NCBI GenBank assembly: GCA_963719715.1
Contig: CAVRDD010000054.1
Span: 7,383-71,382, forward strand
Length of the DNA stretch: 64,000 nt
Source: an uncultured beta proteobacterium
Lineage (GTDB): Bacteria > Pseudomonadota > Gammaproteobacteria > Burkholderiales > JAEUMW01
Direction: 5' to 3'
The notes under the pieces are model-generated. The model saw nothing but the letters and a program-made list of their open reading frames with translations, searched no databases and was not told the DNA's origin. Both the position numbers and the translations under genes were made by a program. Positions 1 through 64,000 of this stretch are shown piece after piece. Numbering within the stretch: the first letter of the stretch is position 1; the number at the start of each line of letters is the position of its first letter.

Positions 1-339
1 GTGTGGAGGGCGAACCTGAAGGGCGCGCGCCGCACAGCGCGGTCGCACCCATCGTATCCAAGGATTACGCATCCATCGCCCCAAGGATGGTGGAGCGCCT
101 CGATCGTTAGGTTAGCTGTCCTCGCAGGGGTCGCCCTTGCCGTCTTCGGTTGCAGCCAGCCGCGGCCAGCGGGTCCGACCGTGAATCTCTCCGGATACTC
201 GCAAGCGTTCAAGGAGGGGTTCGCGGCCGGCTGCAAGACGGCGCGCGGCAACCCGACCAAGGATGCCGAGCGGCACCGCCTCGATACGGACTATCGACTG
301 GGCTGGGATGACGGCCTGAGCGTCTGCGCCAAGCGCTGA
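1..339 (+). CDS. small putative lipoprotein (5' end at or beyond window edge)
   Basis: ORF is open from base 1 to the stop at 337-339. Hydrophobic stretch LAVLAGVALAVFGC ends in a lipobox-like Cys. No family recognised. Confidence 0.4.
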   Translation: MWRANLKGARRTARSHPSYPRITHPSPQGWWSASIVRLAVLAGVALAVFGCSQPRPAGPTVNLSGYSQAFKEGFAAGCKTARGNPTKDAERHRLDTDYRLGWDDGLSVCAKR

Positions 340-354
340 CGACGCCGCTGCAGT

Positions 355-2478
355 TCAGGGGGTGCTGCCTTTCACCCGCGTGATCCGCACCACTTCCTGA
401 ATACGCCGCAGAGCGCGCATTACCTGGGCGAGGTGCAGCCGATCGTGCACCTGCAACGTGAAGTGAACGGTGCTGTACTGACCGCCGTCCTCGGTGTCCA
501 TGCTGACGTTGTCGATGTTCGACTCGGCGTCCGCGATCTCGGCGGCGATCCGAGCCAGCACGCCGCGCCGATTGAGCGCGACGAGCTTGATGCTGACATC
601 GAAGAGCTTCTTCGTCTCCGGATCCCACTCCACGTCCAGATACTTCTCCGGGTCCGCACGCATCTTCGCCATGACCGGGCAGTCGTGGGTGTGGATCACC
701 ATGCCCTGGCCTTTCTTGATCCAGCCGATGATCGGGTCGCCGGGAATCGGTCGGCAGCACTGCGCGAACTGGATCGTCATCCCTTCCGTGCCGCGGATGA
801 CGACGGTGCCGGTATGCTTCATGTCCATGGGTGCCGCTTCGGTCATCGACAGCAGTTCGCGGGCGACGACCACTGACAGCCGCTTGCCGAGCCCGATGTC
901 GGCCAGGATCTCGTCCTTGCCGCGCACGCGTGCGTCCCGCACCAGCCGCTCCCACGTCGCCTGATCGATCTCCGCGAGACTGGCGCCGAAGCCGCCAAGC
1001 GCCTGCGCGAGCAGCCGTTCGCCGAGCTGACGCGACTCGTCGTACTGCATCGTCTTGAGGAAGTGCCGGATATGCGCCCGCGCCTTGCCGGTGATGACAT
1101 AGCCGAGCCAGGCGGGATTCGGCTTGGCGTGTACGGCGGTGATGATTTCGACACGGTCACCGCTCTTGAGCTCGGTGCGCAGCGGCATCAACTCGTCATT
1201 GATCTTCACCGCGACACAGCGGTTGCCAATGTCGGTGTGCACGGCGTAGGCGAAATCGACGGCGGTCGCGCCGCGCGGCAGCGACATGATCTTGCCCTTC
1301 GGCGTGAAGACGTAGGCCTCGTCCGGGAAGAGGTCGATCTTGAGGTGCTCGAGGAACTCGATCGAGTCGCCGCTCTCCGACTGGATCTCGAGCAGGCTCT
1401 GCAGCCACTGATGGGTTTTGTGCTGCAGGTCGTTGAGCGTGGAGTCGGCGCTCTTGTAGAGCCAGTGCGAGGCGACACCCGCCTCCGCGATCTTGTGCAT
1501 GTCGGCAGTGCGGATCTGCACTTCGAGCGGCATGCCGTAGGGCCCGAACAGCGTCGTATGCAGCGACTGGTAGCCGTTGGTCTTGCCGATCGCGATGTAG
1601 TCCTTGAACTTGCCCGGGATCGGCTTGTAGAGCCCGTGCAGTGCGCCAAGTGCGAGATAGCACGACGGCACGTCCTTCACCTGCAGGCGGAAGCCGAAGA
1701 TGTCGAGCACCTTGGAAAAGGGCAGCCGCTTCTCCTTCATCTTGCGGTAGATGCTGAAGATGTGCTTCTCGCGGCCGGTGACGCTCGCCTCGATCTTGCA
1801 GTCCTTGAGCCGCGCGCGGATGCCCTCCAGGATTTTCTGCACCACTTCGCGCCGGTTGCCGCGCGCCGACTTCACGGCCTTCGACAGCACGCGGTAACGG
1901 TCCGGATGCAGATGCTGGAAGGCGAGATCCTCGAGCTCGTGGTAGATGCTGTTCAAGCCGAGCCGATTCGCGATCGGCGCATAAATCTCCAGCGTCTCGC
2001 GCGCGATGCGGCGGCGCTTCTCGGGGGCGAGCCCGGAGAGCGTGCGCATGTTGTGCAGACGGTCGGCGAGCTTGATGAGGATGACGCGCACGTCGCGCGC
2101 CATCGCCAGCAGCATCTTGCGAAAGCTCTCGGCCTGGTGCTCCTCCTGAGTGGCGAACTCGACGCGGTCGAGCTTGGAGACACCGTCGACCAGCTCGGCG
2201 ACGTGCTTGCCGAACTTGCGCGAGATCTCGCCCTTGGTGACTGACGTGTCTTCCATCACGTCGTGCAGCAGCGCGGCGGTCAGTGCCTGCGGGTCGAGAT
2301 GAAGGTCTGCGAGGATGGTGGCGACGGCCAGCGGGTGGACGATGTAGGGATCGCCCGTCTTGCGGAACTGACCTTCGTGTGCGGCTTCGGAGAAGTGATA
2401 AGCAGATTCGAGCTGCGCGACGTCTTCCGCCTTGAGGTGGCCGGTGAGACTCTTGAGCAGCGTCTGCTGTTCGGACAT
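355..2478 (-). CDS. spoT: bifunctional (p)ppGpp synthetase/hydrolase SpoT/RelA
   Basis: 707-aa ORF with an HD hydrolase motif (LLHDVMEDT), a RelA/SpoT synthetase core (GYQSLHTT) and a TGS/ACT-like C-terminus. It lies in the conserved gmk-rpoZ-spoT order. Confidence 0.95.
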   Translation of the reverse strand: MSEQQTLLKSLTGHLKAEDVAQLESAYHFSEAAHEGQFRKTGDPYIVHPLAVATILADLHLDPQALTAALLHDVMEDTSVTKGEISRKFGKHVAELVDGVSKLDRVEFATQEEHQAESFRKMLLAMARDVRVILIKLADRLHNMRTLSGLAPEKRRRIARETLEIYAPIANRLGLNSIYHELEDLAFQHLHPDRYRVLSKAVKSARGNRREVVQKILEGIRARLKDCKIEASVTGREKHIFSIYRKMKEKRLPFSKVLDIFGFRLQVKDVPSCYLALGALHGLYKPIPGKFKDYIAIGKTNGYQSLHTTLFGPYGMPLEVQIRTADMHKIAEAGVASHWLYKSADSTLNDLQHKTHQWLQSLLEIQSESGDSIEFLEHLKIDLFPDEAYVFTPKGKIMSLPRGATAVDFAYAVHTDIGNRCVAVKINDELMPLRTELKSGDRVEIITAVHAKPNPAWLGYVITGKARAHIRHFLKTMQYDESRQLGERLLAQALGGFGASLAEIDQATWERLVRDARVRGKDEILADIGLGKRLSVVVARELLSMTEAAPMDMKHTGTVVIRGTEGMTIQFAQCCRPIPGDPIIGWIKKGQGMVIHTHDCPVMAKMRADPEKYLDVEWDPETKKLFDVSIKLVALNRRGVLARIAAEIADAESNIDNVSMDTEDGGQYSTVHFTLQVHDRLHLAQVMRALRRIQEVVRITRVKGSTP

Positions 2479-2620
2479 GGCGGCGACGATCAGCTTCGGA
2501 CCGTTCGCCTGTGACAGCGAGGATCAGCCGGAAGCTGCCCCTCCTCTTGCGAGCGTTCTGACGGCAGCGCGTGCCTCACGCGGCCGTCGCAATCGATTCG
2601 AGGTCGTGCGCCGGTCACAC

Positions 2621-2827
2621 TCAGGTCTGACCCCGGTTGAGTATCTCCCGGCCGACCTTGCCCACTGCCATTTCGCGCAGCGCGATGACGGTGGGTTTGT
2701 CCTTGTTCGCCTCGACCAGCGGGGTGGCGCCGTTCGCGAGCTGGCGGGCGCGGTAGGTCGCAGCGAGCGTGAGCTCGAAGCGATTCGGAATGTACTTCAA
2801 TACGTCGTCAATGGTAATGCGTGCCAT
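2621..2827 (-). CDS. rpoZ: DNA-directed RNA polymerase subunit omega
   Basis: 68 aa, [30 protein letters not shown]..., a typical omega subunit. ATG at 2827 was chosen inside the longer ORF 2621..3019. Confidence 0.93.
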
Positions 2828-3449
2828 GGATGGGACTTGAGTCGAATTGATGGAGAAGGTTCGGATGCCGGTGCAGCTGTATCGTCGTCCGCAGGCGCTC
2901 GGCGCGCACGATGCCGACCAAGTCCTGAACCGCCTCGTCGAATCGCTCGTTAATAATAACATAATCAAATTCAGCAACATGGGCGATCTCCTCGCGCGCC
3001 GCCGCGAGCCGGCGCGCAATCACCTCTGCACTGTCGGACGCGCGTCCGCGCAGGCGCTGCTCCAGCGCTGCCATGGAAGGCGGCAGCACGAAGATGCCGA
3101 TCGTCCCAGCGAACGAACGGCGCACCTGCGCCGCGCCCTGCCAGTCGATCTCCAGCAGAATGTCCTCACCGGCAGCGAGCCGCTCCGACACCCAGGTGCG
3201 TGACGTGCCGTAGAAGTTGCCGTGCACTTCAGCGCTTTCCAGCAACTCGCCGCGCTCGCGCATCGCCTCGAAGATCTGCACGGAGACGAAGCGGTAATCA
3301 CGGCCGTCGACTTCGGCCGCTCGCGGTGCGCGGGTGGTGAAGGATACCGACAGGCGTACCGCCGGGTCCGCCTGCAACAGCGCCGCGACGAGGCTGGTCT
3401 TGCCGGCACCCGATGGCGCCGCAACGATGATGAGGTTGCCGAGATTCAC
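2808..3449 (-). CDS. gmk: guanylate kinase
   Basis: P-loop [11 protein letters not shown], about 213 aa, GTG start at 3449. Overlaps the rpoZ start by 20 nt. Confidence 0.92.
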
Positions 3450-3570
3450 AGCGCGAGTTTAACCCGAGATTTCCGTCTCGCTCGCTTCGACTCTGCCGTG
3501 GCCGGCGAACCGGGTCGGCGGCGACCCGGTTCGCCCCGCAAGCACGCGCCGCAGCCATGCATTCGGGCGT

Positions 3571-4266
3571 ATGCTTTCGCGCCATCGACACTTCTGCCAG
3601 CGATCGCCGATGCCGATGTGGACATGGAATCTCAACTGGGGTCAGGTACGCGACGACATCATCATCGGCGCCTGCCCGCGTGCCGCGACTGACATCGACG
3701 CGATCCAGGCTGGCACCGGGGCGACGGCGCTTCTGTCCGTGCAGTGCGACGATTGCAGATCGGCACTGCGCATCGATCTCGACCAGCACATCCGGCAGGC
3801 AGGTCGACGCGGCATGGTGCTCAGGAACACGCCGATGCGCGATTTCGACATCGAGGACCAGCGCCGCCACCTGGTCGACGCGGTCGTGGGTTTGGCGCGA
3901 CTGCTGCGCTCCGGTCACCGCGTCTACGTCCACTGCACTGCCGGCATCAACCGCGCGCCGCTCACCGTGTTGGGTTTTCTGACCTTCGTCGAGGGTCTGC
4001 AGCACGACCAAGCGCTGGCGCTGATCCACGCCGGTCGACCTCAGGCCGAACCCTACTGGGATGCCTGGCGTGGCTGCCGCAATGACTTGGTCGAGTTGCA
4101 CCGCCCGGCGATCGAAGCTCGGGCATGGGAGATCTCGCAGTACCACCGGGAAGCGAGCGCACAAGAGAACTGGAGTCGAGCCGAGACAGACGTGATCCGC
4201 GCGCGGTTGCTTGCCGCTGCGACCGCCACCGACTCGCGCCGCGATCCAACCTGCGCCGACAGGTGA
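3571..4266 (+). CDS. dual-specificity / protein-tyrosine phosphatase family protein
   Basis: HCxxGxxR active-site signature VYVHCTAGINRAP. Start is ambiguous (ATG at 3571, 3610 or 3616). Confidence 0.7.
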   Translation: MLSRHRHFCQRSPMPMWTWNLNWGQVRDDIIIGACPRAATDIDAIQAGTGATALLSVQCDDCRSALRIDLDQHIRQAGRRGMVLRNTPMRDFDIEDQRRHLVDAVVGLARLLRSGHRVYVHCTAGINRAPLTVLGFLTFVEGLQHDQALALIHAGRPQAEPYWDAWRGCRNDLVELHRPAIEARAWEISQYHREASAQENWSRAETDVIRARLLAAATATDSRRDPTCADR

Positions 4267-4301
4267 CAGCAGATTCGTCAGTCCCGCCAGTCCATGCAGG
4301 A

Positions 4302-5780
4302 ATGACGAAGAGGCTTGGAGCGCGTGCACTGTGCCTGGTCGCACTTTTCGCGATTGCGCTTGCCCGGGTTTGCGCCGCGCAGCCGACCGACCCGACCCTC
4401 GTGACGATCGAGGGCGGAACGGTGCGCGGTGTGGCAACGGGCGATGTTGTCTCGTGGAAGGGAGTCCCTTACGCCGCGCCCCCCTTCGGCAGCCTGCGCT
4501 GGCGGGTGCCGCAGCCAGTGCCAGCCTGGACCGGCGTGCTGCCGGCGGGCAAATTTGGCCCGAGCTGCATGCAGCCTCAGGTCGTGGACGTCTCGGAAGA
4601 CTGTCTGACGCTCAACGTCTGGCGGCCGACGGCGCGACCGGCACAGCCGCTTCCAGTCATGGTCTGGATCCACGGCGGTGCGATGGTCCGCGGCGGGACG
4701 ACTATGTACCCGGCGGACGCAGTCGCCGCGCAGGGTGTGATCGTCGTCAGCATGAACTACCGTCTCGGCCGGCTCGGATTCTTTGCCCACCCGGCGCTCG
4801 CGGCCGAAGCACCCGGCGACGTGCGCGGCAATTACGGCTTCATGGACCAGCGTGCGGCGCTGCTCTGGGTGCAGCGGAACATCGCGGCATTCGGTGGCGA
4901 CCCCGCGCAAGTCACACTCCTCGGTGAGTCGGCGGGCGGCGGTGCGGTGCTCGCCCACCTCGTGTCGCCGATGTCGCGCGGCCTCTTCCAGCGCGCGATC
5001 TTGCAGTCACACGGCACGCCGGGCGCGCGGGCGCAGGTCGTGCCCTCGTCCACGCTCGCAGCCGCGGAGAAAATCGCGGTGGAGTGGTCGCGCTCGGTGG
5101 GCGTCAAGGGTGAGGGGATCACGGCACTTGCGCAACTGCGTGCGCTTTCGGAGCGGCAGCTTATCGAGGGAGTTTCCGCACCTGCAGTGCTCGCGGCGCT
5201 GTCCGCGGGAACAGTGGCCCCGGGCATGGCCATGTCGATCATCGACGGGCAGTTCCTCATCGAACCGCCCGAGGCGGCGCTCGCCGCGGGGCGCCAGGCG
5301 ACGATGCCCGTCATCGTCGGCACGAACGACCGCGACCTGGCGCTTGGCGCCGCCAGAAGCAAGAACGAGTTGTTCGCTGCCTTCGGCCCCAACGCTGGCG
5401 AGGCGCGCAAGCTCTACGACCTGCGCGGCGACCAGACCCTGGACGAACTCAAACAGCAGGTCTTCGCCGACCGGACGATGGCGGAGCCGGCGCGGCATCT
5501 TGCCGATGCATCGGCGCGGGCCGGCGCGCCAGTGTGGACGTACCGCTTTGCATACGTGGGCGAATCGCAGCGGGGCAAGCTCATGGGTGCGCCGCATGGC
5601 TTCGAGATTCCCTACACCTTCGACCTTCCCGCCGCCGTGCTCGGTGACAAGGCCACGCCGACCGACAAGGCGATGGGCGACCTCGTGAGCGCTTACTGGG
5701 TTTCCTTCGCGAAGACCGGCGATCCGAACGGCGGCGGCGACCGGTCTGGCCGCAGCACGACCCTGCGGTCGACCGCCTGA
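4302..5780 (+). CDS. secreted type-B carboxylesterase/lipase (C-terminus frame-disrupted; conserved tail continues in another frame to 5872)
   Basis: Signal peptide MTKRLGARALCLVALFAIALARVCAAQ and motifs EDCLTLNVWRP and GESAGG. ATG 4302 was chosen within ORF 4125..5780. After GDPNGGG, the family-typical tail RPVWPQHDPAVDRLIHFANSG...LWEKSWSEGR* is readable in the -1 frame (5738..5872). Confidence 0.85.
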   Translation: MTKRLGARALCLVALFAIALARVCAAQPTDPTLVTIEGGTVRGVATGDVVSWKGVPYAAPPFGSLRWRVPQPVPAWTGVLPAGKFGPSCMQPQVVDVSEDCLTLNVWRPTARPAQPLPVMVWIHGGAMVRGGTTMYPADAVAAQGVIVVSMNYRLGRLGFFAHPALAAEAPGDVRGNYGFMDQRAALLWVQRNIAAFGGDPAQVTLLGESAGGGAVLAHLVSPMSRGLFQRAILQSHGTPGARAQVVPSSTLAAAEKIAVEWSRSVGVKGEGITALAQLRALSERQLIEGVSAPAVLAALSAGTVAPGMAMSIIDGQFLIEPPEAALAAGRQATMPVIVGTNDRDLALGAARSKNELFAAFGPNAGEARKLYDLRGDQTLDELKQQVFADRTMAEPARHLADASARAGAPVWTYRFAYVGESQRGKLMGAPHGFEIPYTFDLPAAVLGDKATPTDKAMGDLVSAYWVSFAKTGDPNGGGDRSGRSTTLRSTA

Positions 5781-5908
5781 TTCATTTCGCCAACTCCGGT
5801 GTCATAGTCGGCACCGACCCGCTCAAGCCGCGCCTCGACCTGTGGGAGAAATCGTGGAGCGAGGGGCGGTGATCGTCGACGTGGCGAGCGGCCGCGCATA
5901 AGGCCATC

Positions 5909-7378
5909 GTGTCCCTCTCGCGCACGCTCAAGTTCTTCATCGGCGCCGTCCTGCTTCTGGCGGCGATCGTGGCCGCCGTGGCCGTCGGCTTCGCCGCGCA
6001 GGCGTGGTGGCGGCACCCTGACCTCGATCCCTGGCATACGGTCCGGCTCGTCAACGAATTCAAGGCAGGCAGCAAGGCACCGCGGACGTTCGCGGAATAC
6101 ATTGCGCAGGAAGATCGTCTGTTCGCGGAGCTGCGGCAGAAGGTCTACGCATCGTCTGCGCGCGCCGAGCCAAGTGAGCTCGAACGCTATAGCACTGGCA
6201 CGCTCGCAGCACGCATCGCGCTCGACACTTCGGGCAACCGCACGCACGAGCTTGGGCACGCGGCGCCGCGCGGTGCGGCGGTCATGCTGCACGGGCTCTC
6301 GGATGCGCCGTACTCGCTGGAGACTGTCGGCCGGTTGCTGCACGAGCGCGGCTTCCATGTCGTATGGCTGCGGTTGCCGGGGCACGGCACGATTCCCGGC
6401 GCACTGCGCGACGTCGACTGGGAGGACTGGATGGCGGCTACGTCGCTGGCGCTGCGACATGCGGCAGAGCAGGCGCCCGGCAAGCCGCTGTATGTCGCCG
6501 GCTATTCCACCGGCGCGCCGCTTGCGCTGCTGCACGTGCTGCGCGCCATGGACGATCCGTCGCTCGTGATGCCGACGCGGCTCCTGCTGTTCTCGCCAGC
6601 GATCGGTGTGTCGCGCTTCGCAGTGATGACCAACATCGCCGCGCTGCTCGCGCCCGTGCCCGGGCTCGAGAAGGCCGCGTGGCTCGACGTGCTGCCCGAG
6701 TACGATCCCTACAAGTACAACTCGTTTCCGGTCAACGCCGCGAACCAGATCTATGGCCTGACGCGCGCGCTCGAAGCAGGGCTTGCGCGGGCGCATGCTC
6801 GTGGCACGCTCGACCGCGTGCCAACGGTCACGGCCTTCCAGTCGCTCGTCGACTCGACGGTACTGGCGGCGGACCTCGCGACACGGCTCTTCAAGCGGCT
6901 GCCGGCGCAGAAGGGACACGAGCTTGTGGTGTTCGACGTCAATCGCCGGGAGCTCCTGGCGAGCCTGATCGCGCCCGGCCCCAAGCGCGCGTTCGAACGC
7001 ATCGCGGCGGCCCCTGCGCTGCCGTTCCGTCTTACCGTGGTCGGCAACGCGAGCCGTGAGAGCGAGGAAGTCGTCGAGTGGATACGCGAGCCGGGCAGTC
7101 GCGAGGCCGTCCCGAACCCGACCGGCCTCGCCTGGCCCGGCAGGGTCTTCTCGCTCGGCCATCTCGCCATACCCACGCCGATCGACGACCCCATGTACGG
7201 GCTCACGCCGCGCAGCGCCCCCGACGGGCTCGCGATTCCGCTCGGGCGCGGCGCACCGAGCGGCGAGGCGGGCGCACTCGTCATTCCGCTCGGGCAATTC
7301 GCACGCCTGCGCAGCAATCCGTTCTTCCCGGTGATTGCAGAGCGGATTGAGGCAGCGGTAAAGGCGGACGCGCGATAG
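5909..7378 (+). CDS. membrane-anchored alpha/beta hydrolase
   Basis: N-terminal TM helix (FFIGAVLLLAAIVAAVAVGFAA), nucleophile elbow GYSTGA, and an HGLSDAPYS region. GTG start. Confidence 0.75.
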   Translation: MSLSRTLKFFIGAVLLLAAIVAAVAVGFAAQAWWRHPDLDPWHTVRLVNEFKAGSKAPRTFAEYIAQEDRLFAELRQKVYASSARAEPSELERYSTGTLAARIALDTSGNRTHELGHAAPRGAAVMLHGLSDAPYSLETVGRLLHERGFHVVWLRLPGHGTIPGALRDVDWEDWMAATSLALRHAAEQAPGKPLYVAGYSTGAPLALLHVLRAMDDPSLVMPTRLLLFSPAIGVSRFAVMTNIAALLAPVPGLEKAAWLDVLPEYDPYKYNSFPVNAANQIYGLTRALEAGLARAHARGTLDRVPTVTAFQSLVDSTVLAADLATRLFKRLPAQKGHELVVFDVNRRELLASLIAPGPKRAFERIAAAPALPFRLTVVGNASRESEEVVEWIREPGSREAVPNPTGLAWPGRVFSLGHLAIPTPIDDPMYGLTPRSAPDGLAIPLGRGAPSGEAGALVIPLGQFARLRSNPFFPVIAERIEAAVKADAR

Positions 7379-7384
7379 GCAGAA

Positions 7385-7760
7385 CCAACCCTGTGTCGGC
7401 GACGACTGGAGTCAAGTCGTCGAGCAGACGGAGTGTGCACATTACTCGACGCAGCACCGCTACGGTGCCAGTCGGCGGTCCTGGCCATGCAAGAGAGACG
7501 GGCGCCTCGCGATTACGAATAGCAGGGCCGAGAGCGCTTGGTCTTGCGCCGCAGCAGCGACCTGAAGGTCGACAGAGTGTGACCTCGGGCTCACACGATC
7601 TGGCTGAGTGCCGTTTGCCGCAGGACAAGATAAAGCGGTGTACCCAATAGACATACGCCTGCTCGGCGCGGTAGCTATAATGCTTGTAGCGAATGGCGTG
7701 GCGCAGTTGCTCGAGCAGCCGGGGTTTGGGTTCGGGATCGGCGGTGCGGAAGTCAGACAT
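7385..7760 (-). pseudogene. 5' remnant of an integron-integrase-like tyrosine recombinase (frameshifted, C-terminal catalytic half missing)
   Basis: The minus-strand translation PRLLEQLRHAIRYKHYSYRAEQAYVYWVHRFILSCGKRH closely parallels the IntI1 N-terminus as I recall it ([37 protein letters not shown]). A second frame gives VAAAAQDQALSALLF (compare IntI STHRQALAALLF). Similarity ends at the hydrolase gene boundary. Confidence 0.6.
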
Positions 7761-7849
7761 AGCGTTCCTTGACGGCCTGACGCTTATGCTGACAGTATTC
7801 AAGATACGTCGGTGATTACAAGCGCCGAACTTCGGATCGAAGATTCGGT

Positions 7850-7867
7850 GACGCAATTAATTGCGTC
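7850..7867. promoter_or_regulatory. perfect 18-bp palindrome GACGCAATTAATTGCGTC, 46 nt upstream of the OLD-family gene
   Basis: Read directly from the sequence. It lies in an AT-rich leader between the integrase remnant and the ATG at 7913. Candidate operator; function unproven. Confidence 0.35.
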
Positions 7868-7912
7868 GTTTTCGGACGTATTACATCACGTTAGCCTTCA
7901 CGGAAAGCAGTC

Positions 7913-9610
7913 ATGCGTCTTGTATCGTTCTCAGTCACTAATTTTCGCAGCATCACTGACGCTCACAAGATACCAATCGGTGATTCGACCGTTCTCCTGG
8001 GGCGCAATAACGAAGGCAAGTCAAATGTCCTACGCGCTCTGAACATCGCGATGAAGGCGTTGACCACACACGCGACGGAAGAGACCTACTTTTTCCGAGA
8101 TCCGCGAGATTCTCAAGCCTATTCCTGGCGTCGCGATTTCCCCATTTCTCTCCAGTCGCGAACAAGCGGCCTAGAGTCAATCTTTCGCTTGGAGTTCGAA
8201 CTCACTGACCACGAGACGGACGAATTTCGCGAAACGATTAAGAGTAACCTGAACGGCAACTTGCCGATCGAGGGCAAATTCGGCCGCACAGGCAGGGTAG
8301 ACATCAACGTGCGCAAGCAGGGCCATGGCGGCCCTGCCCTTTCGGCCAAGTCAGGGAAGATTGCGAAGTACGTTGCCGAGCACATTCAATTTATCTACAT
8401 CCCCGCCGTGCGTACGGAGGACGAGGCGATATCTGTGGTTCAAGAGATGCTCTCAACGGAACTCGCTCAGCTAGAGACGGACGCAGAGTACATAGCTGCA
8501 CTGCAGAAGATTGCAGATTTGCAGCAACCAGTGCTGGACAAAGTGTCTGAGTCAATTCGCAAGTCGCTGACACAGTTCCTGCCTGGTATTAGAGGTGTCA
8601 CGGTAAGAGTTCCATCATCGGCACGACGTGTAGCGCTTCGTAATCAGTGTCAAATCGAAATTGACGATGGTTCTCGGACGCTGCTCGAGTACAAGGGCGA
8701 CGGAGTAAAGAGTCTCGCTGCGCTTGGACTTCTAAAAAACAAAGGCGTTGCCGAAGGCGCATCCATTGTCGCCATCGAGGAGCCGGAATCACACCTGCAC
8801 CCAGGTGCGATGCACAGCCTGAGAGAGGTGATCGATACCCTTACCGCCAACAACCAAGTCGTGCTGACTACACACTGCCCGCTGTTCGTTGACCGAACCA
8901 CGATCGATCGAAACATCATCATTGACAGGAATACTGCGAAGCCTGCAAAAGACATCTCTTCGATCCGGTCGCTGCTCGGAGTTCGCGCGTCCGACAATCT
9001 TGTAAATGCAAGTCATGTTTTGGTCGTTGAAGGCGACGAGGACATCATTGCGCTCACAGCCTTCCTTCCTCATCTAAGCCCTACCATTGCCAAGGCGCTA
9101 AAGCAGTTCCAGTTGGTGCTTGAACAAATCGGTGGCGCCGGAAACCTCTCGTACAAGCTGTCAACCCTCGCAGATGCCCTTTGCGTTACGCATGTTTTGC
9201 TCGACAACGACGAGGCGGGCAAGAAGGCCTATGAAAAAGCAGTGGGCGAAGGCATGCTGCGCATGGCGGACACTACCTTCGTGAACTGCAAGGGCATGCC
9301 CGCTTCTGAGCTTGAAGACACCTTTGACAGTGGCATCTACAGCGCAGGGATTCTTGACTCCTTTGGCGTTGACATTGCTGATGCAGCGTTTCGAGGCAAC
9401 GCGAAGTGGTCGGACCGAATCAAGGCCTGCTTTGAGAAGCAAGGTAAGCCTTGGGGCGATGCAACCAAAGCTCAAGTTAAGGCCGTCGTTGCTCGGGAAG
9501 TTGCCAAGCGGCCTAGCGATGCCTTGAGTCCACACAAGCGCTCCGCTATGGACGCCCTTGTGTCTGCGCTGGAGCGAAAACTGCAGACAAAGGGAGCGCG
9601 TGCGACGTGA
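7913..9610 (+). CDS. OLD-family ATP-dependent endonuclease (ABC-like ATPase + Toprim)
   Basis: Walker A GRNNEGKSN; Walker B/D-loop IVAIEEPESHLHP; Toprim motifs VLVVEGDEDIIAL and LLDNDEAGKKAY. 565 aa. Local GC is visibly lower than the flanks. Confidence 0.85.
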   Translation: MRLVSFSVTNFRSITDAHKIPIGDSTVLLGRNNEGKSNVLRALNIAMKALTTHATEETYFFRDPRDSQAYSWRRDFPISLQSRTSGLESIFRLEFELTDHETDEFRETIKSNLNGNLPIEGKFGRTGRVDINVRKQGHGGPALSAKSGKIAKYVAEHIQFIYIPAVRTEDEAISVVQEMLSTELAQLETDAEYIAALQKIADLQQPVLDKVSESIRKSLTQFLPGIRGVTVRVPSSARRVALRNQCQIEIDDGSRTLLEYKGDGVKSLAALGLLKNKGVAEGASIVAIEEPESHLHPGAMHSLREVIDTLTANNQVVLTTHCPLFVDRTTIDRNIIIDRNTAKPAKDISSIRSLLGVRASDNLVNASHVLVVEGDEDIIALTAFLPHLSPTIAKALKQFQLVLEQIGGAGNLSYKLSTLADALCVTHVLLDNDEAGKKAYEKAVGEGMLRMADTTFVNCKGMPASELEDTFDSGIYSAGILDSFGVDIADAAFRGNAKWSDRIKACFEKQGKPWGDATKAQVKAVVAREVAKRPSDALSPHKRSAMDALVSALERKLQTKGARAT

Positions 9611-9674
9611 AGCCTCTCTCTCAAGAAACACCTCCCAGGTGACTGGTTTTGAGCAATGTTTTCAAGCGGGTCGT

Positions 9675-10005
9675 TCAGTTGGCGACGAGTTTCATACCCA
9701 ACTTTTCGGCGCGCAGGGCGAGTTGGCGCAGGACGCGTTGGCGGTAGCGCTCTTCGTAGTAGTGCTGACCTTGATCGGTGTATTCCTCGCCCTTGGTGAG
9801 CATCGTGTCGATCAGCCGCGCCAGTTTGTGCTCGGCAGCGGTGACGGCCTTGAGTTTGTCCATGTGTGAGCACATGCGCCGGAAGTACGCGCCGAGCGCC
9901 GACTGGCTCGAACGCAGCGCCGCGGCGGCCAGTCGCAGGGCTTGCGCGGCGCGGTTGGCGCAGCGCTTGGTCTTGCCGCACATGAGCTTGCCGCCGGTGA
10001 TCGAG
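9675..10005 (-). mobile_element. IS110-family transposase 3' fragment (C-terminal ~110 codons only)
   Basis: Minus-strand translation ...GKTKRCANRAAQALRLAAAALRSSQSALGAYFRRM...EERYRQRVLRQLALRAEKLGMKLVAN*. The N-terminal catalytic half is absent. Confidence 0.7.
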
Positions 10006-10042
10006 CCTCACAGATCGTATCCCATGTGATACATTCACTCGC

Positions 10043-10339
10043 GTGATCGAAGTTCGCCAGACACCCGAATACGAGAAGTGGTTCGCGTCGTTGAAGGATC
10101 GGACAGCACGCGTCCGCATAGACATCCGAATCCGACGCCTATCGCTCGGGAACGCCGGCGTCGTCGAGCCAGTTGGCGAAGGTGTATCGGAACTGAAGAT
10201 TGACCACGGCCCGGGCTACCGGGTGTACTTCTTTCAGCACGGCAACCGCTATCTGCTGCTGCTCGTAGGCGGAGATAAGTCCACTCAATCGCGCGACATC
10301 AAGAAGGCGAAGGAACTGGCGCGCAAGTATGCGGAGTAA
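10043..10339 (+). CDS. type II toxin, RelE/ParE superfamily ('addiction module killer' type)
   Basis: 98 aa, GTG start. MIEVRQTPEYEKWFASLKD...RIRRLSLGNAG...GPGYRVYF...LLLVGGDKSTQSRDIKKAKEL. The toxin-first order with the following HTH gene is typical of HigBA-like modules. Confidence 0.85.
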   Translation: MIEVRQTPEYEKWFASLKDRTARVRIDIRIRRLSLGNAGVVEPVGEGVSELKIDHGPGYRVYFFQHGNRYLLLLVGGDKSTQSRDIKKAKELARKYAE

Positions 10340-10343
10340 AGAA

Positions 10344-10670
10344 ATGGCCAAGGCAAATACTCGTATCTGGGATCCTGCGGAACATCTTCAGTCTGATGAA
10401 GACATGGCAGCGTACCTCGAGGCAGCGCTCGAAGAAGGTGACGCATCGCTCTTCGCGGCAGCGCTCGGAGACATCGCACGTGCCAAGGGCATGTCGCAAC
10501 TCGCGCGCGAGACCGGCCTTGGAAGGGAGAGCCTCTACAAGGCCCTATCTCCTTCCGGAAACCCAGAGTTTGCAACTATTCTGCGCGTCGTCGGCGCCCT
10601 TGGTCTGCAACTACACGCAACCACTGCCAGCGTCAAAAGTGCAGGCTCTCAAGAAACACTTCGGGAGTGA
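10344..10670 (+). CDS. HigA-like HTH antitoxin ('addiction module antidote')
   Basis: MAKANTRIWDPAEHLQSDEDMAAYLEAALEEGD...ARAKGMSQLARETGLGRESLYKALS.GNPEFATILRVVGALG. ATG 10344 is preceded by GGAG. An alternative ATG at 10329 overlaps the toxin stop. Confidence 0.85.
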   Translation: MAKANTRIWDPAEHLQSDEDMAAYLEAALEEGDASLFAAALGDIARAKGMSQLARETGLGRESLYKALSPSGNPEFATILRVVGALGLQLHATTASVKSAGSQETLRE

Positions 10671-10688
10671 TTGATCCGTGATGAGGTT

Positions 10689-10830
10689 TCAGGCTGTCTG
10701 TTCGATGGCGACGAACTTCATGCCGAGTTGCTGTGCGCGGCGGGACAGGTTGAGCAAGACGCGCTGGCGATAGCGTTGCTCGTAGTAGTCCTAGCCCTGG
10801 TCGGTGCATTCCTCGCCTTGGTGAGCTGCC
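10689..10830 (-). mobile_element. second, more decayed IS110-family transposase 3' remnant
   Basis: Aligns by eye with 9675..9800 (LTK.EE.TDQG*DYYEQRYRQRVLLNLSRRAQQLGMKFVAIEQTA*). It contains an in-frame TAG and a 1-nt gap. Same orientation as the first remnant. Confidence 0.5.
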
Positions 10831-10834
10831 GACG

Positions 10835-11060
10835 CGTTTGTCGAAGTGGTGATCTGGCAAGTTGGAGCCGGTTCCACCCTCGATACATCTTTTCAAGTAC
10901 CGCTTGGCTTACGTGGTCCGACAAGAATGCGTTCTTCGCTACGACAACGAACGCGGAAAGGGTGATCACCGGCACACCGATCGAGTTCCCTTTTGATGCC
11001 GGCATGGCCGTCATCATGCTCACGCCGCTGGCGCGACTCGTGCCTGCCGCCCGCGCATGA
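10835..11060 (+). pseudogene. remnant of a YDNERGKGDHRH-motif protein (recalled as DUF6516/TumE-like toxin family), N-terminally truncated and frameshifted
   Basis: One frame reads PSIHLFKYRLAYVVRQECVLRYDNERGKGDHRH. The upstream part (VVIWQV) and downstream part (TPIEFPFD...) are in other frames. Confidence 0.4.
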
Positions 11061-11425
11061 TGCCGAAGCGAAACTCTGCTCCCCTCCTGATGGCCATGGT
11101 CGTCGGCGCACTGCTCTGGATTCTCGCCTCGGTTCTCGGTGGCAGACGCGAGCCCTGGGACAGCGCCGCTTACTGGGGCTTCGCCTATCCCGCAGCCATA
11201 TTTGTCGCGGGGTGCATCGGCTTCTTCTTTCCTGACCGGCCCTGGCGCTGGGCGCTCGCCTTGTTCGGGGCGCAATTCGTCGCCATGTGCATCCTGAATG
11301 GCGATCTCGGCAACCTCTGGCCTCTGGGGCTCGTGCTTTTTGCCATCCTCGCAACGCCGGCGGTATTCGTCGCGACCGTCGCTTCCCGACTGAGCAGCCG
11401 CTCGCGCCCGGGCGGCGTCTCCTAG
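11057..11425 (+). CDS. small integral membrane protein, unknown function
   Basis: 122 aa with about 4 predicted hydrophobic helices (LLMAMVVGALLWILASVL, AIFVAGCIGFFF, LALFGAQFVAMCIL, LGLVLFAILATPAVFVATV). Confidence 0.6.
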   Translation: MMPKRNSAPLLMAMVVGALLWILASVLGGRREPWDSAAYWGFAYPAAIFVAGCIGFFFPDRPWRWALALFGAQFVAMCILNGDLGNLWPLGLVLFAILATPAVFVATVASRLSSRSRPGGVS

Positions 11426-11632
11426 CCTTCGTACGCCGGTCGCAGACCGGCTGATCTGTCGTTCACACGCCCAGCGCCGGGCGAGCACAGGTAGTGTGCT
11501 CGTGCTTCCAATATCTGCCGCCTGCAATCGGCACGTGTGCACGCGAAGATGCGAAAATTCCGTCTGCACGCCAACCCGAGCCGGGCAGCAGCAAGAAACC
11601 TTCTTCACTCGTACACCTCATCCTCCGTTCCC

Positions 11633-12946
11633 ATGGTTCCTCTGTTTCGTCTCGGTCTCGTCGAGGCCGTCAACAAGATCGCCACCGGCGAGATTACGAG
11701 CGCCGATCTCACCCAAAGTTGCCTCGCGCGCATCGCGCAACTGGAAGACGAGGTCGGGGCTTTCGCCTGGCTCGACGCGGCGCGGGCGGTGGACTGCGCG
11801 GGGCGCGCGGACGCGAGACAGCACGCGGGCGACCCGCTCGGTGCGCTGCACGGCCTGCCGATCGGCGTGAAGGACATCATGCCCACGCTCGGTGTGCCCA
11901 CCGGGCGCGGCTCGCCGATCCATCGCGGCGATGTGCCCACTGCCTCCGCCGACGTCGTCGAGAAGCTGGAAGCGGCCGGCGCGTTCGTCCTCGGCAAGAC
12001 CGTCACGGCCGAGTTCGCGTTTCTCACGCCGGGCAAGACGCGCAACCCGTGGAGCCTGCTGCACACGCCAGGCGGATCGTCGAGCGGCTCGGCCGCGGCG
12101 GTCGCAGCGGGTTTTTGCCCGGGCGCGCTCGGCACACAGACCAACGGCTCGATGATTCGCCCGGCGGCGTTCTGCGGCGTGGTGGGCTACAAGCCGACGC
12201 AGGGGTTCATCCGCTTCGACGGTGTCCACCAGTTCAGCCGCACGCTCGATCAGATCGGCGTGTTCGCGCGATCGGTCGCCGACTGCGCCTGGCTCGCGGC
12301 CGCGCTCGCCGACGAGCCGGGGATTCCCACGGCACCCGCCTCGCTCGATCGTCTGCCAAAGCTCGCGGCGGTGCGCACGCCGGTGTGGGACCGTGCGACC
12401 GAAGCGCAGCAGGCTCGCTTCGCCGCGGACGTCGCGGCGCTGCGTGAGGCCGGCGCGCTGGTATGGGAAGCGGAGTTGCCCGTGCGCTTCGCCGAGGCGC
12501 ACGCAGCACAGCGGCGCATAATGTACCGCGAGGCAACGGTTGAGTTTGCGGCGCTTTCGCGCACGCGAGCGGACGACTTGAGCGCGGGACTGCGGGCGGC
12601 ACTCGCGGAAGGCGCGCGGGTGAGCGATGCCGAGCTGGCAGAAGCGCTCGCCGTGCGCGATGAACTTGCGCAGTCGCTCGACGTGTTCTTCGGGGACTTC
12701 GACGCGATCATCACGCCACCGGCGACGGGAGAAGCGCCGCTCGGCATCGAGACCACCGGCGACCCGGTCTTCTGCACGATCTGGACGCTGACGCAGGTGC
12801 CGGCGATCAGCATTCCCACGGGCTTCGGTCCGTCGGGCCTGCCGCTGGGGCTGCAGATCACTGCCGGGCGCGGACGCGACGGCGTAGCGCTGACCGTGGC
12901 GGCGTGGTGCGAGGCGCGACTGCCGCTGACCGGTCTGCCGCGTTGA
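11633..12946 (+). CDS. amidase (amidase-signature family)
   Basis: AS signature GGSSSGSAAAVAAG and GVKD. ATG 11633 was chosen within ORF 11537..12946. Confidence 0.85.
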   Translation: MVPLFRLGLVEAVNKIATGEITSADLTQSCLARIAQLEDEVGAFAWLDAARAVDCAGRADARQHAGDPLGALHGLPIGVKDIMPTLGVPTGRGSPIHRGDVPTASADVVEKLEAAGAFVLGKTVTAEFAFLTPGKTRNPWSLLHTPGGSSSGSAAAVAAGFCPGALGTQTNGSMIRPAAFCGVVGYKPTQGFIRFDGVHQFSRTLDQIGVFARSVADCAWLAAALADEPGIPTAPASLDRLPKLAAVRTPVWDRATEAQQARFAADVAALREAGALVWEAELPVRFAEAHAAQRRIMYREATVEFAALSRTRADDLSAGLRAALAEGARVSDAELAEALAVRDELAQSLDVFFGDFDAIITPPATGEAPLGIETTGDPVFCTIWTLTQVPAISIPTGFGPSGLPLGLQITAGRGRDGVALTVAAWCEARLPLTGLPR

Positions 12947-13905
12947 ATTATTTCGCGCGTCTTTTCGACCTGATGGTTCAGGTCATGCTGCCGCTCTCCC
13001 TGCTGGTCGCGGCCGGCGGCGTGTGGCCGGTGGTGTTCAAGGACGTCCACGTCGAGGCGGTGCGCAACGAGCTGAATCGCATCGTGCTCTACCTCTTCTA
13101 TCCCTGCATCATGTTCGCCGTGGCGGCAGTCACGCCGATCACGTGGAACCTGCTCACGGTGCCGCTGCTGAACGGCATCACGGTGCTGCTCACGGGGCTC
13201 GTTCTCTACTGGCTGCTCTATCGGTCGGCGCTCGGCCGCGATCTTTCCGACGGCACCCGCGCCATCCTCATGCTCGGCGGCATGTTCGGCAACACGTTCA
13301 ACGTCGGCGTGCCGGTGCTGGTGTTCCTGTACGGCGCTGACGCGCCGCGCTATGCGGTGTTCAACGATATGCTGATGTCGGTGCCTTTCATCTGGAGCCT
13401 GGGCGTGTGGATCTGCACGCGCCTCGGTGCGCACCGCACGGCGGCGGGACAGCCGTCGGTGTGGCGCATCATGGCCTCGATGCCTCCGATCTGGGCGTTC
13501 GTCCTCGGTGTGGCCTATCAGCAGTCCGGACTTCACTATCCGCCGATCATCGCTGCCACCAACTTCATCGGGCAGGCAACCATCCCGGCGATCCTGTTCG
13601 CACTCGGCATGACGATTCCCTGGCGTCAGCTCACCCCGCGTCGGGAGATTCTGGTGACCTCGGCGGTGAAGCTGATTGTGACGCCGATGCTGACGTGGGC
13701 CGTGGCGCACGCGTTGTTCGCGCCGCTGGAAGAAGCGCAGTACGCGGCAGTGGTGGAAGCGTCGACACCCGCCTTCGTGACCCTGCTGGTGCTCGCCAGC
13801 CGCTTCGATCTCGACTCCGCGTCGGCGGCCTTGCTCATCGGCTGGAGCACCATTCTCTTCTGGATTACGCTGCCGCTGCTGCTGGCGGCGGGACTTATTC
13901 GCTAG
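12943..13905 (+). CDS. AEC (auxin efflux carrier) family transporter
   Basis: Polytopic membrane protein with AEC-like N- and C-terminal halves. The TTG at 12943 overlaps the amidase stop (TTGA). Alternative ATG at 12973. Confidence 0.75.
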   Translation: MNYFARLFDLMVQVMLPLSLLVAAGGVWPVVFKDVHVEAVRNELNRIVLYLFYPCIMFAVAAVTPITWNLLTVPLLNGITVLLTGLVLYWLLYRSALGRDLSDGTRAILMLGGMFGNTFNVGVPVLVFLYGADAPRYAVFNDMLMSVPFIWSLGVWICTRLGAHRTAAGQPSVWRIMASMPPIWAFVLGVAYQQSGLHYPPIIAATNFIGQATIPAILFALGMTIPWRQLTPRREILVTSAVKLIVTPMLTWAVAHALFAPLEEAQYAAVVEASTPAFVTLLVLASRFDLDSASAALLIGWSTILFWITLPLLLAAGLIR

Positions 13906-13943
13906 GGTCCGTGAACAGGCCCCGATCAAACCGGAGACGCGAC

Positions 13944-14834
13944 ATGTCAAGCAAGGTGGGCTTTGCAGGGCTCGGCATCATGGGCCGGCCGATGGCACTC
14001 AATGTCATGAAGGGCGGTCACGCGATGGCGGTGCACGCGCGCCGCGCCGAGAGCATGCGGCCGCTGGCAGAGGCTGGTGCGGTGACGTGCGCCTCGCCCG
14101 CGGAGGTCGCGGCGAAGTCGGACGTGACCTTCGTCATGGTCTCGGACACGCCGGACGTGGAGCAGGTGATCCTCGGCCCAGGCGGCTGCAGCGAGGGCGC
14201 GAAAGCCGGCTCGGTCATCGTCGACATGAGCACCATCTCGCCTGCGGCCACGCGACGCATCGCCGCGGCGCTTGCCGAGAAAGGCATCGAGATGCTGGAC
14301 GCTCCGGTGTCCGGCGGCGAGGTCGGCGCGGTCAACGGCACGCTGTCGATCATGGTCGGTGGCCCGGCGCAGGCCTTCGAGCGCGTGCGGCCGCTCTTCG
14401 AATTGATGGGCAAGAACATCGTGCATATCGGCGAGAGCGGCGCCGGTCAGGTGGCGAAATCGTGCAACCAGATAGTTGCTGCGGTGACCATCGAGGCGGT
14501 GGCAGAAGCACTGTTGCTCGCGCGGGCGAACGGCGTCGACGCCGCGAAAGTGCGCGAGGCGCTGCTCGGCGGCTTCGCCTATTCGCGGGTGCTGGAACTG
14601 CACGGGAAGCGCATGCTCGACGACAACTTCCAACCCGGCTTCAAGGCGGCTTTGCATCAAAAAGACATGCGCATCGTGCTGCAAAGCGCATATGAACTCG
14701 GCGTGGCGCTGCCCGCCGCGGCGCTCGCCATGCAGCACATCAATGCGCTCGTCGGCAGCGGCGAAGGCGAGCTCGATTCCTCGGCGATCTACAAGGTGCT
14801 CGGGCGCATGAGCAAGAGGGGCGGCGATGCCTGA
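13944..14834 (+). CDS. NAD(P)-dependent 3-hydroxyacid dehydrogenase (2-hydroxy-3-oxopropionate / 3-hydroxyisobutyrate reductase family)
   Basis: N-terminal Rossmann motif VGFAGLGIMGRPMA and family-typical DAPVSGG. ATG 13944 was chosen within ORF 13407..14834. Confidence 0.85.
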   Translation: MSSKVGFAGLGIMGRPMALNVMKGGHAMAVHARRAESMRPLAEAGAVTCASPAEVAAKSDVTFVMVSDTPDVEQVILGPGGCSEGAKAGSVIVDMSTISPAATRRIAAALAEKGIEMLDAPVSGGEVGAVNGTLSIMVGGPAQAFERVRPLFELMGKNIVHIGESGAGQVAKSCNQIVAAVTIEAVAEALLLARANGVDAAKVREALLGGFAYSRVLELHGKRMLDDNFQPGFKAALHQKDMRIVLQSAYELGVALPAAALAMQHINALVGSGEGELDSSAIYKVLGRMSKRGGDA

Positions 14835-15711
14835 GCGCGTCGGCTTCATCGGGCTCGGCGTGATGGGCCGACCCATGGCGCTGCATCTCGCGCGTGCCGG
14901 CCATCCGCTCAGCGTCTACGCACGGCGACCGGCCGCGCTCACACCGTTGCTTGAGCAGGGCGCGGTTGCATGCGCGTCGCCCGCAGAGCTCGCACGGCGC
15001 TGTGACGTGGTCTTCACCATGGTGACGGCCGGGGCGGACGTCGAGGCGGTCGTGCTCGGTGCCGGCGGTGTCATCGAGGGCGCACGACCGGATCTCTTGG
15101 TAATCGATCACAGCACCATTCCACCGGCCACCGCCAAGCACGTCGCGGCGCAGCTCGCAGCCCACGGCGTGGCGCATCTCGACGCACCGGTCTCCGGTGG
15201 CGAGCGCGGGGCCATCGACGCTGCACTGTCGATCATGGTGGGCGGGACCGAGGGCGCGTTCCAGCGGGCCGAGCCACTTCTGCGCCGATTTGGCAAGACG
15301 GTGCTGCGCATCGGCGACGCCGGCGCGGGCCAGGCGGCGAAAGCCGCCAACCAGCTTGCCATCGTGCTCATGCTGCAGGGGATAGCTGAAGCACTCACGT
15401 TCGCAAGCGCGAGCGGCGTCGACCCTGGGAAGGTGCTGGAGGCGCTTCGCGGCGGCGCTGCCGCAAGCCGTATGCTCGACGTGATGGGAGCGAAGATGGT
15501 GAGCCGTGATTTCCGTCCAGGTGTGGAGGCGCGACTGCATCACAAGGACGTTCACATCGCGCTGGACAGCGCTGCGGCGGTCGGGCTCGCCGTTCCCGGC
15601 GCCGCGGTGGCGGCGCAGACATTCAATGCACTGATGGCGCGCGGCGGGGCCCGTCTCGACTCCGCAGCCGTGCTCACGGTGGTCGAGGCGGCGATGCGCG
15701 CCGGATCATAA
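14827..15711 (+). CDS. second NAD(P)-dependent 3-hydroxyacid dehydrogenase paralog
   Basis: VGFIGLGVMGRPMA and DAPVSGG. Its start overlaps the preceding stop by 8 nt. Confidence 0.85.
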   Translation: MPERVGFIGLGVMGRPMALHLARAGHPLSVYARRPAALTPLLEQGAVACASPAELARRCDVVFTMVTAGADVEAVVLGAGGVIEGARPDLLVIDHSTIPPATAKHVAAQLAAHGVAHLDAPVSGGERGAIDAALSIMVGGTEGAFQRAEPLLRRFGKTVLRIGDAGAGQAAKAANQLAIVLMLQGIAEALTFASASGVDPGKVLEALRGGAAASRMLDVMGAKMVSRDFRPGVEARLHHKDVHIALDSAAAVGLAVPGAAVAAQTFNALMARGGARLDSAAVLTVVEAAMRAGS

Positions 15712-16034
15712 GGTCAAACTTATCGTAACCATCAGCAAGTGCTATTGGACGCGGCCGATAGTCGATCCTAATGTCTCTCTTATAAACAGGTACGCATAGG
15801 GAGAGAAAATATATGATCATTCGCAATCGGCTTATGTCATTCGTGTTACGCAATCCGGAGCGTGAAGTCGTCACTTCCACCCGCAGACAACCTCGGGTCT
15901 TGGCCCGACTCGGGTCGAAGCTCCTGCAGAAACGCTCCGCGCTGCTCGCGCGCCATCCGCGTTAACGAGCCCCGATCGGGCGTGGACCAACAAGGTTCGC
16001 GCCTGACCGTCCTGCTGTATTCCTGAACCGCGAC

Positions 16035-18776
16035 CTACCCCGTTGCGCCGAGTCCGCTCGCCACGCAATTGATCGATAGCAGCAGGGGTGCCTTGATCGC
16101 TTCCTTCTCCGGGCCTTCGGCGGCCGCTCGAAACCGCCGCAACAGCTCAATCTGCTCGCGGCTCACCTGATTGACCGTTGGCAGTCGATGCGCGAGTCTC
16201 GCCCGGAACTCCGGGAAGCGGTCCGCGATCGCGGACTCGCCGGTGACCACCCGCACCATCTCGCACGTACGTACGTACTCGTCGCGCACCAGCTCGAAGA
16301 TCTCGTCTCGCAGCGTTGCATCGGGCACCAGTTCGGCGTACAGCCGGGCGATTTCCAGGTCCACCACCGCCAGCGTCTTTTCCGCTTCGTCCACCACCAG
16401 ACGGAACAGCCGCGACTCGCGAAACATGCGCGCCAGCAGGAGGTCGCCAGCAGCGCCGCGTACCTTCCTGAAAGCTGCGAGACCGCTGCCGAGCCCGAAC
16501 CAGCCGGTGATGATGTGGCGGTTCTGTGACCACGCGAAGACCCACGGGATCGCGCGCAACTCGGCCAGCGTTCTGGCGCCGAAGCGGCGTGCCGGACGCG
16601 AGCCGATATTGAGCAAAGAGATTTCTTCGAGCGGACTTGCCGCCTGCAGGTAAGCCACCAGTCCCGGGTGCGCCGCGAGCCGCAGGTACGCCGCGCGCGC
16701 AGCGCCCGCCAGCGCTTCCATCGCGTCGTCGAACTCCGGCACCGGCTCCAGTTCGTGCTCACGTTCTGACTTGAGCGCGTGCTCCAGCACACTCGCCGCG
16801 AGCAGTTCGACCTGGTAGGCGGCGGTGCCGCGGTTTGCATACTTGAGCGACACTACTTCGCCCTGCTCGGTGAGCCGGAAGCGGCCGCGGATCGAGCCGG
16901 CCGGCTGCGCGGCGATGGCGCGTCCGGCAGGGATGCCACCGCGACTCACGGACCCGCCGCGGCCGTGGAAGAACGCGATGGTGACGCCGTGCTCCTGCCC
17001 CACCTGCGAGAGCCGCGTCTGCGCCTTGGCAAGCTCCCAGTTCGACGGCAGAAAGCCGCCGTCCTTGTTGGAATCCGAATAGCCGATCATCACCTCCTGC
17101 AGTCCACTCTGTGCCGAGAGGCTGCGGCGTATCACCGGCACCGCCAGCAGATCGCGCATGATTGCTGGCGCACCGCGCAGGTCGTCGATGGTCTCGAAGA
17201 GCGGCATGATCGGCAACATGCATCGCTCGACGCCGGCAGGATCGGCGAAGAGGCCGGCTTCTTTCGCGAGCAGATAGACGCCGAGAATGTCGGAGGCATT
17301 CCGGGTCATGCTCAGGATGAAGCTGCCGAAGGCATCGCGGTCGGTGACGGCGCGCATCTCGCGCACGAGGCGAAAGAGCCCCAGCGTCTCCTGCGCGGTC
17401 GACGTCAGACCGCCCAGGTCGCGGGTCTCGCGCAGCGGCCGCTCGAGCTCGGCAAGCAGCCATGCGCGCCATTGCGAAGAATCATGCTGCGGCGGATCGG
17501 CCGTCGGGTCAGGCGCGCGAAGACGCCACAAACCCTCCAGCGCCTCCGTGGTGCGCGTGGAGTTTTCGCGCAGGTCCAGGCGCGCGGTGCAGAAGCGGAA
17601 GGTCTCCACCTGACGCCGAAGCGGGCGCACCAACGCACGCGCGAGTGTTTCCGCGCGTGCCGCGGTGAGCGCCGCTTCCATGGCCCGCAGATCCTCGACA
17701 AGAGCGTCGGCGGTGCCATAGCCGCTGTCGACCGGCGGCGGCTCGCCGCGCTCGGTGCAGGCGATGGTGCCCTCGAGGCGCGCGAGCATGCACATCGTGA
17801 ATTGGCGGAACGGCTCGCCGGGGTTGCGTGCGGCAATCCCATCGCTCTCCCCGCTGTGGGCGAGCGCGAGTTCGAGCCGACGACGGAAGTCTTCCGGCAG
17901 TGGGATGAGACGCCCGCTCAAGGAGAGAGAGCGCGCCAGGTCCACGAGCCGCTGGCGATGGCGCTTCAGACTGGCGAGCCGGTATTCGACGAGCGCAGCG
18001 CGGGTGACCGCGTTGGTGACGAAAGGGTTGCCGTCACGGTCGCCACCGATCCACGAGCCGAGCTCGAAAAAAGGCGGTGCTTCAAACGTGGCGCCCGTAT
18101 AGTGCTCGGCGACCGCTTCTTCCAGCTTGGCCAGGAGTTCCGGCACCACGTCGAACAGCGTCTCGCTGAAGAAGTGCAGACCCCAGAACACCTCGTGCGC
18201 GACCTGGGGCTTTTCCAGGCGCAGCTCACCGGTCAGCAGCAGCACTTCGATCTCGTTGCGCAGACTGTTTTCGAGTCCGCTGCGTTCGCGCGCGGTCCAG
18301 CGCGGGGACTGGTAGTCGAGCAGCAGAAGATAGATGCGGCGCAGACGCTCCAGCACCGTTACGCGCTTCGCCTCCGTCGGGTGCGCCGTGATCACCGGTC
18401 GCACGTGCAGGCTGCGCACCAGTGCGTGCAGCGCGTCGGGCGTAATGGCGGCGGCCGCCGCTTCCGCAATCACGAAGTGCAAGGTGCCGGGCACGTGGCT
18501 GCGTCCGCGCTCGGTCTCGATGACGCGCCGGCGCGCCATGCCGTCGTTCTCATCGGCGATGTTGAGGAGCTGGAAAAAGAGGCCCTGGGTCTGCAGCAGT
18601 CGCGCCAGCGTCGCCGGCGGCAAACCGGAGGGCGGCAACTCGCCACGGAGGATGGCGGCCACCTTCGGCTCGTGGCGCGCGGTGACCTCCAGCAGAAGAC
18701 GCGACAGCAGGGCGAGGGGCTCCCGAGCTGGGGGCTTGTCGCTCGCCGCCCGCGGCGGTGGGGCTTGGGTCGTCAT
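16035..18776 (-). CDS. ppc: phosphoenolpyruvate carboxylase
   Basis: Motifs VMIGYSDSNKDGG and FHGRGGSVSRGG; 913 aa. ATG 18776 was chosen within ORF 16035..18947. Confidence 0.95.
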   Translation of the reverse strand: MTTQAPPPRAASDKPPAREPLALLSRLLLEVTARHEPKVAAILRGELPPSGLPPATLARLLQTQGLFFQLLNIADENDGMARRRVIETERGRSHVPGTLHFVIAEAAAAAITPDALHALVRSLHVRPVITAHPTEAKRVTVLERLRRIYLLLLDYQSPRWTARERSGLENSLRNEIEVLLLTGELRLEKPQVAHEVFWGLHFFSETLFDVVPELLAKLEEAVAEHYTGATFEAPPFFELGSWIGGDRDGNPFVTNAVTRAALVEYRLASLKRHRQRLVDLARSLSLSGRLIPLPEDFRRRLELALAHSGESDGIAARNPGEPFRQFTMCMLARLEGTIACTERGEPPPVDSGYGTADALVEDLRAMEAALTAARAETLARALVRPLRRQVETFRFCTARLDLRENSTRTTEALEGLWRLRAPDPTADPPQHDSSQWRAWLLAELERPLRETRDLGGLTSTAQETLGLFRLVREMRAVTDRDAFGSFILSMTRNASDILGVYLLAKEAGLFADPAGVERCMLPIMPLFETIDDLRGAPAIMRDLLAVPVIRRSLSAQSGLQEVMIGYSDSNKDGGFLPSNWELAKAQTRLSQVGQEHGVTIAFFHGRGGSVSRGGIPAGRAIAAQPAGSIRGRFRLTEQGEVVSLKYANRGTAAYQVELLAASVLEHALKSEREHELEPVPEFDDAMEALAGAARAAYLRLAAHPGLVAYLQAASPLEEISLLNIGSRPARRFGARTLAELRAIPWVFAWSQNRHIITGWFGLGSGLAAFRKVRGAAGDLLLARMFRESRLFRLVVDEAEKTLAVVDLEIARLYAELVPDATLRDEIFELVRDEYVRTCEMVRVVTGESAIADRFPEFRARLAHRLPTVNQVSREQIELLRRFRAAAEGPEKEAIKAPLLLSINCVASGLGATG

Positions 18777-18813
18777 GGCAGCGTGCCCCGCGCCGGGCAG
18801 GCGCGGAGCGTCC

Positions 18814-19704
18814 TCAGCGCCTGCGTGAGAGGACCTGTGCAACGGTTCGGCCGAACTCGCTCGGCGCCGGCACGATGGTGATATCGCAGCCGCGCAGGAA
18901 CTCGGTCTTCTCCGGTGCACTCTCGCCCGCGGTCGAGATGATGGCACCCGCGTGCCCCATGCGGCGGCCCTTCGGTGCCGTCATGCCGGCGATGTAGCCG
19001 ATCACCGGCTTGGTCATGTTCTCCTTCACCCAGAGCGCAGCCTCCACCTCCTGCGGGCCACCGATCTCGCCGATCAGGAGCACCGCGTCGGTCTCGGGAT
19101 CCTTCTCGAAAAGCCTCAGGTGGTCGAGGAAGGAGCTGCCGTTGATGGGATCGCCGCCGATGCCGACGCTGGTCGAGATGCCGATGCCGAGCGCCTTCAT
19201 CTGGGCGGCGGCTTCGTAGCCCAGCGTGCCCGAACGCGACACGATGCCGACCCGGCCTTCCTTGTAGATGTGTCCCGGCATGATGCCGAGCATCGCCTTG
19301 CCCGGGCTGATGACGCCGGCGCAGTTCGGGCCGCACACCAGCAGGCGGTTCTCCTTCGGGTAACGACGCAGGTAGCGCTTGACCCGCATCATGTCCTGCG
19401 CCGGAATGCCGTCGGTGATGCAGACGAGGAAGCGGATGCCGGCGTCGGCCGCCTCCATGATGGCGTCGGCGCAGAAAGCGGGTGCCACGAAGGTGATGCT
19501 GGCGGTCGCGCCGGTGGCGGCCACCGCTTCCTTGACGGTGTTGAACACGGGCAGACCCAGGTGCGTGCCGCCGCCCTTGCCCGGCGTGACGCCACCGACC
19601 ACGTGGGTGCCGTATTCGATCGCTTCCTTCGCGTGGAAGCTGCCCTTTTCGCCGGTGAAACCCTGGACCAGGATCCGGCTGCTCTTGTCGATGAGAATGG
19701 CCAT
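18814..19704 (-). CDS. mtkB: malate--CoA ligase (malate thiokinase) alpha subunit / SucD-like
   Basis: SucD-fold (SRSGTLGYE, catalytic-His region GHAGAIIS). The mtkB assignment rests on its mtkA-like partner and on ppc and mcl as neighbours. Confidence 0.8.
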   Translation of the reverse strand: MAILIDKSSRILVQGFTGEKGSFHAKEAIEYGTHVVGGVTPGKGGGTHLGLPVFNTVKEAVAATGATASITFVAPAFCADAIMEAADAGIRFLVCITDGIPAQDMMRVKRYLRRYPKENRLLVCGPNCAGVISPGKAMLGIMPGHIYKEGRVGIVSRSGTLGYEAAAQMKALGIGISTSVGIGGDPINGSSFLDHLRLFEKDPETDAVLLIGEIGGPQEVEAALWVKENMTKPVIGYIAGMTAPKGRRMGHAGAIISTAGESAPEKTEFLRGCDITIVPAPSEFGRTVAQVLSRRR

Positions 19705-19723
19705 GTTGGTTGTCTCCCCCCGG

Positions 19724-20890
19724 TCAGACTGCTTTGGCCGCGGCCACTGCCTTCTGGGCGGCGTCCGCCAGATCCTCGGCGACGATGAGCGGCAGTCCGC
19801 TTTCGCGCACGATTTTCTGGCCGGCTTCGACGTTCGTGCCAGCCAGGCGCACCACCACCGGCAGCTTGATGTCGAGCTCGCGGAACGCCTTCACCACGCC
19901 CTCCGCGACCCAGTCGCAGCGGTTGATGCCGGCGAAGATGTTGACCAGCACGGTCTTCACGTTCCTGTCGCCCAGCACCACGGAGAACGCGTTCTTCACG
20001 CGCTCGGCCGAGGCGCCGCCGCCGACGTCGAGAAAGTTGGCAGGGTTGCCACCGGCGAACTTGATCATGTCGAGGGTGGCCATCGCCAGGCCGGCTCCGT
20101 TGATGAGGCAGCCGATGTCGCCATCGAGGCCGACGTAGGAGAGGTCGTATTGCGCCGCCGCCACCTCGCGCGGATCCTCCTGCGACGGGTCGCGCATCGA
20201 GGCGACGTTGCGCTGGCGGAAGAGCGCGTTCTCGTCGAAGGACATCTTGGCGTCGAGTGCGAGAATGCGCTCGTCCTTCGTGATCACCATCGGATTGATC
20301 TCCAGCATGGTGGCGTCGAGCCTGCGGAAGGCGCGATAGGCGCCGAGCATGAGCTTTGTCGCTGCGGCGACCTGCTTGATGTTGAGTCCGAGCCCGAAGG
20401 CGAGCTCGCGCGCCTCGAAGGCCAGCAGCCCGACCGCTGGCTCCACCACCACCTGCAGGATCTTGTCGGGATGCGAGTGGGCGAGCTCCTCGATCTCCAT
20501 GCCGCCCTCGGACGAGGCGATGATGCGGATGCGCTCGGCCTTGCGGTCGAGCACGATGCCGAAGTAGAGCTCGCGCTCGAACGGTTCGGCGACCTCGACG
20601 TAGATGCGCTGCACCGGCTTGCCTTCCGGACCCGTCTGATTGGTGACGAGACGCGAGCCGAGCAGATTCTTCGCCGCCTCGTGCACCTCGTGGTAGGTGC
20701 GGCAGAGCTTGATGCCGCCGGCCTTGCCGCGCGCGCCGGAATGCACCTGCGCCTTCACCGCCCAGTGCCAGCCGCCGAGCTCGGTGGCGCTGTAGACCGC
20801 CTGATCGGGGCTGTACGCAGCCATGCCCCGCGGCACCGGCACGCCGAAGCCCGACAGCAGCTCCTTCGCCTGATACTCGTGAATGTTCAT
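19724..20890 (-). CDS. mtkA: malate--CoA ligase beta subunit / SucC-like
   Basis: The [12 protein letters not shown]... ATP-grasp domain. [23 protein letters not shown] and [17 protein letters not shown] match the Methylobacterium MtkA as I recall it, rather than the SucC motif NIFGGIVRCD. Confidence 0.8.
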
Positions 20891-21142
20891 TCCTCCATCT
20901 CCTCGGGTCTTCGTGCCCCGGATTGCGGCAGTGCGGTGAGCACACCCCGACCAGGATCTCTATGATTGCTCCCGACGGCGATTCTTCGCGAGCGCCAGTG
21001 CGCACACAAGTCAGGCTTTCTGATTCCATGCATAAGAGAGTCCGAATTTTTGCGAACCGCCGCGGCGGATAGGCTTGATCACGCGAGGGCTATAATTGCC
21101 TTGGCACTCGTCCCGCCCCATAACCATCCCGGAGAGAACACC

Positions 21143-22117
21143 ATGAGCTTCACCATCGTCGAGCAGGCCACGCCGCGCCTGCACCGCTCCGAGCTCGCCG
21201 TGCCCGGCTCGAACACCGCGATCTTCGCGAAGGCGGCCAAGTCCGCCGCGGATATCGTGTTCCTCGACCTGGAGGACGCGGTATCGCCGGACGACAAGGA
21301 GCAGGCGCGCAAGAACATCGTGCAGGCGCTGAACGACATGGACTGGGGCACGAAGACGATGATGGTGCGCATCAACGGCCTCGATACGCACTACATGTAT
21401 CGCGACGTGGTCGACGTGGTCGAGAACTGCCCGCGGCTCGACATGCTGCTCATCCCAAAGGTCGGCGTGCCGCAGGACGTCTACGCACTCGACATGCTGG
21501 TGACGCAGATCGAGACCGCGAAGAAGCGCACCAAGCGCCTGGGCTTCGAGGTGCTGATCGAGACCGCGCTCGGCATGGCGAACGTCGAGGCGATCGCGCA
21601 GTCGAGCAAGCGGCTAGAGGCGATGAGCTTCGGCGTGGCCGACTACGCGGCGTCGACGCGTGCCCGCACCACCGTCATCGGCGGCGTCAACCCCGACTAT
21701 GGCGTGCTCACCGACAAGAACGAGAAGGGCGAGCGCGATTACTTCTGGGCGGACCCGTGGCACGCTGCGCTAACGCGCATAATGGTGGCATGCCGCGCGT
21801 ACGGCCTGCGGCCCATCGACGGCCCGTTCGGCGACTTCGGTGACGCCGACGCCTTCATCGCGGCGGCGAAGCGCGCGGCCGTGCTCGGCTATGAAGGCAA
21901 GTGGGCGATCCACCCGTCGCAGGTTGCGCTCGCGAATCAGGTCTTCACACCTTCGGAAGCCGAAATTGGACGCGCGCGGCGCATCCTGGAGGCGATGGCA
22001 CAGGCGGCCAAGGAGGGCAAGGGTGCGGTCTCGCTCGACGGACGCCTGATCGACATCGCGAGCATCCGCATGGCCGAGGCGCTGCTCGCCAAAGCCGATA
22101 CCATCGCCAAGGCCTAG
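21143..22117 (+). CDS. mcl: L-malyl-CoA / beta-methylmalyl-CoA lyase
   Basis: MSFTIVEQATPRLHRSELAVPGSN...FLDLEDAV.PDDKEQARKNI...MMVRINGLDTHYMYRDVVD closely parallels MclA as I recall it. GGAGAG lies upstream of ATG 21143. Confidence 0.9.
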   Translation: MSFTIVEQATPRLHRSELAVPGSNTAIFAKAAKSAADIVFLDLEDAVSPDDKEQARKNIVQALNDMDWGTKTMMVRINGLDTHYMYRDVVDVVENCPRLDMLLIPKVGVPQDVYALDMLVTQIETAKKRTKRLGFEVLIETALGMANVEAIAQSSKRLEAMSFGVADYAASTRARTTVIGGVNPDYGVLTDKNEKGERDYFWADPWHAALTRIMVACRAYGLRPIDGPFGDFGDADAFIAAAKRAAVLGYEGKWAIHPSQVALANQVFTPSEAEIGRARRILEAMAQAAKEGKGAVSLDGRLIDIASIRMAEALLAKADTIAKA

Positions 22118-22187
22118 GACAGACGCATCAGGCGCCGTGTTTCCGGCGTCGACGCTGTCCGCGTAACTCGGCAGGAGGAATTTTCAA

Positions 22188-22601
22188 GTGAGAGCTTATC
22201 CCCAGAACGGCCCGGAGGCCATGGCGCGCATCATCGCGCTCGTGCTGCTCGCCGATGCCGAGCTCGACGATTCGGAGGTGGAGATGCTCGACCGCCTTGG
22301 CATCTACAAGCGCATCGACGCGACGCGCGAGACCTTCATCCGCGTCGTCCAGGAATACTTCAACGATCTGCTCCGCGACGACGCCGGTGAGCGCATCAGT
22401 CTGATCGACGGCACGCGCATGGACGCTGTCCTCGACGCGGTGGACGACCCGCAGAAACGGCTCGATCTGGCCCGCATGCTGTTCGATCTCGTCGGCACCG
22501 ACGGCGGCATTAACGACGCGGAGCTCGCTACCATGGGTCACGTGCTCGCGCGCTGGGGTTTGAGCATGGACGAGATAGAAGGGAGTTTGTCCCGCACCTG
22601 A
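22188..22601 (+). CDS. acidic helical protein, TerB-like (function uncertain)
   Basis: 137 aa. AGGAGG lies 9 nt upstream of the GTG at 22188. The ARIIALVLLADAELDDSEVEMLDRL pattern resembles TerB-type domains. Confidence 0.5.
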   Translation: MRAYPQNGPEAMARIIALVLLADAELDDSEVEMLDRLGIYKRIDATRETFIRVVQEYFNDLLRDDAGERISLIDGTRMDAVLDAVDDPQKRLDLARMLFDLVGTDGGINDAELATMGHVLARWGLSMDEIEGSLSRT

Positions 22602-22638
22602 CGGGCTGACCGTCTGGACCCAGGTTGCACCAGCTGTG

Positions 22639-23511
22639 TCAGGCGCCGGGCTGCGCGTTATTGGGGTCGCCCGGGTTGGCGTGCGGCGGTTGCGGGACGA
22701 ACGACTGGAAATCCTCGTGTCCCTGATTGACGATGCCGCAGCTGCCGTCGGGCACTTCGTTCCACGCATCGGGGAGATCGCCAAGCGGCTCCGACATGAC
22801 GAGCCGCGTGTGGTCGCTCAAGCGCCGGAACAGCGAGTTCTGCGGATAGCGCTGGCGCAGCGCCTGCACCGCCGCGGTGTAGAACAGCGAGCGCGACTGG
22901 CGTTCGCTCGAATAGCGGAACACCCACAGCTGCTCGCCATCGGTCGTCGCAACCGTCATCTGGATCGGATGCTCGACGCCGTGGCGCCACCCGGTCGCCT
23001 CGACCAGACCCACCGCACGCTCGACGGCTGCTTGCGGATCGCGGTCCAGGCCAAAGGTCAGGGCAAGGAAGAAGAGGATCTCCGAGTCGGTGGATCCCTG
23101 GATGTCCGGATACAGGGACGGCTCCACCGCGAGCACGAGATCGCGTTTGACGCGCTGGAAGTCGCGGATCGCGCCGTTGTGCATCCACAGCCAGCGGTCG
23201 TGCCGGAAGGGGTGACAGTTCGTCTGCTGGACGGGGCTGCCGGTGGAGGCGCGGATGTGCGCGAAGACCAGTGGCGATTCGATGGCGCCCGCCAGTTCGC
23301 GCAGGTTGCGATCGTTCCATATCGGCTCGATGCTGCGGAACACCGCCGGCGCGCAGCGCGCGCCGTACCAGCCGATCCCGAATCCGTCGCCGTTCGTGCT
23401 CTCGGCGCCGAGCCGCGCCCGCAGACTCTGATCGATCAGCGAATGCGCGGGCTTGTAGAGCAGATCCTCCAGAAGAATCGGCGTACCCGCATACGCAAGC
23501 CAGCGACACAT
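22639..23511 (-). CDS. class II (Ntn) glutamine amidotransferase family protein
   Basis: N-terminal MCRWLAY (catalytic Cys2), GDGFGIGWY, HNGAI. ATG 23511 was chosen within ORF 22639..23631. Confidence 0.8.
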   Translation of the reverse strand: MCRWLAYAGTPILLEDLLYKPAHSLIDQSLRARLGAESTNGDGFGIGWYGARCAPAVFRSIEPIWNDRNLRELAGAIESPLVFAHIRASTGSPVQQTNCHPFRHDRWLWMHNGAIRDFQRVKRDLVLAVEPSLYPDIQGSTDSEILFFLALTFGLDRDPQAAVERAVGLVEATGWRHGVEHPIQMTVATTDGEQLWVFRYSSERQSRSLFYTAAVQALRQRYPQNSLFRRLSDHTRLVMSEPLGDLPDAWNEVPDGSCGIVNQGHEDFQSFVPQPPHANPGDPNNAQPGA

Positions 23512-23786
23512 TCTTTTCCAATCCTCTCGCGACAATGACGGAGTGCTGAGAATCGCAACCCGGCAACGCCATAGGGCTTGAGCAGAATCTGGACCCGTCC
23601 GGAGCCGCTTCATTCCTTCGGCCGGAGCCAAGGGCTAACGTACCATGGCTGCGCGGGTCGCTCAACGGCGGAAGCTGGCCCCGTCAATGGATCGATCGGG
23701 TGAGCCTCGCTGCCCCAGCGTCTGACGCGGCTGCAAGCAGAGCGTGCGAAACGAACTTGCGGCGGGTCCGCCGGCGGGATTTCTGG

Positions 23787-25939
23787 CTACCCGCATTTCA
23801 TTTCATTGTCCGCCAGGATTCGTTCGATCTGATCCGCCTCGGGAATGCGCAGCCGGCGTGCGTCTGCCAAGGCGAGGCAAAGTAACTCGTTGGCTGAATT
23901 ACGGTCTTCCACACCTTTCCCGGCCAGCAAGGTCAGCGCAATCTTGGCCCGGCAGACGAGCAATTCGCGCACGTCGCCCAGGCGCTCGTAGACCGGGAGC
24001 TGTTCTTCGGTGCGGATGCGCAGCGCCTCGTCGAGCTCGCCGCGCGCTTGCAGGATGTCGGCGATCTTTCCCATCGTCACCGCCTTCTCGCGCACGTCGC
24101 CCAGGCGCTCGTAGACCGGGAGCTCTTCTTCGGTGCGGATGCGCAGCGCCTCGTCGAGCTCGCCGCGCGCTTGCAGGATGTCGGCGATCTTTCCCATCGT
24201 CACCGCCTTCTCGCGCACGTCGCCCAGGCGCTCGTAGACCGGGAGATCTTCTTCGGTGCGGATGCGCAGCGCCTCGTCGAGCTGCCCGCGCGAGCGCAGG
24301 ATGTCGGCGATTTTTCCCATCGTCACCGCCTTCGCGCGCACGTCGCCCAGGCGCTCGCAGACCGGCAGCTCTTCTTCGCGGCGGATGCGCAGCGCCTCGT
24401 CGAGCTCGCCGCGCGCTTGCAGGATGTCGGCGATTTTTCCCATCGTCACCGCCTTCGAGCGCACGTCGCCCAGGCGCTCGTAGACCGGGAGCTCTTCTTC
24501 GCGGCGGATGCGCAGCGCCTCGTCGAGCTCGCCGCGCGCTTGCAGGATGTCGGCGATTTGTCCCATCGTCACCGCCTTCGAGCGCACGTCGCCCAGGCGC
24601 TCGTAGACCGGGAGCTCTTCTTCGGTGCGGATGCGCAGCGCCTCGTCGAGCTCGCCGCGCGCTTGCAGGATGTCGGCGATTTGTCCCATCGTCACCGCCT
24701 TCGAGCGCACGTCGCCCAGGCGCTCGTAGACCGGGAGCTCTTCTTCGGTGCGGATGCGCAGCGCCTCGTCGAGCTCGCCGCGCGCTTGCAGGATGTCGGC
24801 GATTTGTCCCATCGTCACCGCCTTCTCGCGCACGTCGCCCAGGCGCTCGTAGACCGGGAGCTGTTCTTCGGTGCGGATGCGCAGCGCCTCGTCGAGCTCG
24901 CCGCGCGCTTGCAGGATGTCGGCGATCTTTCCCATCGTCACCGCCTTCTCGCGCACGTCGCCCAGGCGCTCGTAGACCGGGAGCTGTTCTTCGGGGCGGA
25001 TGCGCAGCGCCTCGTCGAGCTGCCCGCGCGAGCGCAGGATGTCGGCGATTTTTCCCATCGTCACCGCCTTCGAGCGCACGTCGCCCAGGCGCTCGTAGAC
25101 CGGGAGCTGTTCTTCGGTGCGGATGCGCAGCGCCTCGTCGAGCTCGCCGCGCGCTTGCAGGATGTCGGCGATCTTTCCCATCGTCACCGCCTTCTCGCGC
25201 ACGTCGCCCAGGCGCTCGTAGACCGGGAGCTCTTCTTCGGTGCGGATGCGCAGCGCCTCGTTGACGTTCCCGCGCGACAACTCCATATCAGCGATCTCGG
25301 CCCACCCATCCCAGGCGATGCCTCAGGACGTGCTCATCTTCCGAACCCAGGGAGGACGCGATCCGCGCGCGTAGTTCTCTCAATCGTTCTGCGCGTTCCT
25401 GCGCGGACAGGCGAGGGTCGACGCCGAATTCCCAGTCGCGGCGCGCCACGGGGCGAATCTCGACAGTGGTGAGTTCAGGAAATGCGATCGTATCGCTGCG
25501 CCAGTCGAAAAAGTCTGGTGCACCCGCAGTCAATGCGCCGAGGAATCGGTGAGGCACCCAGAAGACGACCGCATGTGGAACGCGCGCACGCCACTCGATG
25601 CGGCGGAGATTGAGGTTGGCCAGCAAGCGTTGAGCATGAGCACTATTGCCCAACCCCCGCTCGACGCCCACCGACCATCACAGGACCCGGCGGGGCATCC
25701 GTGAGAGTATCAGTGACTGCCTCCAGTACGTCGTCCGTATTGTCGGAGAGCTCAACGCGGTGCATAGTCGTGCCCGGCATGGAGGCGGCAAGGTTGGCGA
25801 TGAACTCGTCACGGCTGGCGGGCGCATCACAGGTGCAAATATAAAGCGAAAAGCCGCGGCTCCTTGCGATGCCGCGCCGTAGCGCGCGAAACGCCGCGCC
25901 TGCTTGCTCCAGGGGGGATTCAGCGGCGGAATCGCTCAA
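23787..25939 (-). pseudogene. N-terminal unknown domain + 11-12 x 41-aa TPR-like repeat protein (two frame disruptions; start uncertain)
   Basis: Three ORF pieces (25643..25978, 25288..25671, 23787..25286) join into one reading. The joined translation is ...GFSLYICTCDAPASRDEFIANL...GPVMV|GVERGLGNSAHAQRLLANLNLRRIEW...VVFWVP...APDFFDWRSDTIAFPE...EHVLR|IAWDGWAEIADMELSRGNVNEALRIR, followed by the repeats. Shifts lie near 25655-25680 and 25308-25330. A possible TTG start at 25939 overlaps the upstream stop. Confidence 0.6.
23968..25320 (-). repeat. tandem array of ~11 near-identical 123-bp units (coding 41-aa TPR-like repeats)
   Basis: The CGCACGTCGCCCAGGCGCTCGTAGACCGGGAG motif recurs at 23968, 24091 and 24214, and by extrapolation every 123 bp up to 25198. 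Consensus REKAVTMGKIADILQARGELDEALRIRTEEELPVYERLGDV. Confidence 0.95.
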
Positions 25940-27233
25940 GAGTGCGCAAAACCGGGTTGATCTCGTACCACATCTCACCGTTCATGTACTCGAACACGAA
26001 CAGGAGCAACAGCATCTGCTGATGGAGGTCATCCTTCGGGATGTCGGGCTGGGGATGATCGAATTTCTTGAGTGTTTTCCCCAGGCCGCATCCGGCACTT
26101 CGCGCAACAGCGCGTTGCCGTACTTGCGGATGGCTTTCTCGGCGGCCTCGCGGGTGATCGGGAGTTCGTCCAGCTCATTGCAGGCGGATTGCAGAAACAT
26201 CATCAGGTGCCGAGGGTGACCTCCGCTCATTTCGCAGAGACGGTTCAACGTTTCCTCGTCGTCGAAGGCTTCCGCTATCGACGTCTTGGCAAAACGGCAA
26301 CGGCTCTCGACCATCTCACGCATCTTGGCCATGCCGGGGGACGCTGGCGTAACTGGCTGATCGCGGTTCGGTCTCAGACGGATCATCGACACTGGCGCGT
26401 GGTGCTCGCCGATGCATTGTTCGAGCTGCCGAAGCGAGGGAGTAAATCAGCGAAATGGGCACCGTATAGATGGTGTGCGCCTTCAACGAGGCAAGCTGCT
26501 CGCTCCGATCGATGAACAGACGATCGTGTGTATTGTTGCCATTGCCGAGGTCGCGCCGCACCAGTTTGTCGAGGCCGTCTATGATCAGTACGAGACCTGA
26601 ATGGTCGGCGATGTGGGCGGCGGCCTGCGCTGAGGACAGCAGATCGTTGACTGCGTTGAGGAGCGACGTGCTGTGCTTTTCCACGGCTTCGCGCAGCAGT
26701 CCGCGCGAGTTGGGACGGTTGCGCAGTTCGGTGGTCAGCTTCCCGAAACCCGCGTCTACCTCGATTTTCTCCAATTCCACCTGGCTGCCCAGCATGCCGC
26801 GAATGTCGTCCCAGACGCGTCTGAGATAAGTCGTCACAGGGTCGAAACCACTGAGGCCAGCTTTGCTGAGCTGCTGCTGCAGCAGCGACGCGACGAAAAC
26901 CAGCAGATCGGGGAAATCCAGGTCGTTGACATCCAGTTGGTCGCTGACGTCGCCAAACACGACAAGGAAGCCGCGCTTGCTGTCGTTCGGCTCCTCAAGC
27001 AGTGCCTTCAGACGGAACAGCTCGCTCGTCTTCCCTACGCCGCGATGGCCAGTGAACAGCTTGAAGTCGGAACTGTCCGGTTTCGCTCGCCGGAGGCTCC
27101 GCGCGTAAAGCGAAACTACGTTCTCGTCGCCGCGGACCGCATCGAAATCCACCCAGCGCACGTCGTTCGGGTGCAGAGATTCCAATGGCTCGCAGGCTTG
27201 GTAGAGCCGTGTAATGGCGGGGAGGTCAGGCAT
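25920..27233 (-). pseudogene. STAND/ORC-like P-loop NTPase (two compensating frame disruptions)
   Basis: Walker A GHRGVGKTSEL; Walker B LVLIIDGLDKL; then IYTVPISLIYS|...LRQLEQCIGEHHAPVSMIRLR...; SGGHPRHLMMF (GxP-like motif); ...VPDAAW|GKTLKKFDHPQPDIPKDDLHQQMLLLLFVFEYMNGEMWYEINPVLRTLERFRR*. Shifts lie near 26425-26450 and in the TTTTCCCC run at 26075-26082. Confidence 0.65.
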
Positions 27234-27384
27234 GTCGATTGGTCCCGAATCGGCTTCTGCACATTGTAGACAAGTTGATAGCAATGCGAATGCTCCGGTC
27301 GGTGGCAGAACCGAACATTCGGCAGCCACGAGACGGGCAGCGAATGCGGGTTCAGACTAACCGTGAAAACAGGCACGAAGCCAG

Positions 27385-28150
27385 TCAGCCGCGCTCCGGA
27401 AACGCGGCTGCGACGAGCTGCGGCAACACCGCCGCCGCCGGGCCGCGCAGCGAGAATCTCGCGTGCGGCGTGAGCGGCGTCGGATCGGGATTCACTTCGA
27501 CGACGCAGCGCCCGGCGTGCAGCGCCTGAAACGGCAGCGAGGCCGCCGGCTCGACCACGGTCGAGGTGCCCACGGAAAGGAAGACTTCGCATTCTGAGGA
27601 CGCGCGCATCGCGGTACTCGAGCGCCTCTGCCGGCAGCATCTCGCCGAACCACACGACGTCTGGTCGCAGCATGCCGCCGCAATCGAGGCAGCGCGGCGG
27701 CACCACGTCGCCCGGCCAGTCGGATTCGGCGGCAACGCGGTCGCAGACGAAGCATTTCGAACGCATGATGTTGCCGTGCAGTTCGACGATGTGGCGGCTG
27801 CCGGCGCGCGCGTGCAGGCCATCGACATTCTGGGTGACGAGCAGAAACTCCGGCGCGCGCGATTCCAGCTCGACCAGCGCCCGGTGTCCCGCGTTCGGCT
27901 CCGCCTTCGCGACCAGTTCACGCCGCCATGCGTACCACTCCCACACCAGCTTCGGGTCGTGTGCGAAGGCTTCGGGCGTGGCGAGCTCTTCCGGGCGGAA
28001 GCGCGCCCAGAGACCGGTCATTGCGTCGCGGAAGGTGGGTATGCCGGATTCGGCGGAGATGCCGGCACCGGTGAGCACGACGATACGCTGCGCGCCGCGC
28101 AGTCGGTCGACCAGCGCTTCGGGTAAGGCGACTGTCGCGGCGGAAGCCAT
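27385..28150 (-). pseudogene. cobB: NAD-dependent protein deacylase, sirtuin/CobB type (one frame disruption)
   Basis: GAGISAESGIPTFRD, QNVDGLH, ELHGN, Zn-ribbon cysteines CFVC...CLDCGG. After EMLPAEALE the conserved continuation AMRASSECEVFLSVGTSTVVEPAA...VEVNP is in another frame (ORF 27385..27921). Shift near 27608-27622. Confidence 0.8.
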
Positions 28151-28165
28151 GCGTTTCCTGTGACT

Positions 28166-28199
28166 GAAAAAAAGAAGGGGCCGGCTGCCGCACGGCCCC
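28166..28199 (-). terminator. rho-independent terminator downstream of the DegP-like gene
   Basis: On the minus strand: GGGGCCG-tgcggcagc-CGGCCCC followed by TTCTTTTTTT. Confidence 0.8.
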
Positions 28200-28245
28200 G
28201 CAAGGGGAAGTATAGAACGGTGGCGGCCTTGCGGCCGGGACGGCG

Positions 28246-29745
28246 CTAGCCCTGATTCGGCGCCACCGGGATGAAGATGGTGGCCTCACCGCGCTTGACG
28301 AGCAGCGCCAGCGGCGCGCCCTTGGGTGCCTGCTCCAGCGTCTTGCCGAGGTCGTCGGTGTCGCTGATGCGGGCGCCGTTGACGCCGACGATCACGTCAC
28401 CCTGCCGGATACCCGATTTCGCCGCCGGACCCTGCGCCCGCTCGACCTTCACGCCACCTTCCAGTCCGAGGGCCTTGCGCTCGCGTGCGTCGAGCTCCGA
28501 CACGGAAAGCCCCAGGCTCGACATCTTGCGCGCCTCGCCTGCGCCACCGCGGTTGGCTGCCTGCGCGAGCTTGTCCGAAGGCGCTTCGCCGACCGCGACA
28601 TTCGTCTTCTGCTCCTTGCCGTCGCGCAGGTAGACCACACTCGCCTTCGCGCCAGGCTTGGTTGCGGCCACCAGCGGCGGCAGCGTGGAGAATTCCTCCA
28701 CCTTCTTGCCGTCGTACTCGACGATCACGTCGCCCGCTTTGAGTCCGGCTTTCGCGGCCGCGCTGTCCGGGTCGACAGCGGCGACCAGCGCCCCTTTCGC
28801 GTCCTTGAGACCGAACGACTTGGCGAGATCGCCCGAGATCGCCTGAATGCGTACACCCAGCTGGCCGCGCGTCACCTTGCCGTTCGCCTTCAGCTGGTCG
28901 GCGACGTTCATGGCGATATCGATCGGAATCGCGAAGGACACGCCCATGTAACCGCCGGTGCGGCTGTAGATCTGCGAGTTGATGCCGATCACCTCGCCGG
29001 CCAGGTTGAAGAGCGGTCCGCCCGAGTTGCCTGGATTGACCGCCACGTCGGTCTGGATGAACGGCACGTAGCTGTCGTCCGGCAGCGAGCGGCCCTTCGC
29101 GCTGACGATGCCAGAGGTCACGCTGTTCTCGAAGCCGAACGGCGAGCCGATCGCGGCCACCCATTCGCCGACCTTCACCTTGCCCGGGTCGCCCATCCTG
29201 AGCGACGGCAGGTTCTTGGCGTCGATCTTGACCAGCGCAACGTCGGTCCGCTTGTCGACGCCGATCACCTTGGCCGCGAACTCGCGACGGTCGGTGAGCT
29301 TCACGGTCACATGGTCGGCGCCGTCCACCACGTGCGCATTGGTAAGCACGTAACCGTCGTCGCTCACGATGAAGCCGGAGCCCACACCGCGCTCGGGCGC
29401 TTCGCGACCCGGTTGGTCATCCGGACCGGGCGTCGGCATCGGCATGCCGAAGCGCTTGAAGAACTCGAACATGGGGCTGTCTTCGGGGATGCCTGGAAGA
29501 TCGGGCCCGTTCTGCGCGACGTTCTCACGCGTCACCGAGATGTTCACCACCGCGGCGCCCGTTGCGTCCACCAGGGCGCTGAAGTCGGGAAGTCCGCTGG
29601 GAGTCTGTTGCACCAGCGTGGGTAAAGGCGCGGCGTTGGCCTCGGCGAGCTTTGGCATGTGGTCATTGGAGCAGCCGGCTGCGAACGCGGCGATGACGGC
29701 TGCTGCGACAGCGCTGCGTACAACGCGCGTTTTGTTGCTGGTCAT
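28246..29745 (-). CDS. periplasmic serine endoprotease DegP/DegQ/MucD family (trypsin-like domain + 2 PDZ)
   Basis: Catalytic motifs TNAHVV and GNSGGPL, two PDZ-like segments, and a lipoprotein-like signal peptide. ATG 29745 was chosen within ORF 28246..29781. Confidence 0.9.
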   Translation of the reverse strand: MTSNKTRVVRSAVAAAVIAAFAAGCSNDHMPKLAEANAAPLPTLVQQTPSGLPDFSALVDATGAAVVNISVTRENVAQNGPDLPGIPEDSPMFEFFKRFGMPMPTPGPDDQPGREAPERGVGSGFIVSDDGYVLTNAHVVDGADHVTVKLTDRREFAAKVIGVDKRTDVALVKIDAKNLPSLRMGDPGKVKVGEWVAAIGSPFGFENSVTSGIVSAKGRSLPDDSYVPFIQTDVAVNPGNSGGPLFNLAGEVIGINSQIYSRTGGYMGVSFAIPIDIAMNVADQLKANGKVTRGQLGVRIQAISGDLAKSFGLKDAKGALVAAVDPDSAAAKAGLKAGDVIVEYDGKKVEEFSTLPPLVAATKPGAKASVVYLRDGKEQKTNVAVGEAPSDKLAQAANRGGAGEARKMSSLGLSVSELDARERKALGLEGGVKVERAQGPAAKSGIRQGDVIVGVNGARISDTDDLGKTLEQAPKGAPLALLVKRGEATIFIPVAPNQG

Positions 29746-29837
29746 GTAGCATCTCTCCTTGAGCGAGGCGACGAAGGCCAACGGCCTTCTACGCCACGCA
29801 TCCTAGGCGGCGATGCTTAAGCGAGACTTAACGGTTG

Positions 29838-31193
29838 CTAAGGAGCCACGGCGGGCTGCCGGGTGGTGGGGAAGCGAGTGCGAACCCGCAGCCCGCCGCC
29901 ACCCGCGCCGTCGGCGAGTTCGATGGTGGCGCCGTGACGCTCCGCAATGCGCTTCACGATTGCGAGCCCGAGCCCGCTGCCCGTGCCTTCCGTGCCGGCG
30001 CGGCGATAGAAGCGGTCGAACACGCGCTCGCGCTCGTCGGGCGGGATGCCGGGGCCGGTGTCGATGACGTCGAGCACGGCACCGCCGTCCTCGATCGCGA
30101 CTCCGATGTCGATCTGGCCGCCGGCTGGGGTGTAGCGGATTGCATTGTCCAGCAGATTGCCGAGCAGCACGCGCAGCCCGTCGGCATCGCCCGGCACGGC
30201 CACAGTCGCCGCCTCGCTTACGCCGAGGTCGATGCCTTTGGTATGGGCGAGGGCGGCGCGCTCACCGGCGACGCTGCGCGCGAGCTCATCGAGGCGCACG
30301 GCCGCGAACTTCCGTTCCGCTGCTTCCGGCTCGATCCGCGCCATGGTCAGAAGCTGCTCGGTGAGATGCGCAGAGCGCTCGACGCCGAGTTTGAGCTGCG
30401 CCACTGCCGTCTCCCGCTCCTCCTGCGTACGCGCCGACTCCAGCAACTGGATCTGCAGCTTGACCGCGGTGAGCGGTGTGCGCAGCTCGTGCGCGGCGTC
30501 CGCCGTGAACTCGCGTTGCGCCGCCAGCGCCTGCGACAGCCGCCCGAGAAGGTCGTTGAGTGCGCTCACCAGTGGCCGGATCTCGGCTGGCAGATCCGCC
30601 GCCGGGAGCGGCTCCAGCGAGGTCGGGCTGCGCCGCGCCACCGCGCTGGCGATGCGCCTGAGCGGCGCCAGGCCGCTGCCCACGCCGAACCAGACGATGA
30701 GACCGAAGGCCGGGATGAGCGCGAGCAAGGGCAGCAGCATGCGCTCCGTGATCGCGCCGACCATCTCGCGTCGCAGCGCCATCGGGTGCGCCACCTGGAT
30801 CACGCGGCGGTCTTCGAGCGTGGTGTAGACGCGCCAGTCTTCCCCTTTCCACCGCACGTGACTGAAGCCGGTGCGAACCGCACGCGGCAGATCGGTACCC
30901 GGCCGTGAGTAATAGAGGAGCGTGCCGCTGCGGTCCCACACCTGACTGATGAAGTCCGCGCTGTCATCGTTGTCGTGATCGCCGCCGTCATCGCGCGGGT
31001 CGAACGAACGCCCCGGTACACCGGTAATGAAGGGCTGCCTGCGCAGCGAAAACGCGAGCTGCTGCAACTGGTAGTCGAAAAGCTCGTTGACGTCCTCGCG
31101 CGCTTCGAGAAAGCTGGCACCCAGGGCTGTCACGGTCGCGAGGGTGAGCGCGGCGATCAGCCAGATGAGCAGCCGCTGGCGGATCGAGGTCAT
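29838..31193 (-). CDS. two-component sensor histidine kinase (QseC/PhoQ-like)
   Basis: Two TM segments, H-box AAHELRTPLTAV, N/G boxes NLLDNAIRY and GSGLGLAIV. Its start overlaps the response-regulator stop (ATGA). Confidence 0.9.
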   Translation of the reverse strand: MTSIRQRLLIWLIAALTLATVTALGASFLEAREDVNELFDYQLQQLAFSLRRQPFITGVPGRSFDPRDDGGDHDNDDSADFISQVWDRSGTLLYYSRPGTDLPRAVRTGFSHVRWKGEDWRVYTTLEDRRVIQVAHPMALRREMVGAITERMLLPLLALIPAFGLIVWFGVGSGLAPLRRIASAVARRSPTSLEPLPAADLPAEIRPLVSALNDLLGRLSQALAAQREFTADAAHELRTPLTAVKLQIQLLESARTQEERETAVAQLKLGVERSAHLTEQLLTMARIEPEAAERKFAAVRLDELARSVAGERAALAHTKGIDLGVSEAATVAVPGDADGLRVLLGNLLDNAIRYTPAGGQIDIGVAIEDGGAVLDVIDTGPGIPPDERERVFDRFYRRAGTEGTGSGLGLAIVKRIAERHGATIELADGAGGGGLRVRTRFPTTRQPAVAP

Positions 31194-31852
31194 GGCTTGT
31201 CGCCGATCATGTAGCCGACGCCACGGATGTTGCGGATCAGTTCGGCGCCGAGCTTGCGGCGCAGGTTGTGGATGTGGACCTCGACGGCGTTGCTTTCGAC
31301 TTCTTCGCCCCAGCCGTACAGCCGTTCTTCGAGTTGAGCACGCGACAGCACCGCGCCGGGGCGATCGAGCAGCGCTTCCAGCAGCGCGTATTCTCGCGCG
31401 GAGAGCGCGACCGGCTCGCCCTTGAGGCGCGCCTCGTGCCGTGCCGGATCCAGCGCAAGCGCGCCGTGCTCGATCAGACTCTCGGCGCGACCAGCCGCGC
31501 GCCGAGTGAGCGCCCGAATGCGCGCCGCCAGCTCGTCGAGATCGAACGGCTTGACCAGATAGTCATCCGCGCCGGTGTCGAGCCCCTTGACGCGGTCGGA
31601 CACCGCATCGCGCGCGGTGAGAAGGAGCACCGGAATCGAATCGCCCTTGCGGCGAATGTCGGCGAGCAGATCGAGGCCGGACTTTTTCGGCAGGCCGAGA
31701 TCGAGCAGCAGCAGGCCGTAGCGTTCGCCCGAAAGCGCCAGTTCCGCGGCACGACCATCGCATACCCAGTCGACGGTGAAGCCGATGCGCCGCAGGCCTT
31801 CCTGCACCGCCGCGCCGATCATGGCGTCGTCTTCGACGAGGAGGATCTTCAT
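31190..31852 (-). CDS. OmpR-family response regulator
   Basis: MKILLVEDD...LLLLDLGLP receiver domain plus a winged-helix C-terminus (VEVHIHNLRRKL..IRNIRGVGY). ATG 31852 was chosen within the longer ORF. Confidence 0.9.
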   Translation of the reverse strand: MKILLVEDDAMIGAAVQEGLRRIGFTVDWVCDGRAAELALSGERYGLLLLDLGLPKKSGLDLLADIRRKGDSIPVLLLTARDAVSDRVKGLDTGADDYLVKPFDLDELAARIRALTRRAAGRAESLIEHGALALDPARHEARLKGEPVALSAREYALLEALLDRPGAVLSRAQLEERLYGWGEEVESNAVEVHIHNLRRKLGAELIRNIRGVGYMIGDKP

Positions 31853-31954
31853 GCGAAAGGAAAGAAAAAAGCCCGGTGCGGACATTGTATCCGCGACCGG
31901 GTAAGACTGCCCCGAGGTGCTCACTCGGGGAAGGGGGAGACAAGTCAGGGCATT

Positions 31955-32287
31955 TCAGTCGTAGTGATCGTGGTCGTCATCCAGCCAGCTCGCAAGCTGG
32001 CTCTTCTGCTGGATGGCGAGCACTTTCCCATCGATTGCGTCGACGTGGATCTCGCGCATACCGTCGGCACCGACGACCTTCACCTCGTAATAGGTGCCGT
32101 GCGCGCTGCGCTCGATCTCGGCGTCGACCGCACGGCCGCTGGCCTCGCCTTCTGCTGTTGCGATGGCTTGGGCGATCGTGATGGCAGGCGCCGCCCTGGC
32201 GCTGATGTCGTTGTGCGCGGCATATGCGGTGCCTGCCGCGAGGGCGCTGGCGACAAGCGCAGCGGCAAAAGCTCGTCTCTTTCTCAT
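31955..32287 (-). CDS. PepSY domain periplasmic protein
   Basis: Signal peptide plus ITIAQAIATAEGEASGRAVDAEIE....YYEVKVV...REIHVDAIDGKVL, a PepSY-like pattern. Lies upstream of the two-component pair. Confidence 0.7.
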   Translation of the reverse strand: MRKRRAFAAALVASALAAGTAYAAHNDISARAAPAITIAQAIATAEGEASGRAVDAEIERSAHGTYYEVKVVGADGMREIHVDAIDGKVLAIQQKSQLASWLDDDHDHYD

Positions 32288-32449
32288 GGAACCTCGACTG
32301 ATCGCGATGGATCGGAGGACGATTGCCCCCGAACGCTTCGCATGCTGCGCGGCGTGACTTAAGGCAGCCTTAAGAGTGCGGGAGAGACGGAAGCGGGAAA
32401 TGCCGGCGGTGAGTGAGAAGGCCGGCTGCGCCGGCCTCCACGAATGCGA

Positions 32450-34750
32450 CTATCCCTCCTTCCCGGCTTCGCACACCGCGATCGCAGTCATGTTGACCAC
32501 GCGCCGGACGGTGGCTGACGAGGTGAGAATGTGCGCCGGCCGCGCGGTGCCAAGGAGGATTGGGCCTATGGTGACGCCGTTGCCGCCGGTGACCTTGAGC
32601 ACGCTGAAGAGGATGTTCGCAGCATCGAGATTCGGCATCACCAGGAGGTTGGCCGAGCCGGTGAGGGGAGTCTGCGGCAGGAAAGACTTGCGGATCTCCT
32701 CGGAGAGCGCGGTGTCACCGTGAAGCTCGCCGTCGCATTCGACATCCGGCATCTGCGCGGCGAAGAGCGCGTAGGCCGCGCGCATCTTCCGCGCCGAGGG
32801 TCGATCGCTGGAGCCGTATACCGAGTGCGAAACGAAGCCGACCTTGGGCGGCAGGCCAAAGCCGCGCACCGTCCGCGCCGCCATTGCGGCGATTTCGGCA
32901 AGTTGCTCCGGGGTCGGGTCGTCATTGACGAACGTGTCGCTTAGGAAAAGCGTTTGCCCCGGCAGCATCATGGCATTCAACGCTGCGAAGCACGTGGCAC
33001 CAGCCCGCAGACCGATGACGTCGTTGATCACTCCGAGGTGGCTGTCGAAGCGACCGACCGGACCGCAGATCAGCGCATCCGCTTCGCCGCGGCGCACGCT
33101 GAGCGCGCCGATGATGGCGTTGGAGCGACGCACGGCGGACTTCGCCATGTCGGGCGTGACGCCGTGGCGACCCATGATTTCCTGATACTCGGTCCAGTAC
33201 TCGCGAAAGCGCGGATCGTTTTCCGGATCCACCACGGACACCTGCACGCCCGGGGTGAAGCGCAGGCCGGCACGCGCCGCGCGCGCCGCGATCACGCTCG
33301 GCCGTCCGATCAGGATCGGGCTCGCCAGGCGTTCGTCCAGCACGATCTGCACCGCGCGCAGCACGCGCTCATCCTCGGCATCGGCATAGACGACGCGCTT
33401 CGGGCGCGCACGGGCGGCGTCGAAGACCGGTCGCATGAACATCGACGTGTGTGTGACGAAGCGCGCCAGTTCGCGGCTGTAACTCCCGAGGTCGGCGATC
33501 GGACGCGTGGCGACGCCGGACGCCTGCGCTGCCGCCGCCACCGCCGGCGCGATGCGCATGATGAGACGCCGGTCGAAGGGCTTGGGGATGATGTAGTCGG
33601 GGCCGAAGGCGAGCTCCTGCCCGGGATAGGCCGCCGCCACGTCATCGCCGATCTCGGCCTTGGCCAGCGCCGCGATCTCGCGCACGCATGCGAGTTTCAT
33701 TTCGTCTGTGATCGACGTTGCCCCCGCGTCGAGTGCGCCGCGGAAAATGTACGGAAAGCAGAGGACGTTGTTGACCTGGTTGGGATAGTCGGAGCGCCCG
33801 GTCGCGATGATGCAATCGGGGCGGGCCTGCCTGGCGAGTTCTGGCCGGATCTCGGGCTCCGGGTTCGCGAGCGCGAGAATGATTGGCTGCGGTGCCATCG
33901 TCGCCACCATCTCGGCTGTGAGGACGCCCGCGGTCGAGCAACCGAGGAAGACTTCTGCGCCCTTGATGATATCGGCGAGGGTGCGTGCGTCGGTCTCGCG
34001 CGCGTAGCGCTGCTTGGAAGCGTCGAGGCCGGTGCGCCCCGTGTGCAGCACGCCCTTCGAGTCAACGACCAAGATGTTCTCCATTCGCACGCCAAGCTCC
34101 ACCATGAGATCGAGGCAGGCGAGCGCCGCGGCGCCGGCACCGGAGCAGACCAGCTTCGTCTCTTCGATGCGACGGCCCGTGAGTTCGAGACTGTTCAGCA
34201 GCGCGGCGCACGAGATGATCGCAGTGCCGTGCTGATCGTCGTGGAAGACGGGAATGGACAGGCGCTCGCGCAGTTTGCGCTCGACATAGAAGCACTCGGG
34301 CGCCTTGATGTCTTCGAGGTTGACGCCGCCGAGGGTGGGTTCGAGTGCGGCGATGATGTCGACGAGCTTGTCCGGATCGCGCTCGGCAAGTTCAATATCG
34401 AATACGTCGATGCCGGCGAATTTCTTGAAGAGGCAGGCCTTGCCCTCCATCACCGGCTTGCCGGCAAGGGGACCGATGTTGCCCAGACCCAGCACTGCGG
34501 TGCCGTTGGTGATCACGCCGACCAGATTGGCGCGCGAGGTGTACTCGGCGGCGAGCCCCGGCTCGCGTTGGATGGCGAGGCAGGCATAGGCGACACCGGG
34601 GGAGTAGGCGAGCGACAGATCGTGCTGGTTCGCCAGCGGTTTCGTCGGCGTGACGCTGATCTTGCCGCGCTGGGGCAGACGGTGATAATCGAATGCGGCC
34701 TGACGCAAGGCTTCTTCAGCGGGCGTGAGGCTGTCTGAGTCTTCTTCCAT
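32450..34750 (-). CDS. maeB: NADP-dependent malic enzyme (malic enzyme + phosphotransacetylase-like domain)
   Basis: [38 protein letters not shown], and a PTA-like C-terminal half. 766 aa from ATG 34750. Confidence 0.93.
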
Positions 34751-34782
34751 GGGATTCTCCGCTGCGCGCCGATCGCGCACAC

Positions 34783-37700
34783 ATGACCCGATTTTACTCG
34801 ATGGCGGCGGAGAAGGATGGAACCCGTCGCGCATCGACGGTGCGGGTGCGCGAAGTGGGCGGGCAGCGCGGGGTCTCGCATACACTATCGCTCCCCTCTC
34901 ACTATCAGACCGCTCTTGTGCAGCCGCGCGACCGAACAGCAATCGAGGCTCTGCGCGCCGCCCTCGACGGCGTGATCACGCGCGAGCGCGGAAAATTCCT
35001 GCGCCGGCTGCGCGAGATCGATCAGGGTGCATCGGCCGAGCAGGTCGATGCGCTGGCAGGGGAGATCGAGGCGTCGCGGGCAAGGTGCCAGGCGCGGATT
35101 GCGGCGCTGCCGAGGCCGACGTTTCCGGAAGCGCTGCCCGTGTCCGCCAGGCGTGACGAGATTGCAGCGGCGATCTCGTCGCACCAGGTCGTCATCGTCT
35201 GCGGCGAGACCGGCTCCGGCAAGACCACGCAGTTGCCGAAGATCTGTCTCGCCCTCGGTCGCGGTGCCGCCGGCCTCATCGGACACACCCAGCCGCGACG
35301 CATCGCGGCGCGCACGGTGGCCAACCGCATCGCCAGCGAGCTTGCGACGCCGCTCGGCCGCGTCGTCGGCTACAAGATCCGTTTTCAGGACCGTGTGGAC
35401 GACGAAGCCTACGTCAAGGTGATGACCGACGGCATCCTGCTCGCCGAGACGCAGACCGACCGCATGCTTGCGGCCTACGACACGCTGGTCATCGACGAAG
35501 CCCACGAGCGCAGTCTCAACATTGACTTCCTGCTTGGCTACGTCCGCCAGCTTCTGCCGCGGCGGCCGGATCTCAAGCTCATCGTCACCTCCGCTACCAT
35601 CGACGCCGAGCGTTTCTCGAAGCACTTCGGCGGCGCGCCCGTGGTCGAGGTCTCGGGCCGCCTCTACCCGGTCGAGGTGCGCTACCGGCCGCTTGCCACG
35701 GACGCGGAGAAGGGCGACGAGCAGGATCTCACCGACGCCATCCTCGACGCCGTCGATGCCGTGAGCCGGCCGGGCGAGCAGGGCGACATCCTTGTTTTCC
35801 TGCCAGGCGAGCGCGAGATCCGCGATGTGGCCGAGGCGCTGCGCAAGCACCATCCGCCCGGCGCGGAGATCCTGCCGCTCTATTCACGGCTATCGGCGCA
35901 GGAGCAGGACCGCGTGTTCGATGCGGGAGGCGCGCGGCGCATCGTGCTAGCCACCAACGTTGCCGAGACCTCGCTCACGGTGCCGCGCATCCGCTACGTG
36001 ATCGATCCCGGCTATGCGCGCGTCAACCGCTATTCGTACCGCAACAAGGTCGAGCAACTGCTCACGGAGAAGATCTCGCGCGCTTCCGCGAATCAGCGGG
36101 CCGGTCGCTGCGGCCGCGTGATGAGCGGCGTGTGCGTGCGCCTCTACGACGAGGAGGATTTCGCAAAGCGCCCCGAGTTCACGGATCCCGAAATCCTGCG
36201 CTCGTCGCTCGCGTCGGTGATCCTGCGCATGGCCGCGCTCAACCTCGGTCACGTCGAGCAGTTTCCCTTCCTCGACCTGCCGCAGCCGCGCATGATCGCC
36301 GACGGCTATCAGCTCCTGAACGAACTCGGGGCGATCGACGCGCAGCACCGGCTGACGGCGGTCGGCACGCGGCTGGCGAAGCTGCCGATCGATCCGCGCA
36401 TCGGGCGCATGGTGCTGGCGGCGAAGCAGGAGAACTGCCTTGCCGAGGTCCTAGTCATCGCCGCCGCCCTGTCGGTGCAGGACCCGCGCGAGCGGCCGCT
36501 GGACAAACAGGGTTCGGCCGATCTCGCTCACGCGCAGTTCATGGACGAGCGCTCGGATTTCCTCTCGTTTCTCCGGATGTGGACGTTCTTCGAGGAGGCG
36601 GTGAAGCACAAGAAGTCCGGCCGCAAGCTGGCGGAGACTTGCCGTGAGCATTTCCTCTCCTACCTGCGGCTGCGCGAATGGCGCGACATCCACGGTCAGC
36701 TCCACGCACTGGTGACCGAGATGGGATTGCGGCCGAACGAGCAGCCGGCGGCCTACGAGCAGATTCACCGTGCGCTGCTCACGGGATTGCTCGGGAACAT
36801 CGGCACCAAGGGCGAGGAGCCGGGCGAGTACGTTGGCGCACGCGGCATCAAGTTCCGCGTGCATCCCGGCTCCGGCATCAAGAAGCAGCAGCCGAAGTGG
36901 CTGGTCGCGGCGGAACTCGTCGAGACCACGCGCCTGTACGCACGGCATGTCGCGCGCATCGAGCCCGAGTGGATCGAGCAGATCGGCGCGCATCTCGTGC
37001 AGCGCGAGTATTTCGATCCGCACTGGGAACGCAAGCCGGCGCAGGTCGTCGCGTTCGAGCGCGTGTCGCTGTACGGACTGGTGGTGAGCCCGAGGCGTCG
37101 TGCGCACTACGGTCCCATCAATGCGCAGGCGGCGCGGGAGATCTTCATCCGCGGTGCGCTGGTGGCGGGCGAGTTCGACACGCACGCGGTCTTCTTCGCG
37201 CACAACCGCAAGCTGCGCGAGGAGGTCGAGGCGCTCGAGCACAAGTCGCGACGGCTCGACGTGCTGGTCGACGAGGAACGGGTTTTCGCGTTCTACGATG
37301 CGCGCGTGCCGGAGGGCATCGTGAACGGCGCCGGCTTCGAGAAGTGGCGGCGCGAGGCGGAAGGGAAGAACCCGCGGTTGCTCTTCATGGCGCGCGAGGA
37401 CCTCATGCGCCACGGCGCTGAAGGCATCACCTCCGTGCTCTATCCCGAGGACTTCAAGCTGGGCGAGGTGACGCTCCCGCTCACCTACCGCTTCGAGCCG
37501 GGCCATGCGCTCGACGGCGTCACCCTCACGGTCCCGCTGCATCTTCTGAATCAGCTCGACCCGCGCCGTCTCGACTGGCTGGTGCCGGGGTTGCTGCGCG
37601 AGAAGGTCAACGCACTGCTGCGCGCCCTGCCGAAGCAAACGCGCAAGCTACTCGTACCCGTACCGGAAACGGTCACCGCGTGCCTCGTGGAGTTCGACCG

Positions 37701-38814
37701 CGCGCCGGCGGATGCTGGCGGTGTGCAACTGCTGACCGATGCACTAGCCTCGGCGCTCAAACGCGTGAAGGCGATCGACGTGCAGCCCGAGGCGTGGGAT
37801 CGCAGCGATCTTCCGGCACATCTGTCGATGAACATCTCGGTCGCGGGCGACGATGACATGGAGATCGCCTCGGGTCGCGACCTGCAGGCACTGCGCGACG
37901 ATCTCGGCGTGCAGGCGCAGCAGCGCTTCGCACCGGAGAACGCGTGGGAACGCACGGGGCTCGTCGCCTGGGAAGGCTTCGATCTGCCGGCGGCCGTGAC
38001 CTTCGATCGCGAGGGACAGACGCTCACGGGGTTCCCGGCGCTGGTCGATGCCGGGGATTCGGTGACGCTGACAATGATCGATACGCCCGAGCAGGCGCGG
38101 GACGAAACACGCTTCGGTATCAACAGGCTCGTGCAACTCGCGCTCAAGGAGCAGATGAAGTTCCTAGGGGGCAGCCTGCCGGGTTTCTCGCAGCTGGCGC
38201 TCCTCTATGCGAACCTGGGCAATGCGGAGCAATTGCGCAACGACCTCGTCGCCGCCATCGTCGACCGCGCGGTGTGGGCGGAGGAGACGCCAGTGCGCGA
38301 TCACCATGCCTTCGAGGCACGGGTGAAGCAGGTGAAAAGTCGCATCCTCGTCGTCGCGCAGGAGTACGTGAGACTCGCGACGGAGGTGCTGACCGAAGCG
38401 CAGCCGGTGCGCAAGACCCTCGATGGTGCGCTCGCGGCAAAATGGCGCGAGGCCTGCGCGGACATGCGCCGCCAGCTGCAGAACCTGATCTTCGCGGGAT
38501 TCGTCATCGAGGTGCCGTACACGCGGCTGCAGCAGTATCCACGCTACCTCAAGGCGATGGCGCGGCGGCTGGAGAAGATCCCCAACTGGCCGGAGCGCGA
38601 TGCGAAATGGACTGCAGACATCGCGAGGCTGTGGAGGCAGTACGAGGAACGCCTGGCAAGGCATCGCAAGGCCGGCGTCCATGATGTGCACCTGAACGAA
38701 TTCCGCTGGCAACTGGAAGAGCTCCGCGTGTCGCTCTTCGCGCAGGAACTGAGAACGCCCGCACCCGTTTCAGCGAAGCGTCTGGAGAAGCTGTGGGGGA
38801 TGGTGACGGCATGA
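34783..38814 (+). CDS. hrpA: ATP-dependent RNA helicase HrpA (DEAH-box)
   Basis: GETGSGKTTQLPK, DEAHERS, TSATID, TNVAETSLT, QRAGRCGR, plus HA2/OB and a long C-terminal region. The first ATG (34783) is only 32 nt from the divergent maeB start. The GTG at 34918 may be the true start. Confidence 0.93.
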   Translation: MTRFYSMAAEKDGTRRASTVRVREVGGQRGVSHTLSLPSHYQTALVQPRDRTAIEALRAALDGVITRERGKFLRRLREIDQGASAEQVDALAGEIEASRARCQARIAALPRPTFPEALPVSARRDEIAAAISSHQVVIVCGETGSGKTTQLPKICLALGRGAAGLIGHTQPRRIAARTVANRIASELATPLGRVVGYKIRFQDRVDDEAYVKVMTDGILLAETQTDRMLAAYDTLVIDEAHERSLNIDFLLGYVRQLLPRRPDLKLIVTSATIDAERFSKHFGGAPVVEVSGRLYPVEVRYRPLATDAEKGDEQDLTDAILDAVDAVSRPGEQGDILVFLPGEREIRDVAEALRKHHPPGAEILPLYSRLSAQEQDRVFDAGGARRIVLATNVAETSLTVPRIRYVIDPGYARVNRYSYRNKVEQLLTEKISRASANQRAGRCGRVMSGVCVRLYDEEDFAKRPEFTDPEILRSSLASVILRMAALNLGHVEQFPFLDLPQPRMIADGYQLLNELGAIDAQHRLTAVGTRLAKLPIDPRIGRMVLAAKQENCLAEVLVIAAALSVQDPRERPLDKQGSADLAHAQFMDERSDFLSFLRMWTFFEEAVKHKKSGRKLAETCREHFLSYLRLREWRDIHGQLHALVTEMGLRPNEQPAAYEQIHRALLTGLLGNIGTKGEEPGEYVGARGIKFRVHPGSGIKKQQPKWLVAAELVETTRLYARHVARIEPEWIEQIGAHLVQREYFDPHWERKPAQVVAFERVSLYGLVVSPRRRAHYGPINAQAAREIFIRGALVAGEFDTHAVFFAHNRKLREEVEALEHKSRRLDVLVDEERVFAFYDARVPEGIVNGAGFEKWRREAEGKNPRLLFMAREDLMRHGAEGITSVLYPEDFKLGEVTLPLTYRFEPGHALDGVTLTVPLHLLNQLDPRRLDWLVPGLLREKVNALLRALPKQTRKLLVPVPETVTACLVEFDRAPADAGGVQLLTDALASALKRVKAIDVQPEAWDRSDLPAHLSMNISVAGDDDMEIASGRDLQALRDDLGVQAQQRFAPENAWERTGLVAWEGFDLPAAVTFDREGQTLTGFPALVDAGDSVTLTMIDTPEQARDETRFGINRLVQLALKEQMKFLGGSLPGFSQLALLYANLGNAEQLRNDLVAAIVDRAVWAEETPVRDHHAFEARVKQVKSRILVVAQEYVRLATEVLTEAQPVRKTLDGALAAKWREACADMRRQLQNLIFAGFVIEVPYTRLQQYPRYLKAMARRLEKIPNWPERDAKWTADIARLWRQYEERLARHRKAGVHDVHLNEFRWQLEELRVSLFAQELRTPAPVSAKRLEKLWGMVTA

Positions 38815-39249
38815 CCCGTCTAACGTGCTCCGCTGCCCATGTGGCAGACGGAGCTTTCGCCTCAAGGCGGAGTTCTTCAAGAAGTTAGCTGCCGCGGACT
38901 CCTGGTCCTTCTTGGCTGCGCCTGTCTCTCGGGTGGCATCCCAATGCCACATCGAGCCCGACTACCCGCCGGCGTACCGCACCGGGCCACTGCGATCAGC
39001 CATGCCATCGCCCGCCATCATCTTCTTCAACTCGTTGCGCGTTTTCCCACTCGCCAGTACTCTCCGCCACGGAAGCGGGGTGTTATAGTCCCTCGCGATG
39101 CTCGAACGGGCGGTACTGCGGCGCTCCGCCTGACCGAGGCTTCACTCGTTTCGTGCGACACTTTGGAGTTCACATCCGTGGGATCACCGCCGCAGTTGGG
39201 CAGCGCTGTCTGTCTCTCTACCTCACGCAACATCGCATGTCGCTTACTT

Positions 39250-41697
39250 ATGATCTTGGTGTTCGCGATCGTGCCGAGCGCGTTGGCCGCCGCGGCTGGC
39301 GAACACGTTAGCGAGGCGAACCTTGTACTGCCCGATCTCCGCGACGCGTCCCTGGTGTCGTTTCTTGGTGGAATGTCCGGCTGGTCGCTGCTTTCGTATG
39401 GCTTGTTGGTCTGCATCGGCGGACTGGCCTTCGGCGCGGTCATCTACGGCCAGATCCGTCGCCTGCCGGTGCATCGTGCGATGGCCGAAGTGAGTGAACT
39501 GATCTACGAGACCTGCAAGACCTACATGATCACCCAGGGCAAGTTCCTGCTGATTCTGGAGGTGTTCACCGGCGTCATCATGATCGGCTATTTCTATTTC
39601 ATCCAGCAACTCAGCGTCGGTGAAGTGGCGCTCATTCTTGCCTTCTCGCTGGTCGGTATCGCCGGGTCCTATGTCGTTGCCTGGTTCGGCATCCGGATCA
39701 ACACGCTCGCCAACAGCCGCACTGCGTTCGCGTCGTTGCAGGGCAAGGCGTTCCCGGTTTATGCGATTCCAATCAAGTCGGGCATCTCCATCGGTATGCT
39801 GCTGATCTCGACCGAGCTCGTGATCATGCTGTGCATCTTGCTGTTCGTGCCCCCACACCTTGCCGGCAAGTGTTTCATCGGCTTTGCCATCGGCGAATCG
39901 CTGGGCGCAGCGGCGCTGCGCATCGCCGGCGGTATCTTCACCAAGATCGCAGACATTGGTTCGGATCTGATGAAGATCGAATTCGGCATCCAGGAGGACG
40001 ATGCGCGCAATCCAGGCGTGATTGCCGACTGTGCAGGCGACAACGCGGGCGATTCGGTCGGCCCGACGGCCGACGGGTTCGAAACCTACGGTGTAACTGG
40101 CGTCGCGCTCATTAGCTTCATCATGCTCGCTGTGCCGGACGCGGCCGTTCAAGTGCAACTCTTGGTCTGGCTGTTTGTCATGCGCGTGATGATGATCATC
40201 GCCTCGGGCGTATCGTACCTTGGCAATCAGACGCTCGCGCAGCGACTGTACGCGAACAAGCCGCGCTTTAACTTCGAAGCCCCACTCACCACGCTGGTGT
40301 GGATCACCTCGGCGGTGTCGGTGCTGCTCACGTTCGTCGTTTCCTCCATTCTGATCGGCGAGTTCACGACCGGCGGCCGGCAGTACGGGAATCTCTGGTG
40401 GCAGCTCTCGCTGATCATCACGATGGGCACGTTGTCCGGTGCCATCATTCCGGAACTCGTCAAGGTGTTTACGTCGACCAACTCAAAGCACGTGCGCGAG
40501 GTGGTGGCTGCATCCCAGGAGGGCGGGGCGAGCCTCAACATCCTGTCCGGCATCGTCGCCGGCAACTACTCCGCGTACTGGATCGGTGTCGTCATAGTTG
40601 CGCTGATGGCCGGCGCCTCGATCCTATCGCAGTTCGACCTGACCGCCGTCATCAATCCCGACCATGGCAAGGGCGTGATGATGGCCGCGGTATTCTCCTT
40701 CGGTCTGGTCGCTTTCGGCTTTCTAGGCATGGGGCCGGTGACGATCGCGGTCGACAGTTATGGTCCCGTCACCGACAACGCGCAGTCCGTCTACGAACTG
40801 TCGATGATCGAGCAACTTCCGGCAATCGAGGAAGAGGTCAAGCGGGATTTTGGCTTCGATGTCAACTTCCGCTCCGCAAAGTACCTGCTCGAGGAGAACG
40901 ATGGCTGCGGCAACACCTTCAAGGCCACGGCGAAGCCGGTGCTGATCGGAACGGCGGTCGTGGGCGCCACGACCATGGTGTTCTCGATCGTGATGCTGCT
41001 CACCTCTGGCCTGACCGAGAACTTGGACAAGCTGTCGCTGCTGTATCCGCCGTTCCTGCTTGGCCTGATCTCCGGCGGCGCGACGATCTTCTGGTTCTCT
41101 GGCGCCAGCACGCAGGCGGTGTCAACCGGCGCCTACCGCGCGGTTGAGTTCATCAGCACACACATCCGGCTGGACGAAGTCGTGAAGGCGACGCAGAAGG
41201 ATAGCAAGAAGGTCGTGGAGATCTGCACCATCTACGCGCAGAAAGGGATGTTCAACATCTTCCTCGCAGTTTTCTTCGGCACGCTCGCATGCGCCTTCTT
41301 CGAGCCGTTCTTCTTCATCGGCTACCTGATCTCTCTCGCGATCATCGGGCTGTATCAGGCCGTGTTCATGGCCAACGCCGGCGGGGCATGGGACAATGCA
41401 AAGAAGATTGTCGAGACCGAGATGCGCGCCAAGGGGACCGATCTGCACAACGCGTCGATCGTCGGCGACACGGTCGGCGACCCATTCAAGGATACCGCCT
41501 CGGTCGCCATGAACCCGATCATCAAGTTCACCACGCTGTTCGGTCTGCTGGCGGTGGAAATGGCGGTCGGACTAACCCTGAAGGGGCATGGGCAGCTGGT
41601 GATGGGGCTGGCGGTGGTGTTCCTCGCGGTCAACCTGTTCTTCGTCCACCGCAGCTTCTACGGTATGCGCATTGGGTCAAAGAAGGAACTGGGATAA
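39250..41697 (+). CDS. hppA: membrane-integral H+-translocating pyrophosphatase, divergent, K+-independent type
   Basis: Polytopic. DDARNPGVIADCAGDNAGDSVGPTADGFETY and DTVGDPFKDT motifs. GNTFKATAKP carries Lys at the position that distinguishes K+-independent enzymes. ATG 39250 was chosen within ORF 38839..41697. Confidence 0.88.
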   Translation: MILVFAIVPSALAAAAGEHVSEANLVLPDLRDASLVSFLGGMSGWSLLSYGLLVCIGGLAFGAVIYGQIRRLPVHRAMAEVSELIYETCKTYMITQGKFLLILEVFTGVIMIGYFYFIQQLSVGEVALILAFSLVGIAGSYVVAWFGIRINTLANSRTAFASLQGKAFPVYAIPIKSGISIGMLLISTELVIMLCILLFVPPHLAGKCFIGFAIGESLGAAALRIAGGIFTKIADIGSDLMKIEFGIQEDDARNPGVIADCAGDNAGDSVGPTADGFETYGVTGVALISFIMLAVPDAAVQVQLLVWLFVMRVMMIIASGVSYLGNQTLAQRLYANKPRFNFEAPLTTLVWITSAVSVLLTFVVSSILIGEFTTGGRQYGNLWWQLSLIITMGTLSGAIIPELVKVFTSTNSKHVREVVAASQEGGASLNILSGIVAGNYSAYWIGVVIVALMAGASILSQFDLTAVINPDHGKGVMMAAVFSFGLVAFGFLGMGPVTIAVDSYGPVTDNAQSVYELSMIEQLPAIEEEVKRDFGFDVNFRSAKYLLEENDGCGNTFKATAKPVLIGTAVVGATTMVFSIVMLLTSGLTENLDKLSLLYPPFLLGLISGGATIFWFSGASTQAVSTGAYRAVEFISTHIRLDEVVKATQKDSKKVVEICTIYAQKGMFNIFLAVFFGTLACAFFEPFFFIGYLISLAIIGLYQAVFMANAGGAWDNAKKIVETEMRAKGTDLHNASIVGDTVGDPFKDTASVAMNPIIKFTTLFGLLAVEMAVGLTLKGHGQLVMGLAVVFLAVNLFFVHRSFYGMRIGSKKELG

Positions 41698-41820
41698 CCC
41701 ATGACCACGTTCGCTCGCGCCGCGGATTCAATGGCGAACCCCCCACGCGCTGGGCCTGCCCGGCGCCGGTTGCGATAGCGGATATCAAACGGTGTCGACT
41801 CTTTTGAGGGGCCTTGAAGC

Positions 41821-42585
41821 ATGTCTATCCATCTGTACTACTCGCTGATTCCCGAAGCGCTGATCGCTTCGATGCTGACTCCCGAGCAGTTCGGCCAGTA
41901 CTACGCGACGGGTCACAAGTTCAAGTCGAAGGGGCAGGCGGTCTTCTTCGAAGTGGACCCGGAGTATCGGCATCCGTATTTCGACATCGAAGGGTGCTTT
42001 GCGCGCTGCCGCGCACGGCCAGACGGCGCGCCCAAGAACTCCGTCTACGTCTCCATGTATCGCGTGCTGGAGCACCTGACGTTGGATGCGCTGGGCAAGC
42101 TCTACCTCACAACCGCGATGGGCGCAACGCTGGGAATCGACCGCGGCGACGCAGTGCCGCAGCCGAAGCAGGAACTCCACATGTACCAGGATCTGTCGCC
42201 GATTAACAGCCTGGTCGTGAGCGTGCTCGATCCGGCCGGCTACTATGCCGACGTTACCACCAAGCCGTCGCACTCTTTCCACTTTCCTGGCATGTGCTTC
42301 GTCGAGCTTGATCTGGGACCGTTGGCCATCGACCCGGAGAGCGGCAAGGAGGGCGATCTGCCGTACTCGTTCATGCAGCATCTGCGAGAGGCGCTATTGG
42401 TGCTCGACCCCAAAGACAAGCAGAACAAACTCGTCCATCGCGTGCACTCGCTTGAGTTCCCGTACCGGATGGTGAAGGATGGTTTCTACGTGGGCATTGG
42501 CACCGAACTCGTCTACTACCCGATGTTGGCCCAGTCGACGCTGCGTCGGGATCACATCACCTGGTGGCGCTCGGCGAATATTTGA
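41821..42585 (+). CDS. conserved protein of unknown function (paralog of 44512..45275)
   Basis: 254 aa, MSIHLYYSLIPEALIASMLTPEQFGQYYATGHKFKSKGQAVFFEVDP...HSLEFPYRMVKDGFYVG...WWRSANI. No motif that I recognise. Confidence 0.7.
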   Translation: MSIHLYYSLIPEALIASMLTPEQFGQYYATGHKFKSKGQAVFFEVDPEYRHPYFDIEGCFARCRARPDGAPKNSVYVSMYRVLEHLTLDALGKLYLTTAMGATLGIDRGDAVPQPKQELHMYQDLSPINSLVVSVLDPAGYYADVTTKPSHSFHFPGMCFVELDLGPLAIDPESGKEGDLPYSFMQHLREALLVLDPKDKQNKLVHRVHSLEFPYRMVKDGFYVGIGTELVYYPMLAQSTLRRDHITWWRSANI

Positions 42586-42639
42586 CCGGACGTGGGTCTG
42601 CCGCGCGAAGGTTTGGTGCAATTTGGAACCATGACCGTG

Positions 42640-43060
42640 GTCACGGAACACCAGGAGATCACCGCGCCTCTGCGGCGGAATCTGCTGGCACTCGGGCTCG
42701 ACGCCCACAGCATTGCCACCGCTTTCTGCAGGCACTGAAACCATACGTTGGGTGCGAACTCCAGTCCAAGTACGCGTTCACCTCTATCAAGGCGCTCGCC
42801 ATGTCGCTGCGTGACCGCCTGATGGTCATGTGGAAGAACGCCCTTACTCCTACCGGGAAAGCGACTGTCGGCGCGCCTGTTACACGTCCATGGATCGGAT
42901 CTGGCGGCTGGAGCCGGTGGCGCCGCTGGCTGGCCTCTGCGCGAATTAGGGAAGCAGTTCGAGCTTGCCGGAGTACTCCATAGCGACCGAGACCCCTCCC
43001 TCTGGGCGATGACTTGTCGCTTCAGCCTTGCGCGGTTAGCAATTCGTGGAAATTCACCCC
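42640..43060 (+). pseudogene. possible decayed N-terminal fragment of an alpha-glucan (glycogen) phosphorylase
   Basis: Across shifting frames: SIATAF.RH.KHTLG...SKYAFTSIKALAMSLRDRLMVMWKNALT, then ...LRELGKQFE...DRDPSLG. This resembles the GlgP N-terminal pattern (..HL.YTLG....AT..D.Y.ALA..VRDRL...W..T ... ELG.DLE..E.E.D.GLGNGGLGRLA). It is interrupted by stops and deletions. Confidence 0.3.
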
Positions 43061-43109
43061 GCAAAGGCGCTTCTGGTCTGAAATCTGCCCGCGCGATGGC
43101 CGTAAGTCT

Positions 43110-43131
43110 ATGATATGCATGAGAATATCAT
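43110..43131. promoter_or_regulatory. inverted repeat ATGATAT-N8-ATATCAT in the AT-rich leader upstream of pfk
   Basis: Read directly from the sequence, about 95 nt upstream of the GTG at 43226. Function unproven. Confidence 0.25.
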
Positions 43132-43225
43132 ATGTATCTCATGCGGATGCCAGTCAATTTGGCAGAATTTCAACGAACTGTTAGATTACACTCGATCGCG
43201 ATTCGAATTCGGGCAGGGAGGCCTC

Positions 43226-44326
43226 GTGTCGACAACCACAGCCAAACGCATTGGCATCCTGACTGGCGGCGGTGACTGTCCAGGACTCAACGCTGTGATA
43301 CGTGCTGTCGTGAAGACCGCATGGAACCATTATGGCGCTACCGTGATCGGCATCGAGGATGGTTTCGAAGGCGTGGTCGAAGGACGGATGCACGAGATTC
43401 AGAGAAAGGAGGCTTCAAATATTCTCGGCCTCGGCGGGACGATCCTCGGGTCTTCCAATGTCGGAGATCCTTGGCACTACCCCGTGGAGCAGGCTGACGG
43501 TACGATCGAAATCCAGAACATGTCACATAAGGCGATCCGCAACCTCAAGCGGTGGGCACTGGATGCGCTGATCGCGGTGGGCGGTGACGGAACGATGCAC
43601 ATCTGCAGCAAACTGCAGGACTTGGGCGTCGGCATAGTCGGGGTACCGAAGACCATCGACAACGACCTTGCTTCCACGGACCGGACGTTTGGCTTTGACA
43701 CGGCGATCTCCGTGGTCTGCGAGGCAATCGACAGGCTGCACACCACCGCTTCGTCGCATCATCGGGCGATGGTGATTGAGGTAATGGGCCGTCACGCAGG
43801 CTGGATCGCCCTTGCCGGAGGGGTGGCGGGCGGCGCGGATGTAATCCTACTGCCGGAAATCCCGTTCACCTGGGAGACTGTGTTCAAGGTGGTCAATGAA
43901 CGCAACACGCACGGCAAGCGCTTTTCCATCATCTGCGTCGCCGAGGGAGCGCGGTTGCCAGACGGTGAACAGGTAGTCAAGTCGATGGACGTCAAGCGCA
44001 CCGACGCAAAGCAGCTTGGCGGTATCGGCGACGCCGTAGCACGTGCAATCGAGGAAGGCGCAGGGATCGAAACCCGGGTGACGGTGCTGGGACACCTGCA
44101 GCGCGGTGGGTCGCCCACCGCTTTCGATCGTGTGCTCGCGACGAATTTCGGGACGTCCGCCGCCCGTTGTGCGTGCAACGGGGAGACAGGCGTAATGGTG
44201 GCGCTGCGCAACAATCGCGTTGTGCCGGTACCCATCAAGGACGCCATCGCCAGTTTGCGCACCGTGCCGCATGACGACGAACTCGTGCTCTCCGCGCGCG
44301 CAGTGGGCGTGAGTTTCGGAGATTGA
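43226..44326 (+). CDS. pfk: 6-phosphofructokinase (phosphoryl donor ambiguous: ATP or PPi)
   Basis: RIGILTGGGDCPGLNAV, AVGGDGT, GVPKTIDNDL, MGRHAGW. GTG 43226 is preceded by GGGAGG. Confidence 0.9.
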   Translation: MSTTTAKRIGILTGGGDCPGLNAVIRAVVKTAWNHYGATVIGIEDGFEGVVEGRMHEIQRKEASNILGLGGTILGSSNVGDPWHYPVEQADGTIEIQNMSHKAIRNLKRWALDALIAVGGDGTMHICSKLQDLGVGIVGVPKTIDNDLASTDRTFGFDTAISVVCEAIDRLHTTASSHHRAMVIEVMGRHAGWIALAGGVAGGADVILLPEIPFTWETVFKVVNERNTHGKRFSIICVAEGARLPDGEQVVKSMDVKRTDAKQLGGIGDAVARAIEEGAGIETRVTVLGHLQRGGSPTAFDRVLATNFGTSAARCACNGETGVMVALRNNRVVPVPIKDAIASLRTVPHDDELVLSARAVGVSFGD

Positions 44327-44511
44327 AAGGCACGGCGCACGGTAACACGATCCACGATGACGCAATCTTGCACTAACCTGATGTGCCTCTGGTTCTTCTG
44401 TTCCGGGCATACTGGACACGTGGTACTTCGTCTATTTCCGCACCCATGCAGCGACATGATTTATGTCGCTGCTTCGTAGACGGAATTCAACTCTGGGGAG
44501 GCTTTGAAGTC

Positions 44512-45275
44512 ATGACAGTGCATCTCTATTTCTCGCTCGTACCGGAAGCGCTAATCGCCTCGATGCTTCCGCCGGAAAAATTCGGGCAGTACTACGCGAC
44601 CGGCCACGAATACAAGTCGAAGGGGCAGTCGATCTTTTTCGAGATCGACCCCACGTTCGCCATCCCTATTTCGAGATCGACACGGCGTTCTCCCGCTGTG
44701 TCCCCGCAGCCGATGGTGCGCCCAAGAACTCGGTCTATGTGTCCGTCTACCGTGTCCTGGAGCACCTGCCGATGAGCGCGATTGGTAAGCTTTATGCGGC
44801 GACCGCATATGGCCAGGTGCTCGAACTCACCCGCGGCGCCGAGATGCCGGCACCCGAACGCGGCCTGCACATGTATCAGGACCTTGCACCGGTCAACAGT
44901 CTGGTGGTGAGCACTCTGGATCCCGCTGCTTATTACGAGGTAATTACCAGCAAGCCCTCGAAATTCATCCGTTTTCCTGGCATGTGCTTTGTCGAACTCG
45001 GTCTCGGGGCATTAGCCGATGATCCCATGAACGGCCCGATCGGAGATCTTCCGTACTCGTTCATACACCACCTGCGCGAAGCGCTGCTCACCCTTCAACA
45101 CAAGGTCAAGGAGAGCAAGCTCGTGCACCGTGTGCATTCGCTGGAGTTTCCGTACCGGATGGTCAAGGGCGGGTTCTACATGGGCAACGGCAACGAACTC
45201 GCGTTTTATCCGATGCCTTCCCACTCGGATCTGCGCCGGGATCACCACGGCTGGTGGCGTTCGGCTAATCGCTGA
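44512..45275 (+). pseudogene. paralog of the 41821..42585 unknown protein, one frame disruption
   Basis: MTVHLYFSLVPEALIASMLPPEKFGQYYATGHEYKSKGQSIFFEIDPTF | HPYFEIDTAFSRCVPAADGAPKNSVYVSVYRVLEHL... A 1-nt gap lies near 44657-44662. The two ORF pieces are 44383..44775 and 44739..45275. Confidence 0.65.
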
Positions 45276-45614
45276 TTTTGTCAGTGCGTATCAGGACCAT
45301 GAAATTACGGTTCTCAAGTGGATTCGCGGATGCGGCCGCCCTGGGGGTGTGTGGCGTGGCACACCCTCGATAGATACACGCGCGGGGTAGGAAGCATCGA
45401 CCAGCGCATCGAGCTGCGGATTGGCCACGGTCACGTTGCATAGCGACAGGCGACCGAGAATCTTCAGCCGCGGGCTGCCCGTAATCGACGAGGATCAGAG
45501 CGACGCGATCGTTGCCAGCAAGATTGCTGACGCTCAGCATCGTCACACTTGGCCTTGACGAGGTCGCCAACCCGATCCTGAGCGTCGAGACGCCGATCGC
45601 AAGGACATCGAGCT

Positions 45615-45872
45615 GTGAGCGGCCTCGTCACCCGCAGCATGGTCTTCAGCTCGAACGAGATGGACTCGCATGTTGTCGCCCACACCGGGCGGATCGACCG
45701 CGATGGCGACCACCAGCTCCTTTTCATGGGCACGATCCGGCCCGCCTGCCGCAAGATCGACGTGTCGCGCTCGACCGCCGCCGAGATCGCCATCGATATC
45801 GACACGCCTGAGCCGCTCGCGCGTGGCGTGCCGGTGACGCTCAAATTCAGCCTCACCCCCACACGGTGGTGA
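45615..45872 (+). CDS. hypothetical small protein (strand and frame uncertain)
   Basis: The 85-codon frame has very high third-position GC and a plausible composition (VSGLVTRSMVFSSNEMDSHVVAHTGRIDRDGDHQLLFMGTIRPACRKIDVSRSTAAEIAIDIDTPEPLARGVPVTLKFSL). The antisense ORF 45464..45943 shares the same wobble positions but is Arg/Ser-rich. Confidence 0.35.
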   Translation: MSGLVTRSMVFSSNEMDSHVVAHTGRIDRDGDHQLLFMGTIRPACRKIDVSRSTAAEIAIDIDTPEPLARGVPVTLKFSLTPTRW

Positions 45873-45947
45873 TGAAGGCGAGCGAGCGCCTGCGCTTCGA
45901 CATTTGCCAGCCGCACGGACCTCCCGCGCGGCGCGAAGGCCAAGCCG

Positions 45948-46376
45948 TCAGCGGTTGATGTACTTCCCCAACTGCGTGATGACGAAATCCTGCTCGGAGA
46001 TATGCTCTTTCACCACATCGCCGATGGAGACGATGCCCACGACCTTGCCATCCTCAACCACGGGCAGATGGCGCGTACGGAATTCGGTCATGACCGCCAT
46101 CGCCTGCTCGACGCTCTGAGCGGGGCGCACACACGGGACACGCTCGTGCATCACGTCCCGCACCGGCGTCTCGCGCGAGGCCTTGCCCTGCAGGATCACC
46201 TTGCGTGCGTAGTCACGCTCGCTGAAGAGCCCGACCAAGCGCTCACCGTCCATGACGGGTAGCGCACCGACGTTGGTGGCCGCCATGAGCTTGAGTGCGT
46301 CGAACACGCTCGCCGCGGGTGCGACGGAGAAAACGTCTCGCGGCTTGCGGTCCAGCACCTGCTTTATCGTTGCCAC
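45948..46376 (-). CDS. CBS-pair domain protein
   Basis: ...LKLMAATNVGALPVMDGERLVGLFSERDYARKVILQG...MTEFRTRHLPVVEDGKVVGIVSIGDVVK. GTG 46376 was chosen within ORF 45948..46706. Paralog of 52504..52932. Confidence 0.8.
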   Translation of the reverse strand: MATIKQVLDRKPRDVFSVAPAASVFDALKLMAATNVGALPVMDGERLVGLFSERDYARKVILQGKASRETPVRDVMHERVPCVRPAQSVEQAMAVMTEFRTRHLPVVEDGKVVGIVSIGDVVKEHISEQDFVITQLGKYINR

Positions 46377-46659
46377 TGTGTGCGCCGTGTGCCGGGGTAT
46401 CGTCCCGCTGTGGAACCACTTGGGAACGCGCCGCCCCGTGTGAGTCAGTCGGGTTGGTGAGACACCCAATGTCACCCCGTAGTTCTGCCGCTTGCCATCT
46501 GTTGCAGGGCGCGGGACCGGAAAATTGCAGCGACCTGGGTCGAGTCCTTGCCGCTCTGGCAAGAGTGAAGAGACTCCGGCACACTGGGGAGCGATCGAGG
46601 CGCGCAGTGAACGGCCTCGATCCGTTGCCAAACCCGATTGCGAAGGCTCTGTTAGCGAG

Positions 46660-48111
46660 ATGATGACCGACTGGAACCTGCTCATCGACGAGGCCGACAT
46701 CGCCACCGTGCTGCCGGAGGCGTATGTGCATTACAGCCGGCCGATCAAGCGGGCGCTCACAGTCTTCCTGGAGGGCCTGCCAGACGCGCATCAGGAAGGC
46801 GTGCTGCTCGATCAGGCCACGTTGCCGCCGTCGTCGACGGTCGCCGAGCGACTCGCACGGCTCGCGCGCAGTTGCCCGGCATTGCACAAGCTCGGACAGA
46901 CGCTGGCGCGCGATCGGCGCCTCCTGCTGGAGCTGCGCACGCAACTGCAGCGACTCGAATCGCTGCCGCCCTCGGTTCCGCTGAAGGATTTGCGGCGGAC
47001 CCTGACACGCGAGCTTGGACGCCTCGATCGCCTCGGTGTCGTCCTCGAACCGCCCGCGCTCGCCGAAGCGAGTGTGGCTGTCGTCGTGCCGTTTCGGCAC
47101 GGTGACAGCGAGGGCGTATTCAAGATTCTGAAGCCTGGCATCGAGGAGCGGCTGGAGCAGGAACTCGCGTTGTTCCAGCGGGTGGGCGGCCACCTGGACG
47201 AGGAGTGCGAGGTGCTTGGCATCCCGCGTCTCGACTACCGTGAGGCTTTCGAGGGCCTGTCCGAGCGCTTGCGGCACGAGTTGCGTCTGGATCTGGAGCA
47301 GCGCCATCTCGCGCTGGCACAGGCTACCTACGCGGGCGAGCCGCAGATCCAGATTCCGACACTGTTCGACTTCTGCACGCCGCGCGTGACCGCCATGGAG
47401 CGCGTGCACGGCGAGAAGGTCACCGACCACGACTTCGAGGACGAGGACGATCGGCGCGCGCTGGCGGAACTCGTGATCACCGGACTGCTGGCTCGACCGA
47501 TTCTGTCAGCAGACGATGAAACGCTGTTTCACGGAGATCCGCACGCGGGCAATCTGCTGCTCACGCACGACCGGCGGCTGGCGCTCCTCGACTGGAGTCT
47601 GGCGACGACACTGTCCGAGGCGCGTCGGGTCGCCTTCGTGCAGATCGTGCTCGGCGCGCTCACGCTCGATGCCACACGCATCGTCGCCGCAGTCGCCGTG
47701 CTGTCCGGGCGCACGGATGTCGACACGCAAGCCGTGCTGCCCGTCATCCAGACTTCTCTCGCGCAACTTCAGGCAGGGCGGCTGCCCGGTCTGCTCTGGT
47801 TGACCGATCTGCTCGACAACGCGGTGCAGGTCGGGGTGCGCTTCGACGCCGACATGCTGCTCATGCGCAAGATGCTGCATACGCTGGAAGGTGTGATCGC
47901 CGATATCGGCGCTGACCGCGCCTGCATCGATGCTGTGCTGCTCGGACGGTTTCTCGCACAGATGGCGGGCGAATGGCCTTACCGCTGGCTCACTTGGGGC
48001 GACAGCCGGGCGTTCATCACGCGGCTGTCGAACGCGGACCTGGCAGGCGTTGTGGCGGGCCTGCCGCTCACCGCCACGCGCCTGTGGCTGGACCGCACCC
48101 TGAAGCGCTGA
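46660..48111 (+). CDS. ABC1/UbiB (AarF) atypical kinase family protein
   Basis: FKILKPGIEERLEQEL, MERVHGEKV, HGDPHAGNLLL...LALLDWS. ATG 46660 was chosen within ORF 46492..48111. Confidence 0.8.
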   Translation: MMTDWNLLIDEADIATVLPEAYVHYSRPIKRALTVFLEGLPDAHQEGVLLDQATLPPSSTVAERLARLARSCPALHKLGQTLARDRRLLLELRTQLQRLESLPPSVPLKDLRRTLTRELGRLDRLGVVLEPPALAEASVAVVVPFRHGDSEGVFKILKPGIEERLEQELALFQRVGGHLDEECEVLGIPRLDYREAFEGLSERLRHELRLDLEQRHLALAQATYAGEPQIQIPTLFDFCTPRVTAMERVHGEKVTDHDFEDEDDRRALAELVITGLLARPILSADDETLFHGDPHAGNLLLTHDRRLALLDWSLATTLSEARRVAFVQIVLGALTLDATRIVAAVAVLSGRTDVDTQAVLPVIQTSLAQLQAGRLPGLLWLTDLLDNAVQVGVRFDADMLLMRKMLHTLEGVIADIGADRACIDAVLLGRFLAQMAGEWPYRWLTWGDSRAFITRLSNADLAGVVAGLPLTATRLWLDRTLKR

Positions 48112-48113
48112 TG

Positions 48114-48454
48114 TCAGCCGCTGGCGCCGTCGCGCGCCTTGATCTTTGTCGCGACCACGGTCGCGTGCGGCACGTACAGCAGATCGGCGATCTTGCGCAG
48201 TAGTCGGGCGCCTCCCGCACTTCCGCATCCGCCAGACCGATCAGGGTCGCGGCGTCTTCCGCCGAGAGGCCGAACTTTTCGCGCACTGCGTTCAGCGCCG
48301 CTGCCGTTTCGGCCGCGTCGACCTCACCGTCCATGCGCGCCATCTCGGTCAGCAGCGCGGCGGTAGCGATGCGGATGCGCTGATCTTCGTCTTCCTGCGC
48401 AGCGCCGGTGGTACCGAGGTGTTTGTCGAAGAATTCGCGGATGGCACTCAGCAT
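48114..48454 (-). pseudogene. TerB-family protein with an out-of-frame internal deletion
   Basis: MLSAIREFFDKHL...IRIATAALLTEMARMDGEVDAAE...LIGLADAEVREAPDY then jumps to LRKIADLLYVPHATVVATKIKARDGASG* in another frame. Junction near 48197-48205. About 35 central residues typical of the family appear to be missing. Confidence 0.55.
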
Positions 48455-48534
48455 GGGTGTCGGACTCCTCATGGGACCGCCGCCATTATCCGCATTTGGC
48501 GCGGCCGCGCGCCAGTGGTTGCGCCGGTTCAACC

Positions 48535-50661
48535 TTAGGCGCGGATCGGCAGGTCGAAGTGGAAGGTGGTGCCGCCATCGGGTGCGGGCCCAAAGCCGAT
48601 GGTGCCGCCCAGCCGCTCCACGATTGCCTTGCAGATGGACAGCCCCAAACCCGTTCCGCCCTTCTGGCGCGTATCGCCGCTGTCAGCCTGGGCGAATTTC
48701 TGGAAGATGCGACGGCGGAAATCCTCGGGAACGCCGGGGCCGCAATCGGTGACCGCCACGCGCACGGTGTCGTTTTGAACAGTGCACGCTACCGAAACGG
48801 TAGCGCCCGCGGGGGAGAACTTGGCGGCGTTGGACAGGAGGTTGGCCATCACCTGCAGCAGCCGGTCGGCATCGCCTGTCACGGAGACCTCCGGCAGCGG
48901 CTTGCAAAGTTCCAGGCGCACCTCGAACTTGCGGGCGTAGGGTGTGTTGAGGCTGACCGCGCGCTCGAGGAGCGGGCCGACGGGCACCGGGGCGAGCCGC
49001 AGATCGAGAGATCCGGATTCTATTTTCTCGATGGAGAGAATGTCGTCGATGAGCGCGGCGAGACGGTCGCTGTTCTGCTGCGCCATGGTGAGAAAGACAG
49101 ACGCGCCCGCGCTGAGCTTCCCCGCAGCCTCCTGTCTGAGCAACCCGAGCGCGCCGACGATCGCGGTGAGAGGCGTTCGCAACTCATGGCTCACCGTCGC
49201 CACGAACTCGTTTTTCACCTGTTCCATCTCCTTGCGCGCGGTGATGTCGAGGTTGGTGCCGGCAACGCGCGTGGCGTGGCCGTCGCTGTCGCGTTCGACG
49301 ACCTTCGCGCGGCTGGAGATCCATCGCCAGGCTCCCGTTGCCGTGCGCACACGGTGCTCCACGTGATAGAACGGCTGCGTGTCCTGCAACAGGTCGCGGG
49401 TTCGCCGCAGCACGTGTCCGAGGTCCTCAGGGTGCACGGTACCGATCAGCTCGCGTGCCGTCGTGACGTCGGTAGCGGCACCCGTGATGCGCGACCACTG
49501 CTCGTTGAGTGTCACCCGGCCGGTGCGCACGTCCCAGTCGAACAGCGCCTGATTGGAGCCCTCGATCGCCAGCGCCAGGCGCTCGCGGCTCTCGCGCAGG
49601 TCGCGCGTCATGCCGCGCGCGAGATCGGCAGCGCGTGCGCGAAGCGTCGCCAGCGACCAGATGATCGCGATCCCCAGCGCGCTGATGATCCCGCCCTCGA
49701 AGGCGACGATGCGCGGCGTGTGTCGATCGAGGGTTTCGTCCATGACGGGCAGCGAGTGCACCTCCAGCGCCCATTCTCGACCGGGCAGTGGAAGACCCAG
49801 TGTCGTGACGAATTCGGATGCATCGGAGACATGGCGCGCCGCCGCATTCAGCCTGCTGTCGAAGAGCAGGCTCTTGATGTGGCCCGGTGCACCATCAAAC
49901 ACGCGCAGCCGAACGTCTGAGACTTCGCCCACGATCCGGCGCATCAGGCCGTTGATGCGAAAGAGTGCGTAGACGTAGCCGACCACCGCAGACTGGCGCC
50001 TGGATACGGTGGTGAGGTCGGCGCCCGGCCTGAAGACCGGGACGAAGAGGAGCAGCGCTCCCGCCGCATTGCGTTCGCGGTCGAACATGACCTTGCCGGA
50101 CAGCGCAGGCAGGCCGGTATCGCGCGCACGCTCCATCGCCTCGCGGGCCGCCGCCTCCGACAGCACGGCCGTGGGCGAAACCTCCTCTTGCTCAACCTGT
50201 CCCTCGGTCGCTGGCAGGGGCCAGACGTAGGTTACCGGCAGGTAGGTGCCGGTTGCCGGCTTGGTTGCTGCCTTGAGCGTTTTCGGGTCAGCACTCTCAC
50301 GCGCGACGAAGCCGACGCCGAGGACGCCCGGGTAGTGCTCTGCGACGGCGAGGTGGTGGAGATAGGTGCGCCACTCGCGTGGGTTCACCTCGTGCGAGGC
50401 AGCGAGCAGGGCGAAGGTGCCGCTCAGCATTCGCTCATAGTCGAGCAGCCGGCCTTGTACAGCGGCTTCGATCTGGCTCGCGCGGAAGTCGAATCTGAGC
50501 CGCGCCTCGTTCCACGCCGCTCGCGACGCGTAACTCCAAGCCGAATAGACGTACGCGGCGGCGAGGATGAGCGCCACGGACAGGGCAAGCGCCCGGTAGT
50601 GCGGTTCGAATACGGAAAGCTCGGCGGCGATGCGCGCCCTGAGCTTGGGCACTTCGATCAT
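48535..50661 (-). CDS. sensor histidine kinase with periplasmic CHASE-like domain and PAS domain
   Basis: TM - CHASE-like region (..EWRTYLHHLAVAEHYPGVLGVGF..YLPVTYVWP) - TM - PAS - H-box SHELRTPLTAI - GTGLGLSICKAIV. ATG 50661 was chosen because the upstream part of ORF 48535..51696 is antisense to the 50824..51651 gene. Confidence 0.85.
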   Translation of the reverse strand: MIEVPKLRARIAAELSVFEPHYRALALSVALILAAAYVYSAWSYASRAAWNEARLRFDFRASQIEAAVQGRLLDYERMLSGTFALLAASHEVNPREWRTYLHHLAVAEHYPGVLGVGFVARESADPKTLKAATKPATGTYLPVTYVWPLPATEGQVEQEEVSPTAVLSEAAAREAMERARDTGLPALSGKVMFDRERNAAGALLLFVPVFRPGADLTTVSRRQSAVVGYVYALFRINGLMRRIVGEVSDVRLRVFDGAPGHIKSLLFDSRLNAAARHVSDASEFVTTLGLPLPGREWALEVHSLPVMDETLDRHTPRIVAFEGGIISALGIAIIWSLATLRARAADLARGMTRDLRESRERLALAIEGSNQALFDWDVRTGRVTLNEQWSRITGAATDVTTARELIGTVHPEDLGHVLRRTRDLLQDTQPFYHVEHRVRTATGAWRWISSRAKVVERDSDGHATRVAGTNLDITARKEMEQVKNEFVATVSHELRTPLTAIVGALGLLRQEAAGKLSAGASVFLTMAQQNSDRLAALIDDILSIEKIESGSLDLRLAPVPVGPLLERAVSLNTPYARKFEVRLELCKPLPEVSVTGDADRLLQVMANLLSNAAKFSPAGATVSVACTVQNDTVRVAVTDCGPGVPEDFRRRIFQKFAQADSGDTRQKGGTGLGLSICKAIVERLGGTIGFGPAPDGGTTFHFDLPIRA

Positions 50662-50823
50662 GCCTGGCACTGAGTCGGGGAAAGATTCTTCATACGCCTG
50701 CCGAAGCAATCGCCGTCCCAGCAGGTTCCTTAGGGTACCCGCCACGCCGCGCCGTGCCGTTGCACCGGCACGGTCAACGCGTAAACTTGCCTTGCAGTCG
50801 GTGCAACTCCGGAACCCAGTCCC

Positions 50824-51651
50824 ATGGCCCTCAAGAATCCGTTCATCGCCTTCGAGTACGACGTCTATGCCCTCACCAGCGCGGGGGAACGGGAACTGCG
50901 CGGCGGCGAGACCTTTCTGGCTCCCGCCGATCTCGAATTGCTGATACGCACCGACGGCGGCGCGACCGTTGCGCAGATCGCAGCCAGCATGCCGTCGCGT
51001 CCGCCACAGACGGTCGCCCAGGCGTACGCCCGGCTCGCCCGCGCAGGCCTGGTGGATCTCGCATCCAACCTGCGCGATGAGTCGCTCGATTTCACCGACT
51101 TCTTCAGCGATAAACCGCGGCCCGCACCTTCCGAGCAGGAACTTGAGCGTGCCCGCGCGGAAGCGACGGCCGGCGTATCGTCGCTGCAGGCGGAAGGTTT
51201 TTATGTGCGCATTGCGCGTCGTCGCGCCGGCGCAGCCCAAGCACGCGCCGAGGGCGCGCCACCGACGGCGCTGGTGGTCGAGGACGATCCCCATCTGGGG
51301 CAGTTCATGAAGACGTATCTCGCCTTCGACGGCTTCGACGTGCGGCTTGCCGCGAACCGTGACGAAATCATCCAGGCGCTTCGCGACACGCGACTGCCCG
51401 ATCTCGTGCTGCTCGACGTGGTGCTGCCCGACATCGACGGCTTCGACGTACTCCTCAAGATGCGGCAGCACCCGGCGCTCCGGACCGTGCCGGTGGTCAT
51501 GGTGACCAGCAAGGCGACCCGGGAAGCAGTGCTGACCGGCCTCGCACGCGGTGCCGACGGCTATCTGACCAAGCCGGTCGAGCCCGAAACGCTGCTGCGG
51601 GCGATCCGCGCCGTGCTCAGCGTCGAGGCCGGTCCACAGGCGGGCGCCTGA
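50824..51651 (+). CDS. response regulator with C-terminal receiver and ~150-aa unknown N-terminal domain
   Basis: C-terminal ALVVEDDP...PDLVLLDVVLPDIDGF...VVMVTSK...GADGYLTKP. The N-terminal part (..GGATVAQIAASMP.RPPQTVAQAYARLARAGLVD) looks like a winged helix. Confidence 0.8.
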   Translation: MALKNPFIAFEYDVYALTSAGERELRGGETFLAPADLELLIRTDGGATVAQIAASMPSRPPQTVAQAYARLARAGLVDLASNLRDESLDFTDFFSDKPRPAPSEQELERARAEATAGVSSLQAEGFYVRIARRRAGAAQARAEGAPPTALVVEDDPHLGQFMKTYLAFDGFDVRLAANRDEIIQALRDTRLPDLVLLDVVLPDIDGFDVLLKMRQHPALRTVPVVMVTSKATREAVLTGLARGADGYLTKPVEPETLLRAIRAVLSVEAGPQAGA

Positions 51652-51652
51652 G

Positions 51653-51985
51653 GTGACGGCGGAGGAATTCCGTCGCCATCTGGATGCCTTGCGCACGGAT
51701 TATCGGGATCGTCTGCCCGACAAGCTATCGGTCATCGCCCGCCTGTGGCGGGACGCCATGAGCGGGACGCTGCCGGCCGCGGCGCTAGACGACCTGAGAC
51801 GCGAACTGCACACGCTGGCGGGATCGGCGACCACGTTCGGGGTAGCGCAGGTGAGCGCGCTGGCGGGCGCCGCTGAATCGTTGCTCAATCCGTTCTGTGA
51901 ACGGGGCGTCATGCCCGACGCCGCGAGCGCGGCGCAACTCGCCGGGCTGCTCGACGCGCTAGAGCGAACCTGCAGCGGGACTTGA
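51653..51985 (+). CDS. Hpt (histidine phosphotransfer) domain protein
   Basis: LRRELHTLAGSATTFG matches the HxxKG-type Hpt motif. The GTG start lies 1 nt after the upstream stop. Confidence 0.72.
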   Translation: MTAEEFRRHLDALRTDYRDRLPDKLSVIARLWRDAMSGTLPAAALDDLRRELHTLAGSATTFGVAQVSALAGAAESLLNPFCERGVMPDAASAAQLAGLLDALERTCSGT

Positions 51986-51991
51986 AGCCCG

Positions 51992-52381
51992 ATGAGGTCG
52001 CCGTTACAGAGGGTGATGGTCGTCGAGGACAACGCCGACATCCGGTTCATCGTCAAGGCTGCGCTCGAGATGGTCGGCGGCCTCGAGGTGCGGGCATGCG
52101 AATCGGGACGGGAGGCGCTCGATGCCGTGGCCGAATTCGACCCGCAATTGCTGCTGCTGGACGTCATGATGCCGGACATGGACGGGCCCGGGGTGCTCGC
52201 CCGCCTGCGCGAGCGCACGGACACCGCCGCACTGCCAGTCGTTTTCCTCACCGCCAAGGCTGCGCCGGCCGAAGTTCAGCGTCTGCGCTCGCTCGGCGCG
52301 CTCGGCGTGCTCACGAAGCCGTTCGATCCCATGACCCTGCACGAGCGCGTCAAGGCCATCTGGAGCGCCGACGAGGTCTGA
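51992..52381 (+). CDS. single-domain CheY-like response regulator
   Basis: VMVVEDN...LLLLDVMMPDMDG...VVFLTAK...GVLTKPF. Confidence 0.88.
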   Translation: MRSPLQRVMVVEDNADIRFIVKAALEMVGGLEVRACESGREALDAVAEFDPQLLLLDVMMPDMDGPGVLARLRERTDTAALPVVFLTAKAAPAEVQRLRSLGALGVLTKPFDPMTLHERVKAIWSADEV

Positions 52382-52503
52382 CCGTTTTTTTGCGGACCCC
52401 GGTATTTTGCTTGAACCACCGGCGAATCTTTGACTAAACTAAACGTCCGCCAAGTTGGCTTCAGGGCTCGAAGGTGGTGCAATCGACTCACCCGGGGAAG
52501 GAC

Positions 52504-52932
52504 ATGAGACCAATCAAGCATCTACTCGACAGCAAGACCCACAAGATCTACTCGGTGTCGCCGCAAACCACAGTGTTGGAGGCGCTCAAGATAATGGCCG
52601 AGGCCGATGTGGGCGCGGTCCTCGTCATGGACGGCGAGCGCATGGCCGGCATTTTTTCTGAACGTGACTACGCGCGCCGCGTCGTCCTGCAGGGCAAGAG
52701 TTCGCGGGAAACGCTGGTGTGCGATGTGATGACCGACCGCATCGTCTGCGTGCAGCCGAATCAGACGGTGGAAGAGGCGATGACGGTGATGACGGAGGTG
52801 CGCTGCCGTCATCTCCCGGTCGTCGAAGAAGGGCGCGTGATCGGCGTCGTGTCCATCGGTGACCTGGTGAAGGAGATCATCTCCGAGCAGGAGTTCGTGA
52901 TCCAGCAATTGGAAACCTACATCACCCAGTAG
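52504..52932 (+). CDS. CBS-pair domain protein
   Basis: ...LKIMAEADVGAVLVMDGERMAGIFSERDYARRVVLQG...CRHLPVVEEGRVIGVVSIGDLVK. ATG 52504 is preceded by GGGGAAGG. Confidence 0.85.
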   Translation: MRPIKHLLDSKTHKIYSVSPQTTVLEALKIMAEADVGAVLVMDGERMAGIFSERDYARRVVLQGKSSRETLVCDVMTDRIVCVQPNQTVEEAMTVMTEVRCRHLPVVEEGRVIGVVSIGDLVKEIISEQEFVIQQLETYITQ

Positions 52933-52967
52933 CGCGTCCCGCGCGCAATTCAGCACCCAGTTCCTAC

Positions 52968-52996
52968 GGCCCCGCCTTGCGCGGGGCCTTCTGTTT
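52968..52996 (+). terminator. rho-independent terminator after the CBS gene
   Basis: GGCCCCGC-cttgc-GCGGGGCC followed by TTCTGTTT. Confidence 0.7.
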
Positions 52997-53077
52997 CCAG
53001 GACAGACACGCCGCTCTCGCAATGCAGCAACCGAATGTGGTATCAAGACCTCGCTGCAACGAGGGCAGGAGGGCGTG

Positions 53078-53836
53078 ATGGAGTTCGGGGCAATCATCAT
53101 CGGGGACGAAATCCTCACCGGCAAGCGGGAGGATCGCCACATGTCACGGCTGATCGGCATGCTATCCGCTCGCGGTCTGGAACTCGCCTTTTGCGAGTAC
53201 ATCGGCGACGTTCCCGGGCGCATCACCGAAACCCTGCGCCGGACCCTTGCGTACCGCGACACCGCCGTCTTCTGCTTCGGCGGGATCGGCGCGACGCCAG
53301 ACGACCACACCCGTCAGTGTGCTGCCGCGGCGGCGGGCGTGACACTGGCTCGCCACGCAGGGGCGGTGGCCGAGATGGAAGCGCAATTCGGAGCAATGCC
53401 GGCGGACCATCCCCGCCATCTGATGGCCGACATCCCGGCCGGCTGCGAACTCATCCCCAACCCGTTCAATCGCGTGCCCGGCTTCAGCGTCGGCGAGCAT
53501 CATTTCCTGCCAGGGTTTCCCGAGATGGCAGGGCCGATGATGGAATGGGTTCTGGATCATCGCTATCCCAGCCTGCACCACGCACGCCCGATGGTCGACG
53601 AGGCGATCGTCGTGCATGACGCCGCCGAGAGCGCGCTGCTGCCGCTGATGCTCGACTGCGTCGAGAAGTACCCGGAGCTCAAGCTCTTCAGTCTGCCGCG
53701 CTTCGCCCCGGAAGGCCGGCGCATCGAGCTTGGCGTTCGCGGCGATCCGCTGCGCGTCGCCGAAGCGATGCAGGACTTGAGGGCCGGAGTGCGTGCGCTC
53801 GACTTCGTATGGCACGAACGCGCGCCGATCCGCTGA
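53078..53836 (+). CDS. CinA-N / MoCF-biosynthesis (molybdopterin-binding) domain protein
   Basis: EFGAIIIGDEILTGKREDRH...FCFGGIGATPDDHT. AGGAGGG lies upstream. A GTG at 53075 is also possible. Confidence 0.72.
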   Translation: MEFGAIIIGDEILTGKREDRHMSRLIGMLSARGLELAFCEYIGDVPGRITETLRRTLAYRDTAVFCFGGIGATPDDHTRQCAAAAAGVTLARHAGAVAEMEAQFGAMPADHPRHLMADIPAGCELIPNPFNRVPGFSVGEHHFLPGFPEMAGPMMEWVLDHRYPSLHHARPMVDEAIVVHDAAESALLPLMLDCVEKYPELKLFSLPRFAPEGRRIELGVRGDPLRVAEAMQDLRAGVRALDFVWHERAPIR

Positions 53837-53940
53837 GCGGACCGCGACCCCACTTCGACGGCGCCTGCGTTTGATTACCTGGTTGGGGCATTTCTCGATG
53901 CGACCGAATGCGCTGCACGGCCTGCTAGACTACGGACGCC

Positions 53941-55320
53941 ATGGAGCCGCTGCGCGACGAGGAGTTGATGCTGCGCTATCGCGACGGCGATGCGAGCGCC
54001 TTCGATGCGCTCTATGGCCGGCACCGCGCCGGTCTTTTTCGCTTCATTCTGCGTCAATGCCCGCGCCGCGGCGAAGCTGAGGAGATCTTTCAGGAGGTAT
54101 GGATGAAGCTGATCGAGGCCCGTTCGCGTTATCGGGTCGAGGCGCGATTCTCCACCTATCTGTACCAGATTGCGGTCAATCGGCTGATCGACCGCTCGCG
54201 CCACAAGTCGAATGCACCTGCAGTTTCGCTCGACGATCCGGACTGCCCTGCAAGTCTCACCATCGCGAGCGCTGCCGGCGATCCCCTGCGGCAGGCGGCG
54301 GCGCGTGAGGAATGCGCGCGCCTGCTGGCTGCGCTGGCGGAACTGCCGGCAGAACAGCGCGAGGCCTTCCTGCTGCGCGAGGAAGGGGGACTTTCGGTGG
54401 GGGAGATCGCCGAAGTGACCAAGGTTGGTCCGGAGACGGCAAAGAGCCGCCTGCGCTACGCGCTGCAGAAATTGCGGCAGGCGCTGGGAGAGCGCGATGA
54501 GGAGCGCGGCCAGGGGGATGACGGCGCCGAGATCCATGCTGAGGACGTGTCGCGCGTGTATCGCAGGGCTGCGCGCGAAGAGCCGCCGCCCGAACTCGAC
54601 GCAACCATCGAGGCCGCGGCGGTGCGCGCTGCCGGCTCGCGCCGGAGCGCACCCCGCGCGTCAAGGCGGTGGTGGGGCGTGCCGATTGCCGTGGCGGCGA
54701 CGATCGTGATCGGCGTCAGCATCGCGTTCCTTTCCGAACAACCGGATCCGCAGCTCACACCGCTCCCCGATGCGGCCCTGACACGGGCACCGCAGTCGAA
54801 GCAGCAGCCGTCACCCGCCGCGAGCCGTTCAGACGCAGAGACGTCGATCTCGACAGAGCGTGCGGCCGAGAGTCCGCGGGCGCTCCCCGATGGCAGCGCC
54901 AGCGGGCCGCCACCGGTAGCGGCGAGCCGCGACGTGCGCCCGGGGCGCGAACGAACAGCGCGGGACTTGTCTACGCCGCGACGTGAAGTGCCGACAGCGC
55001 CGTCAGAAACGCCATCGCGCCTGGAAGGGGCGGGCTCAGTGCCTGCCGAAAGACTCGACAGCGCGCCCTTGGCCGCGCCGAAATCGGCTGGCGCACCGGA
55101 AGCGCCCGAAGCAATCCGGAAAAGTGCACCGGCCGTTGCATCGCCGGCGACGGAAGAGATGGAATCGTTGTCGCCCGAGATGTGGCTGCAGCGTATCCGT
55201 GAGCTAAGGGGGAAGGGCGATCTGGCACATGCCGACGCCGGCTTGCGGGCGTTCCGACACCGATACCCCGACTACCCGCTGCCCGCCGATCTTGTTCCAC
55301 CGGCCGAAGCTGGCCATTAA
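53941..55320 (+). CDS. ECF sigma-70 factor read in one frame with a transmembrane anti-sigma-like region
   Basis: Residues 1-~185 carry sigma regions 2 and 4 (FDALYGRH...IFQEVWMKL; LPAEQREAFLLRE.GGLSVGEIAEVT.VGPETAKSRLRYALQKLR). The ORF continues without a stop into EDVSRVYRRAAREEPPPELDATIEAAA, then a TM helix (WWGVPIAVAATIVIGVSIAFL) and a Pro/Ala-rich C-terminal domain. Confidence 0.8.
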   Translation: MEPLRDEELMLRYRDGDASAFDALYGRHRAGLFRFILRQCPRRGEAEEIFQEVWMKLIEARSRYRVEARFSTYLYQIAVNRLIDRSRHKSNAPAVSLDDPDCPASLTIASAAGDPLRQAAAREECARLLAALAELPAEQREAFLLREEGGLSVGEIAEVTKVGPETAKSRLRYALQKLRQALGERDEERGQGDDGAEIHAEDVSRVYRRAAREEPPPELDATIEAAAVRAAGSRRSAPRASRRWWGVPIAVAATIVIGVSIAFLSEQPDPQLTPLPDAALTRAPQSKQQPSPAASRSDAETSISTERAAESPRALPDGSASGPPPVAASRDVRPGRERTARDLSTPRREVPTAPSETPSRLEGAGSVPAERLDSAPLAAPKSAGAPEAPEAIRKSAPAVASPATEEMESLSPEMWLQRIRELRGKGDLAHADAGLRAFRHRYPDYPLPADLVPPAEAGH

Positions 55321-55345
55321 GCCCAGGTAATCGGGCACAAAACAA

Positions 55346-55368
55346 AACCCCGGACGAGGTCCGGGGTT
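55346..55368 (-). terminator. rho-independent terminator of the phasin gene (hairpin shared by convergent genes)
   Basis: AACCCCGGA-cgagg-TCCGGGGTT. On the minus strand it is followed by TTGTTTTGT. Confidence 0.75.
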
Positions 55369-55395
55369 CATTCCTACAAGACCTTGGCGCGTGGC

Positions 55396-55947
55396 TTACG
55401 CGGCAGCGGCCTTATTCTTCGGCAACGCAACGACCTGACTTGCCGCGGCAACATTCGCTTCGGTCAGATCGGCCACTTGCTTGGCAGCCTTGACGGCCGA
55501 CTCGTACGCCGAGTTGGCGGCGGCAATCGCCGACTTCACGGCAGAAACTGCAACGTTGGAACCCGCCGGACCGGATTTCGCGACCTTTTCCAGCTTTGAC
55601 ACGACGGTCTTGTTGAGATGGGTCACTTGCTCTTCGAGCAGCCTTGCGTACTCACCCTGGGCGTCGAATGCGATTTCGTACACGCTGCGCGCGTACGCCG
55701 TGCTCTTCGCTACGACGGGCTGGAGATTGGCAGCCTTGACCGTCAGCAGGCCCTTCACGTCCTTCAGGCTGCTGATGGACTGGATCACCTTGGCGCTCTC
55801 GGCGAAGGCGGCCTTCGCGGTCTTGAGGTTGAGTTCGATCAGGCGCTCGGTCCCCTCGAAGGCGATACCGATCGCGCGAATCGCGATTTCCACATTCGCT
55901 TTGCTTGCGGCCGAGACTTGTTCGGGGATGGCGGGCAGGTTGTTCAT
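55396..55947 (-). CDS. phaP: phasin family protein (PHA granule-associated)
   Basis: The Ala/Lys/Glu-rich helical sequence MNNLPAIPEQVSAASKANVEIAIRAIGIAFEGTERLIELNLKTAKAAFAES... is typical of betaproteobacterial phasins. ATG 55947 was chosen within the longer ORF. Confidence 0.85.
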   Translation of the reverse strand: MNNLPAIPEQVSAASKANVEIAIRAIGIAFEGTERLIELNLKTAKAAFAESAKVIQSISSLKDVKGLLTVKAANLQPVVAKSTAYARSVYEIAFDAQGEYARLLEEQVTHLNKTVVSKLEKVAKSGPAGSNVAVSAVKSAIAAANSAYESAVKAAKQVADLTEANVAAASQVVALPKNKAAAA

Positions 55948-56200
55948 GATGGCACTCCTATCAGTCAATTGAAGAAAGCGATCAGTGCCCGCAACGGAAC
56001 TGCCGATTTGCTGCACTGCACAATTCACATTGTAGACGGCTAAATATCTAATGTCAAGTGCTTTATCTTTCGTCAGCGGATAGTATTTTTGCGATGCACC
56101 AAAACAATGGCCTGGCAGTTACGGCAGACTGATATCAGTGGCAGACGCGACGGCCTCGGAATGCGCGACGGACGTTGTCAGCGGCGCCTTCGACGTCGGC

Positions 56201-56864
56201 TCAGCGCTTTCTGGCAAGGGTGACGCCGTCACCGATCGGGACCAGGCTCAAGTCGATTCTGGTGTCGGTGTGCAGGTTCCGGTTGAAGGCGCGGATCGCT
56301 TCTGTTTCCTCGTCGTGATTGGCAGGATCGGCAACCCTGCCGTACCACAGGGTATTATCGATGGCGATCGAGCCCTCCCGCGCGCACGAGGCGAAGCGAC
56401 CGCTCGAAGTAGTTCGCGTAGTTCGGCTTGTCGGCGTCGATGAAGGCGAAATCGAAAGTGTCTGCGCGGTTCTCCGCGAGCAGGCGGTCGAGGGTCTCGA
56501 GAGCGGGCGCGAGGTGAAGCTCGATGCGCTCGGCAACCCCGGCTTCCTGCCAGAAGCGGCGTGCGATGGCGGTCCACTCCTGGTTCACGTCGCAGGCGAT
56601 GACGTGGCCGTCGGCGGGCAGGGCAGCTGCGACGCAGAGCGTGCTGTAGCCGGTGAAGACGCCGATCTCGAGGCAGCGCCGCGCGCCGACGAGTTGCACG
56701 AGCAGCGCCAGGAACTGGCCCTGCTCGGGCGCAATCTGCATGCCGGCGCGCGGCAGTTTGGCGGTTTCCTCGCGCAAACGGTGCAGGACGTCCGCTTCGC
56801 GCAGCGAGACGGAGGTGAGGTAGTCGTAGAGAGCGTCGGACAGGGTGAACGTGCGATTCGACAT
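56201..56864 (-). pseudogene. class I SAM-dependent O-methyltransferase (caffeoyl-CoA OMT-like), one frame disruption
   Basis: ...RRCLEIGVFTGYSTL...FDFAFIDADKPNYANYFE..LRLVRAGG | SIAIDNTLWYGRVADP... Shift near 56370-56385. ORF pieces are 56355..56864 and 56201..56536. Confidence 0.8.
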
Positions 56865-56939
56865 GGGCGTTGGAAGTCAAAGGGGCAGGCCGCCGGATGC
56901 GGTCGGGAGCCAGTGATTATCGTAATGCGGGACGGAGCG

Positions 56940-57724
56940 ATGTGTCAGCTGCTTGGCATGAACTGCAATGTCCCGACCGGACATCTGCTTCTCCTTTTCC
57001 GGGTTCCACCATCGCGGCGGGCGCACCGACCAGCACGCGACGGCTGGGGCATCGCGTTCTACGAGGGGCGCGGGCTGCCGCCTCTTCATCGACACCAAGC
57101 CCGCCGCGGATTCACCGGTGGCGGCGCTCGTGCGGAGCTACCCGATCCACTCGCTCAACGTCATCGCGCACATCCGCAAGGCGACGGTCGGCAGCGTGGC
57201 CCTCGAGAACACGCATCCGTTCATGCGCGAGATGTGGGGGCGCTACTGGACCATGGCGCACAACGGCACGCTGAAGGGCTTCGCACCGCGTTTCAACGGG
57301 CGCTATCGCCGCTACCACCCGGTCGGCCGCACCGACAGCGAGCTCGCCTTCTGCTACATCCTCGAGACGCTGCGGCGGCTTTTTCCGGACGGCCAGCCGG
57401 CGCTGCCCGAGCTCTCCCGCGCGCTCGCCGAGATCACGGCGGAGCTCTGCCGCCTTCGGCGATTTCAACTACCTGCTTTCCAATGGCGAGGTGCTGTTCG
57501 CGCACTGCGCCAAGCGGCTCGCCTATATCGTGCGACAGGCGCCATTCACCACCGCGCACCTGGTGGACGAGGACTACGCCGTGGACTTCAGCCAGCTCAC
57601 CACCCCCGCAGATCGTGTGGCGGTGATCGCGACGGTGCCGCTCACCGACAACGAGGAATGGACCACGATGAAACCCGGCGAGCTTCTCCTTTTTCGAGAC
57701 GGACTGCCGGTCGAGTTGTCATGA
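56940..57724 (+). pseudogene. class II glutamine amidotransferase (YafJ-like), about four frame disruptions
   Basis: The conserved text is recoverable only by hopping frames: MCQLLGMNCNVPT | DICFSFSGFHHRGGRTDQH | RDGWGIAFYEGRG | CRLFIDTKPA...HIRKAT.G.VALENTHPF...WTMAHNGTL...RTDSELAFCYIL...AELCRL | GDFNYLLSNGEVLFAHC...VIATVPLTDNEEW... Shifts lie near 56980, 57035, 57075 and 57460. Confidence 0.7.
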
Positions 57725-58623
57725 CACGGCTGGGGGTGCAATACGCTGCATCACGCGGGGAATCCGCTGCGGCTGCCAGGTGCTGACTGCGGCCCGCCAG
57801 AACGCCACCAGTGGCAGGCGCCGCATCCGGGCGTCGACTGGCTGACCGAGAAACTCGATCACGCTTGCGAGCAAGGTGACCGCCGCGTCCGCATCAACGG
57901 CGAGCGCAAGCGTCTGCTTGCTGAGCTTCTGCCCGTCTGCGTTCACGGCGACCGGCAGATGCAGATAGCGGGGCGTCGGTAGCCCCAGCAGTCGTTGTAG
58001 GTGGATCTGGCGCGGGGTTGAAAGCAGCAGGTCGGCGCCGCGGACCACGTCGGTGATGCCCTGCTCTGCGTCGTCCACGACCACGGCAAGCTGGTAGGCG
58101 AAGACGCGATCCGCGCGATAGACAACGAAGTCGCCGATGTCCTGCTCGAGCCGCTGGCTGATGTGCCCCTGCACGCCGTCTGTGAACGCGATCGGCTCGC
58201 CATCCGTGCGCACCGCAGTGCCCGGGCGGGGCGCACGCGACGTGAGCCCTCGCGGCAGGTGCCCGGATACACCGGTCCCTCGATGCCACCTGCCCCGGCG
58301 GAGTCCGCGATCTCCCGCCGCGAGCAGGCGCAGGGATAGACCATCTCCGCCGCGCGCAGGCGATGGAGCGCGGCGTGGTACGCCTCGGTGCGCGCACTCT
58401 GGTAGACGATCGCGCTATCCCACTCGAAGCCGAACGCGTGTAGCGACTGCAGGATGTGGCGGGTCGCGCCCGGCATCACCCGCGGCGGATCGAGGTCATC
58501 GATGCGCACCAGCCAGCTGCCGCCGCGTGCACGTGCTTCCAGATAGCTGCCGACTGCCGCGACGAGCGAGCCGAAGTGCAGGGGTCCGGTCGGGGACGGT
58601 GCGAAGCGGCCGTGGTAGTCCAT
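57719..58623 (-). pseudogene. gluQ: glutamyl-Q tRNA(Asp) synthetase, one frame disruption
   Basis: MDYHGRFAPSPTGPLHFGSL...VRIDDLD...YPCACSRREI...YPGTCREG | LTSRAPRPGTAVRTDGEPIAFTD...FAYQLAVVVDD...VVRGADLL. Shift at the CCC run 58247-58249. Confidence 0.8.
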
Positions 58624-58636
58624 TCGCCGCGACGCC

Positions 58637-60670
58637 TTACCGTTTGTCGAAGAGCCGAACCGGCACCGGCACGGCTTCGGCGGGCCACGTGCCCCGCGCC
58701 ACCGGCCGCGTTCCTTCGAATACGGCCCAACTCTGCCCACCCAGGTGAGGCAGCGCACGCGCGAGCGCGGCGAGCGAGGCAGCATCGCGGGCCGAGATCA
58801 CGAGCAGCGTCTGGTTCTCGCGTCGTAGCATCCACACTTGGGCGGTCCCTTGTCCGCTGACGGTCGCGGGCCGTGCGCCGAGCCTGTACTTGCCGAGCGC
58901 TCCATCCACGCGCACCGGTGTCCCCATCACGATGCCGACGATGGCGTCGGTTCCCACGCTGTCGGCCTTGCGCGGGAGGCGTTCCAGCAGCGCGTCGCCG
59001 AGTGTGTCGGCTGCGGCCGAAAAGTCGCTCTGCCGGTCGAGGATGACCATCACAGGATCGCGCGCCGCGATCGCTTCGCGCACGATCGGCGGCGACTCGA
59101 CGGGCGCCAGCTCGCGCCATAGCTGGAAATGCGGGTCGAGCAGCGACAGCCAGCGGCTCGCTCATGCACCGTCAGGGTGACGGCGTCGCGCGGCGTTTCG
59201 AACGGCACCCGCACCGTCTTTTCGCCGTTCGTCGGTGCGTATGGTGATCGGCACGTCGAGCGGGTAGGGCGGAGCATCCTGTGCGAGCAGCAGGTGCAGG
59301 TTCCAGGCGGACTCCGCAGCGCTCGGCGACGGCGGCGGGAATGGTGACCGGCGGCGCGCCAGTGCGGGTGAGCCAGGTCTCGATCAGGGGACCGACCGGT
59401 TGCCCCGAGGCCTGCGAGAACGCGACTTCCAGATCACTCCAGCTTGCGCGGCGGAAGCGGTAGTCGCGATAGAAGGCGCGCATCGCGCGATCGAACGCTT
59501 CAGCGCCAATCTTTTCGCGCACCATGTAGAAGACCATTGCCGCCTTGCCGTAACCGACGCCGCGGATGCGCTATGGGTGCGGGCGGTGAAGCGCGGCCAG
59601 CGGCTTGTCCGCATCCGCCGGCAGCGCGGCGTAATCGCGCAGCCAGCCGTGGCGCATGTCGCGTGCGGAGGCTGCGTCAGCCCACTCCTTGTAGGCGTAG
59701 TCGGCCATGAACGTCGTCAGGCCCTCGGCCCAGTTGCCGCGCGCATAGTCGGGATAGACACTATTGCCCCACCAGTTGTGCAGCACCTCGTGGCCGAGCG
59801 ACGTGTCGCGGATGAAGGGCAGGCGGATCACCTGTGCGCCCAGGTAGGTGAGCGTCGGCATGCCGAAGCCGGTCGGCAGTGGGCTTGCGACGACGCTGAA
59901 GCCATCGAAGGGATACTCGCCGATCCAGTCCGAATACATTCGAAGATAGCGTTCGACGGCGGCGAGGTAATCGTCGGCGAGGGCGTCGCCGAAAGATCGG
60001 GGCCGAAGTAGGTGCGAAGCCGAAGGTCCGGCTCGTCGATGGTGACGCGGCGCTCGCGCACGATGTACGGGCCCGCCATCAGGTCGATGCCGTCGCACGG
60101 GATGCGGAAACTCGAAGCGTGCGCGATACACGCCGTCCGCCTCCGACTCACTCGCCAGGCGTCCCGGCACGATGCGCACGCTGCGTACCCGGCACCGACA
60201 GCGACACGTATAGGTGAAGTCCCCGTCGGGCTCCGGATACCAGCCGCTGCCGGCGGGCAGAAAGCTGCCCTGCACGTCCGCCATCGGGCGGCAACGCGCC
60301 GAGCACGCTGCGGTGGTCCGGCCCGCGTCGAGGGGCGCCAGCTTCAGGCGGTAGGTCACACGAGGTCGCGAACCTTGATCGACGCGGGAACGCGGAACTC
60401 CACGCGGCCGTTCCCGCGCACGCGCTCGAGCTGACAACGCGGCGGCCCAGGCTCGGCGCGTTCGATCACGGCATCGGACGCGAGCGCGAAGACGCGCTGG
60501 CTCGTCTGCGGCAAATCGCAGTGTTGGCGTGGCCGGACAGCAGTGCGCGCCGCCGGGTCGAGGGCGACATCGAGATCGACGTCGGCTGCCCGCGTGCCGG
60601 CCGAACAGGATGAAGCGCGAGGCAAGCGCGGCCGAGCCAGGCAGCGCACGACGCTGTGGCGGAGACTCAC
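58637..60670 (-). pseudogene. M1-family (gluzincin) metallopeptidase, at least six frame disruptions
   Basis: The zinc site HEVLHNWWGNSVYPDYARGNWAEGLTTF is intact in one piece. Neighbouring conserved pieces (GSFLPAGSGWYPEPDGDFTYT; DGIDLMAGPYIV; GYGKAAMVFYMVREKIGAEAFDRAMRAFY; a C-terminal piece ending ...VRLFDKR*) lie in different frames. The putative GTG 60670 overlaps the upstream stop (GTGA). Confidence 0.65.
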
Positions 60671-61830
60671 GGCTCGGGCGGAAACTTTGCGACGAGGTCG
60701 ATCGTTCGCCGTCGCGCACGACCGTCACCGGCAGCCAGGTTCCGGGCGCCTGCCGCGCGACTGCCGCGGTCACGTCCCGGCTTTCCTGACCGGTCGGCTC
60801 GCGACCTCGCGCAGCACGTCGCCCGCCTTGAGACCGGCCTTCTCGGCGACGCTGCCAGCCGTCACGTCGGCGATGCGCACGCCGTCCGATGCCGGCTCCA
60901 GTCGGACGCCGAGCAGCGGCCTCGATGCCCGTCTTCGGCGCGGGGGCCGGCGCGAGCGCGAATACGGCCTGCGCGATGCCCGCCGGCAACTCGCGACAGG
61001 GCGTATCCGCTGCCACGGGGAGCAGCACCGCGCTCTCGGGAAACCCAGGTCGGCGAGTTGATGCGGCACGCCGTCGCCGTTCGCAAGGTGACCGGACCCC
61101 ATGATGCGCGACCACGAGCGGATTGTCCGGACGCGTGCTGCAGCGGCGAGTGCTTCGGCGAAGGCGCGGTCCCAGAACAGCTGAGCTTCGATGAAGCGAT
61201 CGAATTCGGCCTCACCGCGTTGCGCGGAGCCGTGCTCCTGGAATACCTGCCGGAGGCGGTCGCGATAGCTCTTGGCCGCGGTAGCGGGTGGGCTCGACTT
61301 CCTTGCGTCGTCCGCGGGCACTGCAGCGAGCCCCTTGGACGCGATTTCGCTGATGAGTGCGCGCTCGACGTTGACGGCGACGACGGGAATGCGGTTGAGC
61401 CGCGCAAAATGGAGAATCGGAAGATAGAGCCCGGGATCGAATCCCCACACGCGCGTCCACTCGGTTCGCTCAGTAGTTCCGATTCGGTAAGGCGACCGGT
61501 CACCCACTCGTCGAGGACGGGCTGCGCGCGCCGCGGCAGCATCTCCATGCCGATGACAAGATTCGGCTGCTGCGCGTGCAGCGCTGCGATCACCTGCAAT
61601 TGCCACCGGTGATGGTCGGCGTCGTCGTGATGCTCCCCGAGCAGCACCACGCGCTTCTGCGCCAGCCCGTCGAGCAGCGTTGACTGCGCGATGGCGACGG
61701 TATGCTCACCCGCGGGCGTGTACCACTGACCCGCGACTCAGGCAGGCTGGCGACGGTCGGTGCGTGCGTCTCCCGCAGCGGCGGCGACGCCCGAAGCAGC
61801 AATGAGGATGGCAGCGAGAATCTTCGGCAT
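60667..61830 (-). pseudogene. ChaN-like (Tiki/haem-binding superfamily) lipoprotein with C-terminal PDZ domain, at least three frame disruptions
   Basis: Signal peptide MPKILAAILIAASGVAAAAG, then VVLLGEHHDDADHHRWQLQVIAALH..IGMEM. Next, in another frame: WGFDPGLYLPILHFARLNRIPVVAVN...FIEAQLFWDRAFAEAL. Finally PDZ pieces: LGVRLEPASDGVRIADVTAGSVAEKAGLKAGDVL...VTAAVARQAPGTWLPVTVVRDGE | RTIDLVAKFPPEP*. Confidence 0.6.
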
Positions 61831-62044
61831 GGTGTAGAGGACGATGGCAACATCGCCAGTGGCCTTTGATGCGACTATCGGGTCGAGTTCGATAGCTCGC
61901 CGTCGCTGGAGACTGTCACTTTCTTCGCTTACAATCGCGACTCCAATCGCGGATTCCGGCCGCACCGCGGCCGTCTTCGGTTCCCCACCATCGCCGCCTG
62001 CAGGCCGGTATCCGCGCAAAACGCGCATCAGACAGGAGGTTTCC

Positions 62045-62515
62045 ATGGGACTCATGAGTTTTCTCAAGGAAGCGGGCGAGAAGCTCTTCGGTCACGGCGA
62101 GGCGAAGGCCGCAGAGACGCCCGAGAATCTCGATCGTTCCGCAGGTGACGCGATCAAGCACTACATCGAGACCTTGGGGCTGAACGCGACCGGGCTCAAT
62201 GTTTCGTTCGACAGCGCTTCGTCGACGTGCACGGTCGCGGGTACGTGCGAGGATCAGTCGACCAAGGAGAAGGTTCTGCTGGCTGCGGGCAACGTCGCAG
62301 GCGTAGGGAAGGTCGAAGACCAGCTGACTGTGCTGAACGCGCAGCCAGAGGCGCAGTACTACGAGGTACAGAAGGGCGACACCCTGTCGAAGATATCGAA
62401 GCAGTACTACGGCGACCCGAACAAGTACAACGCCATTTTCGAGGCGAACAAGCCGATGCTTTCACACCCGGACAAGATCTATCCCGGGCAGAAGCTGCGC
62501 ATTCCGCCGCAGTAA
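62045..62515 (+). CDS. BON + LysM domain protein (Kbp/YgaU-like)
   Basis: MGLMSFLKEAGEKLFG..., a BON-like middle region, and a C-terminal LysM (YYEVQKGDTLSKISKQYYGDPNKYNAIFEANKPMLSHPDKIYPGQKLRIP). Confidence 0.88.
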   Translation: MGLMSFLKEAGEKLFGHGEAKAAETPENLDRSAGDAIKHYIETLGLNATGLNVSFDSASSTCTVAGTCEDQSTKEKVLLAAGNVAGVGKVEDQLTVLNAQPEAQYYEVQKGDTLSKISKQYYGDPNKYNAIFEANKPMLSHPDKIYPGQKLRIPPQ

Positions 62516-63953
62516 ACGGAAGCAGCTGGTAGGCACGGCGCACCCTCTCGGGCGCCGGTCTACCGGTCGCCATGCCCACCTCTCGCAGGAACGCTGCGCG
62601 ATCCTGAGTGCCCAGGTGGTCGGCGACCAGAGCCACGAACTCCCTGCGGCTTTTCGCCTTCTGCTGCGCATTCCTGGCGACGATACGCGCGATCGGTCCG
62701 AGGTAGACGGCGACCCGCGCAGTAATCCTGTCGACGAATGCAGGGTCGAGCGGTGCACCGGTCGTTGTTCCTGGCGAACGCGAGACCGAGCCGCCCGTCG
62801 TCGAGGGATGGGCAATACCCGATCCGCTGTGCTTTCCGGGCAACGACTTGCCCGCGGACGCCAGTTCGCCTACTGCCTTCGTGAACATCTCCACGAAACG
62901 AGTGCGCAGTTGCGGATCGTCGATGCTTTCGGACAGCAGCATGCACAATTCCGCGCGGTCGTGCGCCTGCGCCGCCGCCTTGCGGACGATCACCCTGGCC
63001 ATGGGGCCGATCAGGCGTGCGAGCGTGCGCTCGGCGGTCGTGAGTGTCGAATCGTCCAGTAGCGGCTCTGGCTTCTGCAGCATGACGCTGCCCATGCTCA
63101 TGACGGTCTTGCCGCCGCCGTCGTCGATCTCCAGGCTGGCGAGCGCGCCCAGCGCTTCGTTGAACGCACGCGCGCACGGGAATCGCTCTGATGGTTGCTT
63201 GGCGAGTGCCTTGGCCAGCAGCTGGTCCAATGCCTCGGGCAGTGCGGCCGACGATGCCTGCGACGGCGGTAGCGGATCCTCGCGGCAGATCTTGTAGGCG
63301 ATGCCCTCGATCGAACCTCGGAACGGCTTCTCGCCGGTAACGAGCTCGTAGAGCACCACCCCCACGCTGAAAAGATCCGAGCGCGCGTCGACGGCCTCCC
63401 CCATGCACTGCTCGGGCGACATATAGGAAGGCGTGCCGATGACCACGCCGGCGCCAGTCAGATTCGACGTGTCGACCCGTGCAACGCCGAAGTCCGCGAT
63501 CTTGAGCAGGCCCTGCCCGGTAACGATGAGATTCGACGGCTTGATGTCGCGATGGATGACGCCGCGGTCGTGGGCGAACTCGATCGCCTGCAGGAGCTGT
63601 GACATGAGCGCAACGAGCAGCCCGAAGTCGAATGTCGTCCGAGCATTGAGGTACTCGCGCAGGCCGGTGCCCTCGACATACTCCATTGCGATGTACGCGA
63701 CATCGTCCTGCTCGCCGTACTCGTAGACGCCGACGATGTTCGGGTGGTGCAGCCTCCCGGCGGCCTTCGCCTCGTTCTTGAAGCGCGCCATGTACTGAAC
63801 CGCAAGGTCCGGGTCGACCATGTCACGGCGTATCGTCTTGATCGCGACCAGGCGTTCGATGTGCGGGTCGAACGCCTTGTACACGACACCCATCGCGCCC
63901 TTGCCGAGCACAGTCCGGATCTCATACTTGCCGAGGCGCTGCGGGTCGGTCAT
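62196..63953 (-). CDS. Hanks-type Ser/Thr protein kinase with duplicated C-terminal helical module (3' end doubtful)
   Basis: GKGAMGVVYKA, AIK, HRDIKPSNLIV, DFG, SYMSPE. Two C-terminal copies of a L.GP(M/I)ARI(V)V(R)... module. The last ~110 codons (62196..~62550) run antisense through the LysM gene with low third-position GC, so they are probably not coding. Confidence 0.85.
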   Translation of the reverse strand: MTDPQRLGKYEIRTVLGKGAMGVVYKAFDPHIERLVAIKTIRRDMVDPDLAVQYMARFKNEAKAAGRLHHPNIVGVYEYGEQDDVAYIAMEYVEGTGLREYLNARTTFDFGLLVALMSQLLQAIEFAHDRGVIHRDIKPSNLIVTGQGLLKIADFGVARVDTSNLTGAGVVIGTPSYMSPEQCMGEAVDARSDLFSVGVVLYELVTGEKPFRGSIEGIAYKICREDPLPPSQASSAALPEALDQLLAKALAKQPSERFPCARAFNEALGALASLEIDDGGGKTVMSMGSVMLQKPEPLLDDSTLTTAERTLARLIGPMARVIVRKAAAQAHDRAELCMLLSESIDDPQLRTRFVEMFTKAVGELASAGKSLPGKHSGSGIAHPSTTGGSVSRSPGTTTGAPLDPAFVDRITARVAVYLGPIARIVARNAQQKAKSRREFVALVADHLGTQDRAAFLREVGMATGRPAPERVRRAYQLLPFTAAECAASARDRSCPGVKASACSPRKWRCTCSGRRSTASISSTGCRPSVPRSTAPLAARSAQSAGLRPSLRLRRCPQPAEPSPWSTDPRTYPRPCTSTKRCRTKH

Positions 63954-64000
63954 CGATGAAAGTTTATCGGCTGCATGTCATCAGGCGTCAAGCATCTTCA

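Follow-up and report, generated by a model that had tools for sequence, protein, structure and literature searches.

A probable degenerate chromosomal integron with immobilised OLD nuclease and toxin-antitoxin cassettes

Introduction

Can a chromosomal gene array still be recognised as an integron once its integrase gene is broken and its recombination sites have disappeared? The question is raised by a short island within a 64,000-nt stretch of DNA (hereafter the window), whose GC content is 0.50-0.57 across positions 7500-11000 against 0.66-0.72 on either side. A sequence-only reading had remarked on this lower-GC stretch and listed an integrase piece, an OLD nuclease, a RelE/ParE-HigA pair, a TumE-like remnant and two IS110-family remnants, all of which we recovered by profile or alignment evidence. 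Its view of the locus as a dead chromosomal integron is upheld by the IntI stump, the break of homology at attI, the cassette boundaries and the IS lodged in R'' boxes; we regard it as highly probable that this is a degenerate chromosomal integron with immobilised cassettes, decayed along the full course described below. The source material is freshwater sediment metagenomes, and the junctions were checked on contigs from four independent sequencing runs (X1-X4).

The integrase stump and the attI region

An intI pseudogene stump occupies 7512-7760 on the minus strand. From its start codon (ATG at 7760) codons 1-61 (7760-7578) are intact; beyond them the frame is broken by a 17-nt deletion, past which similarity at the DNA level extends to about 7512 (blastn match 7518-7894), the entire catalytic domain being absent. 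The integron-integrase gene had earlier been drawn over 7385-7760 (minus strand), which holds for 7512-7760 and not for 7385-7511, where homology is undetectable. Indeed, the spacer at 7379-7511 (no strand), which separates the stump from the hydrolase stop at 7378 and whose junction is crossed by X1 contig 7348-7631, matched neither IntI proteins nor the DNA of the related integron L081 beyond about 7512-7518, and may be either fully degenerate intI or a deletion scar. In a synteny comparison of the island's left flank, the hydrolase neighbourhood was conserved in none of 80 related loci.

Among NCBIfam models the stump ORF matches integron integrases only (NF011946 and TIGR02249, E about 1e-12), with no Xer family among the matches, and its sole PDB match is VchIntIA (IntI4; 2a3v). 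The closest relative is the IntI fragment P0001 (E 4e-34; 80% identity over 61 residues), which reaches 213 bits on TIGR02249 versus 52 on XerC. The NCBIfam, PDB and P0001 scores thus group the stump with IntI, as had been anticipated, and not with XerC/D or phage integrases, an assignment drawn from the N-terminal part of a gene that has lost the region for the IntI-specific C-terminal insertion.

An attI-like site had been expected upstream, and the region at 7761-7896 (plus strand) can be identified as attI because its homology to L081, which extends from intI through attI, breaks exactly at the GTTRRRY core (GTTAGCC in the window, GTTAGGC in L081), the two loci being unrelated beyond it. 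The window core (7890-7896; crossover G7890|T7891) differs from GTTRRRY at one position. Within the region, a perfect 18-bp palindrome, GACGCAATTAATTGCGTC, is located at 7850-7867, and 22 nt that in L081 lie next to the intI start are missing.

Two gene cassettes and a third remnant

The first unit of the array, an OLD-family nuclease gene (7891-9615, plus strand), consists of a 22-nt leader, an intact ORF of 565 aa (7913-9610) and a closing AGCCT, which holds the left half of an R'' box GCCTAAC. Its homology to four other loci (nucleotide identity 92.9% to L085, 73% to L086 and L087, 70% to L088) is confined to 7884/7896-9614/9615. In these relatives the unit is bordered by G|TTAGGC on the left and, directly after the stop, by an attC opening GCCTAAC or GCCCAAC on the right; in L086 and L088 it opens G|TTAGGCTTCAC after an attC and closes TGAAGCC(T/C)AAC, where an attC begins. 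The integron in L088 is complete: its IntI passes the equivalog cut-off and its four attC sites are uniform. In L085 the cassette stands first after another intI stub, and the unit recurs in a Piscinibacter integron with full-length IntI; the full-length IntI of one relative integron carrying the unit reaches 536.6 bits on NF011946 (cut-off 435). Judged by these shared boundaries, 7891-9615 is a true gene cassette.

The OLD protein has 'Old' as its best PADLOC model (4e-31) and matches Pfam AAA_15/AAA_21, its Toprim domain staying below the Pfam cut-off (18.3 versus 23.2 bits) with the motifs VVEGDED and LDNDEAG visible only by eye. Compared with the L085 copy, which is frameshifted, dN/dS is 0.149 over 430 codons; the window gene has kept its reading frame intact and has been subject to purifying selection. 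Most likely, it encodes a still working single-gene ATPase-Toprim nuclease in anti-phage defence, and the earlier suggestion that the first surviving cassette is an anti-phage-type nuclease is borne out as an OLD-family gene with a predicted role of that kind. First-position integron cassettes are normally read from a promoter in attI/intI and are normally the best expressed; transcription of the OLD gene would likewise start from a promoter within the attI/intI stump. A simple scan found no sigma-70-like promoter.

The RelE/ParE-HigA toxin-antitoxin (TA) unit (10015-10647, plus strand) comprises a RelE/ParE gene at 10043-10339 (TIGR02683, 128.7 bits) and a HigA-type antitoxin gene at 10329-10670 (TIGR02684, 132.2 bits), both above cut-off. 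Homology in 40+ metagenome loci extends from 10015 to 10639/10647. In L090 the unit lies between 60-nt attC sites with the higA stop TAA inside R'' GGCTAAC; it is likewise attC-bounded in L093, L097 and L098, and an attC-type core lies upstream of it in L101, all of which marks the pair as another widespread cassette. The OLD and TA units had both been proposed as cassettes, and relatives indeed carry them attC-bounded, once together with a full-length IntI.

In the window the first ~16-28 nt of the TA cassette are lost, the TTRRRY boundary included, while an operator-like inverted repeat, GTATCCCATGTGATAC, is found at 10017-10032. Between the end of IS homology (10002) and the start of TA homology (10015) lies a 12-nt filler (10003-10014, no strand), GAGCCTCACAGA; the equivalent leader varies between loci, and the filler is probably what is left of the variable 5' leader of the cassette. 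At the other side, the native end of higA is GGC at 10646, and GGCT at 10644-10647 represents the R'' box by its left half. Because an IS split the higA stop codon, located inside R'', the antitoxin now bears seven foreign C-terminal residues: seven codons (SQETLRE) and a new stop (10668-10670) gained from the first 23 nt of IS remnant B. The pair is intact, probably drives its own expression and, through addiction, would lend the locus stability.

A TumE-family toxin fragment at 10850-10996 (plus strand), identified from frame translations with Pfam PF20126 (match 10862-10996, 35.8 bits against a cut-off of 23.4, E 8.2e-9), covers only profile positions 17-59 of 81; it is the remnant of a third unit, a candidate cassette. 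At the right edge (10997-11056, no strand), ahead of the next gene starting at 11057, there is no attC or core site and the covariance model finds nothing; GC is back to 0.67 at about 11000. There, an X1 contig has only the sequence from 11026 onward in common with the window, which suggests a breakpoint at 11026.

IS110-family remnants inside attC sites

The claim that two IS110-family transposase 3' remnants separate the cassette units is confirmed at 9620-10002 and 10648-10826. Remnant A (9616-10002, minus strand; IS110 model NF033542, transposase and end alignments) starts with two extra CT dinucleotides at its left junction (9616-9619). Next come the right end of the IS, reading from CTCAAGAAACAC (9620-9631), and a hairpin at 9629-9641. 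Of the transposase, the C-terminal ~106 codons are kept (stop 9675-9677), with 79% aa identity to the intact L110 enzyme and 71% to that of a P. sabiae IS; the remnant is truncated at 10002. One X1 contig departs from the window there, continuing as intact tnp, and the deletion point is therefore fixed at 10002|10003. Remnant B (10648-10826, minus strand; direct repeats D1 and D4, alignments, X1 contig 10278-11259 across) opens with the same right end (10648-10659), has its hairpin, with compensatory changes, at 10657-10669, and retains about 45 C-terminal transposase codons with one in-frame stop (54.8% aa identity to L110). Both are IS 3' ends, 74-79% alike as direct repeats when A is taken from 9620.

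At the OLD end the window reads TGAAGCCT|(CT)2|CTCAAGAAAC where relatives read GCCTAAC, and at the TA end GCAGGCT|CTCAAGAAAC where relatives read GGCTAAC; the attC of both cassettes is cut inside the R'' box (GCCT and GGCT) by the right end of an IS lying antisense to the cassettes. L110 has an intact IS at the same place, the remaining attC following beyond its left end. In twenty further loci the IS target is GTTAG|GC; attC matches adjoining the IS elsewhere are all antisense to tnp and all abut its left end, and roughly every second insertion observed lies at a GTTAG site that is not part of an attC. With ISCARN20, ISAzo22 and ISPpu9 as the nearest ISFinder names, the remnants are best assigned to an ISCARN20/ISAzo22-like IS110-type lineage targeting GTTAG|GC.

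Published accounts of the IS1111-attC group (ISPst6, ISKpn4, ISPa21), which leaves 'footprints' where Pseudomonas cassette arrays end (PMC11187229; PMC11616780, citing Tetu & Holmes 2008, Post & Hall 2009), describe much the same behaviour, i.e. site-specific insertion in one orientation into one attC end, splitting the site, with the cassette presumably immobilised and degenerate remnants left in arrays. Membership of the window remnants in that group is ruled out by the low local identity (21-33%) of the lineage's transposase to ISKpn4 and by its IS110-type, not IS1111-type, layout under the criterion of PMC11187229 (a long non-coding region of ~278 nt upstream of tnp and ~43 nt downstream); the transposase is 447 aa long versus about 345 in the group and, unlike the group, the lineage is not restricted to attC. 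The supposed attC-targeting IS110/IS1111 subgroup therefore stands as to the site, both remnants lying in attC R'' boxes, and not as to the lineage. IS-split, immobilised integron cassettes are a known phenomenon; the lineage here differs from the one usually blamed.

Proposed history of the locus

A functional minus-strand IntI would originally have taken up promoterless cassettes at attI and built a plus-strand array from them. The OLD cassette was inserted at attI, at the junction G7890|TTAGCC still present. An IS110-type element with a guide targeting GTTAG|GC, i.e. the attC R'' box GC[CT]AAC, entered the attC of both the OLD and the relE/higA cassettes, antisense to them and in independent events. 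From inside each IS, deletions whose junctions are visible and whose order is conjectural took out the left two-thirds of the element together with the remaining attC, the beginning of the following cassette and an undefined number of whole cassettes. The intI gene lost its catalytic domain and gained the 17-nt frameshifting deletion, both evident in the stump. No partner recombination site and no recombinase are left, and the cassettes are therefore fixed chromosomal genes.

Alternative explanations

The same inventory could belong to a generic defence and addiction island that contains IS debris, adjoins a phage-type or XerC/D-type integrase remnant and never had an integron history. It would account for a window without intact attC and an integrase without catalytic domain, and defence islands other than integrons often carry OLD and TA genes. 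However, the stump matches integron-integrase models only, the score of P0001 on the IntI model is four times that on the Xer models, homology to the related integron ends at the GTTRRRY core, and the OLD and TA units have the same boundaries as attC-flanked cassettes elsewhere; such an origin is very unlikely and already largely refuted. An IS110-type element might instead have moved RelE/HigA, and perhaps OLD, as a composite unit beside a bystander integrase stump, given that an identical TA cassette adjoins the IS right end in L179-L183, L186 and L110 while the DNA at the left end differs among them (TctC, COX1, attC). These, however, are short-read contigs across a repeat and thus likely chimeric; OLD and TA are attC-bounded without any IS in L085, L086, L088, L090, L093 and L098, the IS ends set by the tandem junction in L184 leave the TA genes outside, and neither remnant in the window retains the catalytic portion of its transposase, so that we give this transport extremely little credence.

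Equally improbable is that the truncated IS and odd junctions are metagenome mis-joins over a repeated 1.7-kb IS, the real locus having intact IS and attC. The window does come from a sediment metagenome, the IS is highly repeated in such samples, and at 10002, 10687 and 10783 same-sample contigs turn off into contexts different from that of the window. Nevertheless, every island junction is crossed by contigs from independent runs, four runs in all, with 0-1 differences (X1 7348-7631, 7640-8406, 9772-10214 and 10278-11259; X2 10136-10745; X3 10324-10760; X4 10000-10150), except for 6 differences and one gap in X1 8928-9801 across the OLD/IS junction, and remnants only 74-79% alike cannot be collapsed copies of one repeat. 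The island junctions are not assembly artefacts.

Relation to known systems

A degenerate integron of this type resembles sedentary chromosomal integrons with inactivated intI, e.g. in Xanthomonas, in its intI divergent from same-strand promoterless cassettes, its attI with a GTTRRRY core, its TA and defence cargo and its decayed integrase (PMC12444791; PMC4889954), but unlike them it keeps no attC at all. The covariance-model search proposed earlier went against expectation: neither this model, which recovers attC sites in unrelated loci, nor a motif-plus-fold scan found an intact attC in the entire window, and by the usual computational definition the locus is therefore formally not an integron. 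The attC evidence within the window is comparative, coming from 4-nt R'' stubs. IntegronFinder requires attC for a CALIN and an intact intI for an In0; with no attC and a broken intI the locus is therefore neither of these, nor a complete integron, and is recognisable only by comparison with relatives.

The OLD protein matches PDB 6p74 and resembles Class 1 (single-gene) OLD nucleases (P2 Old; Thermus scotoductus OLD, 6p74) in having no partner gene in the cassette and an N-terminal ABC-type ATPase (Walker A GRNNEGKS; EEPESHLHP) followed by a Toprim-like C-terminal region, its similarity to solved OLD/GajA/PtuA proteins being restricted to the ATPase core with the Toprim HMM below cut-off. Phage-defence genes have been described as integron cassettes ('Mobile Integrons Encode Phage Defense Systems', bioRxiv 10.1101/2024.07.02.601719; PMC12614218), and the window likewise carries a defence-type gene as a cassette, in first position. 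What is carried here, in contrast, is an OLD-family ATPase-Toprim nuclease of the single-gene type, 1.7 kb long and of predicted anti-phage activity; its cassette circulates among Burkholderiales chromosomal integrons, whereas the window copy is no longer mobilisable.

Layout and assembly of the island

Comparison with database loci supports, with corrections, the sequence-only reading of this region as a dead chromosomal integron with an anti-phage-type nuclease as its first surviving cassette; the evidence that carries it is the break in attI homology against a related metagenome locus (L081) and the cassette boundaries seen in relatives. The island has a GC content of 0.50-0.57 across ~7500-11000, as opposed to the 0.66-0.72 background of the window. 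Its first element is a minus-strand integrase-type reading frame with its ATG at 7760, separated by a gap of 152 nt from an OLD-type reading frame of 565 aa on the plus strand (7913-9610). Then come a minus-strand transposase tail, which at 9675-9983 fits the C-terminal end of the IS110 transposase model, a plus-strand RelE/ParE and HigA-type pair (10043-10339 and 10329-10670), a second minus-strand transposase tail shorter than the first, and a short TumE-like reading frame on the plus strand recognised by Pfam (10862-10996). Family scans back each of the names initially given to the OLD nuclease, the RelE/ParE-HigA pair, the TumE-like remnant and the two IS110 remnants.

The window derives from freshwater-sediment metagenomes, and all island junctions are spanned by short contigs from four independent sequencing runs of the source sediment (X1-X4). 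The hydrolase/intI stump junction is covered by an X1 contig (7348-7631), the attI/OLD junction by contigs of X1 (7640-8406) and X2 (7775-8120), the OLD/IS junction by X1 (8928-9801), the IS/TA junction by X1 (9772-10214) and X4 (10000-10150), and the successive TA, IS, TumE and next-gene junctions by X1 (10278-11259), X2 (10136-10745) and X3 (10324-10760). One further X1 contig agrees with the window from 11026 onward only, its preceding DNA being unrelated, and this break may reflect either an island-free allele or the real right boundary of the island. The sequences of the contigs diverging at 11026 and 10783 were not found elsewhere in the window and, therefore, no empty site could be reconstructed from these loose ends. 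Of 80 loci that encode proteins related to the flanking hydrolase (identity up to 85%), none shared neighbouring genes with the window and none carried intI.

The integrase stump and the attI region

In the NCBIfam scan the minus-strand read-through matched solely the integron-integrase models NF011946 and TIGR02249 (E about 1e-12), with no match to the XerC/XerD models, and its sole PDB match was the Vibrio integron integrase 2a3v. The closest database relative of the stump is P0001, encoded on the 3.1-kb metagenome contig L081, which shares 80% identity across the 61 N-terminal residues (E 4e-34) and itself scores 213 bits against TIGR02249 versus 52 against XerC, placing the recombinase with IntI on the question of integron or Xer descent. 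Relative to L081, the stump suffered a 17-nt frameshifting deletion after codon 61, and DNA similarity persists to about 7512-7518. The catalytic half of IntI is missing: a tblastn search with the full-length integrase of the Piscinibacter integron L088 matched 7581-7736 only, and 7379-7511 has no match to any part of IntI. These comparisons show a genuine intI stump at 7512-7760; of the truncated integron integrase proposed earlier at 7385-7760, the identity stands and the extent has to be corrected, with homology ending at ~7512.

Window and L081 can be aligned at the DNA level from within intI, across the sequence upstream of it, as far as the end of CACGTTAG, past which their DNA is unrelated. 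The core site is where similarity breaks off: it reads GTTAGCC in the window (7890-7896, one base away from the GTTRRRY consensus) versus GTTAGGC in L081, as is expected of an attI holding different first cassettes. We therefore interpret the DNA adjoining the intI stump as an attI site with a GTTRRRY-type crossover. The OLD cassette starts with TTAGCC in the window, and with TTAGGC after the attC sites of two other loci, L086 and L088. Directly upstream of the intI start, L081 has 22 nt (CTGATACTGTATACATTATCAA) that are absent from the window (region 7761-7800); since these include TACTGTATA, which we take to resemble half a LexA box, intI may also have lost its SOS control. A simple promoter scan did not find a sigma-70 consensus promoter, and the position of Pc was not located. 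A perfect 18-bp palindrome, GACGCAATTAATTGCGTC, at 7850-7867 is separated by 23 nt from the attI crossover and is kept in L081; it could be a candidate binding site for IntI or a regulator.

The OLD and toxin-antitoxin cassettes

The ATPase domain of the 565-aa OLD protein is recognised by Pfam (AAA_15, 8e-25; AAA_21, 4.5e-19), the best PADLOC model is 'Old' (4e-31), and a Walker A and an EEPE motif can be read from the sequence. At its C-terminus the OLD-like_TOPRIM model PF20469 scores 18.3 bits, below the cut-off of 23.2; Toprim-type motifs (VVEGDED and LDNDEAG) can be seen there by eye, and several close homologues have a precomputed PF20469 match. An exact-protein look-up returned no record of the same sequence, and Burkholderiales have many homologues with about 80% identity. 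The protein is best viewed as a predicted single-gene ATPase-Toprim nuclease that would act in phage defence.

We compared the OLD cassette (7891-9615) with four loci (L085, L086, L087 and L088), in all of which nucleotide similarity to the window is limited to the interval from 7884/7896 to 9614/9615. The unit starts with G|TTAGGCTTCAC immediately after an attC site (L086/L087, L088) and ends with TGAAGCC(T/C)AAC, representing the R'' box of a canonical attC (L085, L086, L088). One of these loci, L088 from Piscinibacter sp. HJYY11, is a complete integron with a divergent 391-aa integrase (536.6 bits, equivalog cut-off 435) and four uniform attC sites of 69-72 nt, where OLD is the fourth cassette; in L085 the OLD cassette, 92.9% identical to that of the window, holds the first position beside an intI stub. 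Such boundaries point clearly to a gene cassette that is mobile between integrons. The OLD gene of L085 is frameshifted near codon 435, and that of the window is intact; the dN/dS of 0.149 between the two over 430 codons indicates purifying selection on OLD. Expression of the gene from the attI/intI side would be the most plausible arrangement. The L085 locus (2700-5450) is a second, independent decayed integron with an 82-aa intI stub and a different attI, and its OLD gene is followed by an attC and then by a BrnT/BrnA cassette.

Similar evidence was obtained for the toxin-antitoxin unit (10015-10647). RelE/ParE and the HigA-type antitoxin score well above their cut-offs (TIGR02683, 128.7 bits versus 62.85; TIGR02684, 132.2 versus 53.7), and the two genes overlap by 11 nt. 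A protein scan with HigA retrieved 80 metagenome loci, most of which resemble the window from position 10015 through to 10639-10647. In one of them, L090 (83% nucleotide identity), the pair is flanked by 60-nt attC sites; this cassette starts with G|TTAGCC, 28 nt ahead of the conserved TCGTATCCCATGTGATAC, and the higA stop TAA lies inside the R'' box GGCTAAC. Further TA loci have attC sites detected by covariance model (L093, L097, L098) or, in the case of L101, a core of attC type, GTTAGTC, ahead of the pair. By the same comparative reasoning the TA unit is evidently a mobile gene cassette, present in the window without its first 16-28 nt. The window higA is extended by seven IS-derived codons (SQETLRE) up to a new stop because the IS insertion separated GGC from TAA. 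The pair keeps an operator-like inverted repeat and both reading frames, and it is probably still an addiction module unless the 7-residue HigA tail matters. The TumE fragment (10862-10996), on the other hand, is a dead remnant: it scores above the Pfam PF20126 cut-off, yet covers only profile positions 17-59 of 81, has stops on both sides and has no relatives among the compared loci.

Loss of the attC sites by IS insertion and deletion

The sequence-only reading had counted a lack of detectable attC sites against itself, and literally none was detected. A covariance model (R1) trained on 12 attC sites, taken from L088, L090 and the Pseudothauera array L082, recovered attC in the non-training loci L093, L098, L086, L097, L110 and L085 (E 1e-12 to 1e-5); over the 64-kb window its best match reached 13.6 bits (E 0.6, at 20166), and over the island with filters off only 6.7 bits. 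A motif-plus-fold scan, which found eight sites in L082 as positive control, likewise found no attC in the island. Two motif-scan candidates, at 7824-7896 inside attI and at 38818-38890 (73 nt, RYYYAAC...GTTRRRY ends, moderate fold), were unsupported by the covariance model and were discarded as attC. The attC traces left are R'' left halves only, GCCT (9612-9615) and GGCT (10644-10647). The locus is therefore not a functional integron, there being neither a functional IntI nor an attC site, and comparison with relatives explains the loss of the latter, because each site was first split and afterwards lost for the most part by deletion.

The split can be read at both R'' boxes. After OLD, relatives have GCCTAAC versus GCCT-CTCT-CTCAAGAAACAC in the window; after higA, they have GGCTAAC versus GGCT-CTCAAGAAACAC. 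A three-way alignment with an intact plasmid copy identified CTCAAGAAACAC as the right end of the IS, so both copies entered R'' with their transposase gene antisense to the cassettes. These copies survive as remnant A (9620-10002, minus) and remnant B (10648-10826, minus), whose tails, each with about 60 nt past the stop codon, form a direct repeat of 74-79%. Remnant A matches the IS110 model NF033542 with 30.1 bits at its C-terminal end only (model positions 274-342), versus 296 bits (cut-off 140) for the intact relatives L110 and L083. Both copies end abruptly, at 10002 (A) and about 10826 (B), and the former breakpoint is independently fixed by a same-sample contig that matches up to 10002 and then continues into an intact transposase. 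The locus L110 has an intact IS at the equivalent place of a homologous TA cassette, with the rest of the attC beyond the IS left end.

Several contigs (L179-L183, L186 and L110) carry an identical RelE/HigA cassette at the IS right end, and the DNA at the left end varies among them (TctC, COX1, attC). Either the IS and the TA cassette travel together or, more probably, these contigs are short-read chimeras assembled across the repeat. In the Rfam scan of the window no family exceeded threshold; a twister-sister ribozyme suggested at 9883-9983 (minus; 27.2 bits, gathering score 34, E 0.0076) is absent from the intact IS relatives and was dismissed as a chance match.

Fixation of integron-derived cargo

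Degenerate IS footprints at array ends were reportedly noted by Tetu and Holmes in 2008. The route that we propose is that an IS splits the R'' box and deletion follows, by which a mobile OLD gene and an addiction module would become fixed chromosomal genes; the locus documents this passage of a mobile defence gene. Having no recombinase, no intact attC and only dead IS copies, it cannot rearrange by site-specific recombination, and the island genes are fixed. Decayed chromosomal integrons and TA-rich arrays have already been described (PMC12444791; PMC11023631), as have attC-targeting IS of the IS1111 group that possibly immobilise cassettes (PMC11616780; PMC11187229) and defence cassettes in integrons (bioRxiv 10.1101/2024.07.02.601719). 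A clear and extreme example of these phenomena, the window stands out by a cargo that is a widely shared OLD nuclease and by an IS lineage other than the one known for attC insertion; most of the residual novelty resides in the latter.

Standard tools require an intact intI or attC and consequently would miss the island completely; it is recognisable by cassette-boundary comparison only, and integron-derived cargo in genomes may thus be under-counted. The finding of a 1.7-kb OLD nuclease as a circulating Burkholderiales integron cassette adds to the evidence that integrons bank phage-defence genes.

Lineage and target of the insertion sequences

The transposase of remnant A is 79% identical to that of L110, 71% to the copy on a Paraburkholderia sabiae plasmid and 50% to ISCARN20. 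Motif searches of the ISFinder set of PMC11187229, from whose supplement the ISKpn4 and ISCARN20 sequences were taken, gave no named element closer than ISCARN20, ISAzo22 and ISPpu9. Metagenomes as well as Acidovorax, Diaphorobacter and Hydrogenophaga contain near-identical 447-aa transposases in great abundance. We read the ends and targets of these elements from twenty loci with IS copies (L169-L188) further to L110, the ends being set by a tandem junction in L184 (...TTTCTTGAGAG|CGCAGTAATCGG...). Intact relatives have about 278 nt of non-coding DNA upstream and about 43 nt downstream of tnp, and an inverted repeat (GAAGAAACAC / GTGTTTCTTG) whose copies are set back from the IS ends by 38 nt (left) and 5 nt (right). 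Their target is GTTAG|GC in tnp orientation, equal to GC|CTAAC in cassette orientation, of which CT is likely the shared core, as the analogy with IS110 elements suggests (PMC11208160). Eight of these loci have a model-detectable attC that lies antisense to tnp and abuts the IS left end with its R'' end. Roughly one in two of the sampled insertions is at the R'' end of an attC, in every case antisense to the cassettes; the others are at GTTAG sites outside integrons, in ordinary genes or other IS elements, for example in pilQ, within an IS66 element or close to a LysR gene.

The earlier reading of the remnants as IS110-family pieces, with its pointer to the attC-inserting IS110/IS1111 subgroup, holds as far as the IS110 family and insertion into attC are concerned. 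Like the IS1111-attC group, the window IS inserts orientation-specifically into one end of attC, as judged from remnants A and B, L110 and the eight further loci. Members of that group, however, share at least ~45% transposase identity (ISPst6/ISKpn4/ISPa21) and have a long non-coding (seekRNA) region downstream of tnp (PMC11187229), as well as short inverted repeats that lie subterminally, 7 bp and 3 bp inside the ends. The window lineage shows only 21-33% local identity to ISKpn4 (21.6% over 139 aa with E 1e-5 for the L110 transposase; 33% over 48 aa for the P. sabiae copy) and has its long non-coding region upstream of tnp. On transposase similarity and the position of this region, both criteria of PMC11187229, membership does not hold, and the elements are better described as an IS110-type lineage that shares the target habit of the IS1111-attC group.

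It is possible, if somewhat short of probable, that this represents an undescribed and very abundant IS110-type lineage (447-aa transposase, guide region upstream of tnp, nearest named elements ISCARN20, ISAzo22 and ISPpu9) whose specificity for GC[CT]AAC of the attC R'' evolved independently of the IS1111-attC group and which, always inserting antisense, is a major agent freezing and eroding Burkholderiales cassette arrays. If true, RNA-guided recombinases would have converged on the recombination site of integrons for a second time. An IS110-type lineage with a guide apparently set to the attC core is testable within the bridge/seek-RNA framework.

The closest plasmid-borne copy, L083 on P. 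sabiae plasmid pPs24235_2, has the site CGCC|TCTAC about 40 nt upstream of the istA start of an IS21. It lies in an IS21 end, not in an attC, and was used for the IS ends only and not as an attC-inserted example; its sub-lineage appears to have a different target. Finally, extra CT dinucleotides separate the R'' stub from the IS right end in some copies, two in remnant A (window 9614-9619) and L187 and one in L110, and are absent from remnant B, L170, L173, L188 and the P. sabiae copy; they may have arisen by slippage or be a trace of repeated recombination at the CT core.

Follow-up and report, generated by a model that had tools for sequence, protein, structure and literature searches.

A widespread, uncharacterised two-gene cassette of bacteria couples an ORC/STAND-type ATPase to a dead-ATPase-like TPR partner

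The window, i.e., the whole 64,000-nucleotide stretch of an uncultured beta proteobacterium analysed here, contains a copy of a widespread and uncharacterised two-gene cassette that codes for an ORC/STAND-type ATPase and for a partner protein in which a dead-ATPase-like domain precedes a TPR array. The original prediction had described this region as a three-gene module made of a sirtuin, an NTPase, and a repeat protein, and the genes and motifs that it reported, like the repeat array and the broken frames, are all found, with every feature on the minus strand (Table 1). Its view of the NTPase as a STAND/ORC-like protein devoid of an effector, which belongs to a conserved pair that library models leave unclaimed, holds, whereas the role given to the sirtuin does not, and the frame breaks are not peculiar to the module. 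The locus represents a real, undescribed split STAND-like sensor pair and not a three-gene NAD system.

Table 1. Features of the locus, in coordinates of the window
Feature	Coordinates	Strand	Basis and remarks
Intrinsic terminator-like hairpin and T-run	28166..28199	-	Between degP and the sirtuin start; read from the sequence
CobB-type sirtuin, one +1 frameshift at ~27622	27385..28150	-	Pfam SIR2, NCBIfam NF001753
Sigma-70-like promoter match, sirtuin-NTPase spacer	27263..27290	-	Consensus match only
ORC/Cdc6-STAND-type AAA+ NTPase, repaired length 438 aa	25920..27233	-	Homologue alignment, AF2, Foldseek
Partner gene as a whole	~25978..23787	-	
Partner N-domain, predicted AAA+-like alpha/beta fold without P-loop	25300..25978	-	Homologues, invariant residues, model of P0124
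TPR array, ten near-identical 41-aa units and one degenerate unit	23965..25276	-	TPR_12/TPR_10-type, 123-nt period
Partner C-terminal cap (...ALADARRLRIPEADQIERIL...)	23787..23964	-	Kept in proteobacterial homologues

The cassette is defined as an NTPase homologue with, immediately downstream and in the same orientation, a gene that combines an N-terminal domain (N-domain) of the ALRRG…LNxxR…APDFFDWRS type with TPRs, an arrangement that the window displays. Across 80 genome loci from at least seven phyla, the N-domain is encoded directly downstream of the NTPase in 77, and the other three end at a contig edge; the lineages involved are Proteobacteria, Planctomycetota, Acidobacteriota, Verrucomicrobiota, Chloroflexi, Methylomirabilia, and Cyanobacteria. 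Sequence identity in one protein tracks that in the other (Spearman rho 0.90, n=77), and the association of NTPase and repeat protein is a genuine, strictly conserved unit well beyond the window. Moreover, in two loci from independent samples (L169 and L170), the NTPase and the N-domain are fused in one 611-aa protein (P0263; hhalign probability 99%, E 7e-18), and the TPRs are left on a separate gene, i.e., the gene boundary has moved in one lineage. No third gene is conserved, as no other ORF cluster is common to more than 11 of the 80 loci.

The spread of the family is patchy, with 191 hits among 185,579 species genomes (~0.1%), and a profile search retrieves 652 clusters (50% identity) at E<=1e-30 and 2,239 at E<=1e-10. 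Its members are frequent among filamentous cyanobacteria, purple sulfur bacteria, planctomycetes, and floc-forming wastewater bacteria, yet their annotation does not go past ‘hypothetical’ or ‘TPR protein’. Some copies reside on cyanobacterial plasmids and others carry internal deletions (L054, L056) or give split matches, and a search of 2.9 million viral contigs found no relatives. The neighbourhoods consist mostly of ordinary metabolic genes, and recurrent defence genes are almost absent from the immediate neighbours, the commonest PADLOC families matching 2 of 141 each.

The sirtuin is an ordinary CobB-type deacylase that lies outside the cassette and stands beside it only in a narrow clade. 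A compact CobB-type sirtuin is indeed encoded, since it scores 191 bits against Pfam SIR2 once one frameshift is bridged, and its repaired translation reaches 298.8 bits against the curated NAD-dependent protein deacylase model NF001753 (cut-off 243), with the catalytic His (ELHG) and an intact Cys4 zinc ribbon (CFVC...CLDC). The original prediction went further and saw in it the only candidate enzymatic partner of the pair, which amounts to a three-gene system in which the sirtuin acts as an NAD-consuming effector switched on by the NTPase/TPR sensors, as in SIR2-based defence. The three genes stand side by side in one orientation, both in the window and in its relatives L087 and L088, and NAD-related neighbours accompany the cassette in two other loci (an isochorismatase-family gene in L001; NadM-Nudix and NAMPT in L003), but of the 80 genome loci, 79 lack a sirtuin within 10 kb. 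The sole exception, L017, retains, in a different upstream context, a sirtuin 3' fragment adjoining the NTPase, which favours the association, but the fragment is non-functional. Furthermore, none of the 80 metagenomic loci that hold the closest sirtuin relatives encodes the NTPase or the N-domain, and SIR2 and NAD-salvage families are not among the recurrent neighbour families of the cassette. The co-occurrence survey thus largely refutes a three-gene system, which we regard as very improbable. The features of the gene itself also argue against an effector role, given that it matches the deacylase model, that its best match to PADLOC SIR2 effectors (ThsA, DSR, SIR2-HerA, SIR2-pAgo type) is not significant (E 0.049, 9.7 bits, 35 residues), and that its GC3 (0.82-0.85) is host-like, as in the flanking genes, whereas that of the NTPase and of the N-domain is below the GC3 of host genes. 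In addition, a sigma-70-like site (TTCGCA-16-TACAAT; one site found versus 0.6 expected by chance) separates the sirtuin from the NTPase. On the other side of the sirtuin, a G+C-rich terminator-like element, GGGGCCG...CGGCCCC followed by TTCTTTTTTT, can be read directly, and a simple consensus terminator scan does not flag it. In this reading, the sirtuin is a resident housekeeping deacylase next to which the cassette sits in one lineage, and its link to the pair in the window is to be read as synteny of that lineage.

The NTPase carries the Walker A (GHRGVGKTSEL), Walker B (LVLIIDGLDKL), and SGGHPRHL motifs, as originally read. Its repaired translation can be aligned over its full length with homologues of 438-440 aa and shares 89% identity with the intact protein P0001; among 28 aligned homologues, GHRGVGKTSE and LVLIIDGLD are fully or almost fully conserved, as expected for the Walker motifs of a STAND protein, and SGGHPRHL is invariant. 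The AF2 model (pLDDT 87.6) comprises a helical lid and a C-terminal helix with a beta-hairpin, and thereby reproduces the STAND succession in which a GxP-bearing helical domain precedes a winged helix. Foldseek matches of this model include ORC1/Cdc6, CED-4, SSO1545, RFC, TnsC, RdrA, NB-ARC, and MalT, the best being 7tjh_A, 1w5t, and 2fna with TM-scores of only ~0.4. The model shows an ORC/Cdc6/STAND-type AAA+ protein with lid and winged helix, whose resemblance to ORC/Cdc6 is real but moderate and concerns the fold; the Pfam model ORC-CDC6-like (PF24389) gives 17 bits (cut-off 27) over 50 residues only. About 55 residues, and not ~65 as first estimated, precede the P-loop and constitute the usual AAA_16/Cdc6-type lead-in; neither Pfam nor the AF2 model reveals an N-terminal effector or adaptor domain, and Pfam reports no other domain, in agreement with the effector-less protein of the original prediction. 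Sensor repeats are likewise absent from this polypeptide, which ends after the winged helix, and the TPRs are encoded by the next gene. Between phyla, the identity of the NTPase is 57-60%, which is unusually high for a defence gene, with 132 near-invariant columns.

The partner gene has a putative GTG start at 25978 that overlaps the NTPase stop, as had been noticed, and its N-domain spans ~230 aa (previously ~220) ahead of the repeats, with the motifs ALRRG, GFxLxxxxC, GxE, LNLxRxxW, VVFWVP, and APDFFDWRS. In the model of the homologue P0124 (pLDDT 88.9), the N-terminal part forms a five-stranded alpha/beta domain, and the Foldseek matches of the model include the AAA+ and STAND proteins ORC3/4, Sir3, FtsH, NSF, Avs4, and 6mfv. 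This one AF2 model, with a Foldseek list dominated by TPR matches, suggests an AAA+-like fold without a P-loop, and the sequence link to the P-loop domain of the NTPase is weak (hhalign probability 13%). The arginines of LNxxR and APDFFDWRS are invariant, and the latter is located just before strand 5. Across 73 scanned partner proteins, only TPR-type Pfam families are present among the 25 most frequent.

As for the repeats, Tandem Repeats Finder assigns 10.7 copies and 95% matches to the 123-nt period over the interval in Table 1, and a count by unit yields ten full 41-aa units plus a degenerate one that runs into the C-terminal cap; the near-identity and the unit length first described are therefore correct, whereas 11-12 units had been counted. 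Variation is confined to codons 6, 9, 13, 21, 28, 34, 35, and 38, and pairwise differences among units amount to 157 nonsynonymous versus 37 synonymous. The 41-aa unit and largely the same variable positions recur across 18 loci, the sequence of the unit is conserved across phyla, and the number of units ranges from ~1 to ~15 between loci. Very high internal identity with variation at few codons likewise characterises the TPRs of fungal NLRs (Dyrka et al. 2014, PMC4986451), which share with the cassette the TPR_10 (PF13374) type and the variable number of near-identical tandem units. Unlike in fungi, the cassette unit measures 41 aa, is kept between distant phyla, and belongs to a protein without a functional NOD.

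The failure to assign the module to a described system is also confirmed, because no Pfam, NCBIfam, or PADLOC model reaches its curated cut-off or a significant score for the cassette; PADLOC yields nothing for the NTPase at E<=0.1 and only a generic TPR model for the partner. The nearest curated models are NF047389 (‘P-loop ATPase, Sll1717 family’) and NF053860 (‘DS41_1 anti-phage protein’), with profile lengths of 454 and 448, i.e., ATPases of a size similar to the cassette NTPase. The latter stays far below their cut-offs (43 versus 75 bits and 22 versus 370 bits, respectively): NF047389 gives 43.4 bits for P0001, 42.5 for P0079, and 21.6-30.7 for four further genome-locus homologues (three of them cyanobacterial), while NF053860 gives 16-23 bits. 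DS-41 (DefensePredictor), cloned as a single gene, was validated as anti-phage in E. coli (PMC13092281) and, unlike the cassette, has no TPR partner. The iSTAND ternary systems (Kaur et al. 2020, PMC7159879) resemble the cassette in that their STAND-like component is catalytically inactive and in their enrichment in cyanobacteria and planctomycetes, but a MoxR-vWA couple is their defining feature, whereas the 80 cassette loci lack a conserved third gene and MoxR and vWA are not among their 25 most frequent neighbour families.

Among better-known proteins, STAND NTPases and bacterial NLR-like receptors (Avs/AVAST, NB-ARC-TPR, MalT) share with the cassette the P-loop domain, the helical domain with a GxP-type GGHPR, and the winged helix; fold matches of the cassette include CED-4, the NB-ARC of NRC1, NLRP3, MalT, and Avs4, and its TPR_10/TPR_12-type repeats are the presumed sensor. 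In contrast to these receptors, the cassette places the repeats on a separate polypeptide with a second, predicted AAA+-like domain that lacks the P-loop, and has neither an N-terminal effector nor a match to PADLOC or Pfam STAND models. ORC/Cdc6 initiators and archaeal SSO1545-type ATPases display the AAA+ core, the lid, and the C-terminal winged helix in the same order as the NTPase, the N-terminal region of which resembles the pre-Walker-A ‘GRE’ segment, and an assembly of the cassette proteins would likewise mix active and inactive AAA+ subunits. However, the NTPase has no evident link to replication origins and ORC has no TPR partner.

On balance, we consider it slightly more likely than not that the pair is a self-contained, horizontally mobile two-gene cassette whose STAND/ORC-type switch and P-loop-less AAA+-like/TPR partner work in one complex, most likely in conflict or defence, with the sirtuin as a bystander. 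The first gene would supply the nucleotide-binding module of the switch (P-loop domain, helical lid with GGHPR, and winged helix) with neither sensor nor effector, and the second an AAA+-like domain whose P-loop has been lost and which is joined to the variable TPR array. The array may bind a protein or peptide ligand, and the pseudo-ATPase domain may dock on the active ATPase; since the invariant arginine of APDFFDWRS directly precedes strand 5, a position typical of the arginine fingers of AAA+ proteins, the domain may supply an arginine in trans. Ligand binding would gate ATP-dependent oligomerisation or a conformational switch, as in a sensor/helper NLR pair, and the output, which the cassette does not encode, may pass through the winged helix or a factor encoded elsewhere. 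This mechanism is incomplete because no effector or output domain is detected.

In plant sensor/helper NLR pairs, one subunit has a competent nucleotide-binding module and the other combines a recognition surface with a degenerate nucleotide site. The cassette offers a functional analogy to this division of labour, although it is unrelated to the plant pairs in sequence, these carry CC or TIR effectors, and the interaction of the cassette proteins is inferred. A stronger version, according to which the cassette is a new and widespread two-subunit bacterial immune or surveillance receptor comparable to paired NLRs, is tentative and on present evidence unlikely: here, a P-loop-less sensor made of stereotyped 41-aa TPR modules, in each of which a few hypervariable positions contribute to a combinatorial recognition surface, would activate a separate, highly conserved ORC/STAND-type helper ATPase, whose output requires no fused effector and may consist of winged-helix binding to nucleic acids or recruitment of a host factor.

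The conflict role finds support in the patchy spread, the low GC3, the plasmid copies, the deleted or split copies in several genomes, and the focused repeat variation. The near absence of recurrent defence genes beside the cassette and of relatives in viral contigs weighs against it, and the strong conservation of the NTPase and the cross-phylum 41-aa unit are as compatible with a conserved target in the cell as with an invader. The latter two features agree with a pair that is no conflict system at all, namely a cellular ATP-dependent regulator or scaffold acting on a conserved host target, e.g., a winged-helix DNA-binding switch or an NSF/SNAP-like or co-chaperone-like adaptor pair. The lack of nuclease, TIR, protease, and pore-forming effectors in Pfam scans, the mostly metabolic neighbourhoods with little defence content, and best fold matches that are ORC/Cdc6 DNA-binding initiators would suit such a regulator too; nevertheless, the presence in only ~0.1% of species genomes scattered over phyla, a composition foreign to the host, the plasmids, the wide range in repeat number with hypervariable positions, and the broken copies are traits of accessory genes, and we judge a purely cellular role rather doubtful. 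If the pair is instead a working receptor, as the conflict reading holds, it would show that the logic of NLR/STAND proteins can be divided in bacteria between two chains that evolve together, a nucleotide switch and a repeat sensor, one of which retains only a dead ATPase domain, in parallel with sensor/helper NLR pairs and with ORC and clamp loaders, whose subunits are partly active and partly inactive. The cassette also lends itself, by its small size, to studying how a STAND protein without an effector signals.

Lastly, when aligned with its relatives L087 and L088, in which the genes are intact, the window shows seven single-base indels at six sites within 2.3 kb, mostly in short C, G, or A runs: +1 at ~27622 in the sirtuin, -1 at ~26439, -1 at ~26430, and +2 at ~26079 in the NTPase, and +1 at ~25673 and +1 at ~25307 in the partner. 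The original prediction counted five disruptions; all three genes are indeed broken and the NTPase events cancel out, but there are seven events and the shifted NTPase frame meets a stop at 26316. The three genes may be genuine, recently inactivated pseudogenes of a decaying cassette, a possibility to which we give less than even weight. It accords with the packing of the indels against ~14 kb of flanking coding sequence that yields single full-length matches to L087 proteins, with the fact that it is the window that deviates at each indel position, and with the deleted copies of other genomes. Conversely, the repaired NTPase retains 131 of 132 near-invariant residues, a deviation matched or exceeded by intact homologues, and the indels therefore come without accompanying substitutions, while the two 1-nt deletions 9 nt apart, the two adjacent homopolymers each one base too long, and the short runs follow a consensus-error pattern. 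Moreover, gluQRS, a ChaN-PDZ gene, and an M1 peptidase gene elsewhere in the window (57.7–61.7 kb) are also frameshifted, so the breaks are not special to the module and assembly error is at least as likely as decay; the breaks are either assembly errors or very recent lesions, and apparent pseudogenes in the window call for caution. Related MAGs labelled MFD give split matches as well, which also speaks against decay.

The cassette under study consists of two minus-strand genes, which code for a P-loop NTPase and for a partner protein, and has a sirtuin gene as its upstream neighbor. The original prediction correctly described the three co-oriented genes, their motifs, the repeats and the interruptions of the frames; the partner protein comprises an N-terminal domain (N-domain) of ~230 aa followed by ten near-identical 41-aa units and one degenerate unit, so the repeat array was confirmed and its count of 11-12 units was revised. 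The window is syntenic over >17 kb, at 84-86% nucleotide identity, with L087 (a Burkholderiales MAG contig, GCA_046348505.1), and the gene order common to both is response regulator, histidine kinase, DegP, SIR2, NTPase, TPR, GATase, TerB-like, malyl-CoA-lyase-like, malate-thiokinase-like, and PEP carboxylase. An Rfam search of the whole window detected no RNA families.

Coordinates of the cassette, the sirtuin gene and the adjoining upstream features in the window
Feature	Position	Strand	Remarks
degP	28246-29781	minus	upstream of the three co-oriented genes
G+C-rich hairpin + T-run	~28199-28166	minus	between degP and sirtuin
Sirtuin	28150-27385	minus	
P-loop NTPase	27233-25920	minus	motifs GHRGVGKTSEL, LVLIIDGLDKL, SGGHPRHL
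Partner gene	~25978-23787	minus	putative start overlaps NTPase stop
Repeat array of partner	23965-25276		Tandem Repeats Finder: period 123 nt, 10.7 copies, 95% matches

The NTPase and its partner are inherited together and diverge together, as a two-gene unit whose gene boundaries are interchangeable. The N-domain is encoded directly downstream of the NTPase and on the same strand in 77 of the 80 best loci, the two genes overlapping by up to 134 nt or lying up to 231 nt apart, and the remaining three loci stop at a contig edge. Moreover, all-against-all clustering of the ORFs between about -6 and +9 kb returned only these two common genes, the next cluster being present in 11 loci, and identity to the window rises and falls together in NTPase and partner (Spearman rho 0.90, n=77). 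In two independent samples (L169, 6001-9391; L170, 1823-5213), the boundary lies further downstream: NTPase and N-domain make up a single 611-aa protein (hhalign 99%, E 7e-18), with the TPRs in a separate 494-aa gene behind it. Adjacency, the restriction of common genes to these two, co-variation, and the shifted boundary are strong evidence that NTPase, N-domain, and TPR array act as one unit.

The NTPase belongs to a large family that lacks annotation. A word-indexed search retrieved 693 proteins, every one labelled "hypothetical", with homologues 57-89% identical across Chromatiaceae, Rhodocyclaceae, Competibacteraceae, Planctomycetota, and others, and an exhaustive profile search retrieved 652 clusters (50% identity) at E<=1e-30 and 2,239 at E<=1e-10. 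The gene is carried by 191 of 185,579 GTDB species genomes, including Acidobacteriota, Verrucomicrobiota, Chloroflexi, Methylomirabilia, and, at 31-35% identity, many filamentous cyanobacteria. When the repaired proteins (conceptual translations with the frameshifts bridged) were searched with PADLOC, the NTPase matched nothing and the partner only generic TPR or spurious Cas models, and the NTPase profile gave only chance matches to PDB sequences (E >= 0.06). All Pfam matches of the NTPase (AAA_16, ORC-CDC6-like, AAA_22, and NACHT) are sub-threshold, as are its NCBIfam matches to the "P-loop ATPase, Sll1717 family" (43 bits vs a cut-off of 75) and to the DS-41 anti-phage protein of DefensePredictor (22 vs 370 bits). 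In the AF2 model (pLDDT 87.6, pTM 0.88), the P-loop core contains a long insert of helices, GGHPR lies on the lid, and a winged helix forms the C-terminus; Foldseek matched the model in the PDB to ORC1/Cdc6, CED-4, SSO1545, RFC, TnsC, RdrA, NRC1 NB-ARC, NLRP3, and MalT. On the basis of these profile matches, the model, and its structural neighbors, the NTPase is the nucleotide-binding module of an ORC/STAND-type AAA+ protein, without sensor or effector; the resemblance to ORC1/Cdc6, CED-4, NB-ARC, and MalT bears out its earlier classification as STAND-like.

Some distant relatives of the NTPase carry 250-560 extra residues: P0294 (947 aa) has an N-terminal AAA_16 domain and TPRs ahead of the NTPase, P0366 (981 aa) has a second AAA/nSTAND-like domain behind it, and P0303, P0311, and P0340 (~990 aa) have ~550-aa N-terminal extensions without any Pfam match. 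These extra regions could hold the missing output domains. P0294 and P0366 were discarded as NTPase-N-domain fusions, since their additional AAA_16 or nSTAND domain fails to match the partner N-domain profile. In L054 (10001-10887, Lamprocystis MAG) and L056 (10001-10897, Thiohalocapsa sp. ML1), the NTPase match skips approximately residues 110-245, a stretch that includes the helical insert and Walker B, and a full partner gene still adjoins; judging from the sequence, these are probably internally deleted, inactive copies. The NTPase match is split in L052, L053, and L067.

The N-domain is conserved in all clades. Invariant in every alignment are the three specified residues of LNxxR and the first D of (A)PDFFDWR(S); in most alignments, little or no variation is seen in the remainder of the latter motif or at an N-terminal Arg, a Phe, and a Gly. 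A model was made of the database homologue P0124, which is 70% identical; this model (pLDDT 88.9) shows a five-stranded alpha/beta domain, then a linker, and then the TPR helices, and a C-x-x-P after strand 1 takes the place of a glycine-rich loop with Lys. Its Foldseek matches are mostly TPR proteins (LGN) and also include ORC3/4, the Sir3 AAA+ domain, FtsH, NSF, ClpC, Avs4, and the STAND-TPR protein 6mfv. The hhalign comparison of the N-domain and NTPase profiles, colinear and not significant (probability 13%), places a G-x-E strand over Walker B and LNxxR…VVFWVP over the sensor-1 region, and is a hint of homology between the two. With moderate support, the N-domain is taken to be an AAA+-like domain that has no P-loop. 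The 25 most frequent Pfam families in 73 partner proteins are all of TPR-type or other helical-repeat kinds, with no enzymatic domain among them.

The ten units compared in the window vary at eight codons (6, 9, 13, 21, 28, 34, 35, and 38), with 157 nonsynonymous vs 37 synonymous differences between unit pairs. Across 18 loci, 106 units of the 41-aa type ALRIRxEExLPVYERLGDVRxKAVTxGxIADILxxRGxLDE have their highest entropy at positions 6, 9, 21, 26, 28, 34, and 35, and the copy number ranges from ~1 to ~15; among these loci are planctomycete and Methylomirabilia MAGs with N-domains of just 35-46% identity to that of the window. Planctomycete and Methylomirabilia cassettes (L044 11295-12437, L039, L043, L047, L049, and L015) carry a near-identical 41-aa unit (…LPVYERLGDVRSRAVTMGKIADILQSRGELDEALRIRREEQ…) next to N-domains only 31-46% identical to that of the window; the unit is far better conserved than the remaining partner protein, as would be explained if lineages exchanged units or if constraint were very strong. 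The TPR, ANK, and WD repeats of fungal NLRs behave in the same way, with high internal conservation, number polymorphism, and few diversifying positions (PMC4986451); what is unusual in the cassette is that one unit is common to several phyla.

The properties of the repaired sirtuin point to an ordinary resident deacylase: it scores 191 bits with Pfam SIR2 and 298.8 bits with NCBIfam NF001753 "NAD-dependent protein deacylase" (cut-off 243), retains the catalytic His and the Cys4 zinc ribbon, has no significant PADLOC SIR2 effector match, shows the GC3 of the flanking genes (0.82-0.85 and 0.82-0.91, respectively; lower values of ~0.75-0.78 for the NTPase and ~0.66-0.70 for the N-domain), and is followed by a spacer with a sigma-70-like site ahead of the NTPase. 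The proposal of a three-gene system, with the sirtuin as enzymatic partner or effector, has on its side the complete sirtuin-NTPase adjacency of the window and L087, which recurs in L088, whose contig starts inside the sirtuin gene; in loci with this adjacency, the NTPase is at least 83-84% identical to the window at the nucleotide level. The proposal fails in the co-occurrence survey and is very improbable: among 80 genome loci, L017 alone has a sirtuin sequence within 10 kb of the NTPase homologue, a 3' fragment against a truncated M1 peptidase, and neither NTPase nor N-domain occurs in any of the 80 metagenomic loci with the closest sirtuin relatives, which are only 50-66% identical and in one case have a DegP-like neighbor. 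As to the alternative of a conserved cobB next to degP in cassette-free relatives, no close relative devoid of the cassette turned up: L087, the single syntenic relative found, has the cassette, and L088 and L017 share just the sirtuin-cassette stretch. The sirtuin is, by this survey, a neighbor in one lineage and no component of the cassette. At L017 8654-10000 (an Acidobacteriota-labelled MAG), homology to the window begins inside the sirtuin (window ~27681) and is joined to the truncated M1-peptidase ORF, a junction that carried the sirtuin 3' fragment along with the cassette. A link with NAD metabolism (isochorismatase in L001; NadM-Nudix and NAMPT in L003) was rejected, as no such family is recurrent among 141 immediate neighbors and ORF clustering gave no common third gene.

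The first neighbors (n=141) are heterogeneous, the only recurrent Pfam families being further TPRs (8), DUF2518 (4), and ResIII and AAA_16 (3 each), and the commonest PADLOC families (SNF2/ZorD-like, DpdE, and methyltransferase models) having two matches each. In PLSDB, a relative of the NTPase is found on each of ten plasmids, nine of them cyanobacterial (Nostoc, Acaryochloris, Calothrix); the NTPase profile found no relatives in IMG/VR viral contigs, hence no evidence of a phage-borne cassette. No description of the pair was found in the survey of NTP-dependent conflict systems, whose iSTAND systems differ by the MoxR-vWA requirement that defines them (PMC7159879), nor in a 2026 survey of defence STANDs. 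The cassette is real and apparently undescribed, and what is new is a STAND/NLR-like switch on two chains with a pseudo-ATPase sensor subunit.

In the models, the NTPase chain makes up an entire ORC/STAND-type nucleotide switch, and the partner chain bears its TPRs on an AAA+-like domain that has no P-loop; Pfam scans of the NTPase and 73 partner proteins, and clustering of neighbor ORFs, revealed no effector encoded in the cassette. The two chains would assemble into a complex in which the pseudo-ATPase domain packs on the ATPase like a neighboring AAA+ protomer, and the invariant Arg just before strand 5 of the N-domain may serve as a trans arginine. The TPR array would bind a protein or peptide ligand, and this binding would control ATP-dependent assembly. 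Overall, we lean towards a split STAND-like pair that forms a complex with ligand-gated switching, preferably in a conflict or defence setting. Arguments for this role are the dynamics of the repeats and a distribution that is patchy, cross-phylum, compositionally foreign, and compatible with plasmids; arguments against it are the few defence neighbors, the missing effector, and an ATPase and repeat unit that are exceptionally well conserved, features that leave some room for a cellular regulator unrelated to conflict, which we regard as rather unlikely.

The sirtuin, NTPase, and partner genes are all interrupted in the window, as predicted, although the lesions are more numerous than the five first counted. 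Specifically, alignment to L087, L088, and L017 places +1 at ~27622 in the sirtuin, -1 at ~26439, -1 at ~26430, and +2 at ~26079 in the NTPase, and +1 at ~25673 and +1 at ~25307 in the partner, i.e., seven single-base events at six sites, at all of which the window alone deviates from the aligned relatives. Most of the indels lengthen or shorten a brief stretch of C, G, or A, and between the two NTPase deletions, 9 nt apart, the intermediate frame reads the right residues PRFG. The sirtuin (254 aa) and NTPase (440 aa) of L087 are uninterrupted, the flanking genes (11/11) match L087 proteins as single, essentially full-length alignments, and the repaired NTPase deviates from the family at 1 of 132 near-invariant columns (1-8 in intact homologues). 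Programmed frameshifting was rejected because every close homologue is a single uninterrupted ORF. Broken frames are no special property of the cassette locus: among unrelated genes, gluQRS (57719-58785, minus) is split, with tRNA-synt_1c profile positions 4-108 and 154-256 in different frames, as is the ChaN-PDZ gene (60770-61650, minus; Cofac_haem_bdg positions 10-72 vs 71-213), and the M1 peptidase (59172-61115, minus) is also frameshifted. The frameshifts thus fall into no fewer than two patches, a point that matters for judging whether any are genuine; since they are patch-clustered indels without substitutions, local consensus error would explain them at least as well as decay. Among the relatives, ORF calling divides the TPR gene of L087 (10001-11772) into parts of 375 and 213 aa, which meet inside the repeat array; this is a genuine interruption or else a fault in the assembly of the repeats. 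The L017 NTPase is frameshifted too.

Lastly, the block that adjoins the cassette (window 14000-23600; L087 11837-21128) codes for an HpcH/malyl-CoA-lyase-like protein, two succinyl-CoA/malate-thiokinase-like ligase subunits, PEP carboxylase, and two NAD-binding dehydrogenases, is 88-97% identical in amino acids to the Burkholderiales MAG, and resembles a set of genes for the serine cycle or C1/C2 assimilation. A small TerB-like protein (window 22188-22601, plus; Pfam TerB sub-threshold, 22 bits), also present in L087, lies between the GATase and lyase genes. Two stretches of lower G+C (7000-11000 and 39000-46000; 0.54-0.62 vs ~0.66-0.69) with scant GC3 coding signal may be other acquired islands.

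Follow-up and report, generated by a model that had tools for sequence, protein, structure and literature searches.

Our findings moderately favor a model where a tandem array in a 64,000-nucleotide stretch of DNA from an uncultured beta proteobacterium (hereafter the window) belongs to a conserved two-gene module, made of an ATPase and an APDFFDWR-TPR partner protein, and where concerted evolution of the TPR array diversifies a binding surface. The first gene, for a STAND/ORC-like P-loop ATPase that stands alone and ends in a winged helix, would supply a nucleotide switch; the second, running from an alpha/beta domain through a variable number of TPR hairpins to a cap, would supply a repeat sensor. 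The pair would be functionally NLR-like and split into two polypeptides, the switch in one and the sensor in the other, and the overlap of the two genes suggests translational coupling. Recent unequal crossing-over or gene conversion would keep the units near-identical in DNA, and the same recombination would alter their number and re-assort a small set of variant residues. The features concerned, in window positions, are the following:

25923..27233, minus strand: stand-alone gene for a predicted STAND/ORC-like P-loop ATPase of ~437 aa, assigned from its motifs and an AF2 model

25308..25978, minus strand: N-terminal ~225 aa of the partner protein, an alpha/beta domain with the invariant APDFFDWR motif

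25200..25322, minus strand: degenerate first (N-capping) unit, its second half matching the consensus and its first half broken by an extra base at 25307

23970..25199, minus strand: ten complete 123-bp / 41-aa TPR-like units of high internal conservation, their count given as assembled

23787..23969, minus strand: degenerate last unit, conserved C-terminal cap (RELLVCRAKIALTLL...RRLRIPEADQIERILADNEMKCG) and stop codon

The array truly codes for protein, namely for the TPR solenoid of the partner. Tandem Repeats Finder places it at 23965..25276 (period 123, 10.7 copies, 95% matches, score 2328) and returns no other substantial tandem repeat within the 64-kb window, where tRNA and Rfam scans gave no matches either. 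It is read from the minus strand, in an ORF of 499 aa (23787..25286), with no stop and no indel across the array over 1.5 kb; the plus-strand ORFs across it (506 and 474 aa) yield Arg/Ala/Pro-rich low-complexity translations and were set aside as shadow ORFs of a high-GC repeat. A first-pass annotation had described ten complete 41-aa units with 33 invariant residues and eight variable ones, and this part of its description is exact: the varying positions are 2 (E/S/A), 9 (K/Q), 15-16 (QA/RS), 19 (E/Q), 28 (T/P/R), 31 (Q/E/D), and 35 (Y/C), the Cys at position 35 occurring once, where an aromatic residue is otherwise conserved. The three units that it had described as identical in protein are 1, 3, and 10, and they are identical in DNA too. 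Fifteen of the 123 nucleotide columns of the unit vary, only three of the differences are silent (codons 9, 18, and 32), and any two units differ at 0-11 of 123 nt; neighboring units show an ordered, stepwise similarity within the array. The tandem units share 85% identity or more across 100 aa or more, as in the repeat sensor domains of the high-internal-conservation (HIC) type.

The same annotation had missed that the 499-aa ORF is only the tail of a gene, the 5' part being split over two further frames. With its frames corrected, the partner protein is 729 aa long; it begins at a GTG start at 25978, with an overlap of 56 nt with the end of the ATPase gene, and its N-terminal part is read in two frames as a result of an extra base at 25673. 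The alpha/beta domain with its APDFFDWR motif is followed by the TPRs and then by the cap, the units making up the C-terminal half. Degenerate units had been proposed at both ends of the array; both are present, but the 'IAWDG' ascribed to the first is an out-of-frame reading upstream of the extra base at 25307, in a stretch that homologues read as R-L-x-W-W-D/A-E-I/L-A. The C-terminal cap recurs in homologues P0123, P0124, P0131, P0135, P0137, and P0142, and the partner family comprises 207 clusters. Searched by sequence, the N-domain returned no significant family or structure match; an origin as a degenerate ATPase copy found no support (hhalign probability 0.2%). Judged by these comparisons, the APDFFDWR alpha/beta domain is a new one, without a curated family. 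Foldseek matches of the partner model are dominated by the TPR half.

The protein with the repeats is itself no STAND/NLR protein: the NOD-like ATPase sits in the separate, overlapping upstream gene, and neither protein has a recognizable effector domain. The ATPase carries a Walker A (GHRGVGKTSE), a Walker B (LIIDGLDKL), a GGHPRH motif, and a C-terminal winged helix; GHRGVGKT, LIIDGLD, and GGHPRH are kept across 38 homologues. Its AF2 model (pLDDT 91.7) comprises an NBD, a helical domain, and a winged helix, and the top Foldseek matches are 2fna, 2qen, ORC/Cdc6, CED-4, RdrA, and Apaf-1. By motif and architecture (Walker A, an hhhhDGhD Walker B, GxP, and a helical domain plus winged helix) it qualifies as a STAND NTPase. 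In curated-family searches it does not reach the STAND threshold (AAA_16, at most 23 bits vs. a cut-off of 32.6) and is below cut-off too for NACHT (12-14 bits), ATPase_2 (16.5 bits), and ORC-CDC6-like (11-17 bits); the closest named family, the NCBIfam Sll1717 P-loop ATPase, scores 38.9 vs. 75 bits, and a PDB sequence search gave no matches.

The repeat region matches Pfam TPR_12 (8.7e-36, 122 bits, cut-off 30.1), TPR_10 (106 bits), and TPR_MalT, and it belongs with the TPRs both by curated cut-off and by its helix-turn-helix hairpin solenoid. The AF2 model of homologue P0135 sets the helix boundaries: in unit numbering, helix A runs over 41-16, followed by the turn at 17-19 and helix B at 20-38. 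Foldseek matches that model to the TPR domains of LGN/Pins, KLC1/2, and BtubC, and as modeled the units are TPR hairpins of the KLC/LGN type. PDB sequence matches of the array to designed PPR proteins were discounted, reflecting a generic helical-repeat consensus without homology. In register, unit positions 2, 9, and 15/16 equal the canonical concave helix-A TPR positions 2, 9, and 12/13, the concave set used for comparison being 2, 5, 9, 12, and 13; position 19 belongs to the turn, and helix B, again by register, holds 28, 31, and 35. A comparison of the variable positions across the family places the variation on intrinsically variable positions: measured in 80 units from other loci, the eight of the window have a family entropy of 1.35-2.38 bits, while the remaining positions average 0.90 (Mann-Whitney p=1e-4). 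Independent near-identical arrays (L007, L008) vary at 2, 9, 15/16, 31, and 35. Among cyanobacterial arrays with 34-aa units, variability is highest at 34, 9, 12, 5, and 2; of these, 2, 5, 9, and 12 are members of the canonical concave set, which is more variable than the rest in the two arrays compared (p=0.0014). Since the variable sites are the most variable ones of the family and those on helix A match canonical ligand-facing TPR positions, the pattern suggests diversification of a binding surface. Rapid diversification of this putative surface would most likely be the role of the array pattern; the TPRs presumably bind a ligand, and the ATPase and its partner may well form a complex, whose output might be immunity, allorecognition, or regulation.

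The module is widespread. In a survey of 80 genome loci, out of 401 matches in species-representative genomes, the ATPase is a separate gene of ~440 aa in every locus, immediately upstream of the partner or overlapping it, across at least eight phyla or classes. The hosts include Proteobacteria (Beta- and Gammaproteobacteria among them), Cyanobacteria, Chloroflexi, Planctomycetes, and others, and many matches come from Nostocales and Chromatiaceae. Outside the TPR region, neither gene reaches any family cut-off in Pfam, NCBIfam, or PADLOC. No third conserved gene or effector was found in the neighborhoods of the 80 loci, the largest neighbor clusters (15-16 loci) being confined to Nostocales. 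A Sir2 gene was considered as a further part and rejected: it is a CobB-type SIR2 (Pfam 1.5e-48) without a PADLOC match, and elsewhere it adjoins the module in L088 alone, a syntenic relative; in L001, L003, and L004 it does not. Neither the ATPase nor the N-domain matches the defense models of PADLOC 2.0 or NCBIfam; PADLOC matches on the array are limited to a generic 'TPR' model and a repeat-driven, spurious Cas5d, and the DS41_1 anti-phage model scores 15 bits vs. a cut-off of 370. With no PADLOC matches for the pair and a housekeeping gene neighborhood in the window, an immune role would be one by analogy only.

Arrays of at least four copies with at least 85% nucleotide matches occur in 27 of the 80 loci, with units of 41, 40, or 34 aa (123, 120, or 102 bp) depending on lineage; complete genomes are among the carriers (L007, L036), with comparable arrays at 90-96% matches. 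Copy number shifts even where orthologues share 90-97% identity in the N-domain (2.4 vs. 7.4 units in Crocosphaera and 4.7 vs. 15.6 in Nostocales), and it also varies among the alleles P0132-P0135, in comparisons many of which involve short-read assemblies. In the syntenic relative L088 the array holds 6.5 units (76% matches), with a different cap and a frame break inside the array; among metagenome contigs no close relative exceeds 64% identity.

The near-identity of the units in DNA points to recent expansion or concerted evolution, and the recent expansion or gene conversion read into the array at first pass is borne out: the synonymous difference (pS) is 0.04 between units vs. 0.35-0.40 to the closest orthologues, and among the units the four-gamete condition is violated by three pairs of variable sites, which implies shuffling between units or recurrent mutation. 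A neutral account would have slippage or unequal crossing-over expand the array recently, the eight positions being simply the least constrained and the array a variable-length spacer or scaffold. We regard this as rather unlikely, although it accommodates a whole-unit pN/pS of 1.22, which does not depart significantly from 1 (it is drawn from 15 sites, and linked multi-nucleotide changes account for some of them), and also the finding that variability between species peaks at these positions too, as relaxed constraint would equally produce. In its favor, too, many family members have 1-3 units only, so that a long array is not required, and no effector or defense context was found. Yet the variable sites comprise 12 nonsynonymous vs. 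3 synonymous changes, an excess at p=1e-5 against an omega of 0.11 that persists even when only the eight codons are taken as fully neutral (p=0.002-0.007). Moreover, the recurrence of near-identical arrays in three unit-length classes and in 27 of the 80 loci speaks for a regime that is maintained and against a chance event, and the variable sites of helix A coincide with canonical ligand-contact positions. We infer that the variable sites are probably shaped by selection and not simply tolerated.

Neither gene as written in the window is able to give a full-length protein. Six frame-disrupting indels lie within 2.3 kb, over the ATPase gene, the partner gene, and the neighboring Sir2, at 25307, 25673, 26078-26079, ~26429, ~26440, and 27620; compared with its homologues, the ATPase gene misses one base near 26440 and one near 26429 and has two extra at 26078-26079. 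All breaks are 1-2-base indels, several in or beside short homopolymer runs, and none lies outside a segment that the only related runs cover at 0-4x. A frameshift problem across the whole window was considered and dismissed: overlapping same-strand ORFs elsewhere are separate intact genes, and twenty other window genes have full-length domain matches. Inactivation of the ATPase, the partner, and Sir2, with the array as a decaying remnant left open by chance or by homogenization, is an unlikely reading of the breaks; besides their density, it can draw on split ATPase ORFs in other genomes (L011, L013, L023, L036, L046, L083) and on the broken array of L088. Set against it are the frame-corrected ATPase, whose dN/dS on the window branch (0.11; dN 0.044, dS 0.39) is no higher than the 0.14-0.15 of its relatives, the integrity of the array itself, and the fact that a housekeeping-type Sir2/CobB is also broken, by an extra base absent from related contigs of the same study. 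Given this dN/dS, the frame breaks are probably consensus errors rather than real inactivation. Six such breaks in the surrounding 2.3 kb mean, in turn, that local consensus quality is poor, and, though a TPR array exists, its ten-unit count, the order of its units, and their extreme homogeneity might stem from the path that the assembler took through a repeat graph or from consensus polishing with multi-mapped reads. Reads of ~150 bp cannot place units 1, 3, and 10, which are identical over 123 bp; matching-contig depth, taken from the only related runs, is 0-4x over the locus vs. ~9x in the flanks; and the best run (Logan contigs) holds 88% of flank words vs. 7-20% of locus words. Related contigs from short reads break off at the array or contain very few units, and the annotation's warning of an assembly hazard was reasonable; had the contig been polished with multi-mapping reads, the units might look more alike than they are. 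Nonetheless, an artefact of this kind seems quite improbable: the frame stays open for 1.5 kb with stepwise similarity between neighbors, independent genomes, including the complete L007 and L036, carry comparable arrays, and the variants fall at biologically expected positions, as random error would not have them do.

Beyond the two-gene module with a diversifying array, we entertain, as a tentative and rather doubtful extension, a previously undescribed, phylum-spanning 'split NLR' recognition system, a bacterial counterpart of the repeat-shuffling immune or allorecognition receptors of fungi, where sensor specificity would be re-made continually by concerted TPR evolution, the APDFFDWR domain would act as a new adaptor or effector, and the unit classes (34, 40, and 41 aa) would have independent origins. 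Near-identical, shuffling repeats are a hallmark of fungal NLR receptors that track fast-changing ligands; to our knowledge, the bacterial use of repeat shuffling has been noted in the literature and hardly examined. Here, a compact two-gene module, whose ATPase and N-domain are without a curated family, carries recurring, length-variable arrays with variation at ligand-type positions. If it is a recognition system, it would offer a simple, genetically testable split-NLR model and would make recombination-driven sensor diversification older than eukaryotes. On the practical side, near-identical arrays with low-coverage, strain-variable surroundings are the least reliable spots of metagenome assemblies.

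Among known systems, kinesin light chain, LGN-Pins, and BtubC provide the closest solved folds to the repeats, with long TPR_12-type hairpins and a hydrophobic-Gly turn; yet they are without sequence-level internal identity, and their biology, as cargo or polarity adaptors, is unrelated. The ATPase finds its best structural matches in SSO1545 (2fna), PAB2304 (2qen), ORC/Cdc6, and CED-4/Apaf-1 (Foldseek E 1e-4 to 4e-4, TM 0.4-0.55), sharing with this group a P-loop core, a helical lid, and a winged helix at 9-13% sequence identity. With Avs/AVAST the module has in common a STAND-class ATPase and an alpha-helical repeat sensor, which in Avs recognizes a protein ligand (PMC13581612). However, Avs is a single tripartite polypeptide with a nuclease, protease, Sir2, or similar effector and an irregular sensor (PMC13581612), whereas the module here is split and has near-identical tandem units; unlike Avs, the pair matches no PADLOC/NCBIfam defense model.

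Near-identical internal repeats have already been noted in bacterial NLR-like proteins that join NB-ARC/NACHT to TPR/WD repeats, in Actinobacteria and Cyanobacteria (bioRxiv 10.1101/2020.01.06.895854). The module resembles them in the link between a STAND-type ATPase and TPRs, in an internal identity of 80-90% or higher, and in enrichment in filamentous or aggregate-forming lineages (here the Nostocales and Chromatiaceae matches). It differs in its two-gene split, in an ATPase below the NB-ARC/NACHT Pfam thresholds, and in the apparent lack of a Bell domain and of an amyloid motif; its hosts also include Beta- and Gammaproteobacteria, for which fused NLR architectures have been reported as rare (bioRxiv 10.1101/2020.01.06.895854).

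The right analogue for the array is the HIC WD40/ANK/TPR repeats of fungal NLRs, as in HET-E/D/R, the NWD genes, and the NB-ARC-TPR genes of P. anserina (PMC4986451). The first-pass annotation had drawn this parallel, which stands in part: for the conservation pattern, the concentration of variable sites, and the nonsynonymous excess, but not for the gene architecture: in HIC NLRs a NOD (NACHT/NB-ARC) and an effector are fused to the repeats in one protein, whereas here the repeats and the NOD-like ATPase are separate polypeptides, and no counterpart of the fungal N-terminal effectors (HET, HeLo, PNP_UDP) is found in the module. Unit length differs slightly (41 aa here vs. 42 in fungal TPR repeats), and only half of the variable positions, placed by register and in one strain, are assignable to the concave face, unlike the fungal pattern. 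What the two share is nonetheless extensive: units more than 85% identical, a repeat number labile between orthologues, few varying positions per unit with a nonsynonymous excess, long KLC-like TPRs, and a link to a NOD-type ATPase.

We found that the 123-bp repeats of the window belong to a two-gene module, recognised from homologues of the upstream ORFs and from those homologues' contigs. The first gene codes for a stand-alone P-loop ATPase of ~440 aa; the second, which overlaps its end, encodes a partner protein with an N-terminal domain of ~225 aa, a variable count of 41-aa units and a C-terminal cap, both the domain and the cap being conserved among homologues. The 499-aa ORF carrying the repeats is thus only the tail of a longer partner gene.

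27233..25923, minus strand, ATPase gene (homologue comparison)
25978..23787, minus strand, partner gene (homologue comparison)
23787..25286, minus strand, 499-aa ORF, including ten complete 41-aa units
23970..25199, minus strand, the ten complete 41-aa units (ORF translation)

The array is a real repeat. Tandem Repeats Finder (TRF) places it at 23965..25276 (period 123, 10.7 copies, 95% matches), as the sole substantial tandem repeat within the 64-kb window, and its coding strand is minus. The first-pass annotation had described ten complete 41-aa units varying at exactly eight positions, namely 2, 9, 15, 16, 19, 28, 31, and 35, and this is borne out in every detail; the degenerate first unit it reported is also present, though the 'IAWDG' start assigned to it is an out-of-frame reading. 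Units 1, 3, and 10 are identical in DNA, and the repeats are assigned to Pfam TPR_12/TPR_10. Two plus-strand ORFs, 23744..25264 (506 aa) and 24048..25472 (474 aa), also span the array; we rejected them as genes, being periodic Arg/Ala/Pro-rich shadow ORFs of a high-GC repeat. The 31-mers of array and flank (23690..25700) recur at low share (0.07-0.13) in ~20 unrelated metagenomes (sludge, freshwater, soil, bog), which suggests that unit DNA is conserved between distinct organisms.

The AF2 model of the ATPase (pLDDT 91.7) has SSO1545, PAB2304, ORC/Cdc6, CED-4, RdrA, and Apaf-1 as top PDB matches, and the conserved motifs are GHRGVGKT, a NACHT-like Walker B (IIDGLD), and GGHPRH; against curated families nothing exceeded threshold, and a PADLOC scan gave zero matches. 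In the model of a partner homologue, P0135 (pLDDT 83), the N-terminal domain is a five-stranded α/β fold with the invariant motif APDFFDWR, followed by KLC/LGN/BtubC-like TPR hairpins. This domain has no sequence match in Pfam or PDB and none to the ATPase by hhalign, and its family comprises 207 clusters in 1.84 billion representative proteins. We scanned one genome per species with the domain as query and located it at 401 places, and in all 80 loci fetched from these the ATPase lies directly upstream of, or overlaps, the partner; no conserved third gene was found in the 80. Hosts include Chromatiaceae, Zoogloea, Accumulibacter, Competibacter, Methylomirabilia, Chloroflexi, Verrucomicrobiota, Isosphaeraceae, Binatia, and many Cyanobacteria.

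Near-identical arrays are a trait of the partner family. When TRF was applied to the partner gene at each of the 80 loci, three unit sizes emerged, and 27 of the 80 hold at least 4 copies at ≥85% matches.

Unit sizes of partner arrays
123 bp, Proteobacteria: 5.6 copies at 96% (L007); 4.6 copies at 94% (L008)
120 bp, Chloroflexi and Isosphaeraceae
102 bp (canonical 34 aa), Cyanobacteria: up to 15.6 copies, matches up to 94-95% (L041, L078)

Copy number differs widely between orthologues: 2.4 versus 7.4 in Crocosphaera and 4.7 versus 15.6 in Nostocales (N-domains 90-97% identical), with the alleles P0132-P0135 also unlike; part of this spread may be assembly collapse. In Calothrix anomala FACHB-343 (L041:5938-8334), 14.6 copies of a 34-aa TPR at 94% matches vary at positions 2, 5, 9, 11, 12, 17, and 34; the NCBIfam 'TPR end-of-group' domain closes the protein.

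The variable positions recur as well. Among 80 units from loci other than the window, family entropy at the window's eight positions is 1.35-2.38 bits versus an average of 0.90 at the other positions (Mann-Whitney p=1e-4), and two independent arrays of near-identical units, L007 and L008, show variation at 2, 9, 15/16, 31, and 35. In TPRs the canonical concave set on helix A is 2, 5, 9, 12, and 13. This set is more variable than the remaining positions in cyanobacterial 34-aa arrays (p=0.0014, two arrays), where 34, 9, 12, 5, and 2 vary most. In the 41-aa unit, helix A takes up positions 41-16, followed by the turn (17-19) and helix B (20-38). When 41-aa and 34-aa units are aligned on G8 and the G-x-hydrophobic-acidic-x-A turn, 2 corresponds to 2, 9 to 9, 15/16 to 12/13, and 19 to 16; positions 2, 9, and 15/16 would accordingly fall on concave sites by register, an argument distinct from a surface calculation. 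Helix B carries positions 28, 31, and 35; at the last of these, a conserved aromatic residue, Y35C is seen in a single unit.

Fifteen of the 123 nucleotide columns vary, 12 altering the protein and 3 silent, and unit pairs average pN 0.050 and pS 0.041 (ratio 1.22). Twelve nonsynonymous among 15 variable sites gives p = 1e-5 under a null of ω = 0.11 and p = 0.45 under ω = 1 over the whole unit; with only the eight codons neutral, p is 0.002 on nucleotide counts and 0.007 on event counts. All four combinations occur at three site pairs (2x9, 2x31, 9x28), indicating exchange between units or recurrent mutation, and along the adjacent units 4-5-6-7 each step brings a difference of 2-3 nt.

A syntenic Burkholderiales MAG locus, L088, shares with the window the order RR, HK, DegP, Sir2, ATPase, partner, GATase, HpcH, sucCD, and PEPC at 85-88% nucleotide identity, with Sir2 (254 aa) and ATPase intact. 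Its array comprises 6.5 units that reach only 76% matches, and its C-terminal cap differs from that of the window, being of the type of P0122. Thus, the module is resident in the lineage, and it was after the split that the window array was homogenised or expanded. The L088 array (L088:6001-7772) has an internal frame break and appears in the gene calls as two ORFs, 375 and 213 aa long. In the window the module neighbours are housekeeping genes; at L001:8379-9637 and L004:3128-5315 it adjoins toxin-antitoxin-type genes (HicB, Uma2, PIN, TacA/GNAT), as is typical of variable islands. G+C in the window falls from ~0.66 to 0.56 at 8001..10000 and 0.59-0.62 at 38001..46000, the latter stretch carrying H+-pyrophosphatase and phosphofructokinase genes.

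Both module genes of the window are frame-broken against three homologues. The adjacent Sir2/CobB gene is also split.

near 26440, missing base, ATPase gene
near 26429, missing base, ATPase gene
26078-79, two extra bases, ATPase gene
25673, extra base, partner gene
25307, extra base, partner gene
27385..28150, minus strand, CobB-type Sir2 deacylase gene, split in two frames by one extra base at 27620

Such breaks could mark a true pseudogene at the ATPase-partner locus, yet a gene dead long enough for four indels should show relaxed constraint, and the frame-corrected ATPase on the window branch has dN 0.044, dS 0.39, and ω 0.11 (relatives 0.14-0.15), which favours consensus errors. Every break is a 1-2-base indel, several in or beside short homopolymer runs, and the extra base at 27620 is absent from related-strain contigs of the public runs X1 and X3. 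Full-length Pfam matches in 20 other window genes (including PEP carboxylase, sucCD, HrpA, H+-PPase, DegP, and malic enzyme) make the problem local. Runs X1, X3, and X6, from one freshwater-sediment study, contain the flanks (X1, 88% of words at ~9x depth), but their dominant related strain diverges from the window exactly at 23683 and 27470, so that the ATPase-TPR locus is strain-variable in that population; contigs matching over the module have only 0-4x depth. We therefore regard the breaks as more likely to be consensus errors, in a segment that is strain-variable and thinly covered, and a true pseudogene as improbable. The same doubt over consensus quality applies to exactly how many units there are and in what order. 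Among the runs none was found whose reads bridge the array, and, given the doubtful sequence of this copy, the count of ten is not reliable. Split ATPases, in two to four ORFs, also occur in six of the 80 loci (L011, L013, L023, L036, L046, L083), one of them the complete genome of Crocosphaera watsonii WH 8501, and may reflect either repeated inactivation or errors in sequencing.

An Avs-type system (architecture in PMC13581612) was rejected by every available model searched, PADLOC included, and the function of the module is one that we infer. Near-identical shuffling repeats are already known in kind: the array resembles the high-internal-conservation repeats of fungal NLRs, which are at least 85% identical, polymorphic in repeat number, and under positive selection at the binding face (PMC4986451), and high internal conservation has also been noted in the WD and TPR repeats of bacterial NLRs (bioRxiv 10.1101/2020.01.06.895854). 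The fungal analogy drawn in the first-pass annotation is apt as regards evolutionary regime, though not as regards architecture. Unlike fungal and bacterial NLRs, the module places its NOD-type ATPase and its repeats in separate proteins, has no recognisable effector, falls in no curated family outside the TPR region, and extends into Proteobacteria. The conserved split module, in which near-identical TPR arrays recur, seems not to have been described before and is open to experimental testing.
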